Assembly (NCBI GenBank): GCA_963846335.1 | Contig: CAWJVS010000016.1 | Span: forward strand, 128,746-192,745 | Origin: an uncultured Bacteroidales bacterium | GTDB taxonomy: Bacteria; Bacteroidota; Bacteroidia; Bacteroidales; VadinHA17 | Length of the DNA stretch: 64,000 nucleotides | Direction: 5' to 3' | In this document: piece by piece, positions 1 through 64,000 of the stretch | Layout: each line of letters begins with the position of its first letter | How positions within the stretch are numbered: position 1 is the stretch's first letter | Position numbers and translations under genes: made by a program | The notes under the pieces: generated by a model | What the model saw: only the letters and a program-made list of their open reading frames with translations | Database searches by the model: none | Told to the model about the DNA's origin: nothing

Positions 1-3000
1 AAGTAACGGACATTCTGGCGAGACTACCTGCAAATGACCTTCAGAATACAGACAAACTGATGGGTGATTTGCTTCTTCTTGGAGAAGCCGGCATAAAGCA
101 GATATGCGATCAGGTTATCCCGGCTGGCACAGGCGATGATACACGCCCAAGATTTGCTGTGGAGAGCTTTTCACGTTTTCTTTCAGCAAAAGGAAAAGAG
201 AAAGACAGGGCAGTATGGGAAAAGATCTGTATCGGTTATGCTACCGGCAGGAAGGATCCGGGAATCCAGGATTTCTTTATGAAACAGCTGCAGCTGATTG
301 GAGGTGTTGAGTCAGCAGAGGCTGTGAAAACATTCCTGGGCAGTAAGGAATTGTGTGATCCTGCTCTTGGTGTTATTGCTTCTGTCGGGGGACCGGCAAC
401 GGAGAAAATCCTGTCGGAATCTCTGAAAAACAAAGAGCTGCCTTGTGCTGCATCGGTAATGAACATCCTTGCGGCAAAGAATTCGGATATCGCTGTTACC
501 GAGTATATCACATGGAGTGAAAAACAGGATGTAAATATAAAGACATCAGCTTATAATGCTCTTGCAAGGAGCGGAAATCCACTGGCATATCCTGTGCTGG
601 CAAATGCTGCAAAAGCTGCTTCGTATAAATGGGAGCAGACAGAAGCCACATCCTCATTTATTAATTATGCATCCGCAGTTGGAAAGAGGGGTGATGTAAA
701 AACTATGGAAAAGATCTGCCGGCTGGTTATGTCAAAATGCAATGACGACCTTACAATACAATACAAAACATCGGCTCTCAACACAATTGTCAGGTTCCAG
801 GGCCTGGAAGCAATGGGATCAGTTTTTCAGGCAGCTGCCAGTCCCAATGACAAATACAGGAGTGCTGCAATTATGATGACACTTGAAATACCAGGCAAGG
901 AGGTTGTTCAGAAGTGGCTGGCTTATTTCCCAAAAGCCTCCCAGGCTTCCAGACCTGAAATTATCACGATGCTTGGAATGAGGGGAGACAAGGCAGCACT
1001 GCCTCTTGTGTCAAAATCGCTGACCGATCATAATTTCAATGTAAGGAAAGAGGCTGCCGAAGCTGTTGTCAGGCTTGGTGGTGACGAAACTATAAATGCT
1101 CTTATTGATTATATGATGTTGTTTGACAGTGCACCTGATCAGGAGGCAGCGAAATCTGCTCTGATGACTGCGGCAGGAAGCGATATGATGCCCCGTCTGA
1201 TCCCTGTTTTGAAGGGTGGCACTCCTGCAGCAAGAAAGAGTGTTATTGAACTTTTAGCATGGAGCAGGGAAGATAAGTATTTTCCTGAGGTATTTCCTTT
1301 CTCCTCATCAACTGATGAGCCTGTAAAAACAGCTGCTTTTAAGGCACTTTCAAGCCTTGCCAGGCCAGACGATCAGGATAAACTCATTGAACTTCTTGCT
1401 GCTGCGGAAAACCAGGAATATGTTGCCGGCATTCAGACCGCTCTTGCTGCTGCTGCCGGAAAAATTGCTGATCCTGAAATGCGCTCAGCAAAATTACTTC
1501 AGGCAATCTCAGGTAAGGTAACCAAAGAGAAAATCATACCTGTCCTTTCACAGACAGGCGGACGCCAGGCTCTTGCATTGGTCTTAAAGGAATTTGAGAA
1601 TGGGAGTTCAGATACCCGTGATATCTGTTTCAAGGCTCTTATGAACTGGGTAGATCATTCCGCATCATCAGCTCTTTACGAAATATGTGCATCAGGCAAT
1701 AAAACTTTTGAAGCTCCCGCTTTTGACGGGTATATACGACAAATCAGTTCCTCGGATTTGCCTGATGAACAGAAGTTGTTGCTTTACAGGAAGATAATGC
1801 CTTATGCAAAAGATACTGACCGGAAAATCAAAATTCTTGATGAAGCGGGTGGTCTTAAAATCTATCAGTCGCTCTTCTTTGTTTCAAAATATCTTGATGA
1901 TCCTGCCTTGTCGCCAACTGCTGCCAGATCTGTTATGTCTGTCGCTCTCCCTTCAGGAGGTTCAGGATCAGGAATGTCAGGCGACCTTGTAAAAGATATA
2001 CTCGTCAGGACCGCAGGTATGCTGAAAGGCTCAGAAAGCGATTATGAAAGGGAAATGATTACAAAATACATAGCGGGAATGCCTTCCGATGAGGGATTTA
2101 AGCCTATGTTCAACGGAAGGGACCTTACAGGCTGGCAGGGACTTGTTGAGAATCCGATCGCCCGGGCTGCTTTGAAACCGGCTGAGCTTGCAAAAAAACA
2201 GGCTGAAGCTGACAAGAAAGCCTTGCTGAACTGGAGCGTAAAAGATGGATGCATTTGGTTCTCAGGTAGTGGGGATAATCTCTGTTCTGTAAAGGAATAT
2301 GGCGATTTTGAGCTGCTTGTCGACTGGAAAATCACCAAAGCGGGTGACAGCGGGATCTATCTCAGGGGATCACCTCAGATACAGGTATGGGATACATCAA
2401 GGGTCGATGCAGGGGCTCAGGTCGGATCCGGAGGATTATACAACAACGAAAAGAATCCCTCAAAACCTTTGAAAGTAGCAGATAATCCTGTCGGAGACTG
2501 GAACTCTTTCAGAATACTCATGATCGGTGAGAAAGTTACTGTCTGGCTTAACGGGGAGCTGGTGGTTGACAATGTGACTCTTGAAAATTACTGGGATCGC
2601 AAAATCCCCATTTTCCCCAGGGGATCCATTGAACTGCAGGCTCATGGTACAGATCTGGCTTTCAGAGATATATATGTCAGGGAAATATCCAGGGGAGGAT
2701 ATAATCTGACAAAAGAAGAAAAAGAGGAAGGTTTTGTCTTGCTCTTCAACGGCATAAACCTTGATAATTGGCTAGGGAATAAGGAATCTTACATACCTGA
2801 AAATGGAATACTTGTTGTAAAACCGGAGCGTGGTTCAGGTGGAAACCTCTATACTGAGAAGGAGTATGCTGACTTCATATTCAGGTTCGAATTTATGCTC
2901 ACTCCTGCTGCCAATAATGGTATTGGAATAAGAGCTCAACTGACAGGTGATGCAGCCTATGAGGGTATGGAGATTCAGGTTCTGGATGACACGGCTCCTG

Positions 3001-3308
3001 TATATGCTGATCTGAAACCTTACCAGTATCATGGATCTGTTTATGGCGTAATTCCGGCAAAAAGAGGATCTCTTAAACCTGTGGGAGAATGGAACTATGA
3101 AGAGATAATGATAATAGGTACACGTATAAAGGTAACCGTTAACGGAATTGTTATTGTTGACGGTGATATTGCCGGTCCCAGGGATAACGGAACAATGGAT
3201 CATAATGATCATCCCGGCCTGAAAAACACCAAAGGGCACATCGGATTCCTTGGTCATGGTTCGGAACTTAAATTCCGGAACTTGAGAATAAAGGATCTTT
3301 CAAAATGA
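1..3308 (+). CDS. HEAT-repeat protein with two C-terminal DUF1080 (3-keto-disaccharide hydrolase-like) domains; 5-prime partial
   Basis: ORF 60..3308 stays open in frame back to base 3, so the true start is probably upstream of the window. The N-terminal two thirds is alpha-helical repeat sequence. Two C-terminal DUF1080-type signatures are present (GSIELQAHGTDLAFRDIYV and GHIGFLGHGSELKFRNLRIK). Confidence 0.6.
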   Translation, partial: VTDILARLPANDLQNTDKLMGDLLLLGEAGIKQICDQVIPAGTGDDTRPRFAVESFSRFLSAKGKEKDRAVWEKICIGYATGRKDPGIQDFFMKQLQLIGGVESAEAVKTFLGSKELCDPALGVIASVGGPATEKILSESLKNKELPCAASVMNILAAKNSDIAVTEYITWSEKQDVNIKTSAYNALARSGNPLAYPVLANAAKAASYKWEQTEATSSFINYASAVGKRGDVKTMEKICRLVMSKCNDDLTIQYKTSALNTIVRFQGLEAMGSVFQAAASPNDKYRSAAIMMTLEIPGKEVVQKWLAYFPKASQASRPEIITMLGMRGDKAALPLVSKSLTDHNFNVRKEAAEAVVRLGGDETINALIDYMMLFDSAPDQEAAKSALMTAAGSDMMPRLIPVLKGGTPAARKSVIELLAWSREDKYFPEVFPFSSSTDEPVKTAAFKALSSLARPDDQDKLIELLAAAENQEYVAGIQTALAAAAGKIADPEMRSAKLLQAISGKVTKEKIIPVLSQTGGRQALALVLKEFENGSSDTRDICFKALMNWVDHSASSALYEICASGNKTFEAPAFDGYIRQISSSDLPDEQKLLLYRKIMPYAKDTDRKIKILDEAGGLKIYQSLFFVSKYLDDPALSPTAARSVMSVALPSGGSGSGMSGDLVKDILVRTAGMLKGSESDYEREMITKYIAGMPSDEGFKPMFNGRDLTGWQGLVENPIARAALKPAELAKKQAEADKKALLNWSVKDGCIWFSGSGDNLCSVKEYGDFELLVDWKITKAGDSGIYLRGSPQIQVWDTSRVDAGAQVGSGGLYNNEKNPSKPLKVADNPVGDWNSFRILMIGEKVTVWLNGELVVDNVTLENYWDRKIPIFPRGSIELQAHGTDLAFRDIYVREISRGGYNLTKEEKEEGFVLLFNGINLDNWLGNKESYIPENGILVVKPERGSGGNLYTEKEYADFIFRFEFMLTPAANNGIGIRAQLTGDAAYEGMEIQVLDDTAPVYADLKPYQYHGSVYGVIPAKRGSLKPVGEWNYEEIMIIGTRIKVTVNGIVIVDGDIAGPRDNGTMDHNDHPGLKNTKGHIGFLGHGSELKFRNLRIKDLSK

Positions 3309-3327
3309 AACCTGTACATTATAGATG

Positions 3328-3351
3328 AAGCGAAGTCTGGAGACTTCGCTT
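3328..3351 (+). terminator. Perfect 10-bp hairpin downstream of the HEAT/DUF1080 gene (no T-run)
   Basis: AAGCGAAGTC-TGGA-GACTTCGCTT lies 20 nt after the stop at 3308. It sits inside the implausible N-terminal extension of ORF 3325. Confidence 0.35.
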
Positions 3352-3384
3352 AGCAGTGAACTAAATATTTCATACTACATCAAC

Positions 3385-4830
3385 ATGAAAAACTTATCCA
3401 TTCTTTTCTGCTTTATTCTGATTTTTACTGCATGTAACAAAGTTACTCCTCCCGAACCTTACGGCCCGGTACCATCTGAACGGCAACTTGCCTGGCACGA
3501 CATGGAATATTATATGTTTGTTCACTTTACTGTCAATACTTTCACAGATAAGGAGTGGGGTTATGGGGATGAGAAAGAGACTGTTTTCAATCCGTCGCAG
3601 ATCGATTGCAGGCAATGGGCAAAAGTTGCAAGCGATGCAGGTATGAAGGGAATAATAATTACTGCCAAGCATCACGACGGTTTTTGCCTGTGGCCCTCAC
3701 AATTCACAGAACACTCTGTTAAAAATTCAGAATGGAAAGATGGCAAGGGTGATGTTCTTAGGGAACTGCGTACTGCCTGTGATGAATTTGGCCTCAGGTT
3801 CGGAGTATACCTGTCTCCATGGGACAGAAACACTGCCGTATATGGTACACCAGAATACCTGACCTACTACCGTAACCAGCTGCATGAGCTTCTGACCGGG
3901 TATGGGGATATTTTTGAAGTCTGGTTTGACGGCGCAAACGGAGGAGACGGTTATTACGGAGGTGCCCGCGAGTTGAGGAAAATTGATAACAAAACCTATT
4001 ATGACTGGCCTAATACCCATGTTATTGTCAGGGAATTGCAGCCTTCGGCTGTTATGTTCAGTGATGCAGGACCTGATATCAGATGGGTTGGGAATGAAAG
4101 CGGGATGGGCAGCCTTACCAACTGGTGCCTGCTTAAAAAGGATGAAATGTATCCCGGCGGTGATTTTGCGAAGATCCTCGGTGAAGGTCATGCCGATGGT
4201 ACCTCCTGGGTCCCGGCTGAAGTGGATGTATCAATCCGTCCCGGATGGTTTTACCACCAGTCGCAGGATTCACTCGTCAGGTCGCCTGAAAACCTGTTGG
4301 AGCTGTATTATTCCTCAGTGGGCAGGAACAGCAATCTTCTGCTCAATGTTCCACCTGACAGAAGAGGTCTCCTGCATGAAAACGATGTTAAATCCCTGCT
4401 TGCTTTCAGAGAGATGCGTGAGAAGGAGTTTGCAAAGGATCTGGCAAGGGGCATCTCAGCGCAATCATCGCATTACAGGGGAAAGAATTTTATTGCATCT
4501 TTCGTCAATGATGGCGATCCTGAAACTTACTGGGCCACACCTGAGAATGTTAAATCGGCAAACGTTACAATTAATCTTGGAGAAAAAACTGAGGTAAACC
4601 GTGTTTTGATCCAGGAATATGTTAAACTGGGACAGAGAGTCACTAAATATTCGGTTCATGCAATGGTAAACGGCAAATGGGAGCCGGTGGTTGATGGAAC
4701 TACAATAGGACATAAAATTATACGCAAGTTTCCTGTTGTCTCTACTACTGATATAAGGATCTCAATAGATGATTCCAGGGCATGTCCTGCAATATCAAAT
4801 ATTGAACTTTTCAGGGCGCCCGGAGAATAA
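3385..4830 (+). CDS. GH29 alpha-L-fucosidase lipoprotein with C-terminal F5/8 type C (discoidin)-like domain
   Basis: GH29 motifs AKHHDGFCLWPS and YGDIFEVWFDGANGG. The internal Met at 3385 gives a lipoprotein signal MKNLSILFCFILIFTAC. The ORF track start 3325 overlaps a hairpin. Confidence 0.85.
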   Translation: MKNLSILFCFILIFTACNKVTPPEPYGPVPSERQLAWHDMEYYMFVHFTVNTFTDKEWGYGDEKETVFNPSQIDCRQWAKVASDAGMKGIIITAKHHDGFCLWPSQFTEHSVKNSEWKDGKGDVLRELRTACDEFGLRFGVYLSPWDRNTAVYGTPEYLTYYRNQLHELLTGYGDIFEVWFDGANGGDGYYGGARELRKIDNKTYYDWPNTHVIVRELQPSAVMFSDAGPDIRWVGNESGMGSLTNWCLLKKDEMYPGGDFAKILGEGHADGTSWVPAEVDVSIRPGWFYHQSQDSLVRSPENLLELYYSSVGRNSNLLLNVPPDRRGLLHENDVKSLLAFREMREKEFAKDLARGISAQSSHYRGKNFIASFVNDGDPETYWATPENVKSANVTINLGEKTEVNRVLIQEYVKLGQRVTKYSVHAMVNGKWEPVVDGTTIGHKIIRKFPVVSTTDIRISIDDSRACPAISNIELFRAPGE

Positions 4831-4847
4831 AACCTTATTGGACTATT

Positions 4848-6563
4848 ATGAAAAAAGCTTACAGAGTGCTGGTTTTTCTGATCTGTATCTTTATCACCAG
4901 ATCTTTATCCGGGGAGAGCCCTTCTGATGGAAATGGCTATGGCAATCCCTATGTGGTTACTACCTTTGAATGCGCCGGGATTTATTGGAAAACTTCAGTT
5001 TCCGGTCAATGCAGGGTAAAGTACAGGGAATTGAAAAGCACTGCATGGAAGGAGGCACTGGATTTGGTTTATTGCGTTAGTGATGATGAATACAGAGGAT
5101 CAGTTGTCAATCTTAAGCCTGATACGGAATATGAAGCTGAACTGGAAAATGGTATTGTCAAAGATCATATTAGATTCAGGACCAGAAATGATAACTTCCC
5201 AACCGGTAAAACGACTTATATTCCTCCGGGGGAGAGTGATAAGCCAGTTGTTATTACTGAGTCGGGAACACCAGCAAACTACCACCTGGTGACGGTTTCC
5301 CCGGGAAGCAAATCAACCCTGAATCTTGAGAATGCTTCTAAGTATGGAATTGAAATAGATGCGGATTATGTTATTATCCGTGGCGTTGAAATAAGGAATG
5401 CAGCAATTCACGGGATACTTATCAGGCAGAACAGGCATGATATAATTATTGAGCAGTGCCATATTGCCTTCTGGGGAAGAATCGGAGGACCGGCAACATA
5501 CGGAAACCTTGAGGGGGGGTATGACAGCGGCATTTTTGCTGAGGAGAGCACTTCAAATCTAACCATTCAACGCAACCTTATCGAGGATCCCAGAGGTGCA
5601 TCTAATGACTGGGAAGCGGGACACCCCGACGGACCGCAGGGTATTACAATATTTCAGAGCAGGGGAGGCAATGTGATTAGATACAACGAAATTTTATCTT
5701 CCGAGGATCATGGCTTCAATGACGGTATCGGCGGAGGGGAGAATTATTCCTTAACAGGCAATATGAACAGGGATTCGGATATATACGGCAATATAATCAG
5801 GAATGTTTGGGACGATGCAATTGAAAGTGAAGGGGGAAATATGAATGTAAGGATCTGGGGGAATTATTTTCATGATTTCTTCAATGGAATCGCAACTGCC
5901 TCTACCTCCACAGGTCCTCTGTATATCTTCCGCAATGTCGCAGGTGAGAGTCGTACCGGTCATCGCAATTCCTCTGGCGGAGCTTTTATAAAGACTGGCG
6001 AGTCGGAAAAGTTCGGCGGAGGCCGGAGGTTTGTTTTTCACAATACTATTCTCCAGCCCGGAGGTGTTTTTGATGTTTTTACATCTCATCCGAATCCGAA
6101 CTGTGTAACCCGAAACAATATATTTGATGTCAGGGGAAGGCTTGCAACTGACAGGGAAAAACAACCAGCCAGCGATTATGATTTTGATTATTTCTCAGGG
6201 GGAACAAAAGGAAAAAGCGCACTTGAGAACCATAGCATAAGATTTAATCAGACACCATCAGGTACACCCTTATTTGTCCCTTCATACAATCTTGAGTTTT
6301 ATCTGAAATCATCTGTGAATTCCATAAAATGGGGTGCATTTCAGTATGAACTGGGTGAGGAGAAAGTAGAAATCACAGACCCGGTTGTCTGGATACCAAA
6401 TCCATTGATCGATTCAGGAGCTGTAATACCCGGCTTCAATGACGGATATGCCGGAAAGGCTCCTGATCTGGGTGCATTTGAGACAGGTCTGCCACCCCTG
6501 CAATTCGGAAGGCGTGCCTATCGAAACTACAATGATGACCGGGCGCCCTGGGAATTATATTGA
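4848..6563 (+). CDS. Secreted right-handed parallel beta-helix (pectate-lyase fold) protein, specificity unknown
   Basis: Signal peptide MKKAYRVLVFLICIFITRSLSG. An Fn3-like N-terminal segment is followed by repeated beta-helix turns (IIRGVEIRNAAIHGILIRQNRHDIIIEQCHI, NLTIQRNLIED, NVIRYNEI, IYGNIIRNVWDDAIE). It lies next to fucosidase genes. Confidence 0.55.
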   Translation: MKKAYRVLVFLICIFITRSLSGESPSDGNGYGNPYVVTTFECAGIYWKTSVSGQCRVKYRELKSTAWKEALDLVYCVSDDEYRGSVVNLKPDTEYEAELENGIVKDHIRFRTRNDNFPTGKTTYIPPGESDKPVVITESGTPANYHLVTVSPGSKSTLNLENASKYGIEIDADYVIIRGVEIRNAAIHGILIRQNRHDIIIEQCHIAFWGRIGGPATYGNLEGGYDSGIFAEESTSNLTIQRNLIEDPRGASNDWEAGHPDGPQGITIFQSRGGNVIRYNEILSSEDHGFNDGIGGGENYSLTGNMNRDSDIYGNIIRNVWDDAIESEGGNMNVRIWGNYFHDFFNGIATASTSTGPLYIFRNVAGESRTGHRNSSGGAFIKTGESEKFGGGRRFVFHNTILQPGGVFDVFTSHPNPNCVTRNNIFDVRGRLATDREKQPASDYDFDYFSGGTKGKSALENHSIRFNQTPSGTPLFVPSYNLEFYLKSSVNSIKWGAFQYELGEEKVEITDPVVWIPNPLIDSGAVIPGFNDGYAGKAPDLGAFETGLPPLQFGRRAYRNYNDDRAPWELY

Positions 6564-6590
6564 GAATTTTGCTGCTGTCAGAGCCTTTAA

Positions 6591-7244
6591 TTATTTTTTT
6601 GGAACTCCTACAGTGTGGGCAAGTGTGATTCTCTGGTTTGTCCTCAGGCCAAGTTCAGCACCCAGATTATTATCAGGTACCGATCCTCTTACAACACAAC
6701 CAAGGTTAGCTGATGCACAATAGAGATATATGTTCTGTGCTATAAACGCCGCATCGGAGTATGTCATGAAAAGGTCAGAATCCTTTATCACATCACCCTC
6801 TTTCATGCCGCGTTTACCCATATCTGCTACATAGAGAATATTAAGTGCAGCATCCGCAACGAAGCTCTGGGAACCAGTGTCTTTCCTCAGGTCCTTGTTA
6901 TTGATAAATTTCAGCGAATGCGATTCTGCATCATACATATAGCTTCCTCCCTGCATAGTTAAATACAAATCAATCTCCTGCCAGTTCATTGCTGAGGGGG
7001 CCGTTCTTTTTTTCTGATCAGTCCTGTTAATACCAAATCCTGCCCATAACAGGTCGGAGAGCTGCTGAAGGGTCAGGCTGTCAGTGGTAAAGGACCTGGT
7101 TGTTTGCCTTTCATTCAAAGCCTGCATCAAGGGTTTACCGCCGGTTTTGTCAGGAACAGGCAGTACTATATCCTGAGCGATTAATGGTATGAGAATCCCA
7201 TTAAATAAAAGGATGGTAAAAGAAATAATTAAATACTTTTTCAT
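6591..7244 (-). CDS. Secreted nitroreductase-family (SagB-type) protein
   Basis: Signal peptide MKKYLIISFTILLFNGILIPLIAQ. Nitroreductase-type N-terminus LNERQTTRSFTTDSLTLQQLSDLLWAGFGINR. Confidence 0.6.
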   Translation of the reverse strand: MKKYLIISFTILLFNGILIPLIAQDIVLPVPDKTGGKPLMQALNERQTTRSFTTDSLTLQQLSDLLWAGFGINRTDQKKRTAPSAMNWQEIDLYLTMQGGSYMYDAESHSLKFINNKDLRKDTGSQSFVADAALNILYVADMGKRGMKEGDVIKDSDLFMTYSDAAFIAQNIYLYCASANLGCVVRGSVPDNNLGAELGLRTNQRITLAHTVGVPKK

Positions 7245-7359
7245 AGCTGAAGAGATTATTACAGAATTTTCGATCCTGGAAACAAATTTATTTAAAAAAT
7301 ACGGTTGATTTGTTTCTGTTGGGAAAAATATAATTTAGAGAGAAACATCCCCTTGATCC

Positions 7360-7382
7360 CCCTGCCAAGGCGGGGCAGGCTC
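7360..7382 (-). repeat. GC-rich palindromic element, family GAGCCTGCCCCGCCYTGGCRGGG (copy 1)
   Basis: The reverse complement GAGCCTGCCCCGCCTTGGCAGGG matches 63316..63338 (GAGCCTGCCCCGCCCTGGCGGGG) at 21 of 23 positions. Confidence 0.7.
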
Positions 7383-7406
7383 TTCAAAGGGGGAATCAGT
7401 ATAACT

Positions 7407-7553
7407 AGCACCCAGCACCCAACACCCAGCACCCAGCACCCAGCACCCAGCACCCAGCACCCAACACCCAGCACCCAGCACCCAACACCCAGCACCCAGC
7501 ACCCAACACCCAGCACCCAACACCCAGCACCCAGCACCCAGCACCCAGCACCA
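7407..7553. repeat. Heptanucleotide microsatellite (CACCCAG/CACCCAA), about 20 tandem units
   Basis: Read directly from the sequence. It lies in the 420-bp divergent spacer between the nitroreductase gene (start 7244, minus) and GntP (start 7666, plus). Three overlapping track ORFs here are only translations of the repeat. Confidence 0.95.
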
Positions 7554-7665
7554 CCAGTTCAGTTTTGTCTTTTTCCTTTTGTCTTTTATCTTCATTAATA
7601 ATTATCTTAGCAACTCAAACCTTTTTATGGCCATTTACTACATCCTCAATACCTGAATTTTTCCA

Positions 7666-8998
7666 ATGAACCCATTTATTGCATCGATCCTGGTTGGTAT
7701 TAGCATTATTGCTATAATTATCCTCACATCCAGGCTGAAACTAAAAGCCTTTATCGCTCTCTTCCTGGTATCACTTTTCCTCGCGTTTACGACACTTCCG
7801 GCGAATACGGTAATAAGCACCATAAAGGAAGGATTCGGGAACACCATGGCTTCCATAGGATTCCTGATCATTCTTGGAGCAATTATTGGTATAACTCTTG
7901 ATAAAACGGGAGGAACATTGAGTATTGCCAGATATATTCTTTCAAAAACCGGTGAAAAACGAAGCGTTCAGGCATTGGGTATTACCGGATTCATAACAGG
8001 ATTGCCTATTTTCTGTGATTCAGGCTTCATTATTTTAAGCGGACTTGGGAAATCATTCAGTTTTAAGTCCGGAGTCGCAATGCCCTTTCATGGCCACAGT
8101 ACTTGCCTGCTCACTTTACTCCGTTCATTGTCTTATACCACCACATCCCGGCGCATTGGCCGCGTCAGGTGTTCTACAAGTCAATACAGGCTATCTTATA
8201 CTTATCGGAATAATTTTTGCAATTCCGGGAACTATCTCAGCATATTTATGGAGCAGGTGGATGACAAAAGGTAAAAATTATCCTCCGGCCGGAGATATTA
8301 AGGTTGACGAACAGACAGGAAGCGAAAGTCTGCCCCCTGTTTTTCTTTCATTCCTCCCTGTTGCAGTTCCTTTGCTATTAATAACTTTAAGATCAATATC
8401 CGGCCTTATTGACAGGGGTGAACCCGGGGTTTTTTCAAAGATATTTTATTTACCGGGAGAACCCATACTCGCACTTTCAATTGGAGCTGTTCTTGCCCTT
8501 TTACTACTTAAGAGCCGGACAATTGCCACAATTAATTCGGTGTTCTCGGAAGCTATCGAGAAAGCCGGACCCATCTTAATAGTAACAGCTGCAGGCGGAA
8601 TGTTTGGAATGGTGATTAAAGCAACAGGAACTGGTGAAGTCGTGGGAAGAATGCTGGCGGGAACAAGCATGGGACTTGTTGTACCGTTTCTGATTGCCGT
8701 TGTTATGAAAACTGCCCAGGGCTCTTCAACAGTTGCAATAATTACAACTGCCTCCTTCGTTTCCCCTATGCTGTCAACGCTTGGTCTGGATTCCGAATGG
8801 GGCAGATTGTTTGCCATGATTGCAATGGGAGCCGGATCGATGATAGTATCACATGCCAATGATTCCTATTTCTGGGTAGTTTCCAATTTTTCAGATATTG
8901 AACCGGATACAACCCTAAGGGTATATTCATCCTCAACATTGGTCATGGGTATGGTTGTTTTTGGATGTGTCTGGATAACATCACTCTTTGTTTTATAA
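7666..8998 (+). pseudogene. GntP-family (gluconate/glycerate:H+) permease, one frameshift near 8085-8095 as assembled
   Basis: ORFs 7666..8274 and 8045..8998 join into one GntP sequence (...GVAMPF / MATVLACSLYSVHCLIPPHPGALAASG...). It is paralogous to the intact GntP at 25363..26682. Confidence 0.8.
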
Positions 8999-9245
8999 TA
9001 ATTCAGCCTTTATTATGTAATTTTTCACAATTGTAGAAAGTTTCATAAAATGATGAATTTAGTTTTCATTGTATTCATTAAAACCCCCTACCCGACCTTC
9101 CCCCTATATTTGTGCCATTTGGCAATATAGGTTAGAAAAAGAGTTCTTTGACATAATTGTTAAATTTGTTGATATGATTTGTGGGATGAAGCGAAGGCGT
9201 AGCCGAAGCGTAATCCCACAAATCAGAGCTTTAAAATTACTATTT

Positions 9246-10046
9246 ATGATCAACAATTCTTCACTCCAGAAATGGGATCGTCTAAAGCAGAAGCAACTAG
9301 ATACCCAGTTTGTTAACAGTCTCATTCAGGGTATGAACTGCTCGCAGTTTGAAGCCAAAGCTATCCTGAATGCTGTCTATGATACCTATCGGCCATTCTT
9401 TGATAACTCCGGGGCTATGAAGCCGGGACAAGTTCTCTTTGAAGTAGTCTCGTTCGAGAATGGCGCACAAAAAAAGCTTTCTGACTGCAAGATGGTCTCA
9501 GTGGTACTTACCCTTGATGCAGGAGAAGAAGATCTTCAGGTTAAAGAGCATCACGGTGTTCAGGGCTTACGACGTCATCGGATGGAGCGAATAGTAAACG
9601 AAGCTTTCCAGCAAGGCGGGCTGCTTACCGTTGAGGACATTGCTAACCGGCTTCTAAACTGTGGTGAGCGGACTCTCTGCAGGGACATCAAAGCTTTTAA
9701 GGAGTTGGGGATAGTTCTTCCTCTTCGCTCTACGATCCGTGACATGGGTAAGTCTGTCACACACCGTTCTCTGATTGTTAAGCAGTGGCTTTCCGGGAAA
9801 GAATACTCCGAGATTGCCAGGGCAACACATCACAGCATTGATGCGGTGGCTAACTATGTTGACAAGTTTAAAAGGGTGGTTTGTCTGGCTAAGAACAACT
9901 ATGAGATAAAAACCATAGCATTCTTAGTAAAACTATCCCCCAGTCTTACTCAGGAGTATTACGATCTGCATCAGACAATAGATGCAGTACCCCATCGGAG
10001 AGAAGAGTTGGATGATCTTATAAAAAAAAATCGACAGACCATTTAA
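9246..10046 (+). CDS. DUF1670-like multi-HTH protein (paralogue 1)
   Basis: Shares the core (R)M(E/I)R(I)..EA(F/Y)QQG(G/A)(L/V)L(T/S)..D(I/L).., DMG(K/T)(S/T)(V/L)TH(R/K) and a HS(I/Q)(D/P)AV(A/D)(N/K)Y(V/L)(D/K)(K/D)F(K/N)RV helix-turn-helix with the next gene. The DUF1670 assignment is from memory. The start is set at Met 9246, because the track start 9069 runs through a repeat and a hairpin. Confidence 0.7.
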   Translation: MINNSSLQKWDRLKQKQLDTQFVNSLIQGMNCSQFEAKAILNAVYDTYRPFFDNSGAMKPGQVLFEVVSFENGAQKKLSDCKMVSVVLTLDAGEEDLQVKEHHGVQGLRRHRMERIVNEAFQQGGLLTVEDIANRLLNCGERTLCRDIKAFKELGIVLPLRSTIRDMGKSVTHRSLIVKQWLSGKEYSEIARATHHSIDAVANYVDKFKRVVCLAKNNYEIKTIAFLVKLSPSLTQEYYDLHQTIDAVPHRREELDDLIKKNRQTI

Positions 10047-10060
10047 TCCAGGAAACAGGA

Positions 10061-10816
10061 ATGATACCAACAGCATCATCAGTAAAACATTACAGTTCTG
10101 CACATGACAGGTTCCTGAAGCCTGCTATCGTAAACTTCTTTGAACGCGAATTCTGTGCTATGTTTGGTCCTGTTGTAAGAGAAAACATTGCTGATGCTCT
10201 TATCGATCTTTTTAACTCTCTTTGCCCTGAATCATCCAGATTAAAACCTGGACAGATAGTCTGGAACGCTCTGGATAAAAGAACCAGGGCAGATAGTGAG
10301 AAGCGCCGGTATAAACCAGTAATACTATCTCTGGTAACTGATGATGATGTCTCAATGTTCGAAAAAGGAACTTCAATCTCAACTACACGAAAGAATGTTA
10401 TGGCCCGAATGATTAGAGAAGCCTATCAACAAGGAGCTGTATTGTCTACAAGAGATTTAAGCCTGTTACTGGTATCAAGTGCAGCTTATCTATCTCAGTT
10501 AAGGATCGAATATGAGAAGGAACATAAAACAATACTTCCTCATACCGGAGTCATTCATGACATGGGAACTACTTTAACTCATAAAAGAATCATAATCTAT
10601 AAACATGTCGTTGAAAAGAAAGATCCTTCAATTGTTGCGAGAGAAACAAATCACTCTCAACCTGCTGTTGATAAATACCTTAAAGACTTTAACAGAGTAA
10701 AAACACTAGTAAATGACAATAAGGACATTGATTTTATCCATCACACAACAAACATGTCAAAACCAGTGATTAAACAGTATCTTCAAATTATTAACAACTA
10801 TGTCAAAGAACGTTAA
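10061..10816 (+). CDS. DUF1670-like multi-HTH protein (paralogue 2)
   Basis: 251-aa ORF 15 nt after paralogue 1 with the same domain order (RMIREAYQQGAVLSTRDLSLLL..., HDMGTTLTHKRIII..., NHSQPAVDKYLKDFNRV). Confidence 0.75.
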   Translation: MIPTASSVKHYSSAHDRFLKPAIVNFFEREFCAMFGPVVRENIADALIDLFNSLCPESSRLKPGQIVWNALDKRTRADSEKRRYKPVILSLVTDDDVSMFEKGTSISTTRKNVMARMIREAYQQGAVLSTRDLSLLLVSSAAYLSQLRIEYEKEHKTILPHTGVIHDMGTTLTHKRIIIYKHVVEKKDPSIVARETNHSQPAVDKYLKDFNRVKTLVNDNKDIDFIHHTTNMSKPVIKQYLQIINNYVKER

Positions 10817-10858
10817 ATATATTTTCTTTAAAACCCTTGCAATGTCAAATGACATTAA

Positions 10859-10917
10859 CAGGGGGGAAGGGGAAACCCATCATTTCCCCCTTGGGGGAAA
10901 ATGAAAGGGGGTAAAAT
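10859..10917 (+). repeat. G-rich REP-like element, family AGGGGGAAGG..TTTCCC..TTGGGGGAAA..AGGGG(G)T(T)AAAA (copy A)
   Basis: Aligns along its length with 28125..28176. It contains internal hairpins GGGGAAA/TTTCCCC and CCCCC-TT-GGGGG. Confidence 0.7.
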
Positions 10918-10999
10918 CCTAAAATCCATCCAGATTGTTTCATAGAAATACTGAAGTTTATAAATATTGTAACAGTATACTTGCTTTATAACTCTAAAT

Positions 11000-12316
11000 A
11001 TGAATAGCAGAATTGTTGCTGAACAGATATTTCTTGCCGGAGTAGAGCGGGTCCTCCCTGACAGATTGATAAGCATGGCAATGTATTTGGAGGATAACAG
11101 TCTGTTTATAAACGATTTTAGCTTCAATCTTGATTCGGTTCGAAACATCTATGTGATAGGCGCAGGAAAAGCAAGTGCGCTAATGGGAGCGGAGGTTGAG
11201 AGAATTCTGGGAGAGAGGATAACAGCCGGGCATATTGTTGTCAAATATGGTCATTCGTGTAAACTGAAAAAGATCACAGTTACTGAGGCAGGCCATCCCG
11301 TGCCTGACGCAAACGGCTTCAGAGCTACCGGATCAATACTCGGAATCGCTGCCATGGCTGATAGTAATGACCTTGTAATATGTCTTCTGTCCGGAGGCGG
11401 ATCAGCCCTTCTTGCAGATTTTCCGGAAGGATCAACTCCTGATGAAATGATGACGATGAATGATCTTCTTGTACAGAGTGGTTCCTCAATTAATGAGATC
11501 AATACTGTACGCAAACATCTCTCATATATAAAAGGAGGCCAGCTGGCAAAAGCAGTTTATCCCGGCACACTGGTCAGTCTTATATTGTCGGATGTGACAG
11601 GTGATCCTCTTGATGTGATTGCCTCCGGACCAACAGTTCCTGATCCCTCAACTTTTAAGCAGGCTCTGGAAGTTCTCAGCAAATACAATCTTACAGTAAA
11701 TACACCTGGTGGAGTGATAAATTACCTTAGTGAAGGAGCTCTGGGAAGAAGGTCTGAAACACCGAAACCATCTGATCCTGTCTTTGATAGAACTTTCAAT
11801 ATCCTGATCGGTAATAACAAATTGGCTCTTGAAGCGGCTGTCAGAAAAGCTGTCGGTTTAGAACTGAATGCTGAAATTATCACTGACAGGGTTGTAGGCG
11901 ACATTGCTGAAGTTGCTGAATACATAGTTGACACGGCATTTAAATATCAAAGTGACAAAAATGTTAAAAAACCTGCATGTCTTATTTTCGGGGGAGAGCC
12001 AACGGTAAAAGTTACCGGCAATGGTTCAGGAGGAAGAAACCAGCATCTGGCGTTGCATTGTGCAGGACTTCTGAGAACTCATATGGGAATTACTGTACTC
12101 TCAGCAGGTACTGACGGAAATGATGGGCCAACATCTGCAGCGGGGGCAGTGGTGGATTACGAAACTTACGATGCTGCTGTTATGAAGGGATTCATCCCTG
12201 AAGAATATCTCGGAAATTTTGATTCATTCAATTTTTTCAGAAGGGATGGAGGGCATATAATTACCGGACCTACCATGACCAATGTTATGGATATTGTTGT
12301 TGCAATAGTGGAGTGA
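11000..12316 (+). CDS. Glycerate 2-kinase / hydroxypyruvate reductase-like protein (DUF4147 + MOFRL family)
   Basis: Characteristic motifs IGAGKAS, LLSGGGSALL, GGEPTV.VTG.G.GGRNQ and SAGTDG.DGP in a 438-aa ORF. Confidence 0.8.
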   Translation: MNSRIVAEQIFLAGVERVLPDRLISMAMYLEDNSLFINDFSFNLDSVRNIYVIGAGKASALMGAEVERILGERITAGHIVVKYGHSCKLKKITVTEAGHPVPDANGFRATGSILGIAAMADSNDLVICLLSGGGSALLADFPEGSTPDEMMTMNDLLVQSGSSINEINTVRKHLSYIKGGQLAKAVYPGTLVSLILSDVTGDPLDVIASGPTVPDPSTFKQALEVLSKYNLTVNTPGGVINYLSEGALGRRSETPKPSDPVFDRTFNILIGNNKLALEAAVRKAVGLELNAEIITDRVVGDIAEVAEYIVDTAFKYQSDKNVKKPACLIFGGEPTVKVTGNGSGGRNQHLALHCAGLLRTHMGITVLSAGTDGNDGPTSAAGAVVDYETYDAAVMKGFIPEEYLGNFDSFNFFRRDGGHIITGPTMTNVMDIVVAIVE

Positions 12317-12373
12317 TGAGAACCATAGTAAGAGGTTAATTCAGAACAATGCTTTCACTCTTGTAAGAAATTA

Positions 12374-12528
12374 TTAACCACTGAGTTGCACAGAGTAACA
12401 CGGAGTAGTAACACGAAGTAGGAACACGGAGTAGGAACACGGGGTAAACAGCTCTACTAAAGTTGAATAACTGAGTTGCTGGTTTAACAGTGTAACTCCG
12501 CATTTACACCGTATAACTCCGTGGTTAA
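12374..12528. repeat. 155-bp MITE-like element with TTAACCAC(T/G)GAG terminal inverted repeats and four internal 13-bp units (GTAACACGGAGTA-like)
   Basis: The left end TTAACCACTGAGTT pairs with the right end AACTCCGTGGTTAA. Internal tandem units span about 12395..12446. A related element lies at 63129..63272. Confidence 0.7.
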
Positions 12529-12576
12529 AAAACACTCCGGAAAATATTTAATTTTACAATAAGTAATTTCAGTATT

Positions 12577-14133
12577 ATGAATCAGTCCTGTTTCCGACGT
12601 CAATTAAAAGCAACAGTGGGTTTATTATATGTACTTGCATTTTCTATCAACCCGGGTGTAGGAGCAGAGGTTGTTAAAAGGCCAAACATTATTATGTTTC
12701 TTGTTGATGACATGGGTTGGCAGGATACCTCAGTTCCTTTCTGGACTAAAAGAACACCTTTTAATGAAAGGTACCACACCCCTGCGATGGAAAAGCTGGC
12801 AAGGGAAGGGATGATATTCACACAGGCCTATGCTTCAAGTGTTTGTTCGCCAACCAGGGTCAGTCTTATGTCGGGGATGAATGCTGCCCGTCACCGTGTT
12901 ACAAACTGGACACTGGAGAGAGACAAACCGGTAGACGGTAAAAGTGATATCCTCGCATATCCTGACTGGAATGTAAATGGAGTCCAGCCCGTAGATACGA
13001 TACCACATTCAGTCTATGCAAATATGCTTCCCGAATTGCTGAAAGAAAATGGTTATTTCACAATACATTGCGGAAAAGCTCACTATGGTTCAATGGGTAC
13101 ACCATCAGCTGATCCCCTGAATTGCGGTTTTGATGTTAATATTGCCGGGCATGCTGCAGGCGGACCAGGGAGTTATCTTGGAACGATGAATTTTGGAAAT
13201 AGTGAGAAAGGAGGTTATACACTTCCATGGGGTGTACCCGGCCTGGAGAAATATCACGGTGATTCAATTTTTCTTACAGAGGCACTCACCATGGAGGCAC
13301 TGAGTACACTCGACAAGGTTAAATCCATGGGAAAACCCTTTTATCTGTATATGGCACATTACGCAGTTCATATTCCACTTTGTGCTGATCAGCGGTTTTA
13401 TGACAAATACCTCTGTATGGGTCTGAATGAGTCAGAAGCAAGATATGCCTCCATGATTGAAGGGATGGATAAAAGCCTGGGAGACATTATGAATTGGCTC
13501 GACAGGAATGGTCTGGCAGAGAACACTGTAATTCTGTTTATGTCTGATAATGGTGGTTTTAGCCTGCGTCCAAGGGCTGGTGAATTGCATACCCATAATA
13601 AACCTTTGAACAGCGGTAAGGGATCTGCCTATGAGGGGGGTATAAGGGAACCAATGATAGTCAGGTGGCCGGGTAAAGTTCATCCGGGAACAAGGTGCAG
13701 TGATTACCTGATAATCGAGGATTTTTTCCCGACAATACTTGAAATGGCAGGAATAAAAAAATATTCAACAGTTCAGACTGTAGACGGGAAAAGCTTTGTC
13801 CCGATGCTGCTTCAGACAGGCAATACATCCAGGGGCAGGGATCTTTACTGGCACTTTCCGAATAACTGGGGACCAACCGGTCCGGGCATTGGCGCCACCA
13901 GCACCATAAGGAGCGGTGACTGGAAACTGATATACTTTTATGAAGATTGTCATTTTGAGTTGTATAACATAAAGAATGATATCGGGGAAATGAATAATCT
14001 TGCTGGTCAGCAACCGGCAAAAGTCACAGAATTGGCTTTGAAGCTGGGTAAATATCTTCGTGGTGTAAAAGCCCAGAAACCATCATACAAATCAGCGGGA
14101 AAGCCTGTACCATGGCCTGATGAAGTATTGTAA
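12577..14133 (+). CDS. Formylglycine-dependent sulfatase (arylsulfatase A family), secreted
   Basis: FLVDDMGWQD, the CSPTRVSLMSG (C-x-P-x-R) formylglycine motif, and SDNGG and GKGSAYEGGIREP motifs. Confidence 0.9.
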   Translation: MNQSCFRRQLKATVGLLYVLAFSINPGVGAEVVKRPNIIMFLVDDMGWQDTSVPFWTKRTPFNERYHTPAMEKLAREGMIFTQAYASSVCSPTRVSLMSGMNAARHRVTNWTLERDKPVDGKSDILAYPDWNVNGVQPVDTIPHSVYANMLPELLKENGYFTIHCGKAHYGSMGTPSADPLNCGFDVNIAGHAAGGPGSYLGTMNFGNSEKGGYTLPWGVPGLEKYHGDSIFLTEALTMEALSTLDKVKSMGKPFYLYMAHYAVHIPLCADQRFYDKYLCMGLNESEARYASMIEGMDKSLGDIMNWLDRNGLAENTVILFMSDNGGFSLRPRAGELHTHNKPLNSGKGSAYEGGIREPMIVRWPGKVHPGTRCSDYLIIEDFFPTILEMAGIKKYSTVQTVDGKSFVPMLLQTGNTSRGRDLYWHFPNNWGPTGPGIGATSTIRSGDWKLIYFYEDCHFELYNIKNDIGEMNNLAGQQPAKVTELALKLGKYLRGVKAQKPSYKSAGKPVPWPDEVL

Positions 14134-14146
14134 ATCCTGATCGGGA

Positions 14147-14171
14147 AAAGTCTTTTTACTGAAAAGACTTT
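14147..14171. terminator. Bidirectional hairpin between the convergent sulfatase and fucP genes
   Basis: AAAGTCTTTT-TACTG-AAAAGACTTT forms a perfect 10-bp stem. A/T runs flank both sides. It overlaps the fucP stop codon. Confidence 0.5.
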
Positions 14172-15459
14172 AACCACCTATTTTTAATCTTGCTGTTGAA
14201 CCCCTGAAGGAATACCAGGCAACATACAGATAGGCAACCAGAGGAACTGTCATAGCAATTGCCATACTGTCCGTTTTTTCTGCGATATACCCCATAAGTG
14301 GCGTGCAGATGGCACCGCCGATTATTGCCATTACCAGAACAGAGCCTCCAATTTTGGTATTGTCCCCCAGATCTTTAATACTGATTGCAAATATTGTCGG
14401 ATACATAAGTGACATGAAGAAACTTGTAAGGAAAATTGCCCACATTCCAATCCATCCCGGTATTAAAATGCTGAATCCAACAAGGATAATATTTATACTG
14501 CTGTACAATCCCATAAGACGGTTGGGTTGTATGAACCGCATAAACCATGTGGCAGAGAATCTTCCGATGCCAAAAGCAACCAGGGTTCCTGTCAGAAAAT
14601 AACCTGCTACTTTTTCAGGCTGACCTGTATAATCCTGTACATATGGTATAAAATAACTCCAGGTTCCCACCTGTGCCCCGACATAGAAGAACTGTGCAAG
14701 AACCCCTTTCCAGAAGTTTGGAAAATGAAGCAGGTCTTTGAAACTTCCTTTTGACTCATTCTCCGATTTTAATTCAGTATCAAACTTCGGGAATTTAATT
14801 TTCATCATAATTATCGCCCAGGTCATGGCAAACAGGGCCAGTCCTATATATGGTTTTACTACCCGCATTGTTTCATGCTGGAGAAAAGGGCCATATTCAC
14901 CTGACAGTTTCATTGAAGCAATTTGTGTCGAGTCTGGCTCTATGCCTGAAAAAATGAATATTGTGCCAATAAGAACACCAGTAACAGAACCTATAGGATT
15001 GAATGCCTGTGAGAAGTTCAGCCGTTGTTCCGAAGATTCAGGATTTCCCATAAGGGCTATAAATGGATTGGCTCCTGTCTCAAGAAAAGCCAGTCCGGAT
15101 GCAATCACAAAAAGGGCGAACAGGAAGAAGCCGTATTTTCCGTCAATTGCAGCAGGCCAGAAAAGAAAACATCCGAGTGAGTAGAGCATTAAACCACAAA
15201 TTATCCCCGTTTTGTAACTGTAACGGCGCATAAGGATTCCCGCAGGCACTGCAAGAACAAAATACCCCATATAGAAAGCTGACTGAATCAACCCTGCCTG
15301 GAAGCGGGAGATCTCCATGGATTTCATAAACTGTTTGATCAGGACACCATTGAGGTTATTGGGGATGCCCCACATGAAAAAAAGTATTGTGACCATTATG
15401 AACGGCAAAAGGTATCCCGGAAGGAGAAATCCACCTTTTCCTGTTTTAGCTGTGCTCAT
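14170..15459 (-). CDS. fucP: L-fucose:H+ symporter (MFS)
   Basis: FucP-type N-terminus ...FIMVTILFFMWGIPNNLNGVLIKQFMKSMEISRFQAGLIQSAFYMGYF with about 12 TM segments. ATGA start/stop overlap with the upstream GH29 gene. Confidence 0.85.
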   Translation of the reverse strand: MSTAKTGKGGFLLPGYLLPFIMVTILFFMWGIPNNLNGVLIKQFMKSMEISRFQAGLIQSAFYMGYFVLAVPAGILMRRYSYKTGIICGLMLYSLGCFLFWPAAIDGKYGFFLFALFVIASGLAFLETGANPFIALMGNPESSEQRLNFSQAFNPIGSVTGVLIGTIFIFSGIEPDSTQIASMKLSGEYGPFLQHETMRVVKPYIGLALFAMTWAIIMMKIKFPKFDTELKSENESKGSFKDLLHFPNFWKGVLAQFFYVGAQVGTWSYFIPYVQDYTGQPEKVAGYFLTGTLVAFGIGRFSATWFMRFIQPNRLMGLYSSINIILVGFSILIPGWIGMWAIFLTSFFMSLMYPTIFAISIKDLGDNTKIGGSVLVMAIIGGAICTPLMGYIAEKTDSMAIAMTVPLVAYLYVAWYSFRGSTARLKIGG

Positions 15460-16484
15460 TTCTTAATCCTTGATTTCCCCTTAATATACTGTCCAACCTG
15501 ATTCAATGTTGTGACATCAATCTCTCTGATCCGGCCTGCATAGTCAGGACCAACATTTAGTGAGAATATATTGCCGAATTTAACAGCGCCAAGATAATCC
15601 TCATATATTTTTTCAGCAGGCAGGCAGAGTGTATCGTGTACCGGAAGTGAATAAAACCACATTGCACCTCCCTCATGGGCCGGGAGGATTGGGTAAGTGA
15701 ATTCAGCGGCAATATAGCCTTTGTATTCGCCACCGTTTTTATTGAAGCCAGCCCCTGAAATATCATCCAGTGCTGACGGATGTCCAAGTTCTCCGAGACG
15801 GATACGGCCGGCAGGTGTGCCATGATTATAACCGGGCAGACAGTTGGGCTGAAGCGTCGCAACCCATTTATCGGTCTCGTCATGACTTAATCCGCCGTCT
15901 CCCTGGGCATGATCAAACCAGATATATTCTATCGGCCCGTAATTCGTAAGCAGTTCTTTGAGCTGTGCTTTTTTTATATCCGGATTAATCCCCCCGCTTT
16001 TGGAAAAACTGGCACCGGGGAAAGTCCAGTCTCCTTCTGAAAAATAGAGAGCAAGCTTTATTCCATACCTGTCACATGATTTTCTGAGCTTTGCCAGTAC
16101 ATCAATGCCAAGATGACTGTTTGTTACTTTTTTTTGAGTCGTTTCTGTGTCCCATAAACAGAAACCATCATGATGTTTGGTAAGGAACAGAATATAATGC
16201 ATCCCTGCTTTTTTTGCCACTTTACACCACTGGTCAGTATCGCACCCGGTAGCAGTGAAAAAGCTGGCATCTTTGTCCTCGGTTGGAGTCCATTCCTGTC
16301 CGGAGAATGTGCTGAAGCTCCAGCAGATAAACATCCCAAACTTCAAATCGCTGATCTGTCTGGCACGAACCTGATCATCAACCTTTTTTAAATAATCCTT
16401 ATTCTTATCTCCGGAACAGTCTGACAGGACTATCAGGCTTATTAAGACTATGATTAATGTTGTCAGTTTTTTCATAAGATTCAT
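15456..16484 (-). CDS. GH29 alpha-L-fucosidase (catalytic domain only), lipoprotein
   Basis: LTKHHDGFCLWDT and YGPIEYIWFDHAQGDGG motifs. Signal peptide with Cys (LIVLSDCSG). Confidence 0.85.
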   Translation of the reverse strand: MNLMKKLTTLIIVLISLIVLSDCSGDKNKDYLKKVDDQVRARQISDLKFGMFICWSFSTFSGQEWTPTEDKDASFFTATGCDTDQWCKVAKKAGMHYILFLTKHHDGFCLWDTETTQKKVTNSHLGIDVLAKLRKSCDRYGIKLALYFSEGDWTFPGASFSKSGGINPDIKKAQLKELLTNYGPIEYIWFDHAQGDGGLSHDETDKWVATLQPNCLPGYNHGTPAGRIRLGELGHPSALDDISGAGFNKNGGEYKGYIAAEFTYPILPAHEGGAMWFYSLPVHDTLCLPAEKIYEDYLGAVKFGNIFSLNVGPDYAGRIREIDVTTLNQVGQYIKGKSRIKK

Positions 16485-16523
16485 TGTTGAAATAAAATTC
16501 TTGTTCTAAAGAAATTTTTCTTC

Positions 16524-16616
16524 TTGCCACCAGGGCACCAAGGCACGAAGATTCACCAAAGAGTCATTAAAGATAATCTCATTTTTACACTAGGTGTCTT
16601 AGTGTCTTGGTGGCAA
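16524..16616. repeat. 93-bp inverted-repeat element (TTGCCACCAGGGCACCAAGGCAC ... GTGTCTTAGTGTCTTGGTGGCAA)
   Basis: The arms are imperfect reverse complements with transition-type mismatches. It is intergenic between the URO-D-like and GH29 genes. Confidence 0.7.
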
Positions 16617-16652
16617 TTGCTTTTAGCAGAATCAATTGTTTAAGGCCGTTAG

Positions 16653-17769
16653 CTAGTAAATACAATCTTTAGCAGCATCGGCCATTATTTTGATGTGTTC
16701 AACAGGTGTTTCAAAGAAATGATCTGAACAGGCACAGATATAACCACCGTCATAGCCAACTTTTTCAAAAAGGGTATGTACCATCTTTTTTATTTTATCG
16801 CCGGGTCCGTCAGTAAGAACATTATACTGGTCAATTCCTCCTATCAGTGAAATTCTTTTTCCGACTTTTTCTTTAAGTTCCCAGGGTTCCTGGTTTCCTC
16901 CGATGCTTTTTGGGGCAAGTGTTTCTGAACAGTCAGTTCCGTTAGCAACTATATATTCCTCTATTCCATATGTACCGCCGCAGGTATGGTAGGTAATTTT
17001 AAATCCCAGAGAGTGCAGGGCATCATGCAACTTCCTGTCATATGGCATACAGAATTCCTTATGGAGATCGGGTGAGACAAGAGTGGATGAGGAGGAACCA
17101 CCTCCGGTTTCAACAAGATCAAATTTTGCACCCTTCATCGAATTTACGAATTCGAGTTTCTTCTCAAGCAGTATCTCCATCAGGGTGTGGACCCAGGCAG
17201 GATCTGTCATCGCTTTTATTATCAATTCGTTGATGTCGTATAAGCAGGCGGCATGCTGCCAGCAGCCGGCCTGATCGCCCCATACGAATCCACGGACAAT
17301 TCCATTGTCTCCAACCTCATTGTAGACTTTTTCAAGAGGCTTTTTATCCAGCATTGGCACCGGCATGTATTTGCGGATCAGCTCAAGGTCCTCATCCTTC
17401 TTGATGAGATACTCTGTTATCCAGGTTGTTTTTCTGTTTCCTGCGGTTTTATATGTAAGATCTCCCCCCGGAGTTACGATCCTGTGATGATTTATCCTGT
17501 TTTCAGGATCATTGCTGATTAACTGTCACTTCATCTTTCCATTCAGGTGTCGAGAATTTCGCAAAATCAGCATCGACAAGCCAGAACTGTCCCATATCGG
17601 CAAAATACTGAATAGCTGCATCCATTCCCACCATCTTAAAAGCTTCCAGTGGCGTTATACCATTCATATAAGTATCGAGGTGATAGCCCTGCCATTGATG
17701 TACTGTGACAGGTAACCTGTCAGGTTTCTCGCCGTTTATGGCACACATCATTCTTTCTTTTGAATTCAC
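16653..17769 (-). pseudogene. Uroporphyrinogen decarboxylase (URO-D)/MtaA-CmuA-like family protein, one frameshift near 17510-17525 as assembled
   Basis: The N-terminal ORF 17509..17769 ends at ...EVTVNQQ*. The frame of ORF 16653..17366 is open upstream (ISNDPENRINHHRIVTPGGDLTYKTAGNRKTTWITEYLIKKDEDLELIRKYMPVPML...). URO-D-type C-terminal half (ITYHTCGG, GGIDQ, ACSDHFF). Confidence 0.7.
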
Positions 17770-17780
17770 AGTATCAAGGA

Positions 17781-20208
17781 TTAATTGTTATAAACTATCT
17801 CAAGTATATCATCTTTTTTCAGTTCTATTCCGGCTATGTCGGCTTTTATCATTTCAGGTTTAAAAATAATTCCGTTCTTAAGAAACTTCACGTTTGCCGG
17901 ATCGGGAATTTTAATTTTGTATGAGTTATTCATTTCAGCATGCAATGATGCTCTCACAATCTTCATATCTGCCCAGCGGACACTGGCTGTTGCATCACCC
18001 CTTACACAAAGTCCCTTGTAATAGCCTGTTTTCCATTCTGAAGGCAAGGCAGGCAGAAATTCTATATAATCCTCGTGGCTCTGAATCAGCATCTCTGCAA
18101 TGCCAGAGGCTGCCGCTTCATTTCCGTCAAGGACGAATATGTCATAATTAGCTCCGGCAATACCGGCAACAGAGATTGTAAGTAAGTTTTCCCTGGTTAA
18201 ATTTTTGAGCAGGATATTTATGCTGTTCAAAGCTTTTTCCGGTTCTTTCAGCCTTGCAAAGAAATTAATCATATTGGCCCTGCTCCATTCAACATCTTCC
18301 CATCCGGGTGCATCGAGCCTGTATTGTATAGTTTTAGCAGCTGCTCTGGCCAATTCAGGCGTTTTTTCGGGGGAAATCTGGGAATAAGGATATAAGGCTG
18401 TCAAATGAGTTGTATGACGATGATTTGGAATTGCTTTTTCATAGTCATAAAACCATTCCTGGATCTCTCCTGTTTTCCCGATCTTCAGAGGCGGAAGTTT
18501 ACTGACAGCTTTTTTCAGGGAACTTCTGAAGGCTTCATCAATATTAAGGATCTCTGAAGCTGAAATGCAGGAATTAAACAACTCATTAACAAATACTCTG
18601 TCGCATGTTGGCATCATAGACAGGGAAACTACATCTCCCTTATACCTGAATGAATTTTCCGGGGAGGTGCATGGCCCTGTCATTAAATAGCCGCTGCCCG
18701 GGTCAGTTACCATATAATCGAGAAAGAACTCTGCATTTTTTTTAAGGATTGGATAACCTTTAATTTTAAGGAATTCAATATTTCGTGTGAAGTTAAAATG
18801 CTCCCAAAGATGCAGAGCTATCCAGGTACCAGCAGTGGGAAATAAGCCCCATCCGGGCCACTCACCGGGAGCAGTATATCCCCAGACATTAGTTACAGTG
18901 TGGGCAACCCAACCAGGACTGCCATATACTTTGGCAGCGGTTTTTTCACCGGCTTCTGAGAGATATTGTACGAAGTTGAATAAGGGTGTATTGCATTCTG
19001 CAAGGTTAGTGACATTTGTCGCCCAGTAATTCTGCTGGGTGTTAATGTCGAGATGGTAGTCGCAGGTCCATGGCATATTTGCAGCGAGGTTATCATTCCA
19101 TAATCCTTGTAAATTGGCCGGGAGAGGTGAATTTTCCCTGGAGCATGATATGATAAGATATCTGTTATATTGGAGAAAAAGAGCGCACATCTGAGGATCG
19201 TTATTCCCTGCATTGTATTTCTCAAACCTCAGATCAGTTGGAAGATTATCACTTTCGCCTTTCCCAATCGAAATCTCAAACCGGTTAAATAAACTGCAAT
19301 AATCTTTTATATGGGCATCTCTTAATGCACTGTAGTTTTTTGATAGTGCACCATTAATTGTCTGTTTACATAATTCTTTAAATTCGGGATTATTATAGCT
19401 GGTTCTTATATCAACAATCAAAATAACTTCATCTGCATTGCTTATTAATAAAGATTTCTCTTTATGACGCGACAGTACCACCCGAAACAGAATAATTTAC
19501 TATTCCCGTAAAATCGACACCCCCTTGGCTAAAGTCGGGGAATCCTTTTACTTTCAATGTTGATGTGGCTTTCCCTGTAAATTCAAGCTGATCCTTCGCC
19601 TGGTTGACCGAAGATTTACCAAGCAAATCAAGCGATAGGGCACAGCTGATTGATTTGCTTTTATCCGCTGTTACTCTTATAGCAAATATCCCATCAGGAT
19701 TTGAGCAGAAATATTCCCGTTTGTAGGTTACGCCCCCACTTTTAAATGAAACTGTTGTTATGGCATTTTCAAGATTAAGTTCACGCATGTATTCTGTAAC
19801 TTTCTTCTCATCAAAATTGAATTTCAGATTCAGGTCGCCGACAGGCAGATGTGTTCCAAAAGTATTTGGTTTTCCTGACAGGTATTTTTGAGCTGAATCA
19901 TTTCCTTCCTTGATTCTTCCATCGAAAAATAATTTCCGTATTTCGGCCAGTTTTTCTTTCCCGCAGGGTAGTTCCTGATCGGGGTCAGGCTGACCCGCCC
20001 ACATTGTTATCTCATTCAATGCTACACGGTCATTGTTTATTCCTCCGAAAATCATTGCCCCCAGACGTCCATTTCCAACAGGAGTCGCTTGCATCCATTC
20101 TTTCGCTGGCTGCCTGTACCAGAGTTTCAATACAGGCTTTCCGGTCTCAGTACCCGCAAATGCTGATATATTGAGTAGTATTAATGCATTAATCCAAAGC
20201 ACCTTCAT
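17781..20208 (-). pseudogene. GH95 alpha-L-fucosidase, one frameshift near 19462-19481 as assembled
   Basis: N-terminal ORF (WYRQPAKEWMQATPVGNGRLGAMIFGG, EITMWAG) and C-terminal ORF (LQGLWND, WHLDINTQQNYW-type CDYHLDINTQQNYWAT) overlap by 20 nt in different frames. The signal-peptide Met is at 20208. Confidence 0.85.
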
Positions 20209-20416
20209 TAATGAGGTATATTTATGGTCTGTAAGCAACAGTTAAAATTAGAATATTATTTTACATCTGATACTGTTAAAATAAATTCAAAGTCTGACAA
20301 TAATCACCTTCCTGTTACCTGGAAATAATAACTTTGTTGAATGACTTTTTAAACACCACTTGTATCTCATATTTGAAGAGTTCTTAATGTTTAATGATCA
20401 AAAATTTCTGTAATTT

Positions 20417-21484
20417 ATGAAGCATGCATCCCTTTGCCTTTTCATTATAGTAAGTCTGTTGTCATGCAGAAATGACGAAGGAAAAAAAACTGCAAACCTT
20501 TCCGTAACGGATAAACAATTAATTGACACCGCCGATATGACCAATAATTTTTATGATAATACGGAAACATTTTTACTACCGCTTAAAGATTTGATTATTG
20601 AGGGGGAGATAACCAATCCTGGTAAAGTTGATTTTACAAAGCTTGAAAAGCATTCTGTAATTGTGAAGGAGGCTTTGCTGGACAGTTCCGGTTCGGACAG
20701 GTTTATCGGAGCATACAGGTATGATGGCTATTCGCTTTTCGATATCCTGAATGAAAGAATTCTTAATAAAGCAAACAATTCGGAGTTTAAGCCAATAATA
20801 GATCTTTATATTGAAATAGAAAATGACCAGGGCCAGAAGGTTGTTTTCAGCTGGGGGGAGATCTATTATCCTAACAACCTTCATCGGATTATAATTGCTT
20901 CCGGCGTGTCAAGGATAGTACCTTCGAAAACAAAAGACCTTTGGCCGCTTCCCTCCGAAAGTAAGATAGTTGCAGGAAACGACCTCGTAACAGAGAGGAA
21001 CATGTTATCCCCGGTAAAAATATCGGTAAAATCATACCCTCTTTCGTTTAAGGTTGACAGGAATCTGGCTGATATGAACTCCACTGACATAAGTATTTTT
21101 AAGGCCTCAGTGAAGACAGACGTTATTAATACATTACCGGAGAGCATCAGTGTTCAGACTTTCAATACAATATTTTATGGACGCGGAAGGGGGATCCACA
21201 GTACTACTCCATTTACAGGGATCCTTTTAAAGGATCTCATGATTAGTTACTATCCTTCCGACAGGGAGAATCTGCAAAAAGGTATTCTGTGTCTGGCTGG
21301 AATAGATGGTTACAGGTGCGCTTTTTCCTATTCGGAAATTTTTAACAGAAATGACCAGCAGGAATTCCTTCTCGTCAGAACGAAACAAGGAGAAGAGGGT
21401 GGAGAGTTCAGGGTTTTTGCAGCCTGTGACTTTTTTTCTGACAGGGCAGTTAAGTCATTGAGCGAGATTCATCTGGGTTTCTGA
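20417..21484 (+). CDS. Hypothetical lipoprotein with two internally similar halves
   Basis: Lipoprotein signal MKHASLCLFIIVSLLSC. Both halves carry a G(A/I)..DGY...FS..EI pattern reminiscent of molybdopterin-oxidoreductase-like folds, but this is a weak recognition. Confidence 0.5.
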   Translation: MKHASLCLFIIVSLLSCRNDEGKKTANLSVTDKQLIDTADMTNNFYDNTETFLLPLKDLIIEGEITNPGKVDFTKLEKHSVIVKEALLDSSGSDRFIGAYRYDGYSLFDILNERILNKANNSEFKPIIDLYIEIENDQGQKVVFSWGEIYYPNNLHRIIIASGVSRIVPSKTKDLWPLPSESKIVAGNDLVTERNMLSPVKISVKSYPLSFKVDRNLADMNSTDISIFKASVKTDVINTLPESISVQTFNTIFYGRGRGIHSTTPFTGILLKDLMISYYPSDRENLQKGILCLAGIDGYRCAFSYSEIFNRNDQQEFLLVRTKQGEEGGEFRVFAACDFFSDRAVKSLSEIHLGF

Positions 21485-21509
21485 ATCCCTGACAATCCCC
21501 GAGGTCCTC

Positions 21510-24500
21510 TCAGTCATGACTGACTACACACACTTTCACAGGTCCTATCAGTCCCGATCTTATGCTGCCCCTGTACCTTGTAGGAATAGCTATGTAGTTG
21601 TTTGCAAGAGTATTATAAATCAGTACTTCAATGTCGTTTTTACCTTCCCTGACATAACCGGATATATCGAATGTCCATGGAGGCGACAGCTTTATACCGG
21701 CACTTTTCCCATTTACAAACAGTTCAGCCGAAGATACAAGGTCTCCAAGATCAATCTCAATATTGTTTTTTAAATCATTGGTATCAAGAGTAATGGTCTT
21801 CCTGTACCAGGCCCCTCCTGAATAGGATTTTAGACCATCAATTTCCGACCAGTCGCCGGGACTTATTTCACCTTTTCCGCAGATCTGCCTGATATATTGA
21901 GGAATCGAAGCTCCTCCATTATACCCCGGTTTATATTCATTCTTAATGACAACCTGCGAGACTCCAGGTTTCTGGTTATTTGCAGTAACTGTATACTCTG
22001 TCAAACCATCCGCATCGGTTTTCCCGGCTATTTCTTCTACCATTATTCCGTCTATCCAGACTTCCACTTTTCCATAAGCTGAAAATTCCAGAGATTTGAG
22101 GCCAGGAGCTGATATAAACCCAAAAAGTCCGCTTTTTATTCTGCCTGACAAATAATCAAAAGGCAGAACTCCATAATCTCTAAACCAGCTCATTGAAACA
22201 GGCTGTTTTTTAGGCCGGGGCGTGCCCGGTTTCCGGCAGATAAGGTATGTTTCACAGGCTTTATCGTACACCATCAAAACCTTATTTGAACCTTTCTGTA
22301 AATGAATCTCATTGCTGCTTGTATTTGTTTTTGAGTTGTTTATATAAAGAGTAACAGGCTTGACTTCGCCTGTCAGAAGTTCAAAGTAACCCTCTTCAGG
22401 AGCTATTATAGTTGTCAGAAGAATATAGTAATTTCCTTCAGCCTCTGGGACCCTTTTCAAGGACATTTTGCTATCCTCCAATGCTCCAAGACGGATAAAA
22501 TTATCGTACATCTCACCTTTCAGACCGTGATATCCCTGGTGGCCATAATCTCCCTCGACACCAATCTGCCAGGAAAAAGAGTAATCAATCCAGGTGTATT
22601 TTTTACCGTAAATCAATACTTCTTCCCCTGCCTTTTTTGCAGAGATATTTTGTATCTCCTGGTCTGATGGTAACTGAGATAAAGGTCCGAGTTTAATAAA
22701 CTGTGGACCAAATCCGCATGTTATCCTTTTCCACGAATCATCGAAACTGACCTTCTCACCGGAGTATTCTTCACTATCGGATAAAAATAACTCTCTTACC
22801 TCAGTACCTGTTAACCGGTCGGATGCCGGCAGTTCAAAATCACCCCACCTGTTGTCAAGTGACGGTTTCAATTCAAATTCCCATTTGTTATCGAGCGCAT
22901 ATTCTTTTATAATTTTTTTACGGGGAAATTTAACTCCTGAGCCCGGGTCTTCCGGATCAAAGATAATTATCTGTATTTCTTTGGATGTCAGTGGCAATGT
23001 TATTTCCGTGCCTTCTTTTGTTTGCACCGCATAGGCTGATAATGATGAGATATCACCATTCCACGGGTTCCAGAGCTGTACACTTCCCTTCGACCTGAAA
23101 AAACACCTGGTCCCTTGCGGGAAATTGTACAAAGCATAAACGTCCCGTCTGCCGATAATACGATGCATTACATAAGCTCTCTCTTTGATTGTGGTTATGA
23201 TTCTGAAGCCGGCATCATATCTTCCTTCGATTGCAGCCGGGACATCCCTTGCTTCAGTGCACTGAATCATATTCCTGTCGGAAGAAAAGATATTGGTTAT
23301 CAGAATAGTGGTTTGAAGATCATTTATTCCGGTTTTGTCATTAGCTTCCGGCCTGGCGCCGATATTTACCACTATTCCGCCGGCATCCTTGAATTCTTCA
23401 ATTTTTTTGAGCGAGCTGTAACGAATAGCCTTCATTGAAGGAACAATAAGCACTTTATATCTCTCATCAGCAACATTCAATTCACCATTTTTAACCTCTG
23501 ATCTGGAAAGTGATCCGAAATCAATGAAATCAAAGTCTATTCCTTTACTGTATAATAATTCTCCTGTCTCAAAGGCAATGTTTACAGATTTTTCACCATC
23601 CATTTCTGCTACAACTGGTTCGGTAGGATAGATTATTGCAACGTCGCAATTATGATAGCCTTGCGACAACAGGTAGGAGAGACGCTCAATATATCCCATG
23701 AGCGGATCGATCTGTTTCCAGTATGGCATCCTGAAATGGTTGTCGGGCGGTGCCCATTCCCACCAGCCTCCCATAGTTGAATAATACAGACCATGAAATG
23801 ACAGGAGATTGTACCCCGCAACAAAGTTTGCAGAAATAGCCTCGGTTACATCAGCGGATGATGTACCCCAACCGCTGCTGTGAAAACCCTCCAGCCACAC
23901 CCTGGGTCTTTTATACAGATGAGCAATAGATGAGGCAACTTTTGCCTTTATAATATCCTTTGAAAGCCCTGGCTGATCCGATCCCGGTCCCTGATTCCAT
24001 CTCTGCGTCCTGAAATAGTCCCCAAATTCTGTAACATCTCTGCCTCTTCCGCCGTGATCACAGCCAAAGGTCATTCCCCTTTCCTCATGCCACTTGTAAA
24101 CTGGTGCAAAAAAATTCTCTTCACTCAGACTAACAATTACATCATTGTAGTCCAGTCTTATTTTTGGAGTAATCGGATCAACATTAAAGAACAGTGCATC
24201 CAGCCAGGGGATAATGTCATACCCTTTCCGTATTTTGAATTCCTCTGCAAATCGGCTGTTCCATAGATTTCCGCTTAATCTGAAATTAAGCTCATCGGAA
24301 AAGAAGAAATTAAGCCTTCCTGATCCTTTGTCGGGCAATGCCTCCTCGAATTTATCAAAGAAATAGCGGTTATAAGCCTGCCCGCTTTGAGGATGCATCG
24401 GATCATATGAGGGAAACACTTTTTCAGGGAATACACAAATTACTTTCCAGGCAGACCGGCCAAAGTTCCAATCCAGTTTTCCCTTTTTTACAACAGGCAG

Positions 24501-25100
24501 CAGGTTTTTCCTGGTTTCAGAAATAATTGAACTGTCAGCCGCGATCTTATAGGCATTAAGGGACAGCATGTTTTCCGGCATTTGCCGGCTGCCCCTGCCT
24601 GAGAAGATATATGTAACGCATTTCAGAAGTGAACCGTTCAGGTCAGGAATGTCTTGTATCGCTTCATCCATTGAATATCCCTGTCCAACACCTATTGTGT
24701 AGTCACTCAGACTAACTGTCATGTCACGTTTTTCGGTTTCAGCAGAAAACCATTTGAACAGATCCCACCATGCTTTGGAGAATAATGGAGGTTTGCTTGG
24801 ATTGGATAGCCCATATGTCAGGCCGCCGGAGTCCCGGTGGGAGTAATTGATCTGCAGGCTGGATATGCCTTTGTTCGTCAGCTGATCAAGTTGCCACAGA
24901 ATCCGTTCCCTGGTAAGAGTGTCACCCTGCCACCAGTAGAACGGAACTTCGCCATAACCTTTGGGTGGGTTTGTGAAGCCCGGCAGGACATCAAATGAAG
25001 GATTTCGGGAAGGGTAATCAGGAGCCAACCCCTGTTGTGCTGATAACTGAATTGAAATCAGCAGAAGAACAAAGTGATAATATTTAACATTTTTATTCAT
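21510..25100 (-). CDS. Large secreted glycoside hydrolase-like protein with C-terminal GH2-type sugar-binding jelly-roll domain
   Basis: 1196-aa ORF with a signal peptide. The N-terminus (PKGYGEVPFYWWQGD.LTRERILWQLDQL) is typical of glycosylhydrolase-like jelly-roll proteins. The C-terminus has GGAWYRKTITL...AELFVNGKSAG...FDISGYVREGKNDIEV. Confidence 0.55.
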   Translation of the reverse strand: MNKNVKYYHFVLLLISIQLSAQQGLAPDYPSRNPSFDVLPGFTNPPKGYGEVPFYWWQGDTLTRERILWQLDQLTNKGISSLQINYSHRDSGGLTYGLSNPSKPPLFSKAWWDLFKWFSAETEKRDMTVSLSDYTIGVGQGYSMDEAIQDIPDLNGSLLKCVTYIFSGRGSRQMPENMLSLNAYKIAADSSIISETRKNLLPVVKKGKLDWNFGRSAWKVICVFPEKVFPSYDPMHPQSGQAYNRYFFDKFEEALPDKGSGRLNFFFSDELNFRLSGNLWNSRFAEEFKIRKGYDIIPWLDALFFNVDPITPKIRLDYNDVIVSLSEENFFAPVYKWHEERGMTFGCDHGGRGRDVTEFGDYFRTQRWNQGPGSDQPGLSKDIIKAKVASSIAHLYKRPRVWLEGFHSSGWGTSSADVTEAISANFVAGYNLLSFHGLYYSTMGGWWEWAPPDNHFRMPYWKQIDPLMGYIERLSYLLSQGYHNCDVAIIYPTEPVVAEMDGEKSVNIAFETGELLYSKGIDFDFIDFGSLSRSEVKNGELNVADERYKVLIVPSMKAIRYSSLKKIEEFKDAGGIVVNIGARPEANDKTGINDLQTTILITNIFSSDRNMIQCTEARDVPAAIEGRYDAGFRIITTIKERAYVMHRIIGRRDVYALYNFPQGTRCFFRSKGSVQLWNPWNGDISSLSAYAVQTKEGTEITLPLTSKEIQIIIFDPEDPGSGVKFPRKKIIKEYALDNKWEFELKPSLDNRWGDFELPASDRLTGTEVRELFLSDSEEYSGEKVSFDDSWKRITCGFGPQFIKLGPLSQLPSDQEIQNISAKKAGEEVLIYGKKYTWIDYSFSWQIGVEGDYGHQGYHGLKGEMYDNFIRLGALEDSKMSLKRVPEAEGNYYILLTTIIAPEEGYFELLTGEVKPVTLYINNSKTNTSSNEIHLQKGSNKVLMVYDKACETYLICRKPGTPRPKKQPVSMSWFRDYGVLPFDYLSGRIKSGLFGFISAPGLKSLEFSAYGKVEVWIDGIMVEEIAGKTDADGLTEYTVTANNQKPGVSQVVIKNEYKPGYNGGASIPQYIRQICGKGEISPGDWSEIDGLKSYSGGAWYRKTITLDTNDLKNNIEIDLGDLVSSAELFVNGKSAGIKLSPPWTFDISGYVREGKNDIEVLIYNTLANNYIAIPTRYRGSIRSGLIGPVKVCVVSHD

Positions 25101-25179
25101 AATCTGGCTATCACTTAATATAATTTTTCTTTAATACTAAGTTAAAAGTACGAATTTGAATCTGAAATTTATGTAAATC

Positions 25180-25277
25180 AAACTATGTAACACAATCTAT
25201 GTAACGTAAACTATGTAACATAAACTATGGAACATATACTATGTAACATAAACTATGTAATGTAACTTATTTAACAT
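25180..25277. repeat. Seven tandem copies of a 14-bp unit (AAACTATGTAACAT consensus)
   Basis: Read directly from the sequence. It lies in the divergent spacer between the 1196-aa glycosidase (start 25100, minus) and GntP (start 25363, plus). Confidence 0.9.
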
Positions 25278-25362
25278 AACTTCATATTCCAATCCTCAGG
25301 ATGTAATCATTTCCCCATGATGTTTTTATTATATTTGCCACTGACCATTTTAATAATTCTCC

Positions 25363-26682
25363 ATGCCATTAATAATCGTCATCTGCGGAATTTGTCTTTT
25401 CCTGCTGCTTATACTGGTATTAAAGTTAAATCCTTTTTTGTCATTTATCATTGTCTCACTGTCAGTTGCCATTGCCGTCGGAATGCCTGTCGACAAGGCT
25501 GTAGCTTCAATCGAGAAGGGCATTGGAAGTACAATGGGAATAATTGTTCCTATACTGGGTTTTGGCGCCATGCTTGGCAAGATGGTTTCTGAGAGCGGTG
25601 CCGCCCAAAGAATAACTTCAAGGTTAGTAAGTAACCTGGGCACCAAAAACATACAATCCTCCCTGATGTTGGCAGGATTTATTATCGGGATCGCACTTTT
25701 TTACGAAATCGGCTTTTTCATCATGATTCCGCTGGTATTTACGATAGCTGCTTCCACAGGTCTCTCGCTGCTTTATGTTGGACTGCCAATGCTGGCATCT
25801 CTTTCTGTCACCCATGGGTTTCTCCCTCCTCATCCCGCACCCACTGCTTTAACTGCAATGTTCAATGCCGATTTGGGTAAAACATTACTTTATGGACTGG
25901 CAATTGCTGTGCCTACAATACTTGTCTCCGGACCATTTCTTGCCAGATGGCTCAGCAGGGTAAATGCAAAACCATTAACTGAGTTTGTAAATCAGAAAGC
26001 TTTATCTGAAGAAGAGATGCCTGGCTTTTGGACCAGTTTGCTTTCTGCACTTCTGCCTGTCATCCTGATCACATCTTCAACAATTGCCGGGTTTATTCTG
26101 CCTGAAGAGAGTATTGTAAGAAAAATTCTCGGATCCATTGGAAATCCTGTAATAGCCATGCTCATATCTGTCCTGTCGGCTATTTATTTTCTGGGTTTGG
26201 CGAGGGGAAAGAATATGACCGGAATTATGAAATCATTGTCTCATTCTGTTGTAAGTATAGCAATGATCATGCTGCTGATTTCCGGTGCCGGTTCACTTAA
26301 ACAGGTTCTTGTCGATGGAGGAGTAAGCAATTATATTGGTGGACTTCTGAGTCATTCCGTGCTTTCGCCCTTATTCCTGGGGTGGCTTATTGCTGCTGTA
26401 CTGCGTATATGCATAGGTTCTGCAACTGTATCTGGTTTGACAGCTGCGGGCATAGTGTTGCCGCTTGTAACCGGAACAGCCGTTAACCCTGAGCTGATGG
26501 TTCTTGCGGTCGGCTCCGGCAGCCTGATATGCAGTCATGTTAATGATTCAGGTTTCTGGCTGTTTAAAGAGTATTTCAATCTGAGCATTAAAGATACCCT
26601 CAGGACATGGACTATAATGGAGACTTCAATAGGTCTCACAGGATTGGGTGGTGTAATGGTTCTGAGTCTGTTTGTGAAATAA
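25363..26682 (+). CDS. GntP-family permease (intact paralogue)
   Basis: 439-aa polytopic membrane ORF. Motifs IEKGIGSTMG, GFLPPHPAPT and SHVNDSGFW are shared with the gene at 7666..8998. Confidence 0.85.
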   Translation: MPLIIVICGICLFLLLILVLKLNPFLSFIIVSLSVAIAVGMPVDKAVASIEKGIGSTMGIIVPILGFGAMLGKMVSESGAAQRITSRLVSNLGTKNIQSSLMLAGFIIGIALFYEIGFFIMIPLVFTIAASTGLSLLYVGLPMLASLSVTHGFLPPHPAPTALTAMFNADLGKTLLYGLAIAVPTILVSGPFLARWLSRVNAKPLTEFVNQKALSEEEMPGFWTSLLSALLPVILITSSTIAGFILPEESIVRKILGSIGNPVIAMLISVLSAIYFLGLARGKNMTGIMKSLSHSVVSIAMIMLLISGAGSLKQVLVDGGVSNYIGGLLSHSVLSPLFLGWLIAAVLRICIGSATVSGLTAAGIVLPLVTGTAVNPELMVLAVGSGSLICSHVNDSGFWLFKEYFNLSIKDTLRTWTIMETSIGLTGLGGVMVLSLFVK

Positions 26683-26693
26683 TTTATTAAACT

Positions 26694-28097
26694 ATGAAAA
26701 TAAAATTTATAGGTGCTGCCAGAGAGGTAACAGGAAGTAAACATCTGATAACTACAACCAGCGGAAAAAGGATGCTTCTGGATTGCGGGATGTTCCAGGG
26801 TAAGGGGCTCGAAACAGACAGCATGAACCGTGACCTTATGTTTGATCCCTCCATGGTGGATCATATTATTCTTACACATGCACATATTGACCATGCAGGA
26901 CTGATACCTTATATGTATAAAATGGGTTTCAGGGGATCTGTGATCTGTTCTAACGCAACCAGGGATCTTTGTGCTATTATGCTTGCTCGATTCAGCTTTC
27001 ATCCAGGAGCATGATACTCTCACTTTCAATAAACGAAGGGCAAAAAAAGGGCTGCCCCTGGTAACACCGATTTATACCCAGGAGGATGCGAAGGCCTGCA
27101 TGGGTCTGTTTATTGGTGTGCCAAATAATATGAAATTCAGAATTGATGAAAATATAAAGGTTAAATTCACCAATACCGGTCATATGCTGGGAAGCGGGGT
27201 AGCAAATATTCAGATAATGGAAAATGGCCAGATTAGAAGGATAGCCTATACCGGGGATATCGGCAGGCCGGCTGATCCTATACTTGCTTCACCCCAGCCA
27301 TTTCCCCAGGCTGATATCCTTATTACTGAATCAACCTATGGCGACAGATTGCATAAGGATGCAGAGGCAGCTGAAGAGGAGCTCCTGAGCATTGTTGTGG
27401 ATACTTGTGTCAATAAGGGAGGTAAGCTTATCATTCCTGCATTCAGTGTCGGCCGTACACAGGAAATAGTGTATGCACTGAATAACTTTTTTAACCAGGG
27501 AAGGCTTCCTGAAATTGATATTTATGTCGACAGCCCGCTTGCAGTAAATGCAACTACTGTCTTCAGAATGCATCCTGAATGCTTCAATGAAGAGATTCTG
27601 CAAGGTGCTGGAAAGCGACCATGATCCATTTGGTTTTGACCAATCTGTTTTATATAACCCGGCAGGAAGATTCAAAGAGGCTGAATGATCATAAAAAACC
27701 CTGTGTAATAATTTCTGCTTCAGGTATGATGGAAGCCGGCCGCGTAAAGCATCACCTTGCAAACAATATCTCTGATCCTAAAAATACTGTTCTTGTCGTC
27801 GGATATTGTGCGCCGTCAACTCTGGGCGCAAGAATTGTACGAGGAGATAAAGAAGTTTCAATCCATGGAAATATTTATGAAGTAAAAGCAGAGGTAAAGA
27901 AAATAGAATCATTCAGCGGTCATGCAGATTATAGGGAAATGATCGGTTTCCTTGAATGTCAGGACAAAAGTGCTTTGGAAAAGACTTTTATTGTCCACGG
28001 CGAGTATGAAACTCAGAAGAAATATGTTGACAGACTTACCAGTGAGGGTTTTAAAAATGTTGAAATACCTGCAAGGGGACAGGAATATGAAATCTGA
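26694..28097 (+). pseudogene. MBL-fold beta-CASP RNA-metabolising hydrolase, three frameshifts (about 26985, 27600, 27640) as assembled
   Basis: HAHIDHAG metallo-beta-lactamase motif. ESTYGDR and GRTQE beta-CASP motifs. C-terminal SGHAD. The three track ORFs (26694, 26971, 27621) plus a short KVLESDHDPFGFD frame join into one protein. Confidence 0.8.
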
Positions 28098-28103
28098 AAA
28101 ATT

Positions 28104-28176
28104 TACCCCATCCCAGCCTTTCCCAGGGGGAAGGAGCTTATTATTTCCCTTGGGGGAAACAGGAAAGGGGTTAAAA
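28104..28176. repeat. G-rich REP-like element (copy B, itself an imperfect palindrome)
   Basis: The right half AGGGGGAAGGAGCTTATTATTTCCCTTGGGGGAAACAGGAAAGGGGTTAAAA aligns with 10859..10917. The left arm TTACCCCATCCCAGCCTTTCCC is its imperfect reverse complement. Confidence 0.7.
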
Positions 28177-28242
28177 GAATAAGATATAATTGCTTAAATA
28201 TTAATGGTTTAATAAATTTATTCATTTTTTATTTTCAAAATA

Positions 28243-28957
28243 ATGGGAAGAGCATTTGAATACAGACGGGCATCAAAGGAGAAGAGGTGGGACAAGATGT
28301 CTAAACTGTTTCCGAAACTGGCAAAGAATATAACGATTGCAGCCAAAGAGGGCGGATCTGATCCTGACCTTAATGCCAAGCTCAGGACTGCAATCATGAA
28401 TGCAAAGGCGCAGAATATGCCGAAAGACAATATTGAAGCAGCAATAAAACGTGCATCAGGAAAAGATTCTGAAAACTTCGCAGAGATCTGCTATGAAGGG
28501 AAGGGTCCTCATGGTGTTCTTGTTTTTGTTGAATGTGCAACAGATAATAACACCCGTACAGTAGCAAATATTAAATCATATTTTAATAAGTCAGGAGGAG
28601 GTATTGTGCCTACAGGATCACTTGAATTCATGTTTTCACAGGAAAGCAGTTTTTGAATTTGATCTTCCTGAGGATAAAAATATTGAAGATATTGAACTTG
28701 AACTTATTGAAGCAGGACTTGAGGAGATTGAAAAATATGATGGATATGGATTTATGTCTATGGCGATTATACAAATTTCGGCTCATTGTCACATGCTCTT
28801 GAAGATATGGGCATTAGAGGTAAAAAGGCTACTCTTAAAAGACTGCCGCTTAACCAGGTCGAGTTCACCGAGGAACAGCTTAACTGATATTGAAAAGCTT
28901 ATCGACAGAATCGAGGATGATGATGACGTCCAGGCTGTTTATACAAATATTGCATAG
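28243..28957 (+). pseudogene. yebC: YebC/PmpR-family transcriptional regulator, three frameshifts (about 28625, 28745, 28885) as assembled
   Basis: N-terminus [48 protein letters not shown]. The middle reads WIYVYGDYTNFGSLSHALEDMGI..KKATLKRLPLNQVEFTEEQLN in a third frame. The C-terminus is IEKLIDRIEDDDDVQAVYTNIA. Confidence 0.85.
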
Positions 28958-28972
28958 CAGCCAACAGTTGTC

Positions 28973-29685
28973 TTAGTGAATGTATCTCCGCAGATCTTTC
29001 CTGACTTTTTTCCAGTCAGGAAATAGTTCTGACAAGCAGATTCGATAATATTCTTGCCCATGATTATGGTGCTTCAGGTGACACAACTCATGAATAATCA
29101 CATATTCAATATACATATCAGACAGCTTTATAAGCTCAGTGCTTAAGGGTTATTATTCCTTTACTTGAACAGCTTCCCCACCTGCTTTTCATTGAACGAA
29201 TAACCAGTCCTGTTGGCTTGAACATTTTATTCTCATGGGTTTTTAGCGCCTTGACTAATATTTCAGGAAACACCATGGAAGCTTCTGTTTTGTAACCCTT
29301 GTACAGAAGCCTCCTGATAGCGAGTGGATCATCAGGTTTATCCGCTCCAACCTCAATTGAATTATCGTTAAACCGGACATATGGTTTTTGGGATTGAAAA
29401 ATCACAAGAACACATTCTTTCCCCCGGAAAAGCTGTTTCTCTCCGTTAGATAAGCGAGCTGTTGAGCTTTTTGTTCCCTTCCTGCCTGTAACTGTCCCGG
29501 TGTTTTATGATCCACTCAGCCTTTTCCTGAACAATACTGCTGATAGTTTTTATGGAGGCACGGTATGGGGCTCTTACGATCACTGTTGAATCAGGAAGAA
29601 CACTTATCCCAAGTGTTCTGCGTCTTGAATGGACTATCCTGAATTCTATATTATGTAGCTGGTAGGTTTGAGGCTCTTTATACAT
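28973..29685 (-). pseudogene. YgjP/DUF45 (SprT-like, HExxH) metal-dependent hydrolase, two frameshifts as assembled
   Basis: ORFs 29446..29685 and 29136..29405 are followed by an untracked C-terminal frame ...YIEYVIIHELCHLKHHNHGQEYYRICLSELFPDWKKVRKDLRRYIH* that ends at 28973. Confidence 0.75.
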
Positions 29686-29703
29686 TAATTATTTATCAAA
29701 CAA

Positions 29704-32190
29704 TTAATTTACTCCTGAGAATGAATGAAAGGTGTAATTTTTTGATTCAAGGTAATTCAAAACGGAATCAAGTTTAAGATAGAACTTATCTGTTCTTCTC
29801 GGGTCAGTTCCCGGATGAATAAGCAATATATAACCATTCATTCCATTGCCTTTCTCATATGATAAAAAGTCTTTCATAAGTGAGTCGCTTGAAAAGTATG
29901 GTTTTCCCTTATCCGGGAATGTCCAGTCCTGATTTGTTATAGTACCTGATGAGTTATTGACCAGTTTGAGTCCTGCCTGCCTTGTCCAGGATGCAATGCT
30001 GTCATTGTACCATTCATAGGGAGGTAAGTAGATCAGGGCTTTATTTTTTTTAATTCCCAGTCTGTCAAGTTCTTTGTAATTATTCTCAATATCAGAAAGG
30101 AATTCCTTTTTTGAGACAAGCAGGGAATCTCTGTTTTCCCACGAACAGTAGAGAAGGTGTTTATCCGAATGAGCTCCGATATAATGTCCATCAGCTTTCA
30201 GCCTTTCAACTATTTTTCTATTGGAGGGAGTTCTTAAGAAGTCGCCGGTAAGGAAGAATGAAGCTTTTATTTTATGTTCATTCAAAGTGTTTGCAATATA
30301 ATCAAAACCATCTGTAAATTCATGGGCAGTAAAACAGAGGTAGATATCTTTGGATGTTGTATCCATTCTGACAATTGCTCCATTGAGCATCATAAGATTG
30401 GGATTGCTGTAAATATTCTTCGATCTGTTCTGAAGTGCTGAAAGATAATATACCAGGCATGCAGTGCCGTCCATAGTACATTCATTGCTGGTATAATCGG
30501 TAATATCATCATGATAAGTTGCCATATCCGGCTGGACATCGGCATAAATATCCTTATTGGTCATGGTGATGTATTTACTATGGGACCGGAAGATGGAGGA
30601 GTAGACGGGTCCGTCAACCAATCCTCCGTTTACCTGCCCACCCACTGCAACGTAGGATGAATGGGTATACTTTGGGTAATCTCCGTTTTCCGGTATCCCG
30701 ACAATCATGCTCGTACCCCATGGATTGCATCCGAAAAGCCAGTCCCTGTGAGCAGCCTCCATTTCGGCATAGGAATTGTCTCCGGTAATCTCTGAATATA
30801 GATGTGCCTGTGTGAGAATGGCAGCAACAAGATTATTTGAACACCAGATGAAAGGAACTCCTATCAGGAAAGGATTCTTTTCTGCCTTCCTGAATGTCAG
30901 CTCCAGTCCTTTCTTCATATATCCGGCAAATTCACCGGTATTTTCCGTTATCTGGTTTCTGGCCACTGCCGGATGACCCATATTAACAAAAGGGTACCAC
31001 TGGTAATGCCGGGCTGTATCTTTCCCCATCCATGGAGTTGTAATCTCCTGTCGTCCGAATTCAGTTGCATAATTAAGGTATTTTGACTCACCTGTCAGGT
31101 TATACAGTTCTATTGCAGCAAGTTCCATGTCATCCACCCAGTTATCTTCCTCATAGAAATAGGGGGCAGTGCCAGGCGCTGTCTGGCAGGCGCCCGGATA
31201 CTTCAGCCCGTAATTAAAAGCATCCACTGCTTTGGCTGCCAGTTGTCCGGAGAATTCAGGATCTATGTTTTTGTAGACTTCAGCTCCAAGTGAAAATGCA
31301 GAAGAAAATTTGCCTGCGGTGGAGGCAATTCCTGTTGCCCTGTTTTTATGTTCAAAGAGCCCCTGCTGTTTACCTGTGCATAAATAGACCGGTCTCTCTT
31401 TTCCTTTTCCGTAGTTTGCCGAATCATGGTTTGGAAATCTGAATCCGACATGATCCCTGTCATCCGCAATCTGGTTGTACATTCTTTCGGGCTCAGGATT
31501 CATTCTCAGAAGCCAGTCCAGGCCCCATTTGCTTTCGTTCAGAACGTCAGGCAATCCATCTGATCCGGGAAGACCATTTGCGAGATATTCATCACCGAAT
31601 GAGTGCGGATTCTCTGACCAGGCAAAAAGCATCTGATATGTGGCATTGGCAGATGTTGCAACATACTGGAGGTAATCCGCAGCATCATGCCATCCTCCAG
31701 TTGCGTCAATATGTGCTGAATCGTTATCTCTGCCGTATATCTCATAGCCATCAGCCATATGGCAGGAATCCTTAAGGTAGGGGTTAAACCCGCATCTCTG
31801 CTGTCTCATATAGTTGAGAAGAAAATCGGCAGTTTTATCATAGACATCATCCCCAATACGAAAATCGGGTGATACTGCCCGGCCTGCAACTATTCTGTAG
31901 GTTCCGGCATTGGCATACCTGGTGAACGGAAGACGATAGCATGCAATAAATGGTTCCATGGGATCACTCTTCACAGGATTATCAAATGTCATAACGGTTT
32001 TGCCGGAGCTGGCATCAACCAGAGCGAATGATTTAAGATCCAGCTTTTTCTTGCTTAGAAAAACTGCTACCTTGATATCATTTTGCCTGTAGCCGAGCTG
32101 GTTAATCCTTATCCATTCATTTTTTTTAGTATTGCAGGATGTTGTCAGGAATAAAGTGGCGGCAATGAATATTAATAGAAGATTCTTCAT
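29704..32190 (-). CDS. Lipoprotein fusing a GH9 glycosidase (with CelD_N Ig-like domain) to a C-terminal polysaccharide deacetylase (CE4-like) domain
   Basis: GH9 motifs DATGGWHDAADYLQY and ...GYVAVGGQVNGGLVDGP. The C-terminal 230 aa carry deacetylase-like FTAHEFTDGFDYI, GAHSDKHLLY and LLIHPG. The start is placed at MKNLLLIFIAATLFLTTSC (32190), because the track start 32409 overlaps the upstream gene. Confidence 0.75.
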   Translation of the reverse strand: MKNLLLIFIAATLFLTTSCNTKKNEWIRINQLGYRQNDIKVAVFLSKKKLDLKSFALVDASSGKTVMTFDNPVKSDPMEPFIACYRLPFTRYANAGTYRIVAGRAVSPDFRIGDDVYDKTADFLLNYMRQQRCGFNPYLKDSCHMADGYEIYGRDNDSAHIDATGGWHDAADYLQYVATSANATYQMLFAWSENPHSFGDEYLANGLPGSDGLPDVLNESKWGLDWLLRMNPEPERMYNQIADDRDHVGFRFPNHDSANYGKGKERPVYLCTGKQQGLFEHKNRATGIASTAGKFSSAFSLGAEVYKNIDPEFSGQLAAKAVDAFNYGLKYPGACQTAPGTAPYFYEEDNWVDDMELAAIELYNLTGESKYLNYATEFGRQEITTPWMGKDTARHYQWYPFVNMGHPAVARNQITENTGEFAGYMKKGLELTFRKAEKNPFLIGVPFIWCSNNLVAAILTQAHLYSEITGDNSYAEMEAAHRDWLFGCNPWGTSMIVGIPENGDYPKYTHSSYVAVGGQVNGGLVDGPVYSSIFRSHSKYITMTNKDIYADVQPDMATYHDDITDYTSNECTMDGTACLVYYLSALQNRSKNIYSNPNLMMLNGAIVRMDTTSKDIYLCFTAHEFTDGFDYIANTLNEHKIKASFFLTGDFLRTPSNRKIVERLKADGHYIGAHSDKHLLYCSWENRDSLLVSKKEFLSDIENNYKELDRLGIKKNKALIYLPPYEWYNDSIASWTRQAGLKLVNNSSGTITNQDWTFPDKGKPYFSSDSLMKDFLSYEKGNGMNGYILLIHPGTDPRRTDKFYLKLDSVLNYLESKNYTFHSFSGVN

Positions 32191-32252
32191 CTTTTTCCGG
32201 GTTAATGTTAGTATGCAATTTAGCGATTTTGCGGAATTATTTGGAGGATATA

Positions 32253-33434
32253 TCATTCCCTTCTCAGGGAGATGACTGTGATTACTGGCGGCATCCATAT
32301 TCTGAAAGGAATGGCCAGTACTCCAAGCCCTGTATTTACATACTGAGCCTGATTTCCTTCGATATACAGACCACCCCAGTGAGGATAGAAATATTTTGCA
32401 GGACTCCATTTGAAATTCCTTGTATAAATACCCATCTGCATACCATGAGTGTGGCCTGAAAGGGTAATATTGATGTCAGTCTTGGAAGCAACCTCCAGTT
32501 CCCATTGATTGGGATCATGGCTTAACAGGATCTTGAGATCTACGCTGTCCAGTTCTGACATTGCCTTCTTAAGATCACCATGTACCATATCGGGATGCCT
32601 TCCTTTTGTGATTATTCCAATCAATCCTATTTTTGCTCCTTTAATTCTGACCACATTATTTGTATCGTTCAGGATTGTATAACCTGAAGATTTGATCAGG
32701 TTATTAATTATCAGTACATTGTTATATCTGTCTGCCTCTGTGAAAAAAGGATGGTAAGTTCCGAAATCATGGTTCCCCATTACTGCATAATTGCCATAAA
32801 GGCTCACTGCCCCGGAAAGGATCGTATCATTGGCATCAAATTCCCTCCATCCATAGCTTATGAAATCTCCGGTATTGAGAATCAGGTCCGGCTTTATAAG
32901 ATTTACCTCATTTATTATTTCCTGGAGCAACATGCCTCTATTGTAAAAAGAGGAGAGATGCAAATCCGAAAGCTGAACTATCTTTAGTCCTTCCAGATCT
33001 TTATTCAGATCTTTGATTCTTATTTCAACATTCTCAGTTCTGAAATTATATCTGCCATAAAAAGTTCCGAGGGCAATAACTAAAAAAAACAATGTTGCAA
33101 TTGTAAGTCCCGTATTTGTTAACCATCTGATATGTCCGCCTCTTTTGATCCTGATAAGTTTTCCGGTGAAGTGGAACAAGATTAATATTATCCGTGGCAC
33201 GATTACGGCACAAATTGCACCTGTCAGGCTCAAAAGCAGCGAAATATGTTCCGGGTTATCAAAAAATCCTTTATAGGTCGTTGTTTCAAAGAGAAGCAGC
33301 CAGAGCCAGATGCTCAGGATGAAACTGATGATTGCACCTGAGATAAAGAGCGCTTTTGATCCGCTTCTTAGCCTGTCTCTCAATACGATAAAAGTCAGAA
33401 CTTCAATTATAATAAGAAAAAGGAATAATGGCAT
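32253..33434 (-). CDS. Membrane-anchored metallophosphoesterase (calcineurin-like)
   Basis: About five N-terminal TM helices, then QLSDLHL, NTGDFISYG, VMGNHDFG and LSGHTHGMQ motifs. Confidence 0.8.
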   Translation of the reverse strand: MPLFLFLIIIEVLTFIVLRDRLRSGSKALFISGAIISFILSIWLWLLLFETTTYKGFFDNPEHISLLLSLTGAICAVIVPRIILILFHFTGKLIRIKRGGHIRWLTNTGLTIATLFFLVIALGTFYGRYNFRTENVEIRIKDLNKDLEGLKIVQLSDLHLSSFYNRGMLLQEIINEVNLIKPDLILNTGDFISYGWREFDANDTILSGAVSLYGNYAVMGNHDFGTYHPFFTEADRYNNVLIINNLIKSSGYTILNDTNNVVRIKGAKIGLIGIITKGRHPDMVHGDLKKAMSELDSVDLKILLSHDPNQWELEVASKTDINITLSGHTHGMQMGIYTRNFKWSPAKYFYPHWGGLYIEGNQAQYVNTGLGVLAIPFRIWMPPVITVISLRRE

Positions 33435-33518
33435 CTTAAAATATTTAGTCTGTAAAATTACTTAAATATTAGTTATTGTTATTATAGTTAAATTCGTGCA
33501 GTATTCAGACCTGTGTCC

Positions 33519-33983
33519 ATGACTGAAGTGAAGTTCTATGACCCTGAATTTGAGCCTGAAAGAGCGCTTACCTATTCCGTGATTACTGCAAAATACGGGA
33601 ACAGCTGGATTTTTGTCCGGCATCAGAATCGTTCAACGTGGGAAATTGCAGCCGGACACATAGAGACTGGGGAAACAGCAGATGAGGCAGCCGGCAGGGA
33701 ACTGATGGAGGAGACCGGAGCATTAACCTTCAATCTGGCCTGTGTTGCAACCTATTCGGTAATAAAGGATGGTATGACCGGTTACGGAAGACTGTATCTT
33801 GCTGATGTTTTCGAGTTTGGACAGGTACCTGATCTCTCTGAAATTGCTGAAGTCATACTGCTTGACCATCTGCCGGGGAATCTTACCTATCCTGACATAC
33901 AACCATATCTCTTCAGCAAAACACTGGAATATCTTGAAAGGAGAGATTCCGGGAATGGCACTAGAAGTAGAATCCAAGCGTAA
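33519..33983 (+). CDS. NUDIX hydrolase
   Basis: Nudix box GHIETGETADEAAGRELMEETG. ATG at 33519 is preferred over the GTG at 33513. Confidence 0.8.
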   Translation: MTEVKFYDPEFEPERALTYSVITAKYGNSWIFVRHQNRSTWEIAAGHIETGETADEAAGRELMEETGALTFNLACVATYSVIKDGMTGYGRLYLADVFEFGQVPDLSEIAEVILLDHLPGNLTYPDIQPYLFSKTLEYLERRDSGNGTRSRIQA

Positions 33984-36145
33984 GATAAGTAGTCAGCTTA
34001 TTGTTTAGATTGGAAGTGCTCAGGATAAGCTCCACTGGTCCCGCGACACTGTTATATGCGAAGGAGATGCCTCCCCCGAGCATGAAATTTCCGCCAGTCT
34101 GAGATGAGTTCCGGTCATTGTACACCCCGAAATTGGAAATGAAATGTTGAATAGAATTTTTCCCACATCTTAATGCGGAGGTCGAGGCATGCGTATGCTA
34201 TATTGTCGGCACTTATTTCCATCCGGTTAAGTCCTGCAAACGGAAGATAATTCCCGAAATAATTAGTTTTCTGGAATCCTCCGATATACGACCTGTAAAA
34301 GACAGGAGCCACGGATGCAAGCGTAATCTGTGAGTTGAAGGAAGGCAGAAGGACAACCCTGTCGGAGAGCTCTGCCGCAAATTTTAGATTCAATCCAAGC
34401 ATGGCAAATGGTGAGTGCCCATTATAAGTCCATCCATTGTCGGTAACAAGTTTAATGATCCCGTTCATCGTCCATCCGCTGCGGGGAAAATATGGATTAT
34501 CGAATTGGTCCAGCGTCCCTTTTAAAAAGTAATTAATAAAAAAGTCATCCTTTATTTTGGAGCTGTCTACTGACCCTATAACGGAACCAAAATGAAAATA
34601 CTCTGCCGAACTTCCGAGTGAGATCCTGAGAATATCAGAAACCACCAGTTGCGTTCCGGCCTGTATGCTGGTCAGCTGAACATTCACCTCTGAAACCTTC
34701 TGCCCATCCTGATATCCCCTGAGTTCGTCAGCAATGAAAGAAGCAGCAGTAACAAATCCGGGTTTGGAGCCTCTGTCGAGTGAATACCTTGCTGAAAATA
34801 CCGGCGATGTCGACATTTTAGCATCGAGAGATAAGTTGGATCCGCTTACGCGGTCGCTGTAGAATGTCATATTTATCAGGGCCGCTGCATTCAGATCCGT
34901 ATTGTAATTTACTCCTACATTTAACCGGTTTGTGGAGCTTTCTTTTACCATAATTGTTACCACCTTCTTTTCAGCTCCGGATATTTTGTAATCAACATTC
35001 TGGTAATTTCCTGTTGCATAAATTCTTGCAACCCCTTCTCTTATTTCATGAAGGGTTGTTCTTTTATCCTTCCCAATACCGATCTTCCCGAGTATTGATT
35101 CAATATTGGTTTTGTCGGTCCCCTCAACATCAATCCGCTGCACAAATACAGGAGAGTATATATCAGGCAGTTTATGGGGATTTTTTCTTACCGGGTCCAG
35201 TCCGAGAGAGTCTCTCATCCTCATCAGTTCAGGAAGTACTTTGCGTGCAGCATCTTCTCCGCGCTGCATCAGCACTTTTGCAGCTGCGGTATTAAAACTA
35301 GATGCTGAGTAGCCTGAAATATCTGGTTTTATAAGTATATCAACATCTTCCCGGTTCTTTTTACTTCTTTCGAAGCTCAGTAATAATGTCAGCTGGGAAA
35401 TCATTTCAGGAATCGACTGGATTTTTCCTTTGTCCATTAATTCCTCGCCTATATCTATTCCGATAATTATATCGGCTCCCATTTCACGACAGCGGTCCAC
35501 CGGAAAGTTATTGATTATACCTCCGTCTACCAGCATCCGGTTATCGATCTCGCATGGGGCAAAAACTGCGGGTACAGACATGCTGGCCCTCATAGCCCCT
35601 GGAAGAAAGCCTGTGTCAAGCACTACCTCTTCACCGGTGGCAATGTCTGCCGCTATGCATTTGAAGGGGATAGGGAGATGGGAAAAGTCATTTACATCAT
35701 GGTAACCGAACGACAGATACGAGAAGAGGTCCATCGCTTTCTGGCCGTTAAGGACTCCCTCGGGGATAGAAATTTTCTTGGCTTTGATAGGAAGAGAAAG
35801 GAGATATCTCGATTGTTCCTCCTTGGTGATTGCAGGTATGAATGTTCTTCTTGATTCATTGCTCAGCAGCGCTTCCCAGTTCAGGTCTCCAATTACCCTT
35901 TGCAGTGTTTCAGCATCATATCCTATCGCATAAAATCCACCAACTATACTCCCGATACTGGTCCCTGTAATAAAATCTACCGGTATGCCAGCCTCTTCAA
36001 TGACTTTCAGTGCTCCCACATGGGCAAAACCTTTGGCGCCTCCGCCTGAGAGTACCAGTCCGATCTTCGGACGGTAAATAGTATCCTGGGTATAAGCCTG
36101 AAATGAAAGCGATGCAAATATTACTGCAAGGGATAGAATCTTCAC
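33961..36145 (-). pseudogene. Patatin-like phospholipase fused to an Omp85/surface-antigen beta-barrel, one frameshift near 34110-34120 as assembled
   Basis: GGGAKGFAHVGALKVIEEAG and GTSIGS patatin motifs. After the stop at 34115 another frame continues ...GGNFMLGGGISFAYNSVAGPVELILSTSNLNNKLTTYLTLGFYF*, a typical barrel C-terminus ending at 33961. This overlaps the NUDIX 3-prime end by 23 nt. Confidence 0.8.
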
Positions 36146-36240
36146 TAATTTTGGGTTACAGAATTGAAGCGGCTAAGATAACCAAACAATTTTAGTCTCT
36201 GTTTTGCTTCTGAAAAATGATTTATTAACAAGCATCAGGG

Positions 36241-37425
36241 TTAGATATATTCAAACGTGACTTTCTTGAGCCATTTTTCTTCAAGCAGCCTGGCAATTCT
36301 CTTCACGACTGTTCTTCTTATTTCAAGATCGACCGGCAGGTTAGGATCCTGGTGAGCAATATTAATCCTGGTCCCGATAACGAAGTGGATCTCATCACTT
36401 TCCATAATAAGCCTGACAATTTTGTCGGCAGGTCCTTTCCCGAGTCTTACACTGTTGTTGTATCTTTTCAGCAATTCATTGACCTTCTGAAGAGTAAGAA
36501 TTCCTTCAGTGACCAGATCAATGCCTTCGAGAAAGCTTTCAGGCGGAAGCTCGGGATCTTCGAATATAAGTTCATCCACGATAGTTTTGTCAAGTTCTCT
36601 GGCTACAATATCGGCAGTCGTTCCTCCGCAAAGGATCACCTTGCCCTTGTATCCCAGCACTTTTGAAGCAAGGTCTTTATCCTTATCTTTTTCATACGGG
36701 GGACCTGTGCAGATCAGTAGTTTACGGGGCTCCCTGAAATAAATTATCGCACAACTGATATCATCCCTGGCTTTGTAGCTGTCGTTTTTATGAGCCATGG
36801 TCACGATCTTCCCGGCCAGCATGGTTGCTGAAATAGAAGCCTCGCTGGTCACCAGTGAAGCTGCATATGTTGCTATATTGTCTCTTTCCCATCCGAACGG
36901 GAAGGCTTCACTTCCCATACCGCTTTGCGATACACCATCAGAGCAGAAGATGATACGGTCCTCTTTTTCAGGAAAGAAGGTGCAGGTTTTGAGGACTTTG
37001 CCCGAGTTTTTACCCTTGTCAAGAACCACTTTTTTCCAGGAGGGATCGAAGACAAGATTCCCCCTTAATACAACGGTTGAGGGGTTATCATATTCAAGAA
37101 TGTTCACGCGTCCGCTGCTTTCTATATCAACAATGGTAAAAGTGGAGTAGCTTATCTTTCTCTCGCTGCAAACAGGCAGTGTATTCATGATTATCTCTGC
37201 AATCCGGTCGACCTCTTTATGCTCCCGGGTGAAATTAATTGCCATAGTTGCAGTAAGAGTAGCCAGAATATTGGCTTTTACACCATGACCCATACCGTCC
37301 GACAGAACTGCAATTACCCTGTTTTCTTCCTTGATGGAACGATAAAGGAATACATCGCCGCATATCCGTTCACCATCATGATTCCTCTGCTGGCTGTTAA
37401 CTTCTATGAAAAAATTCCTGTTCAC
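36241..37425 (-). CDS. PP2C/SpoIIE-type protein phosphatase with an unrecognised C-terminal domain of about 190 aa
   Basis: ICGDVFLY, VLSDGMGHGVKANILA and FCSDGVSQSG motifs in residues 1-200. The rest (VILCGGTTADIVARELDK...FVIGTRINIAHQD...) matches nothing I recognise. It starts 3 nt after the sensory hydrogenase stop. Confidence 0.8.
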   Translation of the reverse strand: MNRNFFIEVNSQQRNHDGERICGDVFLYRSIKEENRVIAVLSDGMGHGVKANILATLTATMAINFTREHKEVDRIAEIIMNTLPVCSERKISYSTFTIVDIESSGRVNILEYDNPSTVVLRGNLVFDPSWKKVVLDKGKNSGKVLKTCTFFPEKEDRIIFCSDGVSQSGMGSEAFPFGWERDNIATYAASLVTSEASISATMLAGKIVTMAHKNDSYKARDDISCAIIYFREPRKLLICTGPPYEKDKDKDLASKVLGYKGKVILCGGTTADIVARELDKTIVDELIFEDPELPPESFLEGIDLVTEGILTLQKVNELLKRYNNSVRLGKGPADKIVRLIMESDEIHFVIGTRINIAHQDPNLPVDLEIRRTVVKRIARLLEEKWLKKVTFEYI

Positions 37426-37427
37426 TT

Positions 37428-39332
37428 TTATTTCTTCAGGTTGTTTTTCAGGCTGACTTTTTTCGTTTTGTACGACTCGATTATAGAGTTGAGCATTTGT
37501 TCAGTTTCTGAGGCACCTTCACCGAGAAGAAATCCTATTTGCTGGACCATTTCAAGATTCTTGTCAATTACCTCACTTACCCTGTTGATCACCTCTTCGC
37601 CCTGAACTTCCGGTGAGTAGAGATCGCGGATAATTGCCCCGCACATCTTGTTCTTCTTGATAGGGAAGATAGATATATTCAACATCTTATCCTCAAAATG
37701 AACATCCTTGCTTACCACCGGCTCATCCTCCTTGATAACGAAAGTGAACATGTTATAGACATTGAAAGGTATAAGAGTTTTGATATCTGCTCCGGCCAGT
37801 CCGGGGATAACATCAGAAATGGCTTTCGCGTCTTCCCCGATGATGTTTATAAAGCTTTGATTGGAGTGAAGAATTTTAAGGTAGTTATCCACGATCACAA
37901 CTCCGGTAGGAAGCTTTTCGAGCATATTATTCATCATGTCGGATGTATTCTGGGCTATCTCTTTTTCCCTGCGTGCAAGTTCCTCTGATTCTTTAAGGGC
38001 TTTTTTTGTTTCTGCCAGCTTCCTGTTTGTCTGCCGCAGTGTTTCAATATACTCCTGTTTGTTCCTGAGGTTGAATGTATGGCACATCTCGGGTATGGCC
38101 AGGCCCTTTGCAACTGTTGATGCAAATTCGCGGCAGGAAAGGTAACCGCATGCTCCGCAGTTTATCTCTTCGTCCGGATTTTCTTTTCCCACAATCTTCA
38201 GCACTTCGTTTATTGCCTCGGGCGGAGGTTCAGGAATCCGCTGGTCGTTGGGGGAGAAGGTCCGGGTAAAATCAATTTTTGACCATCTCTCCATGTCCTT
38301 CTGCCATTGTGTTTTATCGAGCTGACCGACTCTTTTTTCGGCGTACTTTCTTACAAGGGCCCTTCTCCTGAATCTTTCATTGTGATGTTCCATCGCTGGT
38401 CCCAGAAGGCAGCCATGGCAGAAAAACAGGTTGAAATGATGCTTGATGGTGTCTATATACTTATCGAAATCATTAACAGCCTCCAGTATATCCTCCTTGC
38501 CTGAAGCAGTAATAACACTGCTCGAGACCATATCCCGTTTTATTCCCCCGGCCTGAATTATTCCTGCAGGCAGAGGATAGAGGGCTCCCCAGTTTCCGTG
38601 GGGAGGATCAAAATCAGACATCTTAACCAGTCGTTCCTGGATCTTCATTTCATCGAACAGCTGCCTTAATTCTATAAAAGTCAGCACCCCGTCGACAAGC
38701 TTTCCCGAATCATAAATCAGAGCTTCATCCTTTGCATCGAGGCATGGACCAATCTGTACGGTCGCTGCTTCGGAGCCATATAACTCTTTTACAACCAATG
38801 CAGTAGCTATCATGGGTGATATCAGTGGCGCCAGATTTGGTACAAGTTCAGGGTGGAATTTTTCTATCAATTTTACTATTGACGGACAATTGGCTGTAAT
38901 GAAGTACTTGCCTTCCGCCTTTGAAAACAGCCTTGCATATGCAGCAGCTACCAGGTCAACCCCAAATGATACTTCATGAACATAATCAAACCCGAGCGAA
39001 CGGATCATCGCTACAAATTTCCTGTAATCTGTAATGTCATCAAACTCTGAAGCTATACTGGGTTCAATCAGGGCGACAGTCTTTCTTCCCGATGAAAGCA
39101 GCTGTTTAACCTGTTCCCTTGAATCGCGGAACTCAATCGCTTTTGGGGTACACGATACAAAACATAATCCGCATCCGATGCATCTGTGAGGAAGGATGAA
39201 AGGATGCGCCTTGTGAGGTTTTACTTCAATTGCATTTACAGGGCAGACACGCACACAGGAATATGAATTCCTGCATTTGTCGTCATTGATATAAAGAACC
39301 GGTTTACTAGCTGTCATAATGATTGCTGTCAT
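37428..39332 (-). CDS. hydS: Sensory [FeFe]-hydrogenase paralogue (HydS-type, group C, phosphatase-linked): ferredoxin domain + H-cluster domain + Cx2Cx4Cx16C motif + PAS
   Basis: H-domain motifs are degenerate relative to TSCCPxW / MPCxxKxxE / MACxxGCxxG: ITANCPSIV, IGPCLDAKDEA, FFCHGCLLGP. The extra motif CGACGYLSCREFASTVAKGLAIPEMC follows. The C-terminal PAS reads LPTGVVIVDNYLKILHSNQSFINIIG.... Confidence 0.8.
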   Translation of the reverse strand: MTAIIMTASKPVLYINDDKCRNSYSCVRVCPVNAIEVKPHKAHPFILPHRCIGCGLCFVSCTPKAIEFRDSREQVKQLLSSGRKTVALIEPSIASEFDDITDYRKFVAMIRSLGFDYVHEVSFGVDLVAAAYARLFSKAEGKYFITANCPSIVKLIEKFHPELVPNLAPLISPMIATALVVKELYGSEAATVQIGPCLDAKDEALIYDSGKLVDGVLTFIELRQLFDEMKIQERLVKMSDFDPPHGNWGALYPLPAGIIQAGGIKRDMVSSSVITASGKEDILEAVNDFDKYIDTIKHHFNLFFCHGCLLGPAMEHHNERFRRRALVRKYAEKRVGQLDKTQWQKDMERWSKIDFTRTFSPNDQRIPEPPPEAINEVLKIVGKENPDEEINCGACGYLSCREFASTVAKGLAIPEMCHTFNLRNKQEYIETLRQTNRKLAETKKALKESEELARREKEIAQNTSDMMNNMLEKLPTGVVIVDNYLKILHSNQSFINIIGEDAKAISDVIPGLAGADIKTLIPFNVYNMFTFVIKEDEPVVSKDVHFEDKMLNISIFPIKKNKMCGAIIRDLYSPEVQGEEVINRVSEVIDKNLEMVQQIGFLLGEGASETEQMLNSIIESYKTKKVSLKNNLKK

Positions 39333-39335
39333 ATT

Positions 39336-39590
39336 TTATATTATTCCGGCAAACTCTTTTTCCAGGATACTCTCAATCTTGGTAATAGTGACATCCTCTA
39401 CAATTACTCCATTTATGTTCAGGTTTGGCCCGTTGCTGCACCTGCCCATACACCTGGCGCCTTTGAATATAACTTTGTCGTCCAGATGGTTCTTTTTCAG
39501 GTAATCCTTTATGAACATAACCACATCCTTGTTCCCCCTTGAAAAACAGGAACTGCCAAGACAAATCTGCATTTCAATTCTCTGAGCCAT
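39336..39590 (-). CDS. Thioredoxin-like [2Fe-2S] ferredoxin (NuoE C-terminal-like)
   Basis: 84-aa ORF with CLGSSC...CMGRCSNGP cysteine pattern. It is the first gene of the ferredoxin-hydS-PP2C operon. Confidence 0.75.
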   Translation of the reverse strand: MAQRIEMQICLGSSCFSRGNKDVVMFIKDYLKKNHLDDKVIFKGARCMGRCSNGPNLNINGVIVEDVTITKIESILEKEFAGII

Positions 39591-39620
39591 CTCTTACTGT
39601 TCATAAATAAACACCAGCAT

Positions 39621-39628
39621 CAAAAGTA
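39621..39628 (-). promoter_or_regulatory. Candidate Bacteroidota -7 box (TACTTTTG on the minus strand) for the ferredoxin-hydS-PP2C operon
   Basis: Plus-strand CAAAAGTA equals TAnnTTTG on the minus strand, 31 nt upstream of the ATG at 39590. I found no clear -33 TTTG. Confidence 0.25.
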
Positions 39629-39813
39629 GTAATTTTTTACAACCCTTCAGTCATCTTCACCAGCCTAAAAATGTATAATCTCTGCCTCCGATAGCTGTGA
39701 GATTTTTAATATCGAATATGTCCTGCAATCTTAAAGGACTATACAAGATGTATAATTAACACATAATAAATAAGATACAGATAAGATCATTACAGATCAA
39801 AATATAATATTTA

Positions 39814-39848
39814 TTGTTAATAAAATAACATTGTTTATTTAATAACAA
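39814..39848. promoter_or_regulatory. Two abutting Rex-box-like palindromes upstream of hydC
   Basis: TTGTTAA-TAAA-ATAACAT (39814..39831) and TTGTTTA-TTTA-ATAACAA (39831..39848), compared with the clostridial/Thermotoga-type Rex consensus TTGTTAA-N4-TTAACAA. They lie just upstream of a TATATTTG -7-like box at 39859..39866 and 50-85 nt upstream of hydC. A rex gene is in the locus. Confidence 0.45.
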
Positions 39849-39897
39849 TAAAATAACTTATATTTGTATTGAAAATTGTTTCCTTTAATTAAACTTT

Positions 39898-40368
39898 ATG
39901 AGTGCTGATCTTGATCTGATTCTGAAAAAATATAAAAGCGGGAAAAGGGAAGAGCTTATTCCGCTTCTTCAGGAGATACAGGAATATCTTGGTTATCTTT
40001 CTGAAGATGCAATTGTAAGGGTAGGGAATTTTCTTGGTCTGAGCACAACGAAGATATATGGCCTGGCCACATTCTATGACAGGTTCAGGTTTATCCCGTC
40101 AGGAAAGATAAGGATCAGCATCTGCAATGGTACATCCTGTTTTCTGAACGGTTCAAAAGCCATCATCGATAAAATAAAAGAGGAGACAGGGATCATTCCG
40201 GGACAGACCACACGAGACGGAAATTTCAGCTATGAAATTGTATCATGTATGGGTGGATGCCATAGTGGGCCAGTAATCAGCGTTAACGGAGAGTACCATA
40301 CTCATATTAAAGCTGAACAGCTGCCGGAGCTGATCAGAAAACTTAAGTACGTTATTGAAAACGACTAA
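39898..40368 (+). CDS. hydC: [FeFe]-hydrogenase NuoE-like [2Fe-2S] subunit
   Basis: NuoE-type sequence with C..GTSC...CMGGCHSGP cysteines. It is the first gene of a tightly packed operon. Confidence 0.85.
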   Translation: MSADLDLILKKYKSGKREELIPLLQEIQEYLGYLSEDAIVRVGNFLGLSTTKIYGLATFYDRFRFIPSGKIRISICNGTSCFLNGSKAIIDKIKEETGIIPGQTTRDGNFSYEIVSCMGGCHSGPVISVNGEYHTHIKAEQLPELIRKLKYVIEND

Positions 40369-40386
40369 AAACTTTCAAAAGACAAG

Positions 40387-42321
40387 ATGAAAGATTTAAA
40401 GACTTTCCTGACAGATAAGGTACTTTTATTTGGATCAGATACACTGCTGCCGGAGACTGAAAAAGTTTTAAGACAGGTGAGACGGGAAAAGCCTGATAAC
40501 CCTGTTATTTATATTTCTTCAGGTACAAGCAGCTTAATTGCCGGATCTGAAAGTACTTATCAGGCAATAGAGGCATATATAAGCGAAAACTCATCTGCCT
40601 CCTCCATGGTACGTGTCGGATGCAATGGTCCCGCAAATTTCGAACCACTTGTCTGTATTCATCTGCCGGGGAAGAATAAACTGTTCTTCAGGAATATAAC
40701 CGAGGAAAAGGTTGAGCCGCTTCTGAACGGAGTTTTCCACAACGATATAAATGAAGATGATCTTGCAGGTCAGACAGGGACCAGGGGATTCGAATACTGG
40801 CCGGGGATACCATTCATGGAAGAGCTGCCATTTTTTGCAAGACAGAAGAGGGTCATACTGTCCAATTGCGGATGTTATGACCCTGAAAGCATTGAAGAAT
40901 ACATTGCAAGGGGAGGGTACCGTGCATATGTTAAAGCAATTCGTAATTACACATTTGAGGAAGTATGCGATATCATTGAGAGGAGCGGACTGAGAGGAAG
41001 AAGCGGGGGAGGTTATCTTACAGGGCTGAAGTGGAAGCATGCCCTGAATACAACTTCCAGTGCCAGGTATCTCATCTGCAATGCAAAGGAGAGTGATCCC
41101 GGAGCTTTTACAGACAGGACAATTCTTGAAAGTGATCCGCACCGGCTTATTGAGGGAATTGCAATTGCATCATACGCTATCGGATCATCAAATGCCATTG
41201 TATTCATAAGGTCTGGAAGTGATCATGCCAGGAAAAAACTCCAGCAGGCAATTGATATGGCAAGAGACTTTGGAATTATCGGGAACAATATTTTCTCAAG
41301 TGGCTACAGCCTGGATATTGTAATCAGAAAAGAACCCGGAGCATTTGTCTGCGGGGAAGAGACGGCTCTTATAAACACACTCGAGGGAAAAAGGGGCATG
41401 CCCCAGCTTAAACCTCCATATCCGACTACGTCAGGACTTTTTGGAAAGCCAACAGTGATCAATAATGTTGAAACCCTGATGAATGTCCCCCTGATAATGC
41501 AGAACGGACCTGAATGGTTCCGTACCCTGGGAACTGAAAATAGTCCGGGTACGAAAGTATTTGCGGTAGCAGGAAAAGGCCGCATGTCTGGTGTTGTTGA
41601 AGTGGAGATGGGAACAACGATAAGAAAAATCCTCGATGAAATTGCTGACGGAATCAGGGAGGGTAAGGAATTCAAGGCCATTCAGCTCGGAGGAGCCTCC
41701 GGGTCTTTCATTACCAGGGAAAACCTTGATATCCCGATTGATTATGAAAGCCTGAAGGAAAAAGGTATCGGGATGGGAGCAGGAGGATTTGTGATTATTG
41801 ATGAGAATACATGCATGGTCGACCTTGTAAGGTATTATATGGAATTCATCCGTAACGAAAGCTGCGGAAAGTGCATTCCATGCCGGGAAGGAACTGGCAG
41901 GATGCTTGAGATACTTGAAAGTGTGATACGAAAACCGCTTAATGAGGAGTCAGGGACAACCCTTGAGCGCTTCAAGGGTGTAATGCAGCTTGAGACAATC
42001 TCATCTGTTATGAAGGATACATCGCTATGCGGTCTCGGACAGACAGCTCCGAATCCTTTTATAAGCGCCCTCCGGAATTTCAGGGATGAATTTGAGGAAC
42101 ACATATTTGACAGGAAGTGCAGGGCAAACATCTGCAGGGGACTCAGATCATTCTCCATCGATGTGGAAAAATGTACCGGATGCACTGCCTGTGCAGCCAA
42201 ATGTCCTGTAAATGCGATTTACGGAACCAGGCTTCAGCCATTTTTCATTGTAGAAGATAAATGCATTGGCTGCGGAATATGTTTTGATATATGTAAGTTC
42301 AGCGCAATAAATGTTAAATAA
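40387..42321 (+). CDS. hydB: [FeFe]-hydrogenase NuoF-like FMN/NAD(H)-binding subunit with C-terminal 2x[4Fe-4S]
   Basis: GLRGRSGGGY, CNAKESDPGAF, ESCGKCIPCREG, and C-terminal CTGCTACAAKCP / CIGCGICFDIC motifs. Confidence 0.85.
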   Translation: MKDLKTFLTDKVLLFGSDTLLPETEKVLRQVRREKPDNPVIYISSGTSSLIAGSESTYQAIEAYISENSSASSMVRVGCNGPANFEPLVCIHLPGKNKLFFRNITEEKVEPLLNGVFHNDINEDDLAGQTGTRGFEYWPGIPFMEELPFFARQKRVILSNCGCYDPESIEEYIARGGYRAYVKAIRNYTFEEVCDIIERSGLRGRSGGGYLTGLKWKHALNTTSSARYLICNAKESDPGAFTDRTILESDPHRLIEGIAIASYAIGSSNAIVFIRSGSDHARKKLQQAIDMARDFGIIGNNIFSSGYSLDIVIRKEPGAFVCGEETALINTLEGKRGMPQLKPPYPTTSGLFGKPTVINNVETLMNVPLIMQNGPEWFRTLGTENSPGTKVFAVAGKGRMSGVVEVEMGTTIRKILDEIADGIREGKEFKAIQLGGASGSFITRENLDIPIDYESLKEKGIGMGAGGFVIIDENTCMVDLVRYYMEFIRNESCGKCIPCREGTGRMLEILESVIRKPLNEESGTTLERFKGVMQLETISSVMKDTSLCGLGQTAPNPFISALRNFRDEFEEHIFDRKCRANICRGLRSFSIDVEKCTGCTACAAKCPVNAIYGTRLQPFFIVEDKCIGCGICFDICKFSAINVK

Positions 42322-42326
42322 GCTAT

Positions 42327-44048
42327 ATGCTCTTTACGATACAGGTAAATAATAAAAAGATAAAGGCAGAGAAGGGAGAAACGATCCTTTCGGCATTAAA
42401 CCGGAATGGGATTATTATTCCAACCCTGTGCAGGATGAAGGAGTTCACTCCGACCGGTGCATGCCGTATGTGTGTTGTTGAGGTTGAAGGTCGTGAAAGA
42501 CTTGTAACTGCCTGCTCCCAGCCGGTAGAGGAGTGGATGAAAATAAAGACCCATTCACCCAGGGTTATACAGGCCAGGAAGACAATAGTTGAGCTCCTGC
42601 TGTCAAATCATCCCGATGATTGCCTCTATTGCGACAGGAATCTTAATTGTGAACTTCAGCGTCTTTCAGAAGAGCTCAATATCAGGGAACGCCGCATACG
42701 GGGAAGAAAAATCAAACCACGTCTCGACCAGTCGAGTCCTGCCATAGTAAGGGAACTTTCAAAATGCATCCTTTGCGGAAGGTGTGTCAGGGTATGTGAG
42801 GAGGTAATTACCGCAACGACACTTGATTTTATCAACAAGGGAAGAGCAACACATGTGGGGCCGGCGATGGACAGGGATTTCAACTTTTCAAGCTGCGTAC
42901 ATTGCGGGCAATGCGTACTCGTATGTCCGACAGGAGCCCTTCATGAAAAACACAATATAACTGAGGTACAGGAATACCTCCATAAGCCGGATATCATTAA
43001 GGTTATTCAGTATTCTCCGATGGTTACTGCAGGTATTGCTGAAGAGCTGGGAATGAGGTATACGAGGGAGTTTGACAGGATACTGAATTCGGTGCTGAGA
43101 AGAATTGGCTTTGATAAGGTATTTACCACAGGAACAGGAACCGATCTCTGTATAACTGAGATCACCGGGCAGCTCTCTGCAAGGCTTGAACAAAAGTCAG
43201 ATACCCCGCTCTATATTTCAGCATGTCCTGCCTGGGTTAAATATGTTGAACAATTCATCCCTTCGCTTATTCCGCAGCTCTCCACTGTAAAATCTCCTCA
43301 GCAGATCACCGGGGTGCTTGTGAAAACTCTGGTTGCAGATCAGGCAGGAGCAAAACCAGAGCAGATCTACTCGGTTTCTGTGACACCTTGCATGGCTATG
43401 AAATTTGAAGCCAGGCGTGATGGTATGATGCGCAAGGGAATAAGCGACGTTGATTCGGTACTGACAGTGCGGGAGCTGGCAAGGCTGATACGATTGTATG
43501 GAATAGATATTACAAATGCCGAACATGAACCGGCTGATGAACCACTGGCTGTGAGGAGTTCCTCTGCTGTGCTTGCTGAAGTCTCCGGGGGAATGGCTGA
43601 AGGTGTCTTAAGATTATATTATTACCTGAAGCTCAGAAAAGAGGCTGATAAACAGTATTTTAAAAAAATGCGCTCAGCTGGTTCATTCCGGGAGGCATCA
43701 CTTGTGGTCGGGGATATTGAGGTAAAAGCAGCAATAGTCGATGGTCTTACAGGGCTTGAGAAATTGAAAAATGCCCTCGCCTCCGGGAAAAAATACGACC
43801 TTGTCGAAGTTATGACTTGCCCCGGAGGATGTGTACATGGTGCCGGATTGTCATTCAGTGCTTCAAAGGATGAAATAAAGAACAGGGCGAAGCTTGTTTA
43901 CCAGATAGATGAAACTGAAGCCATCAGCCTTCCATGCAAATCTCCTGCACTTCTGAACCTGTATGACAATCTTATAAAGGCAAACCCTGAGATAGCCGAC
44001 AAGAATATTTTCTTTACGCATTTTGAGAAAAGAAATGTACTTTTATGA
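42327..44048 (+). CDS. hydA: [FeFe]-hydrogenase large subunit (NuoG-like N-terminus + H-cluster domain) with non-canonical L1 motif
   Basis: N-terminal 2Fe-2S and 4Fe-4S cysteine motifs (CRMCVVEV, HPDDCLYC, CILCGRCVRVC, CVHCGQCVLVCP). H-domain motifs are YISACPAWV (canonical TSCCPxW), TPCMAMKFEA and EVMTCPGGCVHGAG. Confidence 0.85.
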   Translation: MLFTIQVNNKKIKAEKGETILSALNRNGIIIPTLCRMKEFTPTGACRMCVVEVEGRERLVTACSQPVEEWMKIKTHSPRVIQARKTIVELLLSNHPDDCLYCDRNLNCELQRLSEELNIRERRIRGRKIKPRLDQSSPAIVRELSKCILCGRCVRVCEEVITATTLDFINKGRATHVGPAMDRDFNFSSCVHCGQCVLVCPTGALHEKHNITEVQEYLHKPDIIKVIQYSPMVTAGIAEELGMRYTREFDRILNSVLRRIGFDKVFTTGTGTDLCITEITGQLSARLEQKSDTPLYISACPAWVKYVEQFIPSLIPQLSTVKSPQQITGVLVKTLVADQAGAKPEQIYSVSVTPCMAMKFEARRDGMMRKGISDVDSVLTVRELARLIRLYGIDITNAEHEPADEPLAVRSSSAVLAEVSGGMAEGVLRLYYYLKLRKEADKQYFKKMRSAGSFREASLVVGDIEVKAAIVDGLTGLEKLKNALASGKKYDLVEVMTCPGGCVHGAGLSFSASKDEIKNRAKLVYQIDETEAISLPCKSPALLNLYDNLIKANPEIADKNIFFTHFEKRNVLL

Positions 44049-44057
44049 TCAGATAAT

Positions 44058-46020
44058 ATGCTTGTTTACACGATAAAGGAACTATGCCGCACTTGTTACA
44101 CGTGCGTACGGGAATGTCCGGCCAGGGCGATTCGTATTGTTGGAGGACAGGCTGAGGTTATTGACGAAAGGTGTATTGCATGCGGCAACTGTACAAAGGT
44201 ATGCAGCCAGGGAGCAAAGGTATTCCTGAATACAACCGACAGGGTTGCAAAAGCTTCTCGAAAAGGAACCGAAAGTGGCTGCGATTGTTGCTCCAAGCTT
44301 CCCGGCTGAATTTTCTGAACTTCCTGATCACACTGTGCTGGTAGGAATGATAAAAGCCCTTGGATTTGAATATGTTGCTGAAGTTTCATTTGGAGCTGAC
44401 CTTGTGGCTGACAGATATAAGAAACTAGTTTCTGAAAATAAAAATTTCTATATCACCTCTGATTGTCCGTCCATTGTAAATTATGTGAAGTTCTATCATC
44501 CCGGACTTGTTGATAACCTCGCGCCGATTGTTTCTCCAATGGTGGCAATGAGCAGGGTAATGCGCGAAAAATACGGAAAAGAGACGCACATCGTATTTAT
44601 CGGTCCATGCATTGCCAAGAAGGCTGAGAGCATGGAAATTGATGAGGCAATAACTTATACTGAACTGAGGGAAATGCTTTCCGAAAGGGGGATTGAGCCT
44701 GAGAATATCACCAAAGTTGATTTTGATCCGCCCGTAGGGGGAAGGGGAGCTATCTTCCCTGTTGCAAGGGGATTGCTTCAGACAGCCAGGATAAGTGATA
44801 ACGCAATAACAGGCGACATCATAGCAGCGGAGGGACGGATAGATTTCCAGGGAGCACTGAAAGAATTTGAAGCTGGATTGATTAAAAATCAGCATATGGA
44901 ATTGTTGTGCTGCGAAGGGTGTATAATGGGACCCGGATTGTCGAAAAACGGCAAGCAATATAACCGGCGATCGCTTGTAAGCTCATATGCACTCAGCAAG
45001 AAGGAATACATCGATTCTGAGTTATGGCATAAGATGTTTGATGAATTTGAAGATCTTGATCTGAGCATCCATTTCAGGCCTGACGATCACCGTATTGAAG
45101 AGCTCGATGAAAAAGAGGTGAATGAAGTGCTGGTGAAGATGGGAAAAAAAACAAAGAAAGATCAGCTCGATTGTGGTGCCTGCGGTTATGAGAGCTGTAT
45201 TGAACATGCCATAGCAATAAAGAAGGGGCTGGCCGAAGTGGAGATGTGCCTGCCCTATACTATCGAAAAACTGCATAAGTCGGTTAAGGATCTTGCTCTG
45301 ACTAATGAAAAGCTGTCTTCAATGAAACAGGCGTTGAAACAATCTGAAAAACTTGCTCATATGGGGCAGCTTTCTGCCGGTATAGCCCATGAACTCAATA
45401 ATCCCCTTGGAGTTGTGATAATGTACAGTAATATACTTCTCGAGGAATCCAAACCCGGAGAGCCATTCAGCGAAGATCTGAAGCTGATAGTCGAGCAGGC
45501 GGCAAGGTGCAAGAAGATTGTTGGCGGACTGCTCAATTTTGCCCGGAAAAACCAGGTTAATCATCAGCATGTCAGCATCAAGGAACTTGTAAATCACAGT
45601 CTTGAGAGCCTTATAATTCCTGAAAAGATTAAGATAAACATAACCGATCACTGCACCAACCCTGAGGCCATGCTTGACACCGAGCAGATGATGCAGGTTC
45701 TTACAAACCTTATCAAGAATGCATTCGACGCGATACCTGATGAAGGAATTGTGGATATCGGACTGGAGGATACCCTCAGCGATGTTATTGTAACTATAAG
45801 AGATTCAGGTACAGGAATTAAGGAGGAGGACCGTGCGAAAATATTTGAGCCTTTCTTCACTACCAAGAGCATCGGTCATGGCACAGGACTGGGACTGGCA
45901 ACAGCCTATGGAATTGTTAAGATGCACAAGGGCCAGATCACGGCTGAGTCAAATAACGATCCGGCCAAAGGACCTACGGGTACCTGTTTTAAGATTGTCC
46001 TGCCACGGAGAAAAGAGTAG
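44058..46020 (+). pseudogene. Sensory [FeFe]-hydrogenase paralogue fused to a HisKA/HATPase histidine kinase (group C, kinase-linked), one frameshift near 44240 as assembled
   Basis: N-terminal ferredoxin motif CRTCYTCVRECP / CIACGNCTKVC. H-domain ITSDCPSIV, IGPCIAKKAES, LCCEGCIMGP. Cx2Cx4Cx16C motif CGACGYESCIEHAIAIKKGLAEVEMC. Then the H-box SAGIAHELNNPL and N, G1, G2 boxes (NLIKNAFDA, DSGTGI, GTGLGL). ORFs 44058..44309 and 44245..46020 join at ...NTTDRV/QKLLEKEPKVAAIVAPSF. Confidence 0.8.
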
Positions 46021-46123
46021 GAAGCAGGCAGTATGTAGTAAGTAGTAAGCAGTTTGCAATGGGCAGGGATTCTGGTTCCCATCCTGGGAGGGGCTAGGGG
46101 TGGGTTCTTGTGGATAAGAACCA

Positions 46124-46141
46124 ATGTTAATAAAATAACAA
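46124..46141. promoter_or_regulatory. Rex-box-like palindrome upstream of the receiver gene
   Basis: ATGTTAA-TAAA-ATAACAA. Its central 16-mer TGTTAATAAAATAACA is identical to 39815..39830. It lies 60 nt upstream of the ATG at 46201. Confidence 0.4.
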
Positions 46142-46200
46142 TAGTTATATTTATCATATCAACTGTTTGATTTAAAGAATTTTTAGAAATTTGCGTAAAG

Positions 46201-46596
46201 ATGAAGAAGAGTGATGTAACGATACTGGTGGCGGATGATGATCCCGATTATCTCTTTCAGACAGTTTTCAGCCTTGAAAAGGCAGGTTACAGGACAATGG
46301 CAGTAGAAAGTCAGGCTGAGGCAGAATCGGTGATAGCAAAATACAAGCCGAGCCTGGCAATTTTTGATCTGATGATGGAGAATGACGACAGCGGATTTAT
46401 ACTCTGTTACAAAATGAAAAGAAAGTATCCTGATGTACCGGTTATTCTTGCAACAGCTGTATCCCATGAGACAGGTATGTCGTTCAGTATTGATTCCGAG
46501 CATGAAAGGGAATGGATCAGGGCTGACAGGTATCTTGAAAAAGGGATCCGCCCTGAACAGCTTGACCAGGAAGTAATGAAACTATTAAAACTGTAA
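46201..46596 (+). CDS. Stand-alone response-regulator receiver protein
   Basis: ILVADDD...IFDLMM (phospho-acceptor Asp)...VPVILATA...EKG. No output domain in 131 aa. Confidence 0.85.
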   Translation: MKKSDVTILVADDDPDYLFQTVFSLEKAGYRTMAVESQAEAESVIAKYKPSLAIFDLMMENDDSGFILCYKMKRKYPDVPVILATAVSHETGMSFSIDSEHEREWIRADRYLEKGIRPEQLDQEVMKLLKL

Positions 46597-46597
46597 A

Positions 46598-47735
46598 ATG
46601 GCTGTTTTAAAAGTACTTGTAATTGATGATGAGCCCGGGATTCGTTCAGGAGTCTCCAGGATACTTAACAATTTTCATGTCACTTATCCTTTCATGGACG
46701 AAGATTATACTTTTGAGGTCACAGAGGCAGGAACGGGAGAGGATGGCATCGCCATACTTGAACGCGAGATGCATGACATCCTGTTGCTGGATAATAAACT
46801 GCCAGGCATTCAGGGTGTTGATGTGCTTGAATATATCAGGAAAAGAAACTACGACATAGTGGTGGCCATGATAACCTCATACGCTTCACTCGATGTTGCC
46901 ATAAGAGCCACTCGCGATGGTGCGATTGATTTCATACCAAAACCATTTACTCCGCAGGAACTTAAATCGAGTATTGAAAATATAACCAAACAACAGTATC
47001 TCAAAAGGATAACACATAAGATGAAGCAGGAGGGGAAAAAGATCAGATATCAGTTCCTCTCGGTTCTCTCCCATGAACTTAAAGCACCTCTGAATGCACT
47101 GGAAGGCTACCTGAGGATGATGCAGGAAAAACAGGCTGGCGACAGGATCGAGGATTATGCCACACCTATTGAGAGGTCTCTTCAGAGGATACAGGGGATG
47201 CGCAGCCTTATAATGGACCTGCTCGATTTCACTAAAATTCGTCTTGAGAGAAAGGAAGAAAAAATCCAGGAGGTCAGTCTGGCAGAAGTTGCCTCCGAGG
47301 CTATCATAACTGTTCAGCCTTATGCCATCCAGATGGATGTGACCATAAATCTTGACGTAAGGTCAGATGTATCAATTTTGGCTGATCCGGATGATATGGA
47401 GATCGTTTTCAATAACCTTATCTCCAATGCCGTTAAGTATAATAAAGTTGGAGGGAAAGCAGAGATCACCATCGATTCATCTGATATTGAAGCGATTCTT
47501 ATCTTTTCAGATACCGGAATAGGCATTACCCGGAATGACACCGAAAACCTTTTTACCGAGTTTGTCAGGATCAAGAACGAAAAGACAAGAAATATATCGG
47601 GTAGCGGACTAGGATCTGTCTATTGTAAAGAAAGTTGTGGAACTTTATCATGGGACTATTAATGTGGAAAGTACACCGGATGTCGGGACAGTTTTTACAA
47701 TAAGATTACCAAAAAAGCAACCTGCAATAACCTGA
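46598..47735 (+). pseudogene. Hybrid receiver-histidine kinase (REC + HisKA + HATPase_c), one frameshift near 47615 as assembled
   Basis: VLVIDDEPGIR...LLLDNKLPG receiver, H-box LSVLSHELKAPLN, N-box NLISNAVKYN. After GSGLG the frame shifts to LSIVKKVVELYHGTINVESTPDVGTVFTIRLPKKQPAIT*, with the stop at 47733..47735. Confidence 0.8.
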
Positions 47736-47806
47736 AAATAATTTATAACCGGGCCCCGAAATGTCGGGATTGGTGAAATCATGCTATCAACATTAACTAT
47801 TTAAAA

Positions 47807-48430
47807 ATGAAACTACCGGGAAAAACAGTTGAAAGGCTCAGCGAATACAGAAGGACACTTCTGGAATGCCTGAACGAAAAAAGAAACTTTATTTTTTCAC
47901 ATGATCTTGCTGCCCGTCTTCACATTACTGCTGTTCAGGTAAGGCGTGACCTTATGCTGATCGGCTATTCGAGTGTTCTCAGAAAAGGTTATGATGTGAG
48001 AGAACTTATTGATACAATTGGAAAAATTATTGACTCTGAAGAGAGCGTAAATGTTGCCGTTATTGGTATCGGTAACCTTGGAAGGGCAGTTGCCGGATAT
48101 TTTAAGGGGAAAAGGTCGAAACTTAACCTGGTGGCTTCATTTGACACTGATCCGCAGAAGGTTAATAAAGTTATTTCAGGAGTGAAATGCTATCCTTACA
48201 GTGAGATAGAAAGAATAATCAGGGAACTGGATATCAGGATAGCAATTCTGACTGTGCCGCCCGATTATGCAGTGGAGATAGCTGAAGAAGCAGTTCGTTT
48301 CGGCATAAAAGGGATCCTCAATTTTACAACAATTCCATTGAATGTACCCTCAGGTGTCTATCTTGAAGAGTATGATATGATCACCTCCATTGAGAAAGTG
48401 GCATATTTTGTTAAAGAGAACAAGATTTAG
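47807..48430 (+). CDS. rex: Redox-sensing transcriptional repressor Rex
   Basis: TVERLSEYRRTLLECL..., winged-helix SHDLAARLHITAVQVRRDLMLIGY, and Rossmann VAVIGIGNLGRAV. Confidence 0.9.
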   Translation: MKLPGKTVERLSEYRRTLLECLNEKRNFIFSHDLAARLHITAVQVRRDLMLIGYSSVLRKGYDVRELIDTIGKIIDSEESVNVAVIGIGNLGRAVAGYFKGKRSKLNLVASFDTDPQKVNKVISGVKCYPYSEIERIIRELDIRIAILTVPPDYAVEIAEEAVRFGIKGILNFTTIPLNVPSGVYLEEYDMITSIEKVAYFVKENKI

Positions 48431-48445
48431 GGATCTTCCCGGGAC

Positions 48446-49371
48446 ATGAATATTTTCCGAAGCTTTGAAGAAGCAAAGAATATCAGGAATCCTGTAGTAA
48501 CCACCGGTTCATTCGACGGGGTTCATATCGGTCATAAGACCATTCTTGACCGCCTTAAGATCCTGGCTGAGAAGTACAGCGGAGAGTCAGTGCTGATCAC
48601 TTTTGATCCTCATCCAAGAAAAGTACTTTATCCGGAGTCAGCCGGCAAAGATCTTAAACTAATTAATTCTCAGGAGGAAAAGCTTAAGCTTCTTGAAAAA
48701 GCAGGTTTGAACAATGTCATTATAATGGAATTCACCAGGGAATTTTCAAAGATTACAAGTGAAGAGTTTGTGCAGGGATATCCTGCATGGAATACTTCAT
48801 GCCAGAGTGGTTGTAGCCGGTTTCAACCATCATTTTGGTTTCAACAAGGAGGGAGATTACAAACAGCTCTGGGGATGGCAGGAGAAATATAATTTTGAGG
48901 CGGAAGAGATACCTGAACAGGAGGTTCAGCATGAAACTGTCAGTTCAACAAAAATCCGCAAGGCAATAAGTGAGGGATATATTCAGAGGGCAAATGCCTA
49001 CCTTGATCATTATTATATTATTATGGGTAACTGCTGAAAAGTATCATTGTTTCTGATAGTGAAACTCTTCCTGGTTTCCTGAAGAATTTCTACTGACGGA
49101 AGAATGTAAGCTTCTTCCGTCACCAGGAATTTATGCAGTTTCAGTGGAAGCAGGGTCCGGCTATTCAAAAGGCATGGTTGTAATCAACCATGGAGCTGAC
49201 AATCATTTCTGATGTCCTCATCAGATATTTGATAACCTGAACCTTCCACCTGACCAGAAAATTTGCAGCTTTTTTCATAAGAAAATCCATGGAGCAGTCA
49301 ATCTTTCCGACAGTAATTCAATCCGGAAGATCGACCAGGCAAAAGAGGAGATACTTGATCTTATTTACTAG
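48446..49371 (+). pseudogene. ribF: Bifunctional riboflavin kinase/FMN adenylyltransferase, at least three frameshifts as assembled; kinase half is poorly conserved
   Basis: N-terminus VVTTGSFDGVHIGHKTIL...VLITFDPHPRKV. Second frame VVAGFNHHFGFNKEGDY...VSSTKIRKAISEGYIQRANAYLDHYYIIMG. Downstream fragments KLLPSPGIYAVSVEAGSGYSKGMVV and HQIFDN...FFHKKIHGAVNLSDSNSIRKIDQAKEEILDLIY*. Confidence 0.65.
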
Positions 49372-49400
49372 GATATTTCATGGTAGATGACTAAAGTTTG

Positions 49401-49408
49401 TATCTTTG
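49401..49408 (+). promoter_or_regulatory. Candidate -7 box TATCTTTG upstream of hydG
   Basis: Matches the Bacteroidota TAnnTTTG consensus. It lies 205 nt upstream of the hydG ATG, with the GC-rich palindromic element in between. Confidence 0.25.
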
Positions 49409-49475
49409 CAGCCTGAGTGCTGAATCTGATTTTGAACATTTATTAACTCAGCCAGTTGTCATTTTGCCTCACCCC

Positions 49476-49570
49476 AACCCCTCTCCCCGGGGAGAGGGGC
49501 AAAACCCGTATCATCGCTTACCCCTTCTCCCCCGGGAGAAGGGGGCAGGGGGATGAGGCGGATTGAAAGC
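49476..49570. repeat. GC-rich double-palindrome element in the hydG leader region
   Basis: Perfect 22-bp palindrome CCCCTCTCCCCGGGGAGAGGGG (49488..49509). Second palindrome CCCCTTCTCCC-CC-GGGAGAAGGGG (49531..49554). Outer arms GCCTCACCCC / GGGGATGAGGC. Confidence 0.85.
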
Positions 49571-49613
49571 GGGGTAAAGATGGAACTTTTTAATAACTAC
49601 TATAATTCAATTC

Positions 49614-51038
49614 ATGAAGTTTTCTCCTGAAAAACTAAGTATTCCTGATCAACGAATGAAGCCATTCATTGATCCTGAAGAGATATGGAATCTTATTAAC
49701 AATACCAAACCGGATAAACATAGAGTCAGGGATGTAATTGCAAAATCACTTGAAAAGCAAAGACTTACACTTGAAGAAACTGCGGTCCTTGTAAATTCAG
49801 TCGGAACCGACCTGGCTGACGAGATAAAAGACGGGGCCCGCGAGCTGAAACAGAAAGTTTATGGAAACCGGATAGTTCTTTTTGCTCCTCTCTATGTTGG
49901 AAACAGGTGTACCAATAATTGCAAATATTGCGGTTTCAGGGCATCAAATGCCGATGCAATAAGAAAAACTCTTGATGATAATGAAATTATCAGGGAGGTT
50001 GAAGCTCTGGAGGATAACGGACAGAAGAGGCTTATCCTTGTCTATGGTGAGCATCCCGACTATTCACCTGAATATATTGCTCATACGGTAAAGCTTGTTT
50101 ACGGGGTAAAGAAGGGACATGGTGAGATACGAAGAGTAAATATAAATGCTGCTCCGCTTGATATTGAAGGTTTCAGAAAAGTCGGAGAATCAGGTATAGG
50201 TACTTACCAGATATTTCAGGAGACTTATCATCCTGAAGCATATAAATGGTATCATCTTGGAGGTAAAAAGAGAGATTATGAATGGCGCCTTACATCACTC
50301 GACAGGGCACAGGAGGCCGGTATTGATGATGTTGGTATCGGAGCTCTGTTCGGCCTTTACGACTGGAGGTTTGAGGTGCTCGGACTGGTCCGTCATACTA
50401 ACCATCTTGAGGCCTGCTATAATGTTGGTCCGCATACTATTTCCTTTCCGCGCATAAAGGATGCACTGAGCCTGAACCTTGACAAGAAATATGAGACCAG
50501 TGATGACGATTTTAAAAAGCTGGTTGCCATACTAAGACTTGCTGTTCCATATACCGGATTGATACTTACTGCACGGGAGGCTCCTGAAGTCAGAAGGGAA
50601 GTGCTTCAGTACGGTGTATCACAGATTGATGGAGGTACAAAACTTGAGCTGGGTTCATATTCAGATTCGAGGAATGAGGAACAGAACCTGAACCGGGAAC
50701 AGTTTAAAATAAATGATGCCAGATCCCTTGCAGAAGTTATTGATGAACTGCTTACAAATGATTACCTTCCTTCATTCTGCACATCATGTTACAGAATGGG
50801 GCGTACAGGTGAACATTTTATGGAATTTTCAGTGCCCGGGTTTATAAAGAGGTTCTGTACTCCCAATGCAATACTCACTCTTTCAGAATATATATGTGAT
50901 TATGCCCAGGGAGAAACAGTTGAGAAAGGCTGGAAAGTAATTGAAAAAAATATTGAAAAACTGGAATCATCAGTAGCAGCCGGCACCAGGGAGAAAATTG
51001 ACAGAATCAGGGCAGGGGAGAGGGATCTGTATTTTTAA
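49614..51038 (+). CDS. hydG: [FeFe]-hydrogenase H-cluster radical SAM maturase HydG (tyrosine lyase)
   Basis: CTNNCKYCGF radical SAM motif and the C-terminal auxiliary-cluster motif CTSCYRMGRTGEHFMEFSVPGFIKRFC (Cx2Cx22C). 474 aa. Confidence 0.9.
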   Translation: MKFSPEKLSIPDQRMKPFIDPEEIWNLINNTKPDKHRVRDVIAKSLEKQRLTLEETAVLVNSVGTDLADEIKDGARELKQKVYGNRIVLFAPLYVGNRCTNNCKYCGFRASNADAIRKTLDDNEIIREVEALEDNGQKRLILVYGEHPDYSPEYIAHTVKLVYGVKKGHGEIRRVNINAAPLDIEGFRKVGESGIGTYQIFQETYHPEAYKWYHLGGKKRDYEWRLTSLDRAQEAGIDDVGIGALFGLYDWRFEVLGLVRHTNHLEACYNVGPHTISFPRIKDALSLNLDKKYETSDDDFKKLVAILRLAVPYTGLILTAREAPEVRREVLQYGVSQIDGGTKLELGSYSDSRNEEQNLNREQFKINDARSLAEVIDELLTNDYLPSFCTSCYRMGRTGEHFMEFSVPGFIKRFCTPNAILTLSEYICDYAQGETVEKGWKVIEKNIEKLESSVAAGTREKIDRIRAGERDLYF

Positions 51039-51065
51039 GATGAAGGGGAGAAAAGGGGAAAGGGA

Positions 51066-51278
51066 GACTAAGGGACTGAGTGACTGAGTGACTGAGTGAC
51101 TTTAGAGATGCAAGACAGTGTAACTCTCCCTCTGGCGCTGTCCCGATAGCAATCGGGATGTAATCGGTGCCCATTCCCGGCAAGGATTGCAAATCCGTGG
51201 CAGCTACAGTACCAAAGCAGTGTTACTCCCTGCCTGCCGGCAGGCAGGCGTGAACAACTCAGTGTAACTCAGTGTTAA
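51066..51278. repeat. Composite word-like repeat region: (GACTGAGT)x3.5, several short hairpins, 20-bp perfect palindrome, ACTCAGTGTAACTCAGTGTTAA end
   Basis: GACTGAGTGACTGAGTGACTGAGTGAC at 51074..51100. Hairpins TCCCGATAGCAATCGGGA (51141..51158) and GGATTGCAAATCC (51184..51196). Palindrome CCTGCCTGCCGGCAGGCAGG (51229..51248). The right end is inverted relative to the left-end words. Confidence 0.8.
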
Positions 51279-51323
51279 AAAAAGTATCTGTTAAAAGAAA
51301 GTATCTGTTAAAAGAAAGTATCT
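51274..51323 (+). promoter_or_regulatory. Three direct repeats of GTTAAAAGAAAGTATCT (16/17/17 bp) 30 nt upstream of the TM1266-like gene
   Basis: Read directly: GTTAAAAAAAGTATCT GTTAAAAGAAAGTATCT GTTAAAAGAAAGTATCT. Confidence 0.5.
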
Positions 51324-51353
51324 GACATTAACTACTGAACAAAAAAAGATCCA

Positions 51354-51878
51354 ATGATAAAAGTTCTCGGAATAAAAATAATCGACAGGATAAAGGAAGC
51401 AGGTCTTACCCAGGGGATTTTATCGAGGCATGCAAATGTCATCACAACCCGGCTTGGGTTCCACGAAGTTACTGATGAAGTCTGCAGCCGTGAGGCTTAT
51501 ATTATACTTCATCTGAATGGCGATCCTGCTGATTCTGAAAAACTCAGTAGTGAACTTGAAGAGCTTGGCGGGGTTGAGATTAGGGAAATGACTTTTAATA
51601 CTGAGAAGGAATTACTCAACTCTGAATCAGAAATGACTTCTGTCGAAATTCTCGGCATCATGGTTGAAAGGAATCAGGAGGTAATCGGTGCAGTTCAGAA
51701 AATTCTTACGGCTTATGGCTGTAATATCCGCACACGCCTGGGAGTCAATGAGGTATTCTTCGGAGAACCTGCAGGCCTGATCATCCTGGAGTTAAAGGGC
51801 GACTCCAGGCAAAGGCTGTTGCTCGAAAAGGATCTCAAGTCACTCAACCAGGTTCATGTCAGGACCATGGTTTTCTAA
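51354..51878 (+). CDS. Tandem-duplicated TM1266-like (ACT/NikR-C-like) putative iron-only hydrogenase system regulator
   Basis: Two internally similar halves of about 80 aa (IKVLGIKIIDR...RLGFHEV...IILHLNGD...GVEIREMTF and VEILGIMVERN...RLGVNEV...IILELKGD...VHVRTMVF). It lies next to hydG. The family assignment is from memory of the single-domain TM1266 family. Confidence 0.6.
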   Translation: MIKVLGIKIIDRIKEAGLTQGILSRHANVITTRLGFHEVTDEVCSREAYIILHLNGDPADSEKLSSELEELGGVEIREMTFNTEKELLNSESEMTSVEILGIMVERNQEVIGAVQKILTAYGCNIRTRLGVNEVFFGEPAGLIILELKGDSRQRLLLEKDLKSLNQVHVRTMVF

Positions 51879-51887
51879 TTAATATAA

Positions 51888-51970
51888 GTTGCTGGGTGCT
51901 GGGTGCTGGCTCATTTAATCTCCAACCGAGCACCCACCGCACCAAGCACCAAGCACCAGCCAGCACCCGG
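51888..51970. terminator. Imperfect inverted repeat of GCTGGGTGCTGG-type words between convergent genes
   Basis: GCTGGGTGCTGGGTGCTGGC ... GCACCAAGCACCAGCCAGCACCC. It uses the same word family as the 7407..7553 microsatellite and lies between the ends of the TM1266-like and lyase genes. Confidence 0.4.
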
Positions 51971-53437
51971 CTAAAGGCTATCCCCGAAATCTGCCCTGAA
52001 TTTTGCCATTAGTTTTTCCGGCCATGGACTTGTTGCATCGAGTCGTCCTGTGAAAAACCTGAGTACGGGAGGCTCTTCAACAAACCTTAGGCCTCCTACA
52101 AGATCCTTATTATGAAACAGCCAGTTCAGTCTGTCAATTAAATACTCAACCTGTGAAAGGGTAAATACCCGACGCGGGAATGCAAGCCTCATAAGCTCAA
52201 GCTCGGCGTATATATCATTTCCATTTTCATCACGTATGCTGCTGAGTGTTCCCCGTTCCATTCCGCGTATCCCCGATATTAAATAGAATGCAGCAACCAG
52301 AGCGCCTGCAGGATATTCGCTTTGTGGTATATGCGGTAAAAATGTCTGTGCTTCAACATGGCATCCAAGTGCTCCGCCTGGCATTATTACAGGTAATCCA
52401 AGCTTGTCGAGTTCCTGCACGGCATAGTCTATGAATGAAGGAGACTGTCCGACAACATCTTCCACCAGTGTTTCATATAAACCGACTGTCATTGCTTCGA
52501 TTTCACGGATCGAAATACCTCCATATGTAAGAAATCCTTCATAGAGTGGCACCAGGTCTTTCATTTTATTATAAAGATCCTTGTTATTTGTGCAGATTGC
52601 GCCTCCACGTGATGAACTTACCTTGCGTCCTGAAAAATAGACAATGTCCGACAGGTTGCACATCTCGTTCAGGATGGCTCCTATTGTTGAATCGGCATAT
52701 TCCTTTTCTCTTTTCTTTATGAAGTATGCATTTTCTCCGATAAGGCTGGCATCCATTACAATTATTATTTTGTGCTTGTCAGCCACTTTTCTCACTTCCT
52801 TAAGGTTTTCCATTGAGAATGGCTGTCCTCCGATCAGGTTGGTAGAGGCTTCCATTCTTATGAAAGGAACATTTCCAGCTCCGTTTTTAACTATCAGTTC
52901 TTCAAGTCTTGCAATGTCAATATTTCCCTTGAAAGGATTAGTACTCTTGATCATCATCGCTTCGGGAGTATAGAGTTCCACAACTGCCCCTCCGTTTAGC
53001 TGGATATGAGCCAGTGTTGTTGTAAAATGGTAGTTCATCGGGACGACAGATCCTTTTTTAACAAAGATCTGCGAGAGGATATTCTCAGCTGCCCGTCCCT
53101 GGTGAACAGGCAGTACCAGGTTCTTCCCGAAAACATCAGCAACACTCTTCTGAAATTTAACAAAGCTCTGCGAACCGGCGTAAGCATCATCAGCAACGAA
53201 CATTTTCGAAAGCTGTTCATCACTCATGGCATTGGTTCCGCTGTCTGTGAGCATATCCAGAAAAATATCCTTTGTTCCTAGTAGAAATGTATTGAATCCT
53301 GCCTCCCTTATTGCCTCAAGACGCCGTTCAACCGGTACGAGTTTGAGTGATTGAACAATACGTACCTTATGCATCTCAAGAGGTATCTCTTTTCCATTGA
53401 AAAATTTTACTGTTCCTGCTTTTTTAGTTTTTTCCAT
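51971..53437 (-). CDS. Divergent beta-eliminating lyase family protein (tryptophanase / tyrosine phenol-lyase-like, PLP-dependent)
   Basis: Colinear with TnaA/TPL: FLLGTKDIFLDMLTDSGTNAMSD, DDAYAGS, VHQGRAAEN, NYHFTTT, NLIGGQPFSM, ENAYFIKKRE, SGRK, YGGISIREIEAM, GIRGMERG, FPRRVFT, LRFFTGRL. The start is placed at MEKTKKAG (53437). The track start 53482 would run through the terminator hairpin. Confidence 0.8.
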   Translation of the reverse strand: MEKTKKAGTVKFFNGKEIPLEMHKVRIVQSLKLVPVERRLEAIREAGFNTFLLGTKDIFLDMLTDSGTNAMSDEQLSKMFVADDAYAGSQSFVKFQKSVADVFGKNLVLPVHQGRAAENILSQIFVKKGSVVPMNYHFTTTLAHIQLNGGAVVELYTPEAMMIKSTNPFKGNIDIARLEELIVKNGAGNVPFIRMEASTNLIGGQPFSMENLKEVRKVADKHKIIIVMDASLIGENAYFIKKREKEYADSTIGAILNEMCNLSDIVYFSGRKVSSSRGGAICTNNKDLYNKMKDLVPLYEGFLTYGGISIREIEAMTVGLYETLVEDVVGQSPSFIDYAVQELDKLGLPVIMPGGALGCHVEAQTFLPHIPQSEYPAGALVAAFYLISGIRGMERGTLSSIRDENGNDIYAELELMRLAFPRRVFTLSQVEYLIDRLNWLFHNKDLVGGLRFVEEPPVLRFFTGRLDATSPWPEKLMAKFRADFGDSL

Positions 53438-53463
53438 GATTCCTGTCAGTTGGTTTAAAATGT

Positions 53464-53497
53464 ATAAAAAAAAGCTTACCACCTGTTTGGTAAGCCT
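53464..53497 (-). terminator. Intrinsic terminator/attenuator hairpin 27 nt upstream of the lyase start codon
   Basis: Minus strand reads (G)GCTTACC-AAACAGGT-GGTAAGC followed by TTTTTTTT. Confidence 0.6.
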
Positions 53498-53545
53498 CGT
53501 ATTTTGTACTTTGTTGTCAGCATCAAATTATCCAGGACTTACATT

Positions 53546-53602
53546 TCATCCTGAATAACAGAAATGGTAATAAATACCAATATTTAATTTTAATATACCC
53601 AT
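53546..53602 (-). CDS. Candidate 18-codon leader peptide MGILKLNIGIYYHFCYSG
   Basis: ATG at 53602 and TGA at 53548..53546, with three Tyr, one Phe and one His in the last 8 codons. It lies between a promoter-like element and the terminator hairpin. GTAAGTC (53542..53536) can pair with the 5-prime terminator arm GGCTTAC (53496..53490). Confidence 0.35.
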   Translation of the reverse strand: MGILKLNIGIYYHFCYSG

Positions 53603-53619
53603 TGGTTAACGTCTGCCTT

Positions 53620-53650
53620 CAAACCTAGCTTTTTTTTATTGATTTTCAAA
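53620..53650 (-). promoter_or_regulatory. Candidate Bacteroidota promoter TTTG-N19-TAGGTTTG for the leader/lyase transcript
   Basis: Plus-strand CAAACCTA (53620..53627) equals TAGGTTTG on the minus strand. CAAA at 53647..53650 equals TTTG, and the spacing is 19 nt. Confidence 0.35.
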
Positions 53651-53683
53651 CAAAGACAGTGAAAAAAATTAAAATTGTCTTTT

Positions 53684-54784
53684 TCATTTTTTGGGTAAGC
53701 GTGCTCTCCTGTCACTGTAATGCTTTGAATCGCCCCATTCACCATACACTACTTCAGCATCAGCAAGGCTTACCCTGGCTTCCAGGCAGCTCTGGCAATC
53801 CTCCGCAGAATCGTCTGTACAGGGTTTGTTATCATATAGTTTATAGCTGTCACGGTATTTTCCGGGAGTAATATTCGGCATCAGGATATTTGCGCCTATT
53901 CTGACAGCTTTTTCCCTGCCCAGCGGATCAATGGCCTGAAGGGCTGTTGCAGCAACGATATTGATATCTTTCATCATTATCCTGATTATTGCGATCATTT
54001 TAAGAGTGAGATCAAATCTCTCATTCAAGGGCATAAGGTTACCCTCATGGCTTATCAGAGGTGTATCTGCATGTTCAATATATGGACCCATACCGCACAT
54101 ATCAATGTCAAATTCCTTCATAAAAAGGAGGTCACCCGCCAGGTCATCCATGGTCTGAAAAGGCAGTCCTATCATTACTCCGGTACCAGTCTGATAGCCT
54201 ATTTCCTGCAGGCTTTTCAGACATTCGAGTCTTCGGTTGAAGCTGTGTTTTGAATCTGCAGGATGTATCTTCCCGTACAGATCCGGATTTGTTGCTTCAA
54301 CACGCAGCAGGTACCGGTGTGCACCTGCCTCAAACCATCTTCTGTAGACCTCCGGATCCTGTTCGCCGACCGACAGTGTTACTCCCAGTTCCCCGTTTGA
54401 CATCTCCCTGATCATGCGGAGAAGGTTCTCTATCCTGCCGGTTGCAATATTGCTTTCAAGCTCTCCTGATTGCAGTGCTATTGAGCCATACCTGTTCGTA
54501 TATGCAAATTTTGCAGCAGCAAGAATTTCATCATCGTCCAGGTTGTACCTCACCAGGTTTTTATTGCCCTTCCTGATGCCGCAATAAAGGCAATCTTTTC
54601 CGCAGACATTTGAAAACTCGATTAATCCCCTGAACCATACTTTGTTACCTATAAATTTCTCTTTTGTATCAGCAGATTTTTTAAAGAGAAGTGTCCGGTC
54701 CTCTCCTTCACAAGTCAGAAGCTCAATGATATCAGCCCGTGATAATTCGTCCTTATTCAGAATATCTTTAACTGTACTCTCCAT
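53684..54784 (-). CDS. hydE: [FeFe]-hydrogenase H-cluster radical SAM maturase HydE
   Basis: CGKDCLYCGIRKGN radical SAM motif in a biotin-synthase-like fold. 366 aa, located in the hyd maturation neighbourhood. Confidence 0.85.
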   Translation of the reverse strand: MESTVKDILNKDELSRADIIELLTCEGEDRTLLFKKSADTKEKFIGNKVWFRGLIEFSNVCGKDCLYCGIRKGNKNLVRYNLDDDEILAAAKFAYTNRYGSIALQSGELESNIATGRIENLLRMIREMSNGELGVTLSVGEQDPEVYRRWFEAGAHRYLLRVEATNPDLYGKIHPADSKHSFNRRLECLKSLQEIGYQTGTGVMIGLPFQTMDDLAGDLLFMKEFDIDMCGMGPYIEHADTPLISHEGNLMPLNERFDLTLKMIAIIRIMMKDINIVAATALQAIDPLGREKAVRIGANILMPNITPGKYRDSYKLYDNKPCTDDSAEDCQSCLEARVSLADAEVVYGEWGDSKHYSDRRARLPKK

Positions 54785-54960
54785 TCATGTTTTGTTGGCA
54801 TGTAAAGATAATAAAAGGGGTATCTCTTTCCACATCACCTGTCAGAAGTCATGTTTTGTGCTTTATATTTTTATTATCTTGCTGATACAAATAAGGACCA
54901 TCTGCAGTTTTTAAGTTGTTATATATCACTGAGTTCATTGCTGCACAGTTACTGTATATC

Positions 54961-57018
54961 ATGATAAATGAAAAGCTGATAAATCCGGAAAGCATAGTTG
55001 TAGTCGGAGGATCGGATGATCTGTTAAAACCGGGAGGTAAAGTTCTGAAAAACATTATCGACGGAAATTTTCAGGGTGATCTTTATGTCGTAAATCCAAA
55101 ACAGGATCATGTTCAGGGAGTAAAATCATATAAGGACATTCATGATATTCCTCAGGTTGATCTTGCAATACTGGCTATTCAGGCTAAATTATGTCTGACG
55201 GCAGTTGAAGTCCTTTTACACGAGAAAAATACAAGGGCATTTATTATTATCTCAGCAGGTTTCAGTGAATCAGGGGAGGAAGGCAAAAAGCTTGAAAAGG
55301 AGATATCAGATATGATTGGCAAGGCTGGAGGGTGTCTGATCGGACCTAATTGCATTGGAGTTATAACACAGGACATACAGCGGTGTATTTACATCACCTG
55401 TCCCAAAACTTGATGAACGGGGATGTGATTTTGTTTCGGGATCAGGGGCAACTGCAGTCTTTATTTTTGAATCTGCAATGCCAAAGGGGCTTAATTTTTC
55501 AAGTGTCTATTCAGTTGGAAACAGTGCCCAGACAGGTGTTGAGGAGGTTCTCGAGTACTGGGATAATACCTTTGATCCGTCAGTAAGTTCACCGATAAAG
55601 CTTATTTATGTTGAGAGTATCCGTAATCCTGATAAACTGTTGCATCATGCATCCTCTCTTATAAGGAAGGGATGCAGGATTGCAGCAATAAAAGCCGGAA
55701 CTACTGAGGCCGGAAGCAGAGCTGCCTCTTCTCATACCGGTGCAATGGCATCATCCGACCTGGCGGTGGAAGCGCTATTCCGAAAAGCCGGAATTGTAAG
55801 GTGTTCCGGTCGTGAGGAGCTCACTACAGTGGCATCTGTCTTTTTTCATAAACAGCTGAAAGGGAAAAATATAGCAATCATAACTCATGCAGGCGGACCT
55901 GCAGTGATGCTTACCGATGCGCTCTCTGCAGGGGGGATGAATATTCCCAGGATTACCGGCGCTCATCACGATAGATTGCTTTCGATGATGAATCCCGGAG
56001 CATCGGCTGATAATCCGATCGACCTGATTGCCACGGCTACAAATGATCAGCTTGATAAGGTAATAGAATATGTTGACAAGGAACTTCCTCTTATTGATGG
56101 TATGAGTGTTATTTTCGGCAATAACGGGCTGAATGACATGATGAGATTTATGATCTTCTGCATAAGAAGATCACGGAGTGCAATAAGCCTCTTTATCCTA
56201 TACTTCCTTCAATAACAAGCTCATCAAAAGAGCTGGAGAATTTTCTCAACAAGGGACATGTTAATTTCCCTGATGAAGTTGTTCTTGGAAGGGCACTTAC
56301 AAAAATTTTCAATACTCCTTCTCCTGCCGAGGAAAAGATCTTTCTCGAGAATGTAGATGTGTCGCGTGTAAGGCAGATAATTGAAAATGCTCCTGATGGT
56401 TATCTGGAACCTGCAGTTATTCAGCAGCTTCTTGATGCAGCAAATATCCCTGTGGTGAAGGAAGATGTAGTGGCATCCAAGAGAGACCTCCTGTCGGTGG
56501 CAAAAAAGACAGGATATCCTCTGGCCTTAAAGGTTGTAGGACCTGTTCATAAATCGGATGTAGGAGGTGTTACCCTGAATATAAAATCGGAAAAACATCT
56601 TGAAGCTGAGTTCAACAGGATGATGAAGATTAAAGGTGTTAAAGCTGTTCTTGTACAGCAAATGCTGTCAGGTACGGAGCTTTTTATCGGTGCAAAATAT
56701 GAACCAAGATTCGGACATGTTATCCTTTGCGGACTTGGAGGAATATTTGTGGAAGTACTGGGAGATGTGTCATCAGGACTTGCACCTCTCACTTTCAATG
56801 AAGCAGAATCGATGATCAGGAGCATTAAAAGTTACAGGATTATTACTGGAACCAGAGGCAGACCAGGAATTAATGAGGCTAAATTTGCTGAAATAATTGT
56901 CAGGCTTTCCAGCTTGCTGCGGTATGCAACTGAAATAAAGGAGATGGATCTTAATCCGTTAATCGGAAGTCCGGAAGGCATAACAGTGGTTGATGCAAGG
57001 ATAAGAATTGAAAAATGA
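54961..57018 (+). pseudogene. ADP-forming acyl-/acetyl-CoA synthetase (fused CoA-binding, CoA-ligase and ATP-grasp domains), two frameshifts (about 55370 and 56145) as assembled
   Basis: PESIVVVGGSDD...GPNCIGVIT, then TYSGVFTSPVPKLDERGCDFVSGSGATAV..., then EIYDLLHKKITECNKPLYPILPS... and the ATP-grasp LALKVVGPVHKSDVGGV...EMDLNPL. Confidence 0.8.
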
Positions 57019-57128
57019 TCTGAACAAATATTATTTGATATAAAATTTTAATTTTATACTTGTCATTCTGAGCGAAGAGAAGAATCTCATACTTTTAACC
57101 AGACAATAATATAAAAAAATATAAAGTC

Positions 57129-57554
57129 ATGATTATTCATCAGTTATCAGTTTTTCTTGAAAACAAGTCGGGACGGATTACCGAAGTTCTTGAGGTTCTT
57201 GGTGAGGAGAATATAAGGATAACTGCATTAAGTGTTGCCGATACTGCCGAATTTGGAATTTTACGGCTTATTGTTTCTGATCCTGAAAAAGCAAGAGAGC
57301 TCCTTAAAAAGAACAATTTCACTGTAAACCTTACAGAAGTCATTTCTGTTATGGCCCCAAATGAAGCCAAACATTATGCCAAAGTATTGAAGATCTTGTC
57401 TGACCTGGATATAAGTGTTGAATATACATATGCATTTTCAGTAGGAGATAAATCAATTATAATCTTACGTTGCAGCAATACAGATGAAGCCATAAAGGCA
57501 CTTAAAAGTCATGAAATGGAATTGCTCAGGGCAAGTGATTTGTACAAGATATAA
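57129..57554 (+). CDS. ACT domain-containing protein (tandem ACT)
   Basis: 141 aa, MIIHQLSVFLENKSGRITEVLEVLGEENIRITALSVADTAEFGILRLIV. This is the type usually encoded beside phenylacetate-CoA ligase genes. Confidence 0.75.
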   Translation: MIIHQLSVFLENKSGRITEVLEVLGEENIRITALSVADTAEFGILRLIVSDPEKARELLKKNNFTVNLTEVISVMAPNEAKHYAKVLKILSDLDISVEYTYAFSVGDKSIIILRCSNTDEAIKALKSHEMELLRASDLYKI

Positions 57555-57616
57555 AGTAATTCCTTCTGTCAGGATGAATTTCAGCTAATAGAATTTACCG
57601 GATTAATTTTTTTGAG

Positions 57617-58919
57617 ATGGAAATTTGGAACCGTCATTTCGAATGCATGGACCGGGATGAACTGAGACATGTTCAGAGTGAAAGACTCAGGGAGACCGTT
57701 GAAAGAGTTTACTTCAATGTGCCTTACTACAGGACCAGGATGCAGGAGGCAGGATTAGGGCCGGAAAGCATACAATCAATTGATGATCTTCATAAATTGC
57801 CGTTTACAACAAAGCTTGATCTCAGAGATAATTATCCTTTCGGATTATTTGCAGTTCCGATGAGCGAGATTGTCCGTGTTCATGCATCATCTGGCACTAC
57901 AGGAAAACCAACAGTTGTTGGCTATACCAGGAGTGATATTGCAACATGGTCGGAAGTAATGGCACGAACACTCACATGTGCAGGAGCAAACCGTAATGAT
58001 TTTATTCAGATAGCCTATGGATACGGACTTTTTACAGGAGGACTCGGACTTCATTACGGTGGTGAAAAGATCGGCGCATCGGTTATTCCGATTTCAGGAG
58101 GCAATACTACCCGGCAGATACAGCTTATGCACGATTTCGGAAGCACTGTACTTGCATGCACTCCATCATATGCATTATTTCTTTCAGAAGCAATTCAGGA
58201 AAGCGGCATTAAACGAGAAGATCTGAAACTGAGGGTAGGTGTATTCGGAGCTGAACCATGGACTGAAAACATGAGACGGGAGATAGAGGATAAACTAAGG
58301 ATAAAGGCAATTGATATTTATGGACTGAGCGAGGTAATCGGTCCTGGTGTAGCAAGCGAATGCCTGATACAGGAAGGACTTCATATCAACGAAGATCATT
58401 TCTATCCTGAGATTATTGATCCTGAAACCCTGGAGGTTCTTCCTCCGGGAAGTTCGGGTGAACTGGTCTTTACATCACTCACAAAGGAGGGATTGCCACT
58501 GATACGTTACCGCACACGCGATCTTACACGGCTTAACTTATGAAAAATGCAAGTGCGGAAGAACAATGGTGAGGATGGAAAAATGTCTTGGACGAAGCGA
58601 TGATATGCTGATTATCAGGGGAGTTAACCTCTTTCCTTCACAGGTAGAGAGTGTTCTTCTTGAAATGAGTGAAATAAAACCTCATTATCTTCTTATCGTT
58701 GACAGGATCAATAATCTCGATACACTTGAACTGAAGGTTGAGGTGGATGAGGCATTCTTTCAGGATAAGATAAGCCAGCTGGAAGCCCTTCGCCAGAAAC
58801 TTCAGAATAATCTTGAAAATGCTCTCGGTCTTGGAATTAAAGTAACACTTGTTGAACCAAAAATGATTGAAAGAAGCGAAGGCAAGGCAAAACGGGTGAT
58901 TGATAACAGGAAATTCTGA
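57617..58919 (+). pseudogene. paaK: Phenylacetate-CoA ligase, one frameshift near 58535 as assembled
   Basis: [32 protein letters not shown] then (shifted) [38 protein letters not shown]. Confidence 0.85.
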
Positions 58920-58973
58920 TTGATTTATTACTTTTACATTTTTTTTCAAACACATTGCATACTGATCAATAAA

Positions 58974-60289
58974 ATGAAAAATACTCCGGTTGATTCCATC
59001 CTTGTAAAAAGGAAGGTTGCTGAAAGTGGCCTTACAAATCTGGGAACTGCAACAATCAGGGAGATAGTGAAGCTTGTCAACCAGATTGAGAAAGAATCCG
59101 GAATAAAATATGTGAGGATGGAGATGGGAGTGCCGGGACTGCCTGCACCGCAGATTGCAATTGATGCTGAAATTGAATCACTCAAAAAGGGTGTCGCTTC
59201 AGACTATCCGAATATTGAAGGAATCCCGCTGCTAAAAGAGGAAACATCAAGGTTCATTAAGCTTTTCCTTGATCTCGATATTGATCCGCAGGGATGTATT
59301 CCAACTGTTGGTTCAATGATGGGATCAATGGTCAGTTTCCTTGTGGCCAACAGGAATGACAGGACAAAGGAAGGTACACTCTTTCTTGATCCTGGCTTCC
59401 CTGTACAGAAACAGCAGGTTAAGATGCTCGGACATGATTATTATTCTTTTGATATATTTGAATACAGGGGAAAAAAGCTGAAAGGTAAGCTTGAATCATT
59501 TCTCAAGCCAGGAAAAATTTCTTCAATTCTCTATTCAAATCCGAATAATCCGACATGGATGTGTCTGAATGAAGAAGAACTTGCCATTATTGGTGAACTT
59601 TCAAGAAAATATGATGTTATTGTAATTGAAGATCTTGCTTATTTTGGAATGGATTTCAGAAAAGATTATTCAGTTCCCGGTACAGCCTCCATTTCAGCCA
59701 ACAATCGGAAAGTATACAGATGATTATATTATTCTTATATCGAGTTCGAAAATATTCAGTTATGCAGGCCAGAGAATTGGGATGATGGCAATATCAGATC
59801 ATTTATACGACAGGCAGTATCCTGACCTCTTAAGATATTATTCCACAGATAAGTTTGGTCATTCCATGGTCTTTGGAGGCTTGTACGGCTTATCTGCAGG
59901 AGTTGCACATTCATCTCAGTATGGACTGGCGGCATTGCTTAAGGCAGTCAACGAAGGGACATATAAATTTATTGAAGATGTAAGGGAATACGGTGAAAGG
60001 GCGAGGGTGATGAAAGCTCTTTTTACTGCCAATGGATTTAAGATTACATATGATATGGATCTGGATGAGCCGTTGGCGATGGTTTCTATTTTACCATTTC
60101 ATATCCCGGAATGACAGGCAGTGAATTGCTTGAGGAGCTTCTCTGTTACGGGATCAGCGCAATATCGCTTGAAATAACAGGCAGTAAAAGGAATGATGGG
60201 TTAAGAGCATGTGTCTCACATGTTCGGAGGAACAATTTGGTGATCTTGAGGCTCGTTTGAAAATGTTCAGTGAAGGATCATCCTGTTAA
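58974..60289 (+). pseudogene. Class I/II PLP-dependent aminotransferase, at least three frameshifts (about 59680, 60095, 60225) as assembled
   Basis: YSNPNNPTWMCL, IEDLAYFGMDF, then (shifted) SSSKIFSYAGQRIGMMA (PLP-Lys region), then DGFYFTISYPGMTGSELLEELL... and ...EEQFGDLEARLKMF. Confidence 0.7.
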
Positions 60290-60310
60290 AATGAATTAAA
60301 ATATGAATTT

Positions 60311-60535
60311 ATGGCAAAAATAAGAGGCAGTATAGTTGTTAATGTTGAAAGATGCAAGGGATGCGAAGTATGCATGGTTTCCTGTCCGACAGGTACCATA
60401 GCAATGGCCAAGGAGGTGAATGGAAAGGGTTATAATTATGCATATCCCGCAAATCCTGATCTTTGCATTGGCTGTGCCAGTTGCGCAATGGTTTGTCCGG
60501 ATGGAGTTATAACAGTATATAAAACAAAAATTTAG
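60311..60535 (+). CDS. 2-oxoacid:ferredoxin oxidoreductase delta subunit (2x[4Fe-4S] ferredoxin)
   Basis: CKGCEVCMVSCP and CIGCASCAMVCP motifs in 74 aa, immediately upstream of the alpha subunit. Confidence 0.85.
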   Translation: MAKIRGSIVVNVERCKGCEVCMVSCPTGTIAMAKEVNGKGYNYAYPANPDLCIGCASCAMVCPDGVITVYKTKI

Positions 60536-60542
60536 GCATCCA

Positions 60543-61614
60543 ATGGAAAAGGAATTAAGATTGATGAAGGGCAATGAGGCAGTCGCTGAAGCTGCAATCC
60601 GTGCCGGTGCCGATGGTTATTTTGGCTATCCTATTACACCTCAGAGCGAAATACTCGAATACCTTATGGAAGCAAATCCTGCTGAAACCACAGGCATGGT
60701 TGTTCTTCAGGCTGAAAGTGAGGTTGCTGCCATAAATATGGTTTACGGCGGTGCCGGCTGCGGTAAAAAGGTTATGACATCTTCATCTTCTCCGGGGATA
60801 AGCCTTAAGCAGGAGGGTATATCATATATCGCCGGAGCCGAGCTTCCCTGTCTTATTGTTAATGTGGTGAGGGGAGGACCCGGACTGGGTACTATCCAGC
60901 CTGCACAGTCAGATTATTTCCAGGCTGTTAAGGGCGGAGGACATGGCGATTATAAAATGATTGTTCTGGCACCTGCCTCTGTTCAGGAAATGGCCGATTT
61001 TGTTGATCTGGGTTTTGAACTTGCATTTAAATACCGGACTCCGGTAATGATGCTTTCTGACGGAGCCATAGGCCAGATGATGGAAAAAGTCTATCTGAGC
61101 CCGCAGAAAGAAAGGATGAAGACTTTTCCTGAATGGGCCACTACCGGAAAACCAGCTACAAGACCAAGGAATATAATTACTTCGCTTGACCTTGATCCTC
61201 ATGGACAGGAGATCTTTATACAAAAGCTGCAGGAGAAGTATAATGAGATAAAGGAAAAAGAGGTCAGGTATGAAGAGTTCCGTGTCGAAGATGCTGAATA
61301 TCTTCTCGTTGCTTACGGTACAAGCGCCAGAGTTTGTCAGAAGGCAGTCCAGACTGGCAGGGCAATAGGGCATTAAAGTTGGTTTGCTGAGACCTATTAC
61401 CCTTTTCCCGTTCCCTTCCGAAAGGATCAATGAACTTGCTGAAAGGGTCAGAGGTATTCTGTCGGTCGAAATGAGCGCAGGGCAGATGGTGGAGGATGTT
61501 ATGCTTTCCGTAAACGGTAAAGTTCCGGTAAAGCATTTCGGAAGAAACGGAGGAATTATAACAACGCCTGAAGAGGTGGTGGAAAATCTGAAATCAATAT
61601 TTATCGGAGGTTAG
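60543..61614 (+). pseudogene. 2-oxoacid:ferredoxin oxidoreductase alpha subunit, one frameshift near 61365 as assembled
   Basis: GNEAVAEAAIRAGADGYFGYPITPQSEI..., ORF 1 ends ...TGRAIGH*. The shifted frame continues GIKVGLLRPITLFPFP.... Confidence 0.85.
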
Positions 61615-61617
61615 GAT

Positions 61618-62398
61618 ATGATTGAAATTACAGGAATAAAGGAGATTGTAAAACCTGAAAATCTCGCATACAGGAAATCTGTTTTACTTACAGAAAATGT
61701 TATGTCATATTGTCCGGGCTGCGGACATGGAACAGTTCACAGGATTCTTGCAGAGGTCATTGATGAAGAGGGTCTGCAATCATCAGACAATTGGTATATC
61801 GCCTGTCGGTTGTTCTGTTCTGATGTATAATTATCTGGATATTGATATACAGCAGGCAGCACACGGACGCGCACCGGCAGTTGCTACCGCAATAAAAAGG
61901 CTTTTGCCTGACAATTTTGTTTTTACATACCAGGGCGACGGTGATCTTGCTGCTATCGGGACTGCAGAGACTATCCATGCCTGCAACAGGGGGGAAAATA
62001 TACTTATTATCTTTATCAACAACGGCATATACGGAATGACCGGCGGTCAGATGGCTCCCACAACACTGGAAGGTATGAAATCATCCACATCGCCAATGGG
62101 CAGGGTAGTAAAAACCATGGGAAATCCGCTCAAGATGACCGATATTGTAGCAACACTTCCCGGCACCTATTATGTTACACGCCAGAGTGTCCATACACCG
62201 GCCAATGTTCGTAAAACAAAAAAGGCAATAAGAAAAGCAGTTCAATATCAGAAGCTTGACAGGGGTACCTGTTTTATTGAAATAGTATCAAATTGTCCCT
62301 CAGGCTGGAAGATGACTCCGGTGCAGTCAAATAAATGGATGGAGGAGACCATGTTTCCCTATTATCCTCTCGGAGATATGAAAACTCCGGAAGAATAG
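61618..62398 (+). pseudogene. 2-oxoacid:ferredoxin oxidoreductase beta (TPP-binding) subunit, one frameshift near 61775 as assembled
   Basis: YCPGCGHGTVHRILAEVIDE..., then (shifted) TIGISPVGCSV...GDGDLAAIG...INNGIYGMTGGQ. Confidence 0.85.
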
Positions 62399-62429
62399 TC
62401 TTTTTTAATATTATGAAATCATCAGAAAA

Positions 62430-62984
62430 ATGACGGAAGAAATTATTATTGCAGGTTTTGGAGGACAGGGTGTACTGTCAATGGGTAAAATTATGGCATA
62501 TTCAGCGGTGATGCAGGATATGGAGGTAAGCTGGATGCCATCATATGGCCCTGAGATGAGAGGCGGAACCGCTAATGTAACTGTGATAATAAGTGACGAA
62601 AGGATTAGCTCACCCATTATCAGACATTTCGATACTGCAATAATTCTTAACCAGCAATCGCTCGACAAGTTTGAAGAATCAGTAAAGCCGGGCGGGGTAC
62701 TTATATACGACATCAACGGCATAACACGACATCCTGAACGAAAAGATATAACCATCTACCGGGTAAATGCAACCGAAGAGGCTGCAAAGATGAACAATGT
62801 GAAAATCTTCAATATGATCGTTATGGGAGGTTTTATTAAGGTAAAACCTATCATTAAACTTGAGAATATTATTAAAGGATTAAAGAAATCTCTTCCGGAA
62901 AGAAACCACAGTCTGATACCTCTGAATGAAAAAGCTCTTATACGGGGAGAACAGATAATTGAAGAGGTAGGAAAGGGGAAATAA
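62430..62984 (+). CDS. 2-oxoacid:ferredoxin oxidoreductase gamma subunit
   Basis: IIIAGFGGQGVLSMGKIMA...YGPEMRGGTANV in 184 aa. Confidence 0.85.
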   Translation: MTEEIIIAGFGGQGVLSMGKIMAYSAVMQDMEVSWMPSYGPEMRGGTANVTVIISDERISSPIIRHFDTAIILNQQSLDKFEESVKPGGVLIYDINGITRHPERKDITIYRVNATEEAAKMNNVKIFNMIVMGGFIKVKPIIKLENIIKGLKKSLPERNHSLIPLNEKALIRGEQIIEEVGKGK

Positions 62985-63128
62985 GGGTACTGGGTACTGG
63001 GTGCTGGTTGCTGGGTATAAGGTGCATGGTGCAGCCAAGTCAACCTAATAATAGAATTGTAAACGCGGAGATTAGCAAAAGTTTCCCCTCCTTCAAAAGC
63101 TAATCTTTCATCACAACTTCTCTAAATT

Positions 63129-63272
63129 TTAACCACTGACTTTCACTGAGTTATCACAGAGGTACACAGTTTGGGTCTTTGTTACATCAGGGATCATTCA
63201 TCCAGCGTATAATAATGCTCAATGCTATCCTCTGTGTAACTTCGTGCAAACTCCGTGATCCTCAGTGGTTAA
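63129..63272. repeat. 144-bp MITE-like element with TTAACCACTGA(C/G) terminal inverted repeats
   Basis: The left end TTAACCACTGAC...CACTGAGTTATCACAGAGGTACACAG pairs with the right end CTCTGTGTAACTTCGTGCAAACTCCGTGATCCTCAGTGGTTAA. It belongs to the same terminal-word family as 12374..12528. Confidence 0.7.
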
Positions 63273-63315
63273 TGGATCTAATTATAGATGTGTACAAAGA
63301 TAAGCTTCAAAAGGA

Positions 63316-63338
63316 GAGCCTGCCCCGCCCTGGCGGGG
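63316..63338 (+). repeat. GC-rich palindromic element, family GAGCCTGCCCCGCCYTGGCRGGG (copy 2)
   Basis: Matches the reverse complement of 7360..7382 at 21 of 23 positions. Confidence 0.7.
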
Positions 63339-63403
63339 GAGAATATCACGACCTAATTGAATTTCAACATTAAAATCACTTTACTCTTAATTGAATTGCG
63401 AGC

Positions 63404-64000
63404 TTACTTCTCGTAAAAATGCATCTCCTCAATATATTTCCAGACAGGTGCCGGAACGAAGTATGACATATCCTTGCCGTGTTTTATACCTTTCCTTATG
63501 AAAGTACCTGAAATGTCCATCTGCGGAGCATCTGCGCGGTGAATCTCTGCTGTTGAAAGGATACGTTCCAGCAGGGCAGATGATGGTTTTACAATTCCAG
63601 GTCTCGGATAATAGTATATCGGATATTTATTTATGAGCTCCTCTGCATTCTTCCATTTATGGAGCGTATACAGGTTATCTTCACCCATTACAAGACAGAA
63701 TTCATTTTTGGGATATTTTTCATGCAGGGAAGTAAGTGTATCGATTGTATAAGATGGCAATGCAAGCCTGAATTCAATGTCTGAAGCCTTCAGCCTGTCA
63801 TTGTCTCCGATAGCAAGCTGAACCATATACAGACGCTGGTGACCGGCAAGAAGAGTTTCTTTATTTTTTAACGGATTATGCGGACTCACAATAAACCACA
63901 CCTCCCTGAGCCTGGTAAATTCAGTCATATACCCGGCAATGGCGATGTGTCCGATGTGAATGGGATTAAATGATCCGAAATACAGGCCAATTTTAGCCAT
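63404..64000 (-). CDS. nadD: Nicotinate-nucleotide adenylyltransferase
   Basis: MAKIGLYFGSFNPIHIGHIAI (HxGH motif) and the ISGTFIR motif. The ATG is exactly at the window edge (63998..64000). Confidence 0.9.
   Translation of the reverse strand: MAKIGLYFGSFNPIHIGHIAIAGYMTEFTRLREVWFIVSPHNPLKNKETLLAGHQRLYMVQLAIGDNDRLKASDIEFRLALPSYTIDTLTSLHEKYPKNEFCLVMGEDNLYTLHKWKNAEELINKYPIYYYPRPGIVKPSSALLERILSTAEIHRADAPQMDISGTFIRKGIKHGKDMSYFVPAPVWKYIEEMHFYEK

Follow-up and report, generated by a model that had tools for sequence, protein, structure and literature searches.

Positions 9105–10859 of the window (the whole 64,000-nt stretch of Bacteroidales DNA that was analysed) are probably one copy of an autonomous, insertion sequence (IS)-like mobile element, whose only genes are two paralogs of the DUF1670 family. 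As judged by comparison of its copies, the element is shown to move as a 1.75-kb unit with conserved ends, to be multicopy, and to have been recently active in several phyla. The same kind of comparison places the present copy inside the first hairpin of a REP-like repeat, which itself was earlier inserted between gntP and a glycerate kinase gene. The element most likely represents an undescribed IS family, though one perhaps already catalogued in ISfinder and, since it has no recognisable transposase, may employ an undescribed kind of DNA-moving machinery.

The DUF1670 gene pair and its genomic position

Two adjacent open reading frames occupy most of the element:

9246..10046, + strand: ORF A, DUF1670 protein of 266 aa (PF07900, E = 2.7e-52)
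10061..10816, + strand: ORF B, DUF1670 paralog of 251 aa (PF07900, E = 3.8e-50)

Both are full-length DUF1670 members, scoring 177.7 bits (ORF A) and 170.7 bits (ORF B) against a PF07900 gathering threshold of 25 bits, with each match spanning nearly the whole model; at 26% identity (E = 5e-25) they are paralogs. The profile search that the original prediction had proposed as a check returned DUF1670, as its description of two adjacent, paralogous DUF1670-like ORFs implied. A homology search with ORF A gave 1,417 homologs; contigs of 1.5–2.2 kb, which are typical of assembly collapse at repeats, carry most DUF1670 homologs. The family comprises 1,218 clusters at 50% identity, is present in bacteria and archaea, and includes natural fusion proteins with two to three DUF1670 units. 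ORF B lies downstream of ORF A in 37 of 37 loci, and both full-length ORFs are under strong purifying selection (Ka/Ks of 0.04–0.08 for ORF A and 0.05–0.10 for ORF B). From this strict linkage and selection we infer that the two ORFs serve the mobility of the element. The literature searched contained no mention of DUF1670, nor of its link to a mobile element with hairpin targeting.

The pair sits between a gene for a GntP permease, which is interrupted by a frameshift, and one for a glycerate kinase (DUF4147 plus MOFRL); the two are separated here by 2,001 nt. A search of metagenomes for the exact empty site gave no match, and 48 related junctions were used instead; in these metagenome loci the gntP–kinase spacing is 8–195 nt, mostly ~50 nt, with a DUF1670 gene in the gap in none of the 48. 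Comparison with these uninterrupted junctions agrees with the earlier proposal that the pair had been inserted between two normally joined genes, and on this basis the pair is taken to be an insertion into the gntP–kinase junction. The HTH modules of the proteins, and their position between two functionally linked genes, might instead suggest ordinary host transcription factors for the gntP–glycerate kinase operon, with the repeats being incidental. We consider the probability of this close to negligible, however, as the 48 related junctions lack the pair, the same pair is multicopy and occurs in many unrelated contexts, and the HTH family matches fall below Pfam thresholds.

Boundaries, internal features and mobility of the element

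The features of the element, other than its ORFs, are as follows:

9105..10859, + strand: IS-like mobile element of 1,755 bp, reading TATATTTGTGCCATTTGGCA … AATGTCAAATGACATTAAC; a conserved block in 30 loci with unrelated flanks
9103..9131, + strand: left-end subterminal hairpin, CCTATAT-TTG-TGCCATTTGGCA-ATATAGG, of which the first 2 nt are flank (DNA fold z = -2.6)
9143..9163, + strand: left arm of a 21-nt inverted repeat, GTTCTTTGACATAATTGTTAA, nearly invariant in the alignment
9176..9224, + strand: 5′-UTR hairpin, with a covarying 12-bp stem and a nearly invariant internal loop, GAAGCGAA-GGC-GTA-GCC-GAAGCGTA (fold z = -6.2)
10791..10811, − strand: right arm of the 21-nt inverted repeat, overlapping the 3′ end of ORF B
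10837..10859, + strand: right end, TTGCAA followed by a 17-nt spacer that includes a subterminal palindrome, AATGTCAAATGACATT (10841–10856), and the terminal AAC

The boundaries at 9105 and 10859 were set by blastn against the 30 loci, with which alignments of the flanks agree, and by an empty/filled comparison in a tandem array (locus L009; see below). The flanks vary between loci and conservation begins at 9105, with the first 20 nt of the element invariant in 22 copies; the ends may also be written TATATTTGTGCC…GACATTAAC. The arms of the 21-nt inverted repeat (9143 / 10811) match at 20 of 21 positions (95% complementary; none expected by chance) and were considered as possible termini. This assignment was rejected, because conservation extends beyond them by 38 nt on the left and 48 nt on the right; the arms are therefore internal sites, and the left one may be where the DUF1670 proteins bind. 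A TTTGACA/TGTCAAA motif is found at both ends of the element.

In the 5′-UTR hairpin, compensatory changes are present in 8 of 18 pairs (22 copies), and a clade only 50% identical has an analogous 5′-UTR hairpin with a similar inner loop; no Rfam family matches it. A role for this hairpin as a bridge-RNA-like guide is unsupported, as the loop is invariant and, on inspection, complementary neither to the C5/G5 targets nor to the ends. The original prediction had overlooked the 21-nt inverted repeat, the subterminal hairpins and the 5′-UTR hairpin.

Evidence for mobility comes from the distribution of copies. Three copies on one Acidobacteriota chromosome share 99.9% identity across 1,781 bp, two Bacteroidales MAGs contain two copies each, and an identical ORF A protein is found between at least seven different gene pairs; the near-identity of copies in one genome, together with the occurrence of one protein in at least seven contexts, indicates recent transposition. 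Hosts include Bacteroidota, Ignavibacteria, Acidobacteriota, Proteobacteria, Acidimicrobiia and one archaeal bin. With respect to carriage by plasmids or phages, tblastn against PLSDB gave no match and the left end was unmatched in IMG/VR. The element has the generic properties of an insertion sequence, i.e. conserved ends and several non-orthologous sites, whilst linkage and selection point to the role of its genes in mobility. The fallback reading of the original prediction, a small integrated cassette, was essentially right, the cassette being the 1,755-bp unit with conserved ends.

On the + strand, the left end contains no internal sigma-70-like promoter. In the Bacteroidales clade, abutting the two ends gives TTG(C/T)AA-17-TATATT, and in the other clade it gives TTGACA-18-TATGAT, with the putative −10 hexamer beginning at nt 1 of the element in both of these divergent clades. 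In the window, the putative junction promoter comprises a −35-like TTGCAA in the right end and a −10-like TATATT at 9105–9110. Controls score ≥ 9 in only 3.7% of cases and ≥ 10 in 0.6%; because the copies of one clade share ancestry, counts of promoters and of hairpins are partly non-independent. The occurrence of such a promoter in two divergent clades suggests a circular intermediate, and it is the promoter geometry by itself, at a putative junction, that points to the circle; the abutted ends would read …AATGTCAAATGACATTAAC/TATATTTGTGCCATTTGG…

Target hairpins and the split REP-like repeat

The sequences flanking the element, and a related copy elsewhere in the window, are:

9078..9104, + strand: left part of the split REP-like target, comprising the outer arm TTAAAACCCCCT and the C-rich 5′ arm (CCTTCCCCC) of hairpin 1; outside the mobile element
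10860..10917, + strand: right part of the split REP-like target, comprising loop A, the G-rich 3′ arm of hairpin 1, hairpin 2 (TTTCCCCCTTGGGGGAAA) and the outer arm AGGGGGTAAAA
28104..28176, + strand: intact REP-like repeat of the same family, uninterrupted; a model of the empty target

The C-rich motif (9078–9105), the G-rich motif (10859–10917) and the solo copy (28104–28176) described in the original prediction are all present; the first two had been read as a pair of inverted repeats bracketing the genes. When rejoined, however, the flanks (9070–9104 plus 10860–10930) align to the solo copy at 28104–28176 over ~88 nt, and fold at −24 kcal/mol. Together, the flanking G/C-rich motifs make up a single REP-like repeat, interrupted where its first hairpin has its tip.

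The same placement was observed among ~35 independent insertions examined in Bacteroidota, Acidobacteriota, Proteobacteria and other phyla, of which 22 were scored for hairpin formation. In 19 of the 22 the joined flanks form a hairpin in the lowest 5% of local controls, the exceptions (L011, L013 and L015) showing weak or no complementarity between flanks; at a further locus (L007) the G-run is missing on the right side. The insertion point is always directly 3′ of the C-rich 5′ arm and in one orientation (CCCCC^N1-4GGGGG), and the same placement rule is seen in the distant clade (GCGCC^NNGGCGC). The target hairpins are otherwise diverse in sequence, with examples such as CCCCC/GGGGG tips in unrelated repeats and, among Acidobacteriota, GCGCC/GGCGC, whilst in the window and at two other loci (L020 and L022) the same composite repeat has been struck at an identical tip. 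The tandem array (L009) allows an empty and a filled site to be compared exactly: one unit is GCCCCCCC-IS-TGTGGGGGGG, its neighbours are GCCCCCCCTGTGGGGGGG, and no target-site duplication is present. A second pairing is provided by an empty hairpin in L008 and the filled sites in L110/L111. The direct repeat TTAAAACCC (9078 / 10828) was considered as a target duplication and rejected, since only one of its two copies falls within the element, and since it is at chance level (an estimated ~1 13-mer pair with one mismatch being expected in 2.2 kb), a possibility that had been raised from the outset.

These observations bear on the arrangement first proposed for this locus, in which the DUF1670 pair, with one of two inverted REP-like repeats on each side, would mobilise the family of G-rich repeats in the manner of a RAYT/REP system. 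There are indeed G/C-rich palindromic repeats on both sides, here and at many other loci, and a solo repeat copy within the window, but we now regard this model as very improbable: the flanks are one repeat cut in two, they differ among copies (across the ~35 insertions) whilst the conserved part is the 1.75-kb unit with its own ends, empty repeat units adjoin a filled one, and an HUH/Y1 domain is absent. Because the unit, with its own conserved ends, enters many different hairpin sequences, the repeat is the target, rather than the cargo. Of the suggested link to a G/C-rich palindromic repeat family, the physical linkage therefore stands, but the role of the family as a cognate, carried repeat does not, as the targets vary between copies.

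Movement of the element as single-stranded DNA, by an IS200/IS605-like ‘peel and paste’ route, was also considered; subterminal hairpins on one strand would be recognised, and the element would enter a hairpin formed by single-stranded DNA, such as that of the lagging-strand template. The lack of a target-site duplication, the strand- and orientation-specific insertion just 3′ of a short C-rich sequence, the imperfect palindromes near both ends, and the propensity of target sequences to form hairpins are each consistent with such a route. Nonetheless, we think it distinctly unlikely, given that no HUH/Y1 domain or motif was found in the proteins, that the geometry of the junction promoter fits a double-stranded circle, and that the 21-nt inverted repeat and repeated TTTGACA look like double-stranded sites for HTH proteins. 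An IS200/IS605-style guide beside the left-end hairpin, complementary to the flank, was likewise dropped, as it fits only part of the set (L017, L018 and L019) and misfits L016, L002, L011, L013, L015 and the whole P0016 subfamily.

Protein folds, proposed mechanism and comparison with known systems

The AF2 model of ORF A (pLDDT 89) contains N-terminal helices, a β-hairpin and three HTH-like units. In a Foldseek search against the PDB its best match was no better than E = 0.3, the matches being to HTH regulators and, weakly, to IHF/HU, the latter resemblance being located in the N-terminal part; AlphaFold and Foldseek together gave HTH modules only, with no known catalytic fold, and a profile search against PDB sequences gave winged-helix regulators only. 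A Pfam scan at E ≤ 0.1 returned DUF1670 plus HTH families below Pfam thresholds and nothing else, and across Pfam, NCBIfam, PHROGs and PADLOC there were only DUF1670 and weak HTH matches, with no catalytic domain. As regards specific transposase types, the HUH/Y1 domain (Y1_Tnp, PF01797) was absent from the Pfam scan and the HUH fold from the structure search; TnpA Y1 and TnpB of IS200/IS605 gave no match in Pfam, NCBIfam or the structure search; DEDD_Tnp_IS110 (PF01548) and Transposase_20 (PF02371) had no Pfam match, the NCBIfam transposase models being negative too; and an RNase-H-like DDE domain was not found in Pfam or by structure search. Profile and structure searches thus agree with the initial description of multiple HTH-like units and no recognisable catalytic domain. 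The conserved DUF1670 residues are mainly those usual in HTH motifs. A tyrosine-recombinase-like H…H…Y spacing in ORF A (H173, H196, Y204) was rejected as a catalytic signature, as H196–Y204 is the recognition helix of an ordinary HTH, with …HSxxSxxRY… of ORF A corresponding to …VSxxTVxRW….

We somewhat favour the view that the DUF1670 proteins themselves perform the chemistry. More specifically, an A/B heterodimer could constitute a new class of recombinase or transposase, unrelated to the DDE, DEDD, HUH, serine and tyrosine enzymes, that recognises hairpin or cruciform tips and integrates the circle there without target duplication; this is a tentative reading, which we hold to be a real possibility though not the expected outcome. 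In outline, ORF A and ORF B would form the heterodimer, with which the existence of natural fusion proteins is compatible, and this would bind, at each end, the subterminal palindrome and the repeated TTTGACA/TGTCAAA-type sites. The element would then pass through an abutted-end intermediate (a circle), the junction of which would make a promoter (−35 from the right end, −10 from the first 6 nt of the left end) driving both genes and the structured 5′-UTR. Finally, the complex would insert the junction at a hairpin or cruciform tip, cleaving and joining without staggered cuts. A candidate active site for such an enzyme is the conserved flexible loop I-R/H-D-M-G-x-S/T-x-T-H-K/R (ORF A 164–174), together with D96 and R109/R115. 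For DUF1670, a widespread uncharacterised family, the analysis offers a concrete role that can be tested: its paired genes would be those of a mobile element whose ends and target rule are defined and which probably forms a circle. If the proteins are enzymes, they would represent a new transposition chemistry or fold with structure-specific (hairpin-tip) targeting, which would be relevant to mobile-DNA biology and to genome-insertion tools.

Alternatively, the unit may be mobile yet non-autonomous, with the DUF1670 proteins acting as DNA binders (of the ends, in target choice or in regulation), and with cleavage and joining left to an enzyme of the host or to a transposase whose gene lies elsewhere, such as one of Y1/HUH, IS110 or Xer type. 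Elements that use enzymes in trans have precedents in Xer-exploiting elements and in tnpB-only derivatives of IS200/IS605, and the resemblance of the proteins to multi-HTH DNA binders without a catalytic fold, as well as the weak IHF/HU-like N-terminal resemblance, also favours this alternative. We consider it unlikely, albeit far from dismissible: no second gene accompanies the pair, the neighbours differing at every site; a partner would have to be universal, given the presence of the element in very different phyla and an archaeal bin; both full-length proteins are under strong purifying selection; and copies are intact and identical within one genome. Even with catalysis in trans, the element would still amount to an IS family that lacks annotation and at which metagenome assemblies break.

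In its behaviour, the DUF1670 element resembles IS110 or REP-targeting ISs, with unrelated proteins. Within IS110/IS1111 (e.g. IS621, ISPpu9/10 and ISPa11; bridge-RNA recombinases), ISPa11, ISPpu9 and ISPpu10 insert orientation-specifically into defined, often REP or palindromic, sequences (PMC1525189), as does the DUF1670 element into REP/palindromic repeats; target-site duplication is absent or minimal in both, and neither has long terminal inverted repeats. IS110 elements form a circular intermediate, with a promoter restored at its junction, and have a structured non-coding RNA beside the recombinase gene (PMC11208160); the circle, junction promoter and structured RNA predicted from the sequence of the DUF1670 element would be comparable. 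The DUF1670 proteins differ, however, in being just two multi-HTH paralogs with no DEDD/RuvC-like or Tnp domain, and the invariant loop of the element’s hairpin, with no complementarity to target or ends, leaves a guide role without support. RAYT/REP systems are associated with REP-like palindromes (PMC3333891). The likeness of the element to these and to IS200/IS605 is one of behaviour only (subterminal hairpins, no target duplication, insertion 3′ of a short specific sequence, REP-like palindromes), as the Y1/HUH domain is absent from the DUF1670 element; its flanking palindromes are copy-variable targets, unlike the cognate family carried with the gene in REP/RAYT systems, and its promoter geometry, in contrast to IS200/IS605, favours a double-stranded circle.

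IS1397 and ISKpn1 (IS3 family) enter intergenic REP-type palindromes at the loop or centre. They have a DDE transposase, short target duplications and classical terminal inverted repeats, whereas the DUF1670 element has no DDE domain and makes no duplication; it shares with them, and with other REP-targeting ISs, the use of REP-type palindromes as targets, which is a wider phenomenon amongst ISs (PMC1525189). The DUF1670 element marks REP-like hairpins in Bacteroidota as hot spots of transposition.

Gene pair and insertion site

The two ORFs of the pair, which share 26% identity at the protein level, lie in the following order with their neighbours:

7666-8998, GntP permease gene preceding the insertion, split into two overlapping ORFs (7666..8274 and 8045..8998)
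9246..10046, + strand, ORF A, matching nearly the whole PF07900 (DUF1670) model (E 2.7e-52)
10061..10816, + strand, ORF B, matching nearly the whole PF07900 (DUF1670) model (E 3.8e-50)
Downstream of the DUF1670 pair, glycerate kinase gene (DUF4147+MOFRL)

Beyond DUF1670, searches of Pfam, NCBIfam, PHROGs and PADLOC with ORF A and ORF B returned only sub-threshold helix-turn-helix (HTH) matches. The permease ORFs correspond to Pfam model positions 4-134 and 139-439, respectively; this frameshift is due either to pseudogene formation or to an error in sequencing. That the pair is inserted between permease and kinase, as originally predicted, is borne out by 48 related metagenome loci, none of which has a DUF1670 gene between the two; their permease-kinase spacing is 8-195 nt (mostly ~50 nt), compared with 2,001 nt in the window. 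Short intergenic tandem arrays are present at 7407-7552 ((AGCACCC) x 21) and 12397-12446 (13-nt unit x 3.8), and similar arrays also flank the element at other loci (L006; GGTTGAG repeats in L009).

Element boundaries and target hairpins

A blastn search with window 8900-11100 against 37 genome loci encoding ORF A relatives revealed a conserved block from ~9100 to ~10866, outside which the sequences are unrelated; alignments of the ends show conservation beginning at TATATTTGTGCC and stopping at …GACATTA(A/T)C. The boundaries are settled by locus L009, where 94-nt units, each with the sequence GCCCCCCC-TGT-GGGGGGG (a C7/G7 palindrome), are arrayed in tandem on both sides of the element (3560-3860 and 5612-5940). 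One unit is filled, reading GCCCCCCC/TATATTTG…GGCATTATC/TGTGGGGGGG (slashes mark the element ends), whilst neighbouring units are uninterrupted. Comparison of empty and filled units shows that the insertion is exact, with no target-site duplication and an ambiguity of ≤1 nt. The array recurs in L024, from the same MAG. Carried over to the window, these boundaries give an element of 1,755 bp (9105..10859).

When 9070-9104 is joined to 10860-10930, the product has a folding energy of -24 kcal/mol and can be aligned to the solo repeat (28104-28176) across ~88 nt; hence the two flanking 'inverted REPs' of the original prediction are a single REP-like repeat whose first hairpin is interrupted at its tip. 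The target repeat comprises an outer stem around two G/C-rich hairpins. L020 (an Ignavibacteriaceae bin) and L022 carry insertions at the identical tip of this composite repeat, and L008 matches the pattern in part. Where both flanks of an insertion were available (22 cases), the 18 nt bordering it on either side were joined, folded and compared with local controls: the hairpin energy fell in the lowest 5% of controls for 19 of the 22 (median fraction 0.008), and the junction was always directly 3′ of the C-rich 5′ arm (CCCCC^N1-4GGGGG). Clear examples are ATTGCACCCC^AGCGGGGTGCAAT (L014) and a perfect 26-nt palindrome (L019); a distant clade (50% protein identity) obeys the same rule with GCGCC^NNGGCGC. 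Ten more sites with an identical ORF A protein all read …GTCCCCC/IS/N1-3GGGGGACTT…, and L008 holds the unfilled form of this hairpin.

Since flank sequences vary from locus to locus beyond the hairpin tip, the hairpins are targets and no part of the element. The proposed analogy with RAYT/REP systems fails on its defining features: the HUH domain that defines those systems is absent from the DUF1670 proteins, and what flanks the pair is target sequence. At 49465-49560 and ~7345-7400 lie additional composite palindromic repeats rich in G/C (CCTCACCCC…CCCCTCTCCCCGGGGAGAGGGG…GGGGGATGAGG); they are similar to hairpins hit in L016, L017 and L019 and could be empty targets in this genome. The L007 copy has a right flank lacking the G-run.

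Element ends and a putative junction promoter

Nucleotides 1-20 of the element are invariant across 22 copies. Each end contains a small palindrome with hairpin-forming potential (left TGCCATTTGGCA, right AATGTCAAATGACATT), and TTTGACA/TGTCAAA-type motifs, candidate binding sites for the HTH proteins, are repeated at both. Two further features lie inside the element:

9143-9163 and 10791-10811, 21-nt inverted repeat internal to both ends (20/21 matches, 0 expected by chance)
9176-9224, conserved hairpin (compensatory changes at 8 of 18 stem pairs, nearly invariant internal loop, fold z = -6.2)

A comparable hairpin, its inner loop similar, is present in the distant clade; the hairpin at 9176-9224 matched no Rfam family. 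Directly upstream of it, within the conserved left end, TAAATTTG (9161-9168) fits the Bacteroides -7 box pattern TAnnTTTG and is possibly a resident promoter element, which would place the hairpin at the mRNA 5′ end.

No sigma-70-like promoter was found on the + strand within the left end. Setting the last 40 nt of the element before its first 20 nt generates TTG(C/T)AA-17-TATATT in the Bacteroidales clade and TTGACA-18-TATGAT in the other, the -10 hexamer beginning at element nt 1 in both; among random control 60-mers from the same loci, 3.7% reach 9/12 matches and 0.6% reach 10/12. The Bacteroidales junction can also be read as TTG-N20-TAtaTTTG, a match to the Bacteroides -33/-7 consensus. 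Junction promoters are known from IS circles, where the ends abut (for IS110, see PMC11208160). By this analogy, the geometry of the junction suggests a circular or end-abutted intermediate.

Mobility and the DUF1670 proteins

One Acidobacteriota chromosome carries three copies, 99.9% identical across 1,781 bp, two Bacteroidales MAGs carry two apiece, and one identical protein occurs between at least seven distinct gene pairs. Most of 1,417 homologs lie on 1.5-2.2 kb contigs, the signature of an assembly-breaking repeat. Host bins span Bacteroidota, Ignavibacteria, Acidobacteriota, Proteobacteria, Acidimicrobiia, Bacillales and Methanomicrobiales, the last two as short contigs and possible binning errors. 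ORF A precedes ORF B in 37/37 loci (both intact in ~30), and Ka/Ks is 0.04-0.10 for each. Searches of plasmid and viral sequences found no copies. Decayed or truncated copies lack the 5′ part (L025, L026, L036) or contain numerous stop codons (L035); the mixed flanks of L110, L111 and L112 (DUF6057…GH18, GH2…AP_endonuc_2, GH2…GH18) stem either from chimeric assembly over the repeated element or from recombination among its copies.

On the best-supported reading, this is an autonomous, IS-like element whose family appears to be undescribed, and which integrates at hairpin tips without duplication, probably from a circular intermediate. In behaviour it is similar to REP-targeting ISs, those of the IS110 family included (PMC1525189), but the proteins it encodes are unrelated to any known transposase; our literature search found no paper mentioning DUF1670 or PF07900. 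An AlphaFold2 model of ORF A (72 diverse sequences, mean pLDDT 89) runs from N-terminal helices through a beta-hairpin and a long helix to three HTH-like units. Foldseek against the PDB gave HTH regulators and weak IHF/HU matches (best E = 0.3), a profile search of PDB sequences gave winged-helix regulators only, and no catalytic fold was recognised by these approaches. Catalysis by the DUF1670 proteins themselves, as a new enzyme class, is a tentative proposal; an enzyme supplied in trans is only slightly less probable. Speculatively, the conserved flexible loop common to A and B (…RDMGxSxTH[KR]…) is the most obvious functional-site candidate. Natural fusion proteins (P0158, P0159, P0173 and P0177, ~930-950 aa; P0218, 532 aa; P0255) comprise forms with two or three tandem DUF1670 units, which support joint action of A and B, and a single DUF1670-GGDEF fusion. 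The latter may point to recruitment of certain members of the family into host signalling.

Follow-up and report, generated by a model that had tools for sequence, protein, structure and literature searches.

The locus described here lies in the window, that is, the whole stretch of 64,000 nucleotides of Bacteroidales DNA that was analysed, and consists of two divergent units separated by a spacer of 307 bp (Table 1). ORFs combined with domain and curated-family matches place hydC-hydB-hydA, a stand-alone receiver and rex as an earlier note on this DNA had them, and likewise confirm a divergent [2Fe-2S] ferredoxin, second H-domain protein and PP2C phosphatase, for which a spacer of about 300 bp had been given. 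Genes are tightly packed in both units, with intergenic gaps of 18, 5 and 9 nt from hydC through hydB and hydA to the kinase-fused sensor, and of 3 and 2 nt in the ferredoxin-HydS-PP2C unit. Each component is already known in kind; their combination at a Bacteroidales locus is unstudied.

Table 1. Genes and predicted regulatory sites of the hydrogenase locus (window coordinates).
Feature	Position	Strand	Basis or remark
PP2C/SpoIIE-family Ser/Thr phosphatase, 394 aa	36241..37425	-	Pfam SpoIIE 46.2 bits (cutoff 25)
HydS-like putative sensory [FeFe]-hydrogenase paralogue	37428..39332	-	Pfam Fe_hyd_lg_C 127 bits; FeS PF04060 33.6 bits
Thioredoxin-like [2Fe-2S] ferredoxin, 84 aa	39336..39590	-	Pfam 2Fe-2S_thioredx 46.4 bits; first gene of divergent unit
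Two tandem Rex-operator-like palindromes, TTGTTAATAAAATAACAT and TTGTTTATTTAATAACAA	39814..39848	.	50-84 nt upstream of hydC
hydC, NuoE-like [2Fe-2S] subunit	39898..40368	+	Pfam 2Fe-2S_thioredx 152.6 bits
hydB, NuoF-like FMN/NADH subunit, C-terminal 2x[4Fe-4S]	40387..42321	+	Profile matches
hydA, M3-type H-cluster subunit, non-canonical pocket	42327..44048	+	Best solved relative T. kivui HydA1 8a6t (E=5e-129)
H-domain sensor-histidine kinase fusion	44058..46020	+	2x[4Fe-4S], H-domain, Cx2Cx4Cx16C, helix, HisKA, HATPase; +1 frameshift near 44249
Third Rex-like box, ATGTTAATAAAATAACAA	46124..46141	.	60-77 nt upstream of receiver gene
Stand-alone receiver (REC) without output domain	46201..46596	+	Pfam Response_reg 53.7 bits
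Receiver-HisKA-HATPase hybrid kinase	46598..47735	+	As sequenced ends at 47662; frameshift near 47616
rex, NADH/NAD+-sensing repressor	47807..48430	+	NF003995 193.8 bits (cutoff 126); Pfam Put_DNA-bind_N, CoA_binding
ribF, FAD synthetase/riboflavin kinase, 3' of rex	48446..49370	+	End approximate; at least 3 lesions
hydG, H-cluster maturase	49614..51038	+	TIGR03955 486.6 bits (cutoff 312)
TM1266-like putative iron-only hydrogenase system regulator	51354..51878	+	Pfam PF21699 30 bits (cutoff 27)

Synteny was examined in 54 species-level Bacteroidales genomes and six deep relatives. An eight-gene cassette composed of hydCBA, the kinase sensor, the receiver, the receiver-kinase hybrid, rex and ribF is found in 54/54 genomes, and the divergent ferredoxin-HydS-PP2C unit in 50/54; the neighbouring genes are thus conserved together, where a lack of such conservation would have spoken against the earlier note's reading. 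hydG lies within 10 kb in 34 of the 54 and the TM1266-like gene in 33. The cassette is kept in the deep relatives, with HydA 37-44% identical. Four of these six (L082, L084, L086 and L087) retain the kinase cassette and lack the divergent unit, while in L088 and L091 both sensor modules again flank the operon. Because it is absent from several deep relatives, the divergent unit is, judging by gene content, an add-on to the cassette, and the two modules are separable.

Several of these genes are interrupted as sequenced. The H-domain, HisKA and HATPase domains that the earlier note had assigned to a kinase fusion are all encoded in the 1963-nt span, but not in one ORF: an extra A near 44249 splits it into two frames, an N-terminal Fer4 piece (44058-44309) and the remainder (44245-46020). 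Similarly, the receiver-kinase hybrid has the expected domains, but an extra base near 47616 creates a stop at 47662 and only correction restores the end at 47735. Relatives of the kinase sensor are all unbroken (653 aa), as are the hybrid kinase (377 aa) and ribF (306 aa) in L001. Across the window at least eight genes are split, including those for a GntP permease and an aminotransferase; the ADP-forming acetyl-CoA synthetase gene is in three pieces. Since so many genes are split and every relative is intact, the frameshifts are probably assembly indel errors. True mutations in the kinase sensor, hybrid kinase and ribF, marking a signalling branch in decay in the source genome, would leave the kinase branch dead in the sequenced strain. 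The lesions do fall in three consecutive genes, at least three of them in ribF alone, and the database gene call for the source genome is a truncated 591-aa product (P0026). Decay is nevertheless quite improbable, given that functionally unrelated genes are also split throughout the window, homopolymer runs host two of the three insertions, protein conservation is complete on both sides of each shift, and no relative carries a broken copy.

The enzyme subunits depart from their models in several respects. HydC scores 137.7 against NuoE NF005722, slightly under the cutoff of 141, and the N-terminal domain of HydB is without three of four cluster cysteines (SSGTSS...GCNGPANF, aligned with CRGTGC...GCHGMCEM in 7t2r_B). 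HydA retains the four cluster cysteines and M497, carries the substitutions C299A, E279I, E282Q and M353T, has SACP instead of SCCP as its L1 motif, and falls below the curated thresholds for NCBIfam group A6 (582.8, cutoff 765) and TIGR02512 (352.7, cutoff 405.95). Unexpectedly, the proton-relay residue C299 and residues E279, E282 and M353 are absent from HydA clade-wide. The earlier note had presumed that the sensors control this enzyme; HydA is not of the standard catalytic type. Lacking the canonical proton pathway, the regulated enzyme may therefore not be a normal high-flux hydrogenase. One could go further and regard the trimeric enzyme as low-turnover or uptake-biased, and the eight-gene block as an integrated device for sensing H2 and NADH, in place of regulated bulk H2 evolution. 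Besides the altered HydA and HydB and the sub-threshold group A scores, position 299 varies freely among lineages with the cassette (A, V, S, L, N, F, C), the regulators are, also unexpectedly, more strongly conserved (53-65%) than the subunits of the enzyme (35-50%), and the B. thetaiotaomicron A3 subunit, a possible member of the clade, shows low activity and minimal transcription (PMC12578642). We consider this improbable: TmHydS turns over despite Ala at position 299 (PMC10055695), protons can also take other routes (PMC10407848), the TM1266-like gene and hydG are co-located as with working enzymes, cassette lineage P0125 retains C299, M353 and M497, and a complete NuoE/NuoF machinery would be costly for sensing alone.

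The sensors are paralogous to each other, with 35-39% identity. As the earlier note had it, both have degenerate H-cluster motifs and carry Cx2Cx4Cx16C, which is kept in about 60-80 relatives. C299 and M353 are lost from both; the four cysteines ligating the [4Fe-4S]H subcluster, whose loss would have spoken against a sensor, are all present. The conserved motifs are ITANCPS, IGPCLDAKDE and FFCHGC in the HydS-like protein and I(S/T)SDCPS, IGPC(V/I)AKKAE and LCCEGCIMGP in the kinase sensor, which has its H-box His in 81/81. Both proteins also have two [4Fe-4S] clusters at the N-terminus; together with the C-terminal position of Cx2Cx4Cx16C and the missing C299 and M353, these are hallmarks of group C (PMC8163306, PMC10055695), and both proteins fit this putative sensory group. 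In the HydS-like protein, two [4Fe-4S] clusters, the H-domain and Cx2Cx4Cx16C are followed by a long helix and a PAS-like domain. The H-domain part of the earlier description holds; for the terminal PAS domain the evidence is consistent but weak, its best match, PAS_8 (E=0.0068), falling below every curated threshold. The adjacent ferredoxin has four cysteines (Cx4C...Cx3C), and the metal-site residues of the phosphatase (DGMGHG, SDG, DDIS) are invariant in 27 homologues. Its C-terminal ~165 aa have no Pfam match and a poor AF2 model, and are uncharacterised.

From the gene content, motifs, synteny and operator conservation observed, we consider it likely that the locus is a conserved Bacteroidales HydABC-type [FeFe]-hydrogenase regulon with three parallel layers of control and no single shared phosphoprotein. 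In the first layer, Rex would act on the two tandem operators, which overlap the promoter of hydC or lie just upstream of it, and on a third that some species have before the receiver genes. Predicted operators (TTGTTAAnnnnTTAACAA) occur at the same position upstream of hydC in 66/66 relatives, at a density of 5.14 hits per kb vs 0.031 elsewhere in those loci (~160-fold); in L005 both half-sites of the variant TTGTGAAAATATTCACAA are altered together. A putative Bacteroidetes-type -7 box, TATATTTG, read against the TAnnTTTG consensus, follows the operators at 39859-39866. The third box probably marks an internal promoter ahead of the receiver gene, where 28/80 relatives have a Rex-like site at about -78. 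All three Rex-like matches in the window fall inside the hydrogenase locus, with 0.55 expected, and the GIGNLG motif of Rex is invariant in 72/72. Judged on these predicted sites, the Rex link is firmer than the earlier note had it. C. bescii Rex was shown by EMSA to repress Hyd, hydG and rex (PMC6391272). A high NADH/NAD+ ratio would release Rex and switch on hydCBA and the kinase sensor, together with ribF, rex and the genes for the receiver and the receiver-kinase. Rex would thus control its own expression, and FMN supply would rise along with the flavoprotein subunit.

In the second layer, the kinase sensor, translated right after hydA, would hold an H-cluster and report H2 or an H2-set redox state, with the signal passing from the C-terminal [4Fe-4S] site along a continuous helix to HisKA. 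This transduction step is uncertain, since the C-terminal cluster of TamHydS, the group D model, is not reduced by H2 (PMC13104023). Phosphate would then pass to the stand-alone receiver, which retains D12, D13, D56, T85 and K114 in 75-80 of the 80 relatives, and/or to the hybrid, whose Asp and His residues are conserved. No DNA-binding response regulator is encoded at the locus, and the last output of this branch would be encoded elsewhere. Alternatively, the kinase-fused protein might be a physical fourth HydABC subunit that reports the electron flux or redox poise of the complex, not free H2. Its gene, here 9 nt after hydA, overlaps hydA in L084 and L087 and is present in every cassette examined, its N-terminal 2x[4Fe-4S] domain would suit electron exchange, and 'BfuT' of the BfuABCT and BfuTABC clusters was likewise proposed in Hydrogenedentota (PMC11406978). 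Adjacency of genes is no proof of a complex, however, and the solved HydABC complexes among the structural matches are without any such subunit; we regard it as unlikely, though the strongest of the competing readings.

Returning to the regulon, the divergent ferredoxin-HydS-PP2C unit would add a third, Ser/Thr-phosphatase branch in this clade. The earlier note had instead envisaged a push-pull switch, in which the kinase-linked and phosphatase-linked sensors set the phosphorylation of a target that they share, with Rex as a further input. In 50/54 close relatives, as in L088 and L091, both modules do stand beside one operon, and the sensors have a homologous cluster-to-helix linker. HisKA kinases, however, phosphorylate a receiver Asp by His-to-Asp transfer, and SpoIIE-type PP2C enzymes hydrolyse phospho-Ser/Thr. 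Furthermore, a Ser/Thr kinase, a STAS partner and a shared substrate are all missing from the conserved block, and the PP2C unit is dispensable, being missing in 4/54 close relatives and in four deep ones. A push-pull arrangement is thus very improbable, the least likely of all the readings weighed here.

The divergent unit would be a counterpart of HfsB-HfsC and of R. albus HydS, and a regulatory role has been proposed for HydS/HfsB (PMC5707799, PMC10055695). As outlined in these sources, HydS of Ruminococcus albus (Zheng et al. 2014) and Thermotoga maritima resemble the PAS-like sensor in the PAS domain, two N-terminal [4Fe-4S] clusters, C-terminal Cx2Cx4Cx16C, loss of C299 and M353, a gene beside trimeric HydABC and proposed signalling via Ser/Thr phosphorylation enzymes; M353 is replaced by Gly, as in TmHydS (PMC8163306). 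In contrast, the PAS domain here is divergent and sub-threshold, position 299 is Asn, not Ala, the phosphatase has no neighbouring Ser/Thr kinase, and a second, kinase-fused sensor is present. Thermoanaerobacterium saccharolyticum hfsABCD likewise has a small Fe-S gene followed by a sensor (HfsB)-PP2C (HfsC) pair, and its predicted Rex site at -78, TTGTTAATAAATTAACTA (PMC5886521), is almost identical to the window operator. That system belongs to Firmicutes, not Bacteroidota, whereas the window unit lacks an HfsD-type ferredoxin-linked catalytic hydrogenase and diverges from a HydABC operon.

The kinase-sensor cassette also has likely relatives. In Elusimicrobia lineage V a histidine kinase-fused group C hydrogenase adjoins a trimeric one of group A, with Rex close by, and a relationship to Ignavibacterium album and Caldithrix abyssi has been stated (bioRxiv 10.1101/765248); Hydrogenedentota have a similar kinase-sensor/trimeric cluster (BfuABCT/BfuTABC; PMC11406978), and Petrimonas mucosa a C1 gene near hndABCD (PMC7768429). 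These loci are probably the same cassette of trimeric hydrogenase, H-domain-histidine kinase fusion and Rex. Other clusters in this group of reports have PAS-type sensors upstream (bioRxiv 10.1101/765248, PMC11406978, PMC7768429). The Elusimicrobia, Hydrogenedentota and Petrimonas reports are annotation only; none describes both sensor types around one operon, and none mentions the pair of receivers, conservation of Rex operators, a link to ribF or the non-canonical HydA. In the [NiFe] system HoxBC-HoxJ-HoxA of Ralstonia eutropha, as outlined in PMC5707799, a low-activity hydrogenase module similarly gates a histidine kinase controlling hydrogenase expression, but the metal site and proteins are unrelated, the kinase is not fused to the sensor, and the response regulator that binds DNA has been identified. 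Finally, Thermoanaerobacter mathranii TamHydS (group D, M2e) combines loss of C299 with M353 to Ser/Thr, as in the window HydA, and also lies beside a trimeric hydrogenase (PMC8163306); it is an M2e protein with a C-terminal cluster, whereas the window HydA is an M3 complex subunit retaining M497.

The analysis confirms the locus, which is strongly conserved, and largely bears out the domain reading given for it in an earlier note made from sequence alone. ORF listing together with Pfam and NCBIfam scans upheld the gene map of that note and carried the locus past the end set for it, to ribF, hydG and a TM1266-like gene. Two arms diverge from an AT-rich spacer of 307 bp. The left arm encodes a ferredoxin, a HydS-like H-domain protein (the PAS-type sensor) and a PP2C phosphatase, with intergenic gaps of 3 and 2 nt, the phosphatase gene starting 2 nt past the sensor gene. 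The right arm is a cassette of hydC, hydB, hydA, a gene for an H-domain protein fused to kinase domains (the kinase sensor), a receiver, a hybrid kinase, rex and ribF.

Coordinates of the hydrogenase locus, its predicted regulatory sites and other genes discussed in the text
Feature	Coordinates	Strand	Evidence or remark
GntP permease	7666-8998		
Patatin/Omp85 gene	34115-36145	-	
SpoIIE/PP2C phosphatase	36241-37425	-	ORF listing, Pfam/NCBIfam scans
PP2C C-terminal region	36241-36735		
H-domain protein, two N-terminal [4Fe-4S] motifs and PF04060 Fe-S motif (PAS-type sensor)	37428-39332	-	ORF listing, Pfam/NCBIfam
Thioredoxin-like [2Fe-2S] ferredoxin	39336-39590	-	ORF listing, Pfam/NCBIfam
Predicted Rex site TTGTTAATAAAATAACAT	39814-39831		
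Predicted Rex site TTGTTTATTTAATAACAA	39831-39848		
Putative -7 box TATATTTG	39859-39866		3' of the operators
hydC	39898-40368	+	ORF listing, Pfam/NCBIfam
hydB	40387-42321	+	ORF listing, Pfam/NCBIfam
HydB N-terminal domain	40387-40960		
hydA	42327-44048	+	ORF listing, Pfam/NCBIfam
H-domain, HisKA and HATPase protein (kinase sensor)	44058-46020	+	Pfam; starts 9 nt after hydA
Third Rex-like palindrome	46124-46141		
Stand-alone receiver		+	Downstream of kinase sensor
Receiver-HisKA-HATPase hybrid		+	After the receiver
rex	47807-48430	+	NF003995, 193.8 bits (cutoff 126)
ribF (bifunctional FAD synthetase/riboflavin kinase)	48446-49370		After rex
hydG			Beyond ribF; TIGR03955, 486.6 bits (cutoff 312)
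TM1266-like gene			Pfam/NCBIfam
Beta-eliminating lyase (tryptophanase/tyrosine phenol-lyase family)	51971-53482	-	Pfam, 169.9 bits
Radical SAM gene (possible hydE)	53684-54784		
ADP-forming acetyl-CoA synthetase	54916-57018		
Aminotransferase	58920-60114		

The kinase sensor had been described as one protein. Its domains are present, but the window holds two ORFs in different frames, a Fer4 N-terminus (44058-44309) and the remainder (44245-46020). The run GCAAAAGC near 44249 has one A too many, which explains the shift, and the protein is unbroken at 653 aa in all database relatives. The hybrid kinase ends early at 47662, with an extra base near 47616 (corrected stop 47735; 377 aa in L001, the locus of a relative), and ribF carries at least three lesions (48774-49205), above the local average. 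Targeted pseudogenisation of the signalling genes is a less likely source of these breaks than assembly error, since broken genes in the window are not limited to the signalling locus: single-base indels also split the GntP permease and aminotransferase genes, and the acetyl-CoA synthetase gene lies in three pieces, its product being unbroken in L001 (685 aa). The split genes of the window point to an error-prone consensus and, because they occur outside the locus too, the frameshifts in the kinase sensor, hybrid kinase and ribF are probably assembly consensus errors rather than decay.

The cassette is common in Bacteroidales of anoxic soil, peat and sediment: a narrow pattern scan turned up more than 7,800 database homologues and 248 species-level genomes, and the best 80 of the 248 are all Bacteroidales/Bacteroidota MAGs. 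Gene order was counted over the 54 loci having sufficient flanking DNA. All eight genes of the cassette are present in 54/54 and the divergent ferredoxin-HydS-PP2C unit in 50/54, so that the co-conservation of neighbours on which the earlier note had made its reading depend was found; hydG and the TM1266-like gene occur in 34/54 and 33/54 loci, respectively. The cassette is also kept in all six deeper lineages examined, in which HydA is 37-44% identical to that of the window, and the PP2C unit is retained by two of them (L088 and L091) and absent from four. Because of this unequal retention, the cassette including the kinase sensor is, as judged from gene content, the conserved core of the locus, and the PP2C unit is accessory. 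In two canonical HydABC loci used as controls, sensor genes and rex alike are missing from the neighbourhood. Every one of the 54 cassettes has ribF after rex, and this linkage may tie the supply of FMN to HydB, a flavoprotein.

The two sensors are paralogues, 35-39% identical. When aligned to canonical representatives and T. kivui HydA1, both retain the four cysteines holding the [4Fe-4S]H subcluster, and nothing that the earlier note had named as evidence against its view of the two proteins was encountered. Both share a one-residue deletion between the last two H-cluster cysteines (C-x-G-C), and the residues that mark catalytic enzymes are gone: at positions 299, 353 and 497, C, M and M are replaced by N, G and F in the PAS-type sensor and by Asp, Gly and Leu in the kinase sensor. 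TmHydS has A, G and S at these positions (PMC8163306, PMC10055695). The Cx2Cx4Cx16C motif reported in both sensors is indeed there; in the M2e and M2f subclasses it marks the C-terminal cluster (PMC8163306). Sensor motifs are kept in about 60-80 relatives, those of the kinase sensor even in lineages where HydA identity is no higher than about 41-44%. The PAS-type sensor, which combines two N-terminal [4Fe-4S] motifs, four ligating cysteines, the C-terminal motif and the loss of C299, M353 and M497, fits a putative sensory group C hydrogenase of the M2f/HydS type. In the kinase sensor, HisKA (49.6 bits) and HATPase_c (80.6 bits) share a polypeptide with the H-domain (Pfam), and the H-box histidine is present in 81/81 kinase sensors.

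The PAS domain attributed to the C-terminus of the HydS-like protein is probable rather than demonstrated. Five PAS models of Pfam match one stretch, all of them below cut-off (best E=0.0068), and the NCBIfam MASE3_PAS_HK region gives a match at E=4.4e-6. An AF2 model of the C-terminus (pLDDT 47.7) has a PAS-like order of strands and helices, weak evidence of topology, and Foldseek searches with this low-confidence model returned mostly PAS, LOV and PYP structures as top matches (best E=2e-3). PAS is absent from the precomputed Pfam annotation of 120 homologues, and a PDB sequence search with the C-terminus gave nothing relevant.

The earlier note described the HydDB subtypes correctly: C1 is histidine kinase-linked and C3 phosphatase-linked, both putative (PMC5037454). 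The kinase sensor, with H-domain and histidine kinase in one polypeptide, has the C1 arrangement, and the PAS-type sensor, encoded alongside a Ser/Thr phosphatase in 50/54 relatives, that of C3. The label of the kinase fusion is uncertain, because HydDB calls some kinase-domain sensors C3 (PMC11406978). The phosphatase itself is 88-96% identical among relatives over its whole length. Its C-terminal region of about 165 aa is very highly conserved, has no Pfam match and is predicted to alternate strands and helices; it may be a partner-binding or output part of the phosphatase. An AF2 model made to identify these 165 aa was unusable (mean pLDDT 39.5).

Transcription of the cassette appears to be tied to Rex. 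The rex product is assigned from its curated-family score, Pfam domains, the winged-helix N-terminus, the invariant GIGNLG form of the Rossmann GxGxxG motif and the presence of the cognate TTGTnAAnnnnTTnACAA operator, the consensus of which is taken from PMC6391272 and PMC5886521. The two abutting palindromes in the spacer are predicted operators that fit both the Clostridia-type site (PMC5886521) and the general consensus (PMC6391272). Rex-like sites precede the hydC start, at about -83 and -66, in 66/66 relatives having sufficient upstream sequence, and their density is 5.14/kb upstream of hydC vs 0.031/kb in the remainder of the same loci. In the related locus L005, a classical TTGTGAAAATATTCACAA, 82 nt upstream of hydC, replaces the TTGTTAA...TTAACAA type, the half-sites being altered symmetrically and together. 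Downstream of the operators lies what we take, by comparison with the consensus TAnnTTTG, to be a Bacteroidetes-type -7 box. The third palindrome lies 60-77 nt upstream of the receiver gene, has a -7-like TATATTTA after it and suggests that receiver, hybrid kinase, rex and ribF may share an internal promoter under Rex control; only 28/80 relatives retain it (at most two mismatches). In relatives, the stretches upstream of rex, hydG and the sensor gene contained no Rex boxes. Scans for sigma-70 promoters (30 vs 31.9 expected) and terminators (16 vs 13.9 expected) remained at chance; both used generic models, the former being unsuited to Bacteroidota promoters. Rex has been studied mostly in Gram-positive bacteria, and the conservation of these predicted sites is strong comparative evidence that Rex control of hydrogenase extends to Bacteroidota. 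Such control is of a known kind, because EMSA in C. bescii showed that Rex represses Hyd, hydG and its own gene (PMC6391272).

The hydrogenase is atypical. NuoE-like hydC and NuoF-like hydB stand directly upstream of hydA and are present in 54/54 relatives, and HydA has the M3 N-terminal cluster domains (Fer2_4, NADH-G_4Fe-4S_3 and Fer4), a Fe_hyd_lg_C domain (Pfam, 225 bits) and the four H-cluster ligands (C300, C355, C499 and C503 align); among solved structures, T. kivui HydA1 is its closest relative (E=5e-129). The canonical motifs TSCCPxW (L1) and MPCxxKxxE (L2) are not matched, HydA reading ISACPAW and VTPCMAMKFE. Compared with T. kivui HydA1, ISACPAW stands for TSCCPSW and DLCITEITGQLSARL for DMTIVEETAELVERL. 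In the canonical proton pathway (C299, E279, E282, S319 and R286), C299 is substituted by A, E279 by I and E282 by Q, and S319 and R286 are retained; M353 is substituted by T. Cysteine at position 299 occurs in 0/80 close relatives, and this position differs between cassette lineages, being A, V, S, L, N or F, and C in one (represented by P0125). Since that lineage has the full two-sensor locus, the idea that the cassette strictly goes with loss of Cys299 was rejected. HydA falls below the curated cut-offs for group A6 (NF040763, 582.8 vs 765) and group A (TIGR02512, 352.7 vs 405.95), and NCBI names its homologues only 'C-terminal domain-containing protein'. Its 50%-identity cluster is isolated, the representative being 76% identical and the next-nearest representatives about 40-49%; a neighbour-joining ordering without support values, indicative only, groups it with about 27 representatives that are degenerate in a similar way and stand away from the canonical majority. 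In many otherwise canonical HydA representatives (P0123, P0141, P0145 and others) and in A. woodii HydA1 (7q4v), L1 reads TSCSPGW, the Ser of which aligns with the cluster-ligating Cys300.

HydB has also diverged. It retains the FMN site, the N3-type cluster and the C-terminal 2x[4Fe-4S], and its N-terminal thioredoxin-like domain has 1 of the 4 [2Fe-2S] cysteines of the solved homologue 7t2r_B. The PF01257 match is missing in cassette HydBs and present in the HydB of a canonical control (P0159). Between the window and two distant loci (L082 and L084), the regulators are 53-65% identical (kinase sensor 56-57%, receiver 54%, hybrid kinase 53-57%, Rex 56-65%), whereas the enzyme subunits are less conserved (HydC 35-37%, HydB 45-50%, HydA 41-44%). 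To treat the cassette HydA as a standard bifurcating H2 producer would be unsafe. It need not be dead, because TmHydS with Ala at position 299 still turns over (PMC10055695). A B. thetaiotaomicron 'A3' subunit with low activity and minimal transcription has been described (PMC12578642), and it may not belong to the same clade. The loss of the proton relay and of the N-terminal HydB cluster, together with the stronger constraint on the regulators, underlies a further reading, namely that the HydABC-like complex is something other than a conventional H2-evolving enzyme and that trimer and co-translated kinase form one device comparing H2/NADH/ferredoxin poise and converting it to a phosphorylation signal; we regard this as improbable.

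The most likely reading is that three layers of control act in parallel. In the first, the NADH/NAD+ ratio would act on transcription through Rex. In the second, the co-translated H-domain kinase would report H2, or a redox state set by H2, through a continuous helix from the C-terminal cluster to the H-box, and would pass phosphate to the hybrid kinase, to the stand-alone receiver or to both; the acceptor residues, Asp and His, are all conserved. [quoted passage not shown] In the third layer, found in the clade of the window, the HydS-PP2C branch would act on phospho-Ser/Thr targets as a counterpart of HfsB-HfsC. The conserved block has no gene for a DNA-binding response regulator, a Ser/Thr kinase or a STAS protein. 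The earlier note had instead joined the kinase- and phosphatase-linked sensors in a push-pull phosphorylation switch. This proposal is not supported, because the chemistry differs, the kinase branch working by His-Asp transfer and PP2C removing Ser/Thr phosphate, and because the modules are separable, the PP2C unit being missing where the kinase cassette stays.

Parts of this arrangement have precedents. The divergent unit shares an HfsB-like sensor and PP2C with hfsABCD but lacks an HfsD-type gene; it works like the HfsB-HfsC part and is not an hfs operon. The paradigm for HydS occurring together with HydABC and Rex is R. albus. A trimeric hydrogenase next to a group C protein fused to a kinase, with Rex close by, has been noted in Elusimicrobia lineage V, 'related to' Ignavibacterium and Caldithrix (bioRxiv 10.1101/765248). 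In Hydrogenedentota, BfuABC is flanked by PAS-type and kinase-type 'BfuT' genes (PMC11406978), and the cultured Bacteroidales Petrimonas mucosa has a C1 gene near hndABCD (PMC7768429). In the literature searched we found no description of both sensor types around one operon, of two receivers, of conserved Bacteroidota Rex operators, of the ribF linkage or of the degenerate HydA.

The locus offers a tractable system for testing how putative sensory [FeFe]-hydrogenases signal; to our knowledge, biochemical work on such proteins has dealt with TmHydS and TamHydS only. The kinase-fused sensor could be read out directly, by its autophosphorylation in the presence and absence of H2, and its likely partner receivers are encoded alongside. 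The conserved predicted Rex operators also allow a connection of H2 metabolism to NADH/NAD+ to be tested in Bacteroidota. Furthermore, metagenomic surveys count such HydA as 'group A3 bifurcating hydrogenases' and read them as H2 producers, which may overstate their role.

The surroundings of the locus vary. NUDIX directly adjoins PP2C in most relatives, and the patatin/Omp85 gene lies between the two only in the window, L002, L003 and L005. At the other end, the lyase gene separates the TM1266-like gene from the radical SAM gene, which form an adjacent pair in L001. Tyrosine is the substrate of HydG, and the placement of the lyase is curious in that light.

Follow-up and report, generated by a model that had tools for sequence, protein, structure and literature searches.

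Why does a gene of the tryptophanase/tyrosine phenol-lyase (TPL) family lie between hydE and hydG, and what is the function of the elements that precede it? In the window, i.e. the whole stretch of 64,000 nucleotides that was analysed, the lyase gene (51971–53437, minus strand, ATG at 53437) encodes a PLP enzyme of 488 amino acids that falls into a distinct TPL-like subfamily. Its upstream neighbour is hydE (53684–54784, minus strand, stop at 53684; TIGR03956, 347 bits). On the other side, hydG (49614–51038; TIGR03955, 487 bits) and a TM1266-like gene (51354–51878) are located on the plus strand. The profile matches agree with the identities of hydE, hydG and the lyase-family gene assumed in an earlier sequence-only reading, which had suggested a trp/phe-type attenuator with Tyr codons in the hydE–lyase spacer and a role of the lyase as an accessory enzyme of H-cluster maturation. 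Based on the results presented here, we consider it probable that the lyase is an independent unit, in which an attenuator with a Tyr-codon leader precedes a TPL-like and likely tyrosine-forming enzyme, and that its position among the hyd genes reflects synteny.

The spacer between the hydE stop (53684) and the lyase ATG (53437) is 246 nt in length. All elements previously listed for it (promoter pair, 18-codon ORF, GTAAGTC, terminator with T8 and lyase start) were found at the expected positions on the minus strand, promoter and ORF being read directly from the sequence. The putative promoter of the leader transcript (53620–53650) is of the Bacteroidetes type and features a -33 TTTG at 53650–53647, a 19 nt spacer and the -7 box TAGGTTTG at 53627–53620. 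The leader ORF MGILKLNIGIYYHFCYSG comprises 18 codons plus TGA (53546–53602), and its regulatory Tyr-codon stretch corresponds to 53572–53555. GTAAGTC is located at 53542–53536, 3 nt past the stop of this ORF. An intrinsic terminator (53466–53498), also found by a terminator scan, consists of an 11-bp hairpin and U8 with a predicted stability of -14.3 kcal/mol. Its hairpin (53498–53471) is formed by GAGGCTTACCA, a 6-nt loop and TGGTAAGCTTT, with T8 at 53473–53466. The distance from the end of the T-run to the lyase start is 28 nt.

The minimum free energy (MFE) fold of the leader contains a predicted 12-bp helix, hairpin 1:2 (53527–53559, minus strand). Its 5' arm GUUAUUCAGGAU (53559–53548) overlaps both the stop codon and the last of the Tyr codons, and its 3' arm is GUCCUGGAUAAU (53538–53527). 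Segment 2, the candidate antiterminator strand GUAAGUCCU (53534–53542, minus strand), is situated in the loop and 3' arm of this hairpin and is predicted to pair with the 5' arm of the terminator. The terminator itself represents segments 3:4, i.e. GAGGCUUACCA, a 6-nt loop and UGGUAAGCUUU, followed by U8.

This geometry suggests the following mechanism. The spacer would be transcribed independently from a Bacteroidetes-type promoter of its own, and the resulting unit would open with a leader-peptide transcription attenuator that reads the Tyr-codon run. When charged tRNA-Tyr is plentiful, the ribosome should pass the Tyr codons and reach the stop codon, where it would either cover segment 2 or allow it to re-pair with segment 1. 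With segment 2 unavailable, the GGCUUACC/GGUAAGC hairpin and the U-run would form and transcription would stop 28 nt short of the lyase ATG. A shortage of charged tRNA-Tyr would make the ribosome stall on the Tyr codons and thereby hold segment 1. Once the 5' arm of the terminator has been transcribed, segment 2 (GUAAG-CCU) could immediately pair with it, and RNA polymerase would enter the lyase gene. The sequences show the anatomy of the leader and its conservation; the stalling logic is inferred from this geometry and is backed by T-boxes found on orthologues. The upstream gene hydE is outside the regulatory unit of the lyase.

The leader of the window is weak by itself, as it contains only three Tyr codons. 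Its RNA fold is more stable than expected from shuffled sequences (z = -4.4, with 0 of 200 shuffles equally stable), while seven terminator-like sites were found in the window compared to 5.5 expected, and a single hairpin is hence not above chance. An Rfam search of the window spacer yielded nothing at threshold, the best match being Phe_leader with 21.5 bits (E = 0.35). The significance of the leader therefore comes from its conservation in relatives. Two further candidates in the window were dropped: a YYY stretch at 49016–49024 is part of a frameshifted ribF remnant with no leader and is not a second Tyr-leader target, and a potential promoter past the T-run and ahead of the lyase (TAcaTTTt) is not kept in relatives.

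In the related Bacteroidales clade, 15 distinct leaders were obtained. All of them have the -7 box of a promoter and a short ORF, followed by a terminator with which an antiterminator pairing would compete. The number of Tyr codons per leader ranges from 3 to 7, and the Tyr run of relatives is usually stronger than that of the window. In 12 of 12 aligned clade leaders, the box TAnnTTTG precedes the leader ATG by about 20 nt. None of the clade leaders has such a box in the stretch from the T-run to the lyase ATG, indicating that the lyase depends on read-through. The orthologous leader peptides are of the type MGI(I/L)KLNIGIYYYYYY, and that of the closest relative (L167) reads MGILKLNISIYYYFYYSG. 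Variable sites in the clade leaders are distributed over the three codon positions as 6/9/14, a pattern indicating that the leader frame is translated. The stop codon was always observed within or after segments 1–2 and ahead of segment 3. At three loci the leader is kept in the absence of hydE (L005, L088/L089), from which it follows that the leader belongs to the lyase; it is decayed in some close relatives (L004, L027, L081/L168 and L169/L170). The comparison of related spacers, in which small ORF, Tyr run, promoter box, terminator and alternative pairing are all retained, supports the proposed trp/phe-type attenuator.

An equivalent of hairpin 1:2 is formed in most relatives, sometimes by other sequences (CAGGU/ACCUG, UAGG/CCUA, CAUGAUUC/GAACAUG, AGCUUAC/GUAAGU). 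Its formal pair count in the MAFFT alignment was not significant, with the helix being out of register in this alignment. Across the 15 leaders, 93% of cells were paired for the terminator, which is also the RNAalifold consensus, and 87% for the antiterminator pairing 2:3. After masking of the Tyr run plus 10 nt and in the absence of segment 4, segment 2 paired with segment 3 in the MFE folds of 12/12 leaders. Pairing of the predicted helices was high, but neither pair counts nor RNAalifold revealed any compensatory change on both sides of the terminator or of the antiterminator in the 15 clade leaders. One matching change, GGCAG/CUUGCC in L088, was recognised by eye. With the sequence of both helices being conserved, covariation speaks neither for nor against them, and we took support from an architecture that is kept across lineages with unrelated helices. 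At equilibrium, the terminator was the more stable fold in every case. The antiterminator must therefore act kinetically, as in classical attenuators.

Sensors of tRNA-Tyr also precede the lyase gene in other lineages. Two members of the Rikenellaceae (L148, L175) and Odoribacter (L176) feature two Tyr-run leaders in tandem, both of which have a terminator of their own. The stem sequences of these tandem leaders differ, the peptides of the three loci are unrelated except for the common Tyr run, and an antiterminator pairing is predicted for both L148 leaders as well. In three Bacillota loci (L076, L164 and L161), a T-box (RF00230) is located directly upstream of the lyase orthologue, with scores of 154, 125 and 124 bits compared to the Rfam gathering threshold of 93. 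The specifier loop in all three is GAA(A)-UAC-A, in which UAC is a Tyr codon. Short ORFs with a Tyr run were detected in 21 of 172 loci and always adjoin the lyase; runs of at least four Tyr codons in short ORFs occur 18 times across 1.6 Mb, and 14 of these 18 are the leaders described here. About 85% of the sampled loci lack any tRNA-Tyr sensor. Tandem Tyr leaders and Tyr T-boxes on orthologues indicate that the lyase is switched on when tRNA-Tyr is uncharged, which is consistent with the earlier suggestion of a tyrosine-responsive gene.

On the protein level, the lyase matches Pfam Beta_elim_lyase and NCBIfam PRK13238 (582 bits) and is about 40% identical to Citrobacter freundii TPL over the full length. 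Its scores are below the equivalog cut-off for TPL (TIGR02618, 448 vs 720.7 bits) and below those for TnaA (TIGR02617, 362 vs 825.8 bits; NF053783, 383 vs 750 bits). Residues are numbered according to C. freundii TPL in the following, and the subfamily alignment comprises 81 proteins. Invariant in 81/81 are Phe36, Tyr71, Arg100, Phe123, Thr124, Asn185, Asp214, Lys257, Tyr291, Met379, Arg381, Arg404, Phe448 and Phe449. Among these, Tyr71, Thr124, Lys257, Met379, Arg381, Arg404 and Phe448 presumably have the catalytic and tyrosine-pocket roles of TPL. The positions for Trp/Tyr specificity (124, 381 and 448) are Thr, Arg and Phe in the lyase and hence of the TPL type, the corresponding residues of TnaA being, as we assume, Asp, Ile and His. 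Three substitutions, Arg217 (the partner of PLP O3') to Leu, Lys256 to Arg and Glu69 (cation site) to Asp, are found in 81/81 subfamily proteins. In the numbering of the window's protein, the first two of these residues are Leu232 and Arg271. Met288 to Phe is another invariant change. The loop following the PLP lysine is one residue shorter than in TPL, and N- and C-terminal extensions are conserved. A change of Asn262 to Arg was dropped, as only one of two alignments showed it.

The motifs DDAYAGS, HQGR, NAYFIK, SGRK, MERG and DASL, which had been listed in the earlier reading, are all present. The argument that the substrate is unclear has to be divided: the exchange of Arg217 for Leu in DASL was correctly recognised and holds throughout the subfamily, but VEAQTF in place of the LDARRF segment is no valid argument, as the tyrosine-binding Arg381 is the Arg of S-M-E-R-G and is retained. 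By its sequence, the lyase belongs to a large, well-defined and distinct TPL-like subfamily that retains the tyrosine pocket of TPL. This subfamily includes thousands of sequences, among them those of the gut genera Odoribacter, Butyricimonas, Alistipes and Akkermansia and of Bacillaceae (Bacillus tuaregi, Niallia, Savagea), and its members are named 'tryptophanase' or 'tyrosine phenol-lyase' in databases.

The place of the gene between hydE and hydG would be explained if the lyase served H-cluster maturation as an accessory enzyme, be it by providing tyrosine or ammonia or by salvaging a by-product for HydG or HydE. HydG uses tyrosine, so that a tyrosine-forming enzyme next to it is metabolically sensible, and at least 18 clade loci, with lyases of 73–94% identity, have hydE directly upstream of the lyase. 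We nevertheless regard this explanation as improbable. A count at the locus level, covering about 176 loci that encode the subfamily, showed that hydE adjoins the lyase in one Bacteroidales clade only, while neither hydE nor hydG was found in the flanks of about 150 loci outside that clade. Even within the clade, hyd genes are missing at L169/L170, L004, L005 and L088. In L169/L170, the lyase lies between the same outer neighbours as in the window (acetate-CoA ligase; ribF-Rex-kinase), without hydE, hydG and the TM1266 gene, and L005 and L088 retain leader and lyase without hydE. Where hydE is adjacent, hydG often is not, and the lyase has its own putative promoter and is insulated from hydE by the terminator. 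The family also occurs in Akkermansia and in aerobic Bacillaceae, carriers that to our knowledge lack [FeFe]-hydrogenase maturases. A literature search yielded nothing that links HydG or HydE to tryptophanase or TPL. The position of the lyase between hydE and hydG is a lineage-specific synteny. Among the neighbours at 160 loci, none is common to the subfamily, and the top clusters of this census represent many near-identical Akkermansia loci. A DAHP-synthase gene is a neighbour of the lyase in Odoribacter and was not found at the other loci.

Alternatively, the lyase could be an ordinary catabolic TPL or tryptophanase, as its database names imply, with the Tyr-run ORF having another role or none. 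The retained pocket residues of TPL fit this assumption, as do regulators of the AraC and PucR types near some orthologues, which are often found with catabolic genes. Still, we consider it unlikely, given the scores under the NCBIfam equivalog cut-offs for both enzymes and the TPL-type residues at the positions for tryptophan specificity. Furthermore, induction by uncharged tRNA-Tyr through a T-box or starvation attenuator has the wrong sign for the degradation of tyrosine. In a screen for phenol production, Akkermansia muciniphila was not among the producers (PMC6424909), which would speak against a catabolic enzyme if the strain used carries the gene. That the hairpin merely terminates hydE and that the small ORF arose by chance in an AT-rich spacer is very improbable and already contradicted by the comparative data. 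The hairpin is indeed downstream of hydE, a single site of this kind is not above chance in the window, and short ORFs rich in Y, I, F and L are common in AT-rich DNA. Against this, ORF, frame, Tyr run and promoter box are kept in 15 leaders with changes mostly in third positions, and the elements persist without hydE in L005 and L088. Moreover, the hairpin lies 186 nt past the hydE stop, downstream of the promoter box and 28 nt ahead of the lyase, with no promoter box in between. Hardly any weight is given to the idea that the Tyr-rich peptide has a function as a small protein or serves as a precursor for modification by the radical-SAM enzyme encoded next to it, although its gene adjoins a radical-SAM gene and its N-terminal part MGIIKLNIGI is conserved in the clade. 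The radical-SAM enzyme in question is clearly a HydE equivalog, C-termini and stop positions of the peptide vary freely, L087, L005, L148 and L176 retain the Tyr run and not the remaining peptide, and the peptide is also found without any radical-SAM neighbour.

For the preferred reading, an attenuator-controlled TPL-like lyase, the direction of catalysis is inferred from regulation alone. Being switched on by tyrosine shortage, the enzyme most likely works in the tyrosine-forming direction, and the presence of two unrelated sensors of tRNA-Tyr charging before subfamily genes argues for tyrosine supply rather than degradation. It may thus serve in the salvage or synthesis of tyrosine by the reverse TPL reaction, for which two candidate routes exist: from phenol, pyruvate and ammonia, or from phenol and serine by beta-replacement. 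More tentatively, and with some doubt, the entire subfamily could act as a physiological tyrosine synthase that under shortage condenses environmental phenol with pyruvate and ammonia (or serine), its changes at Arg217, Lys256 and Glu69 being adaptations to synthesis. Members of the hydE clade may also buffer the draw of HydG on tyrosine. The invariant Leu217 and Arg256 could alter the chemistry, which counts against the synthesis reading, as does the need to assume a source of phenol. A literature search found nothing on T-box control of TPL or on a physiological reverse TPL reaction.

The comparison across phyla provides a functional clue for a very large subfamily, the labels of which are used when the production of indole and phenol, as uremic-toxin precursors, is predicted from gut metagenomes. 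Such predictions are biased if phenol is consumed, or at least not released, by the subfamily. Should the synthase reading be true, an unrecognised salvage route would consume phenol where TPL is thought to be only a producer. In addition, a tempting but unsupported candidate is removed from the list of H-cluster maturation factors.

As far as found, the class of Tyr-codon leader attenuators, single in one clade and tandem in others, is undescribed and not part of Rfam, which contains no Tyr leader family; we know of no described Tyr leader-peptide attenuator. It adds a Tyr attenuator to the Bacteroidales, a group in which attenuation is little studied. With the attenuators of amino-acid operons (trpL, pheL, hisL, leuL, thrL; Phe_leader RF01859) it shares its own promoter, an ORF with regulatory codons, a terminator before the gene and, as predicted here, a four-segment RNA with mutually exclusive 1:2, 2:3 and 3:4 pairings and read-through upon stalling. 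It differs from them in the use of Tyr codons, the Bacteroidales host with its TAnnTTTG promoter, the tandem arrangement in Rikenellaceae and Odoribacter, and the target, one gene of the lyase family instead of a biosynthetic operon. In tnaC-tnaA of Escherichia coli, a short leader ORF likewise stands before a member of this enzyme family, and the ribosome on it determines whether transcription goes on, as proposed here. TnaC, however, senses free tryptophan by nascent-peptide arrest at a single Trp, blocks Rho-dependent termination and induces at abundance, whereas the Tyr-codon run and the intrinsic terminator described here would act with the opposite sign, and only the Tyr run is kept between lineages.

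The enterobacterial TPL gene is activated by tyrosine through TyrR, while the lyase would be regulated by tyrosine shortage. The two enzymes have in common the PLP lysine Lys257, the catalytic residues and the tyrosine pocket; compared to C. freundii TPL (PDB 2ez1; TIGR02618), the lyase is distinguished by Leu217, Arg256, Asp69, Phe288, the shorter loop, the extensions and a score below the cut-off. A parallel in logic comes from the Bacillus cereus group, in which Tyr T-boxes control Phe-4-hydroxylase, an alternative tyrosine-forming enzyme, and the tyrosine biosynthesis operon (PMC2494555). There, too, uncharged tRNA-Tyr induces a tyrosine-forming enzyme of a side route. A TPL-like PLP enzyme is not among the T-box targets of that census (PMC2494555), and the Bacteroidales would implement the same logic by a ribosome-mediated attenuator instead of a T-box.

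The spacer between the end of hydE (53684) and the start of the lyase gene (53437) is 246 nt long on the minus strand. The sequence-only reading had placed a trp/phe-type attenuator here, and each of its elements was found within the spacer. These are a promoter-like pair (TTTG at 53650-53647, a 19-nt gap and TAGGTTTG at 53627-53620), an 18-codon leader ORF, MGILKLNIGIYYHFCYSG (53602-53546), the segment GTAAGTC (53542-53536) and a hairpin of GAGGCTTACCA and TGGTAAGCTTT (53498-53471) followed by T8, all on the minus strand and read from the sequence, the hairpin also from a terminator scan. The window leader by itself is not compelling, because it contains only three Tyr codons and the number of terminator-like sites is close to chance (7 found, 5.5 expected). 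At -36.8 kcal/mol, the leader RNA folds far better than shuffled versions of it (z = -4.4). Since most other leaders of the close Bacteroidales clade hold five to seven Tyr codons, the window copy is a slightly eroded version of the clade type.

For comparison, 160 loci with lyase relatives (59-90% identity) were collected by scans of species-representative genomes and metagenomes, and 16 further loci were added through exact-protein look-ups. The spacer is clearly homologous across the close Bacteroidales clade, in which lyases share at least 73% identity. Fifteen distinct clade leaders share a TAnnTTTG box about 20 nt 5' of the leader ATG, an MGI(I/L)KLNIGIYYYYYY-type ORF, a GGTAAG-N-CC segment and a GGCTTACC...GGTAAGC hairpin with T-run, so that both the small ORF and its Tyr codons are conserved in orthologous spacers. 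The closest relative of the window, L167 (lyase 94% identical), encodes the leader peptide MGILKLNISIYYYFYYSG; in L087 and L005 the N-terminus of the peptide differs and the Tyr run is retained. Variable sites in the leader ORF number 6, 9 and 14 at the three codon positions, third positions varying most, as would be expected of a translated frame. The leader is decayed in L004, L027, L081/L168 and L169/L170. A promoter box between T-run and lyase start was absent from every clade leader examined, indicating that the lyase depends on read-through. In L005 and L088/L089, leader, terminator and lyase are present while the upstream hydE is absent, indicating that the leader belongs to the lyase and not to hydE.

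Folding of the free leader yielded a hairpin 1:2, in which CCTG-GATAAT pairs with the last part of the Tyr run and the CAGG behind it, alongside the terminator 3:4. When a stalled ribosome was simulated by masking the Tyr run plus 10 nt and omitting segment 4 as untranscribed, GGTAAG-CC (segment 2) paired with GG-CTTACC (segment 3) in 12 of 12 leaders tested. All leaders examined place the stop codon within or beyond segments 1-2, but ahead of segment 3, so that a ribosome finishing translation would cover segment 2. A ribosome stalled on the Tyr codons would thus allow read-through into the lyase and one completing the ORF would cause termination, the same geometry as in the trp and phe attenuators. 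Across the 15 clade leaders the terminator is 93% and the antiterminator 87% paired; double-sided compensatory changes were found in neither, because both segments are conserved in sequence. Formal covariation support for the helices is weak. The MAFFT alignment does not keep the 1:2 helix in register; judged by eye, this helix is built from different sequences in different leaders. The conserved ORF, Tyr run and terminator, together with the alternative pairing predicted in all 12 folds, support the proposed attenuator.

A stronger argument than covariation comes from differently built devices in other lineages. Two tandem short Tyr-run ORFs, each with a separate hairpin and T-run behind it, precede the lyase in L148 (a Rikenellaceae MAG; peptides MTFSTSYAYLYYYFGRSKRG and MILNTVYYGYYYYC...), in its relative L175 and in L176 (Odoribacter; MNTMYTSYYYFYYYFSEK and MTITNLSHTGRYYYYYYYN...). 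Their stem sequences differ from each other and from those of the window, and alternative antiterminator pairing is predicted for both L148 leaders. In three Bacillota loci (L076, L161 from Natronospora cellulosivora and L164 of the Sporanaerobacter type), a T-box with the specifier loop GAA(A)-UAC-A, a tyrosine codon, lies directly 5' of the lyase orthologue with no intervening gene. The sign of this device is unambiguous: uncharged tRNA-Tyr turns the gene on. Short Tyr-run ORFs precede the lyase in 21 of 172 loci, and across 1.6 Mb they are essentially confined to that position; most lyase orthologues show no tRNA-Tyr sensor. The tyrosine responsiveness proposed for the lyase is supported by the Tyr-run leaders and the Bacillota T-boxes.

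Several features of these leaders were observed in addition. Cys codons (TGT/TGC) often break the Tyr runs of the clade leaders and of L148, L175 and L176 (YYCYYC, YYCCYYY, YYYYC), and TAT outnumbers TAC as Tyr codon (54 vs 16); both may reflect a simple mutational neighbourhood or have regulatory meaning. Compared to L148, L175 carries about 290 nt extra with a hairpin-rich element between its tandem leaders (L175:1060-1345). Two Alistipes loci contain apparent decayed Tyr leaders, one reading KLHYYYY without a start codon (L030:5760-6000) and one more eroded (L029:3550-3790), each followed by a strong hairpin with T-run and then, ahead of the lyase, by a new TAnnTTTG box.

The 488-aa lyase is assigned to Pfam Beta_elim_lyase and, at 582 bits, to PRK13238, a broad 'tryptophanase' subfamily of NCBIfam, and scores well under the equivalog cut-offs for TPL (448 vs 720.7) and TnaA (362 vs 825.8 and 383 vs 750). 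Together with every regulated lyase, the 81 proteins examined first make up a tight subfamily, with 58-66% identity between phyla and about 40% to C. freundii TPL, whose numbering was used for the alignment. Phe36, Thr49, Tyr71, Arg100, Phe123, Thr124, Asn185, Asp214, Ser254, Lys257, Tyr291, Met379, Glu380, Arg381, Arg404, Phe448 and Phe449 are invariant and kept from TPL; these make up its catalytic residues and tyrosine-specific pocket. Invariant subfamily-specific changes are Arg217 to Leu, correctly noted before and found in all 81 proteins, Lys256 to Arg, Glu69 to Asp and Met288 to Phe. The earlier argument from LDARRF being replaced by VEAQTF is irrelevant, as it is the retained MERG motif that supplies Arg381. 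The label 'tryptophanase' is unlikely to be right, because positions distinguishing TnaA from TPL hold TPL residues. N- and C-terminal extensions are conserved in the subfamily; the former has an invariant Phe12, and the latter, about 20 residues past the TPL end (residues 468-488, 51971-52030, minus strand), has invariant Trp472, Leu476, Phe480, Asp483, Phe484 and Ser487.

The gene's position had also suggested an accessory role in H-cluster maturation. The flanking genes are indeed hydE (TIGR03956, 347 bits) and hydG (TIGR03955, 487 bits), the latter adjoined by a CPF_0552/TM1266-like gene. However, hydE lies directly 5' of the lyase in the close Bacteroidales clade only, and neither hydE nor hydG was found within the flanks of any of the approximately 150 loci outside it. 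The clearest case is L169/L170, where the window's outer genes (acetate-CoA ligase at one end, ribF-Rex-histidine kinase at the opposite one) flank the lyase and hydE, hydG and the TM1266-like gene are missing; in L004, hydE is reduced to a 3'-end remnant. The subfamily is also present in Akkermansia and Bacillaceae, and no literature connecting TPL- or tryptophanase-type enzymes with HydE or HydG was found. On these grounds we regard it as lineage-specific synteny that the lyase sits between hydE and hydG. The accessory role is not supported; a local benefit in the hydE clade, e.g. tyrosine for HydG, is conceivable but likewise unsupported. A comparison of flanks revealed no neighbour conserved across the whole subfamily.

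On the simplest reading, the enzyme would run the reversible TPL reaction toward tyrosine, from phenol, pyruvate and ammonia or, by beta-replacement, from phenol and serine, and would serve in salvage or synthesis. This reading is based on two unrelated sensors of tRNA-Tyr charging in two phyla, both of which would switch the gene on when tyrosine is short, and on the intact TPL tyrosine pocket. The Leu217 and Arg256 changes could alter the chemistry. A precedent is the Bacillus cereus group, in which Phe-4-hydroxylase, a side-route enzyme, is under Tyr T-box control (PMC2494555). As weak side evidence, Akkermansia muciniphila, a putative carrier of the lyase gene, was not among the phenol producers in a culture screen (PMC6424909). 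The mechanism is that of a classical leader-peptide attenuator; new are tyrosine as the amino acid read, the tandem arrangement in some lineages and a target from an enzyme family regarded as catabolic. No described Tyr leader was found in the literature or in Rfam. In practice, the very large 'tryptophanase / TPL' subfamily thereby gains a re-annotation that can be tested.

Among neighbouring genes, a bifunctional DAHP synthase/chorismate mutase gene lies 413 nt 3' of the Odoribacter lyase on the same strand (L176:3365-4447, plus), an aromatic amino-acid biosynthesis neighbour observed at this locus only; hisG and hisD lie downstream in L175. In the window, a gene for the redox-sensing repressor Rex (47807-48430, plus) is located two genes 5' of hydG, and stays beside the locus in L004 and L169 despite the missing hyd genes. 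The TM1266-like gene after hydG (51354-51878, plus) encodes a fused CPF_0552/TM1266-like putative hydrogenase-system regulator. The spacer immediately 5' of hydG, AT-rich apart from this, contains the G+C-rich inverted repeats CCCCTCTCCCCGGGGAGAGGGG and CCCCTTCTCCCCCGGGAGAAGGGGG (49470-49560, plus). The lyase and the TM1266-like gene converge on a long, imperfect inverted repeat, GGTGCTGGCTGGTGCTTGGTGCTTGGTGC ... GCCAGCACCCAGCACCCAGC (51885-51968), which may act as a terminator in both directions.

The window's ribF seems broken (48446-49400, plus): a 148-aa FAD_syn ORF (48446-48892) is followed for about 500 nt by RibF-like sequence in other frames, whereas the RibF encoded at the corresponding place in L169 is intact (306 aa). 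Either a pseudogene or assembly indel errors would account for this. The ADP-forming acetate-CoA ligase (54916-56215, plus), one long gene in L169 (>687 aa), is broken up in the window into two or more ORFs (165 and 245 aa). This again points to frameshifts or assembly indels, and these may also be the cause of the window's eroded Tyr run (YYHFCY vs YYYFYY in L167).
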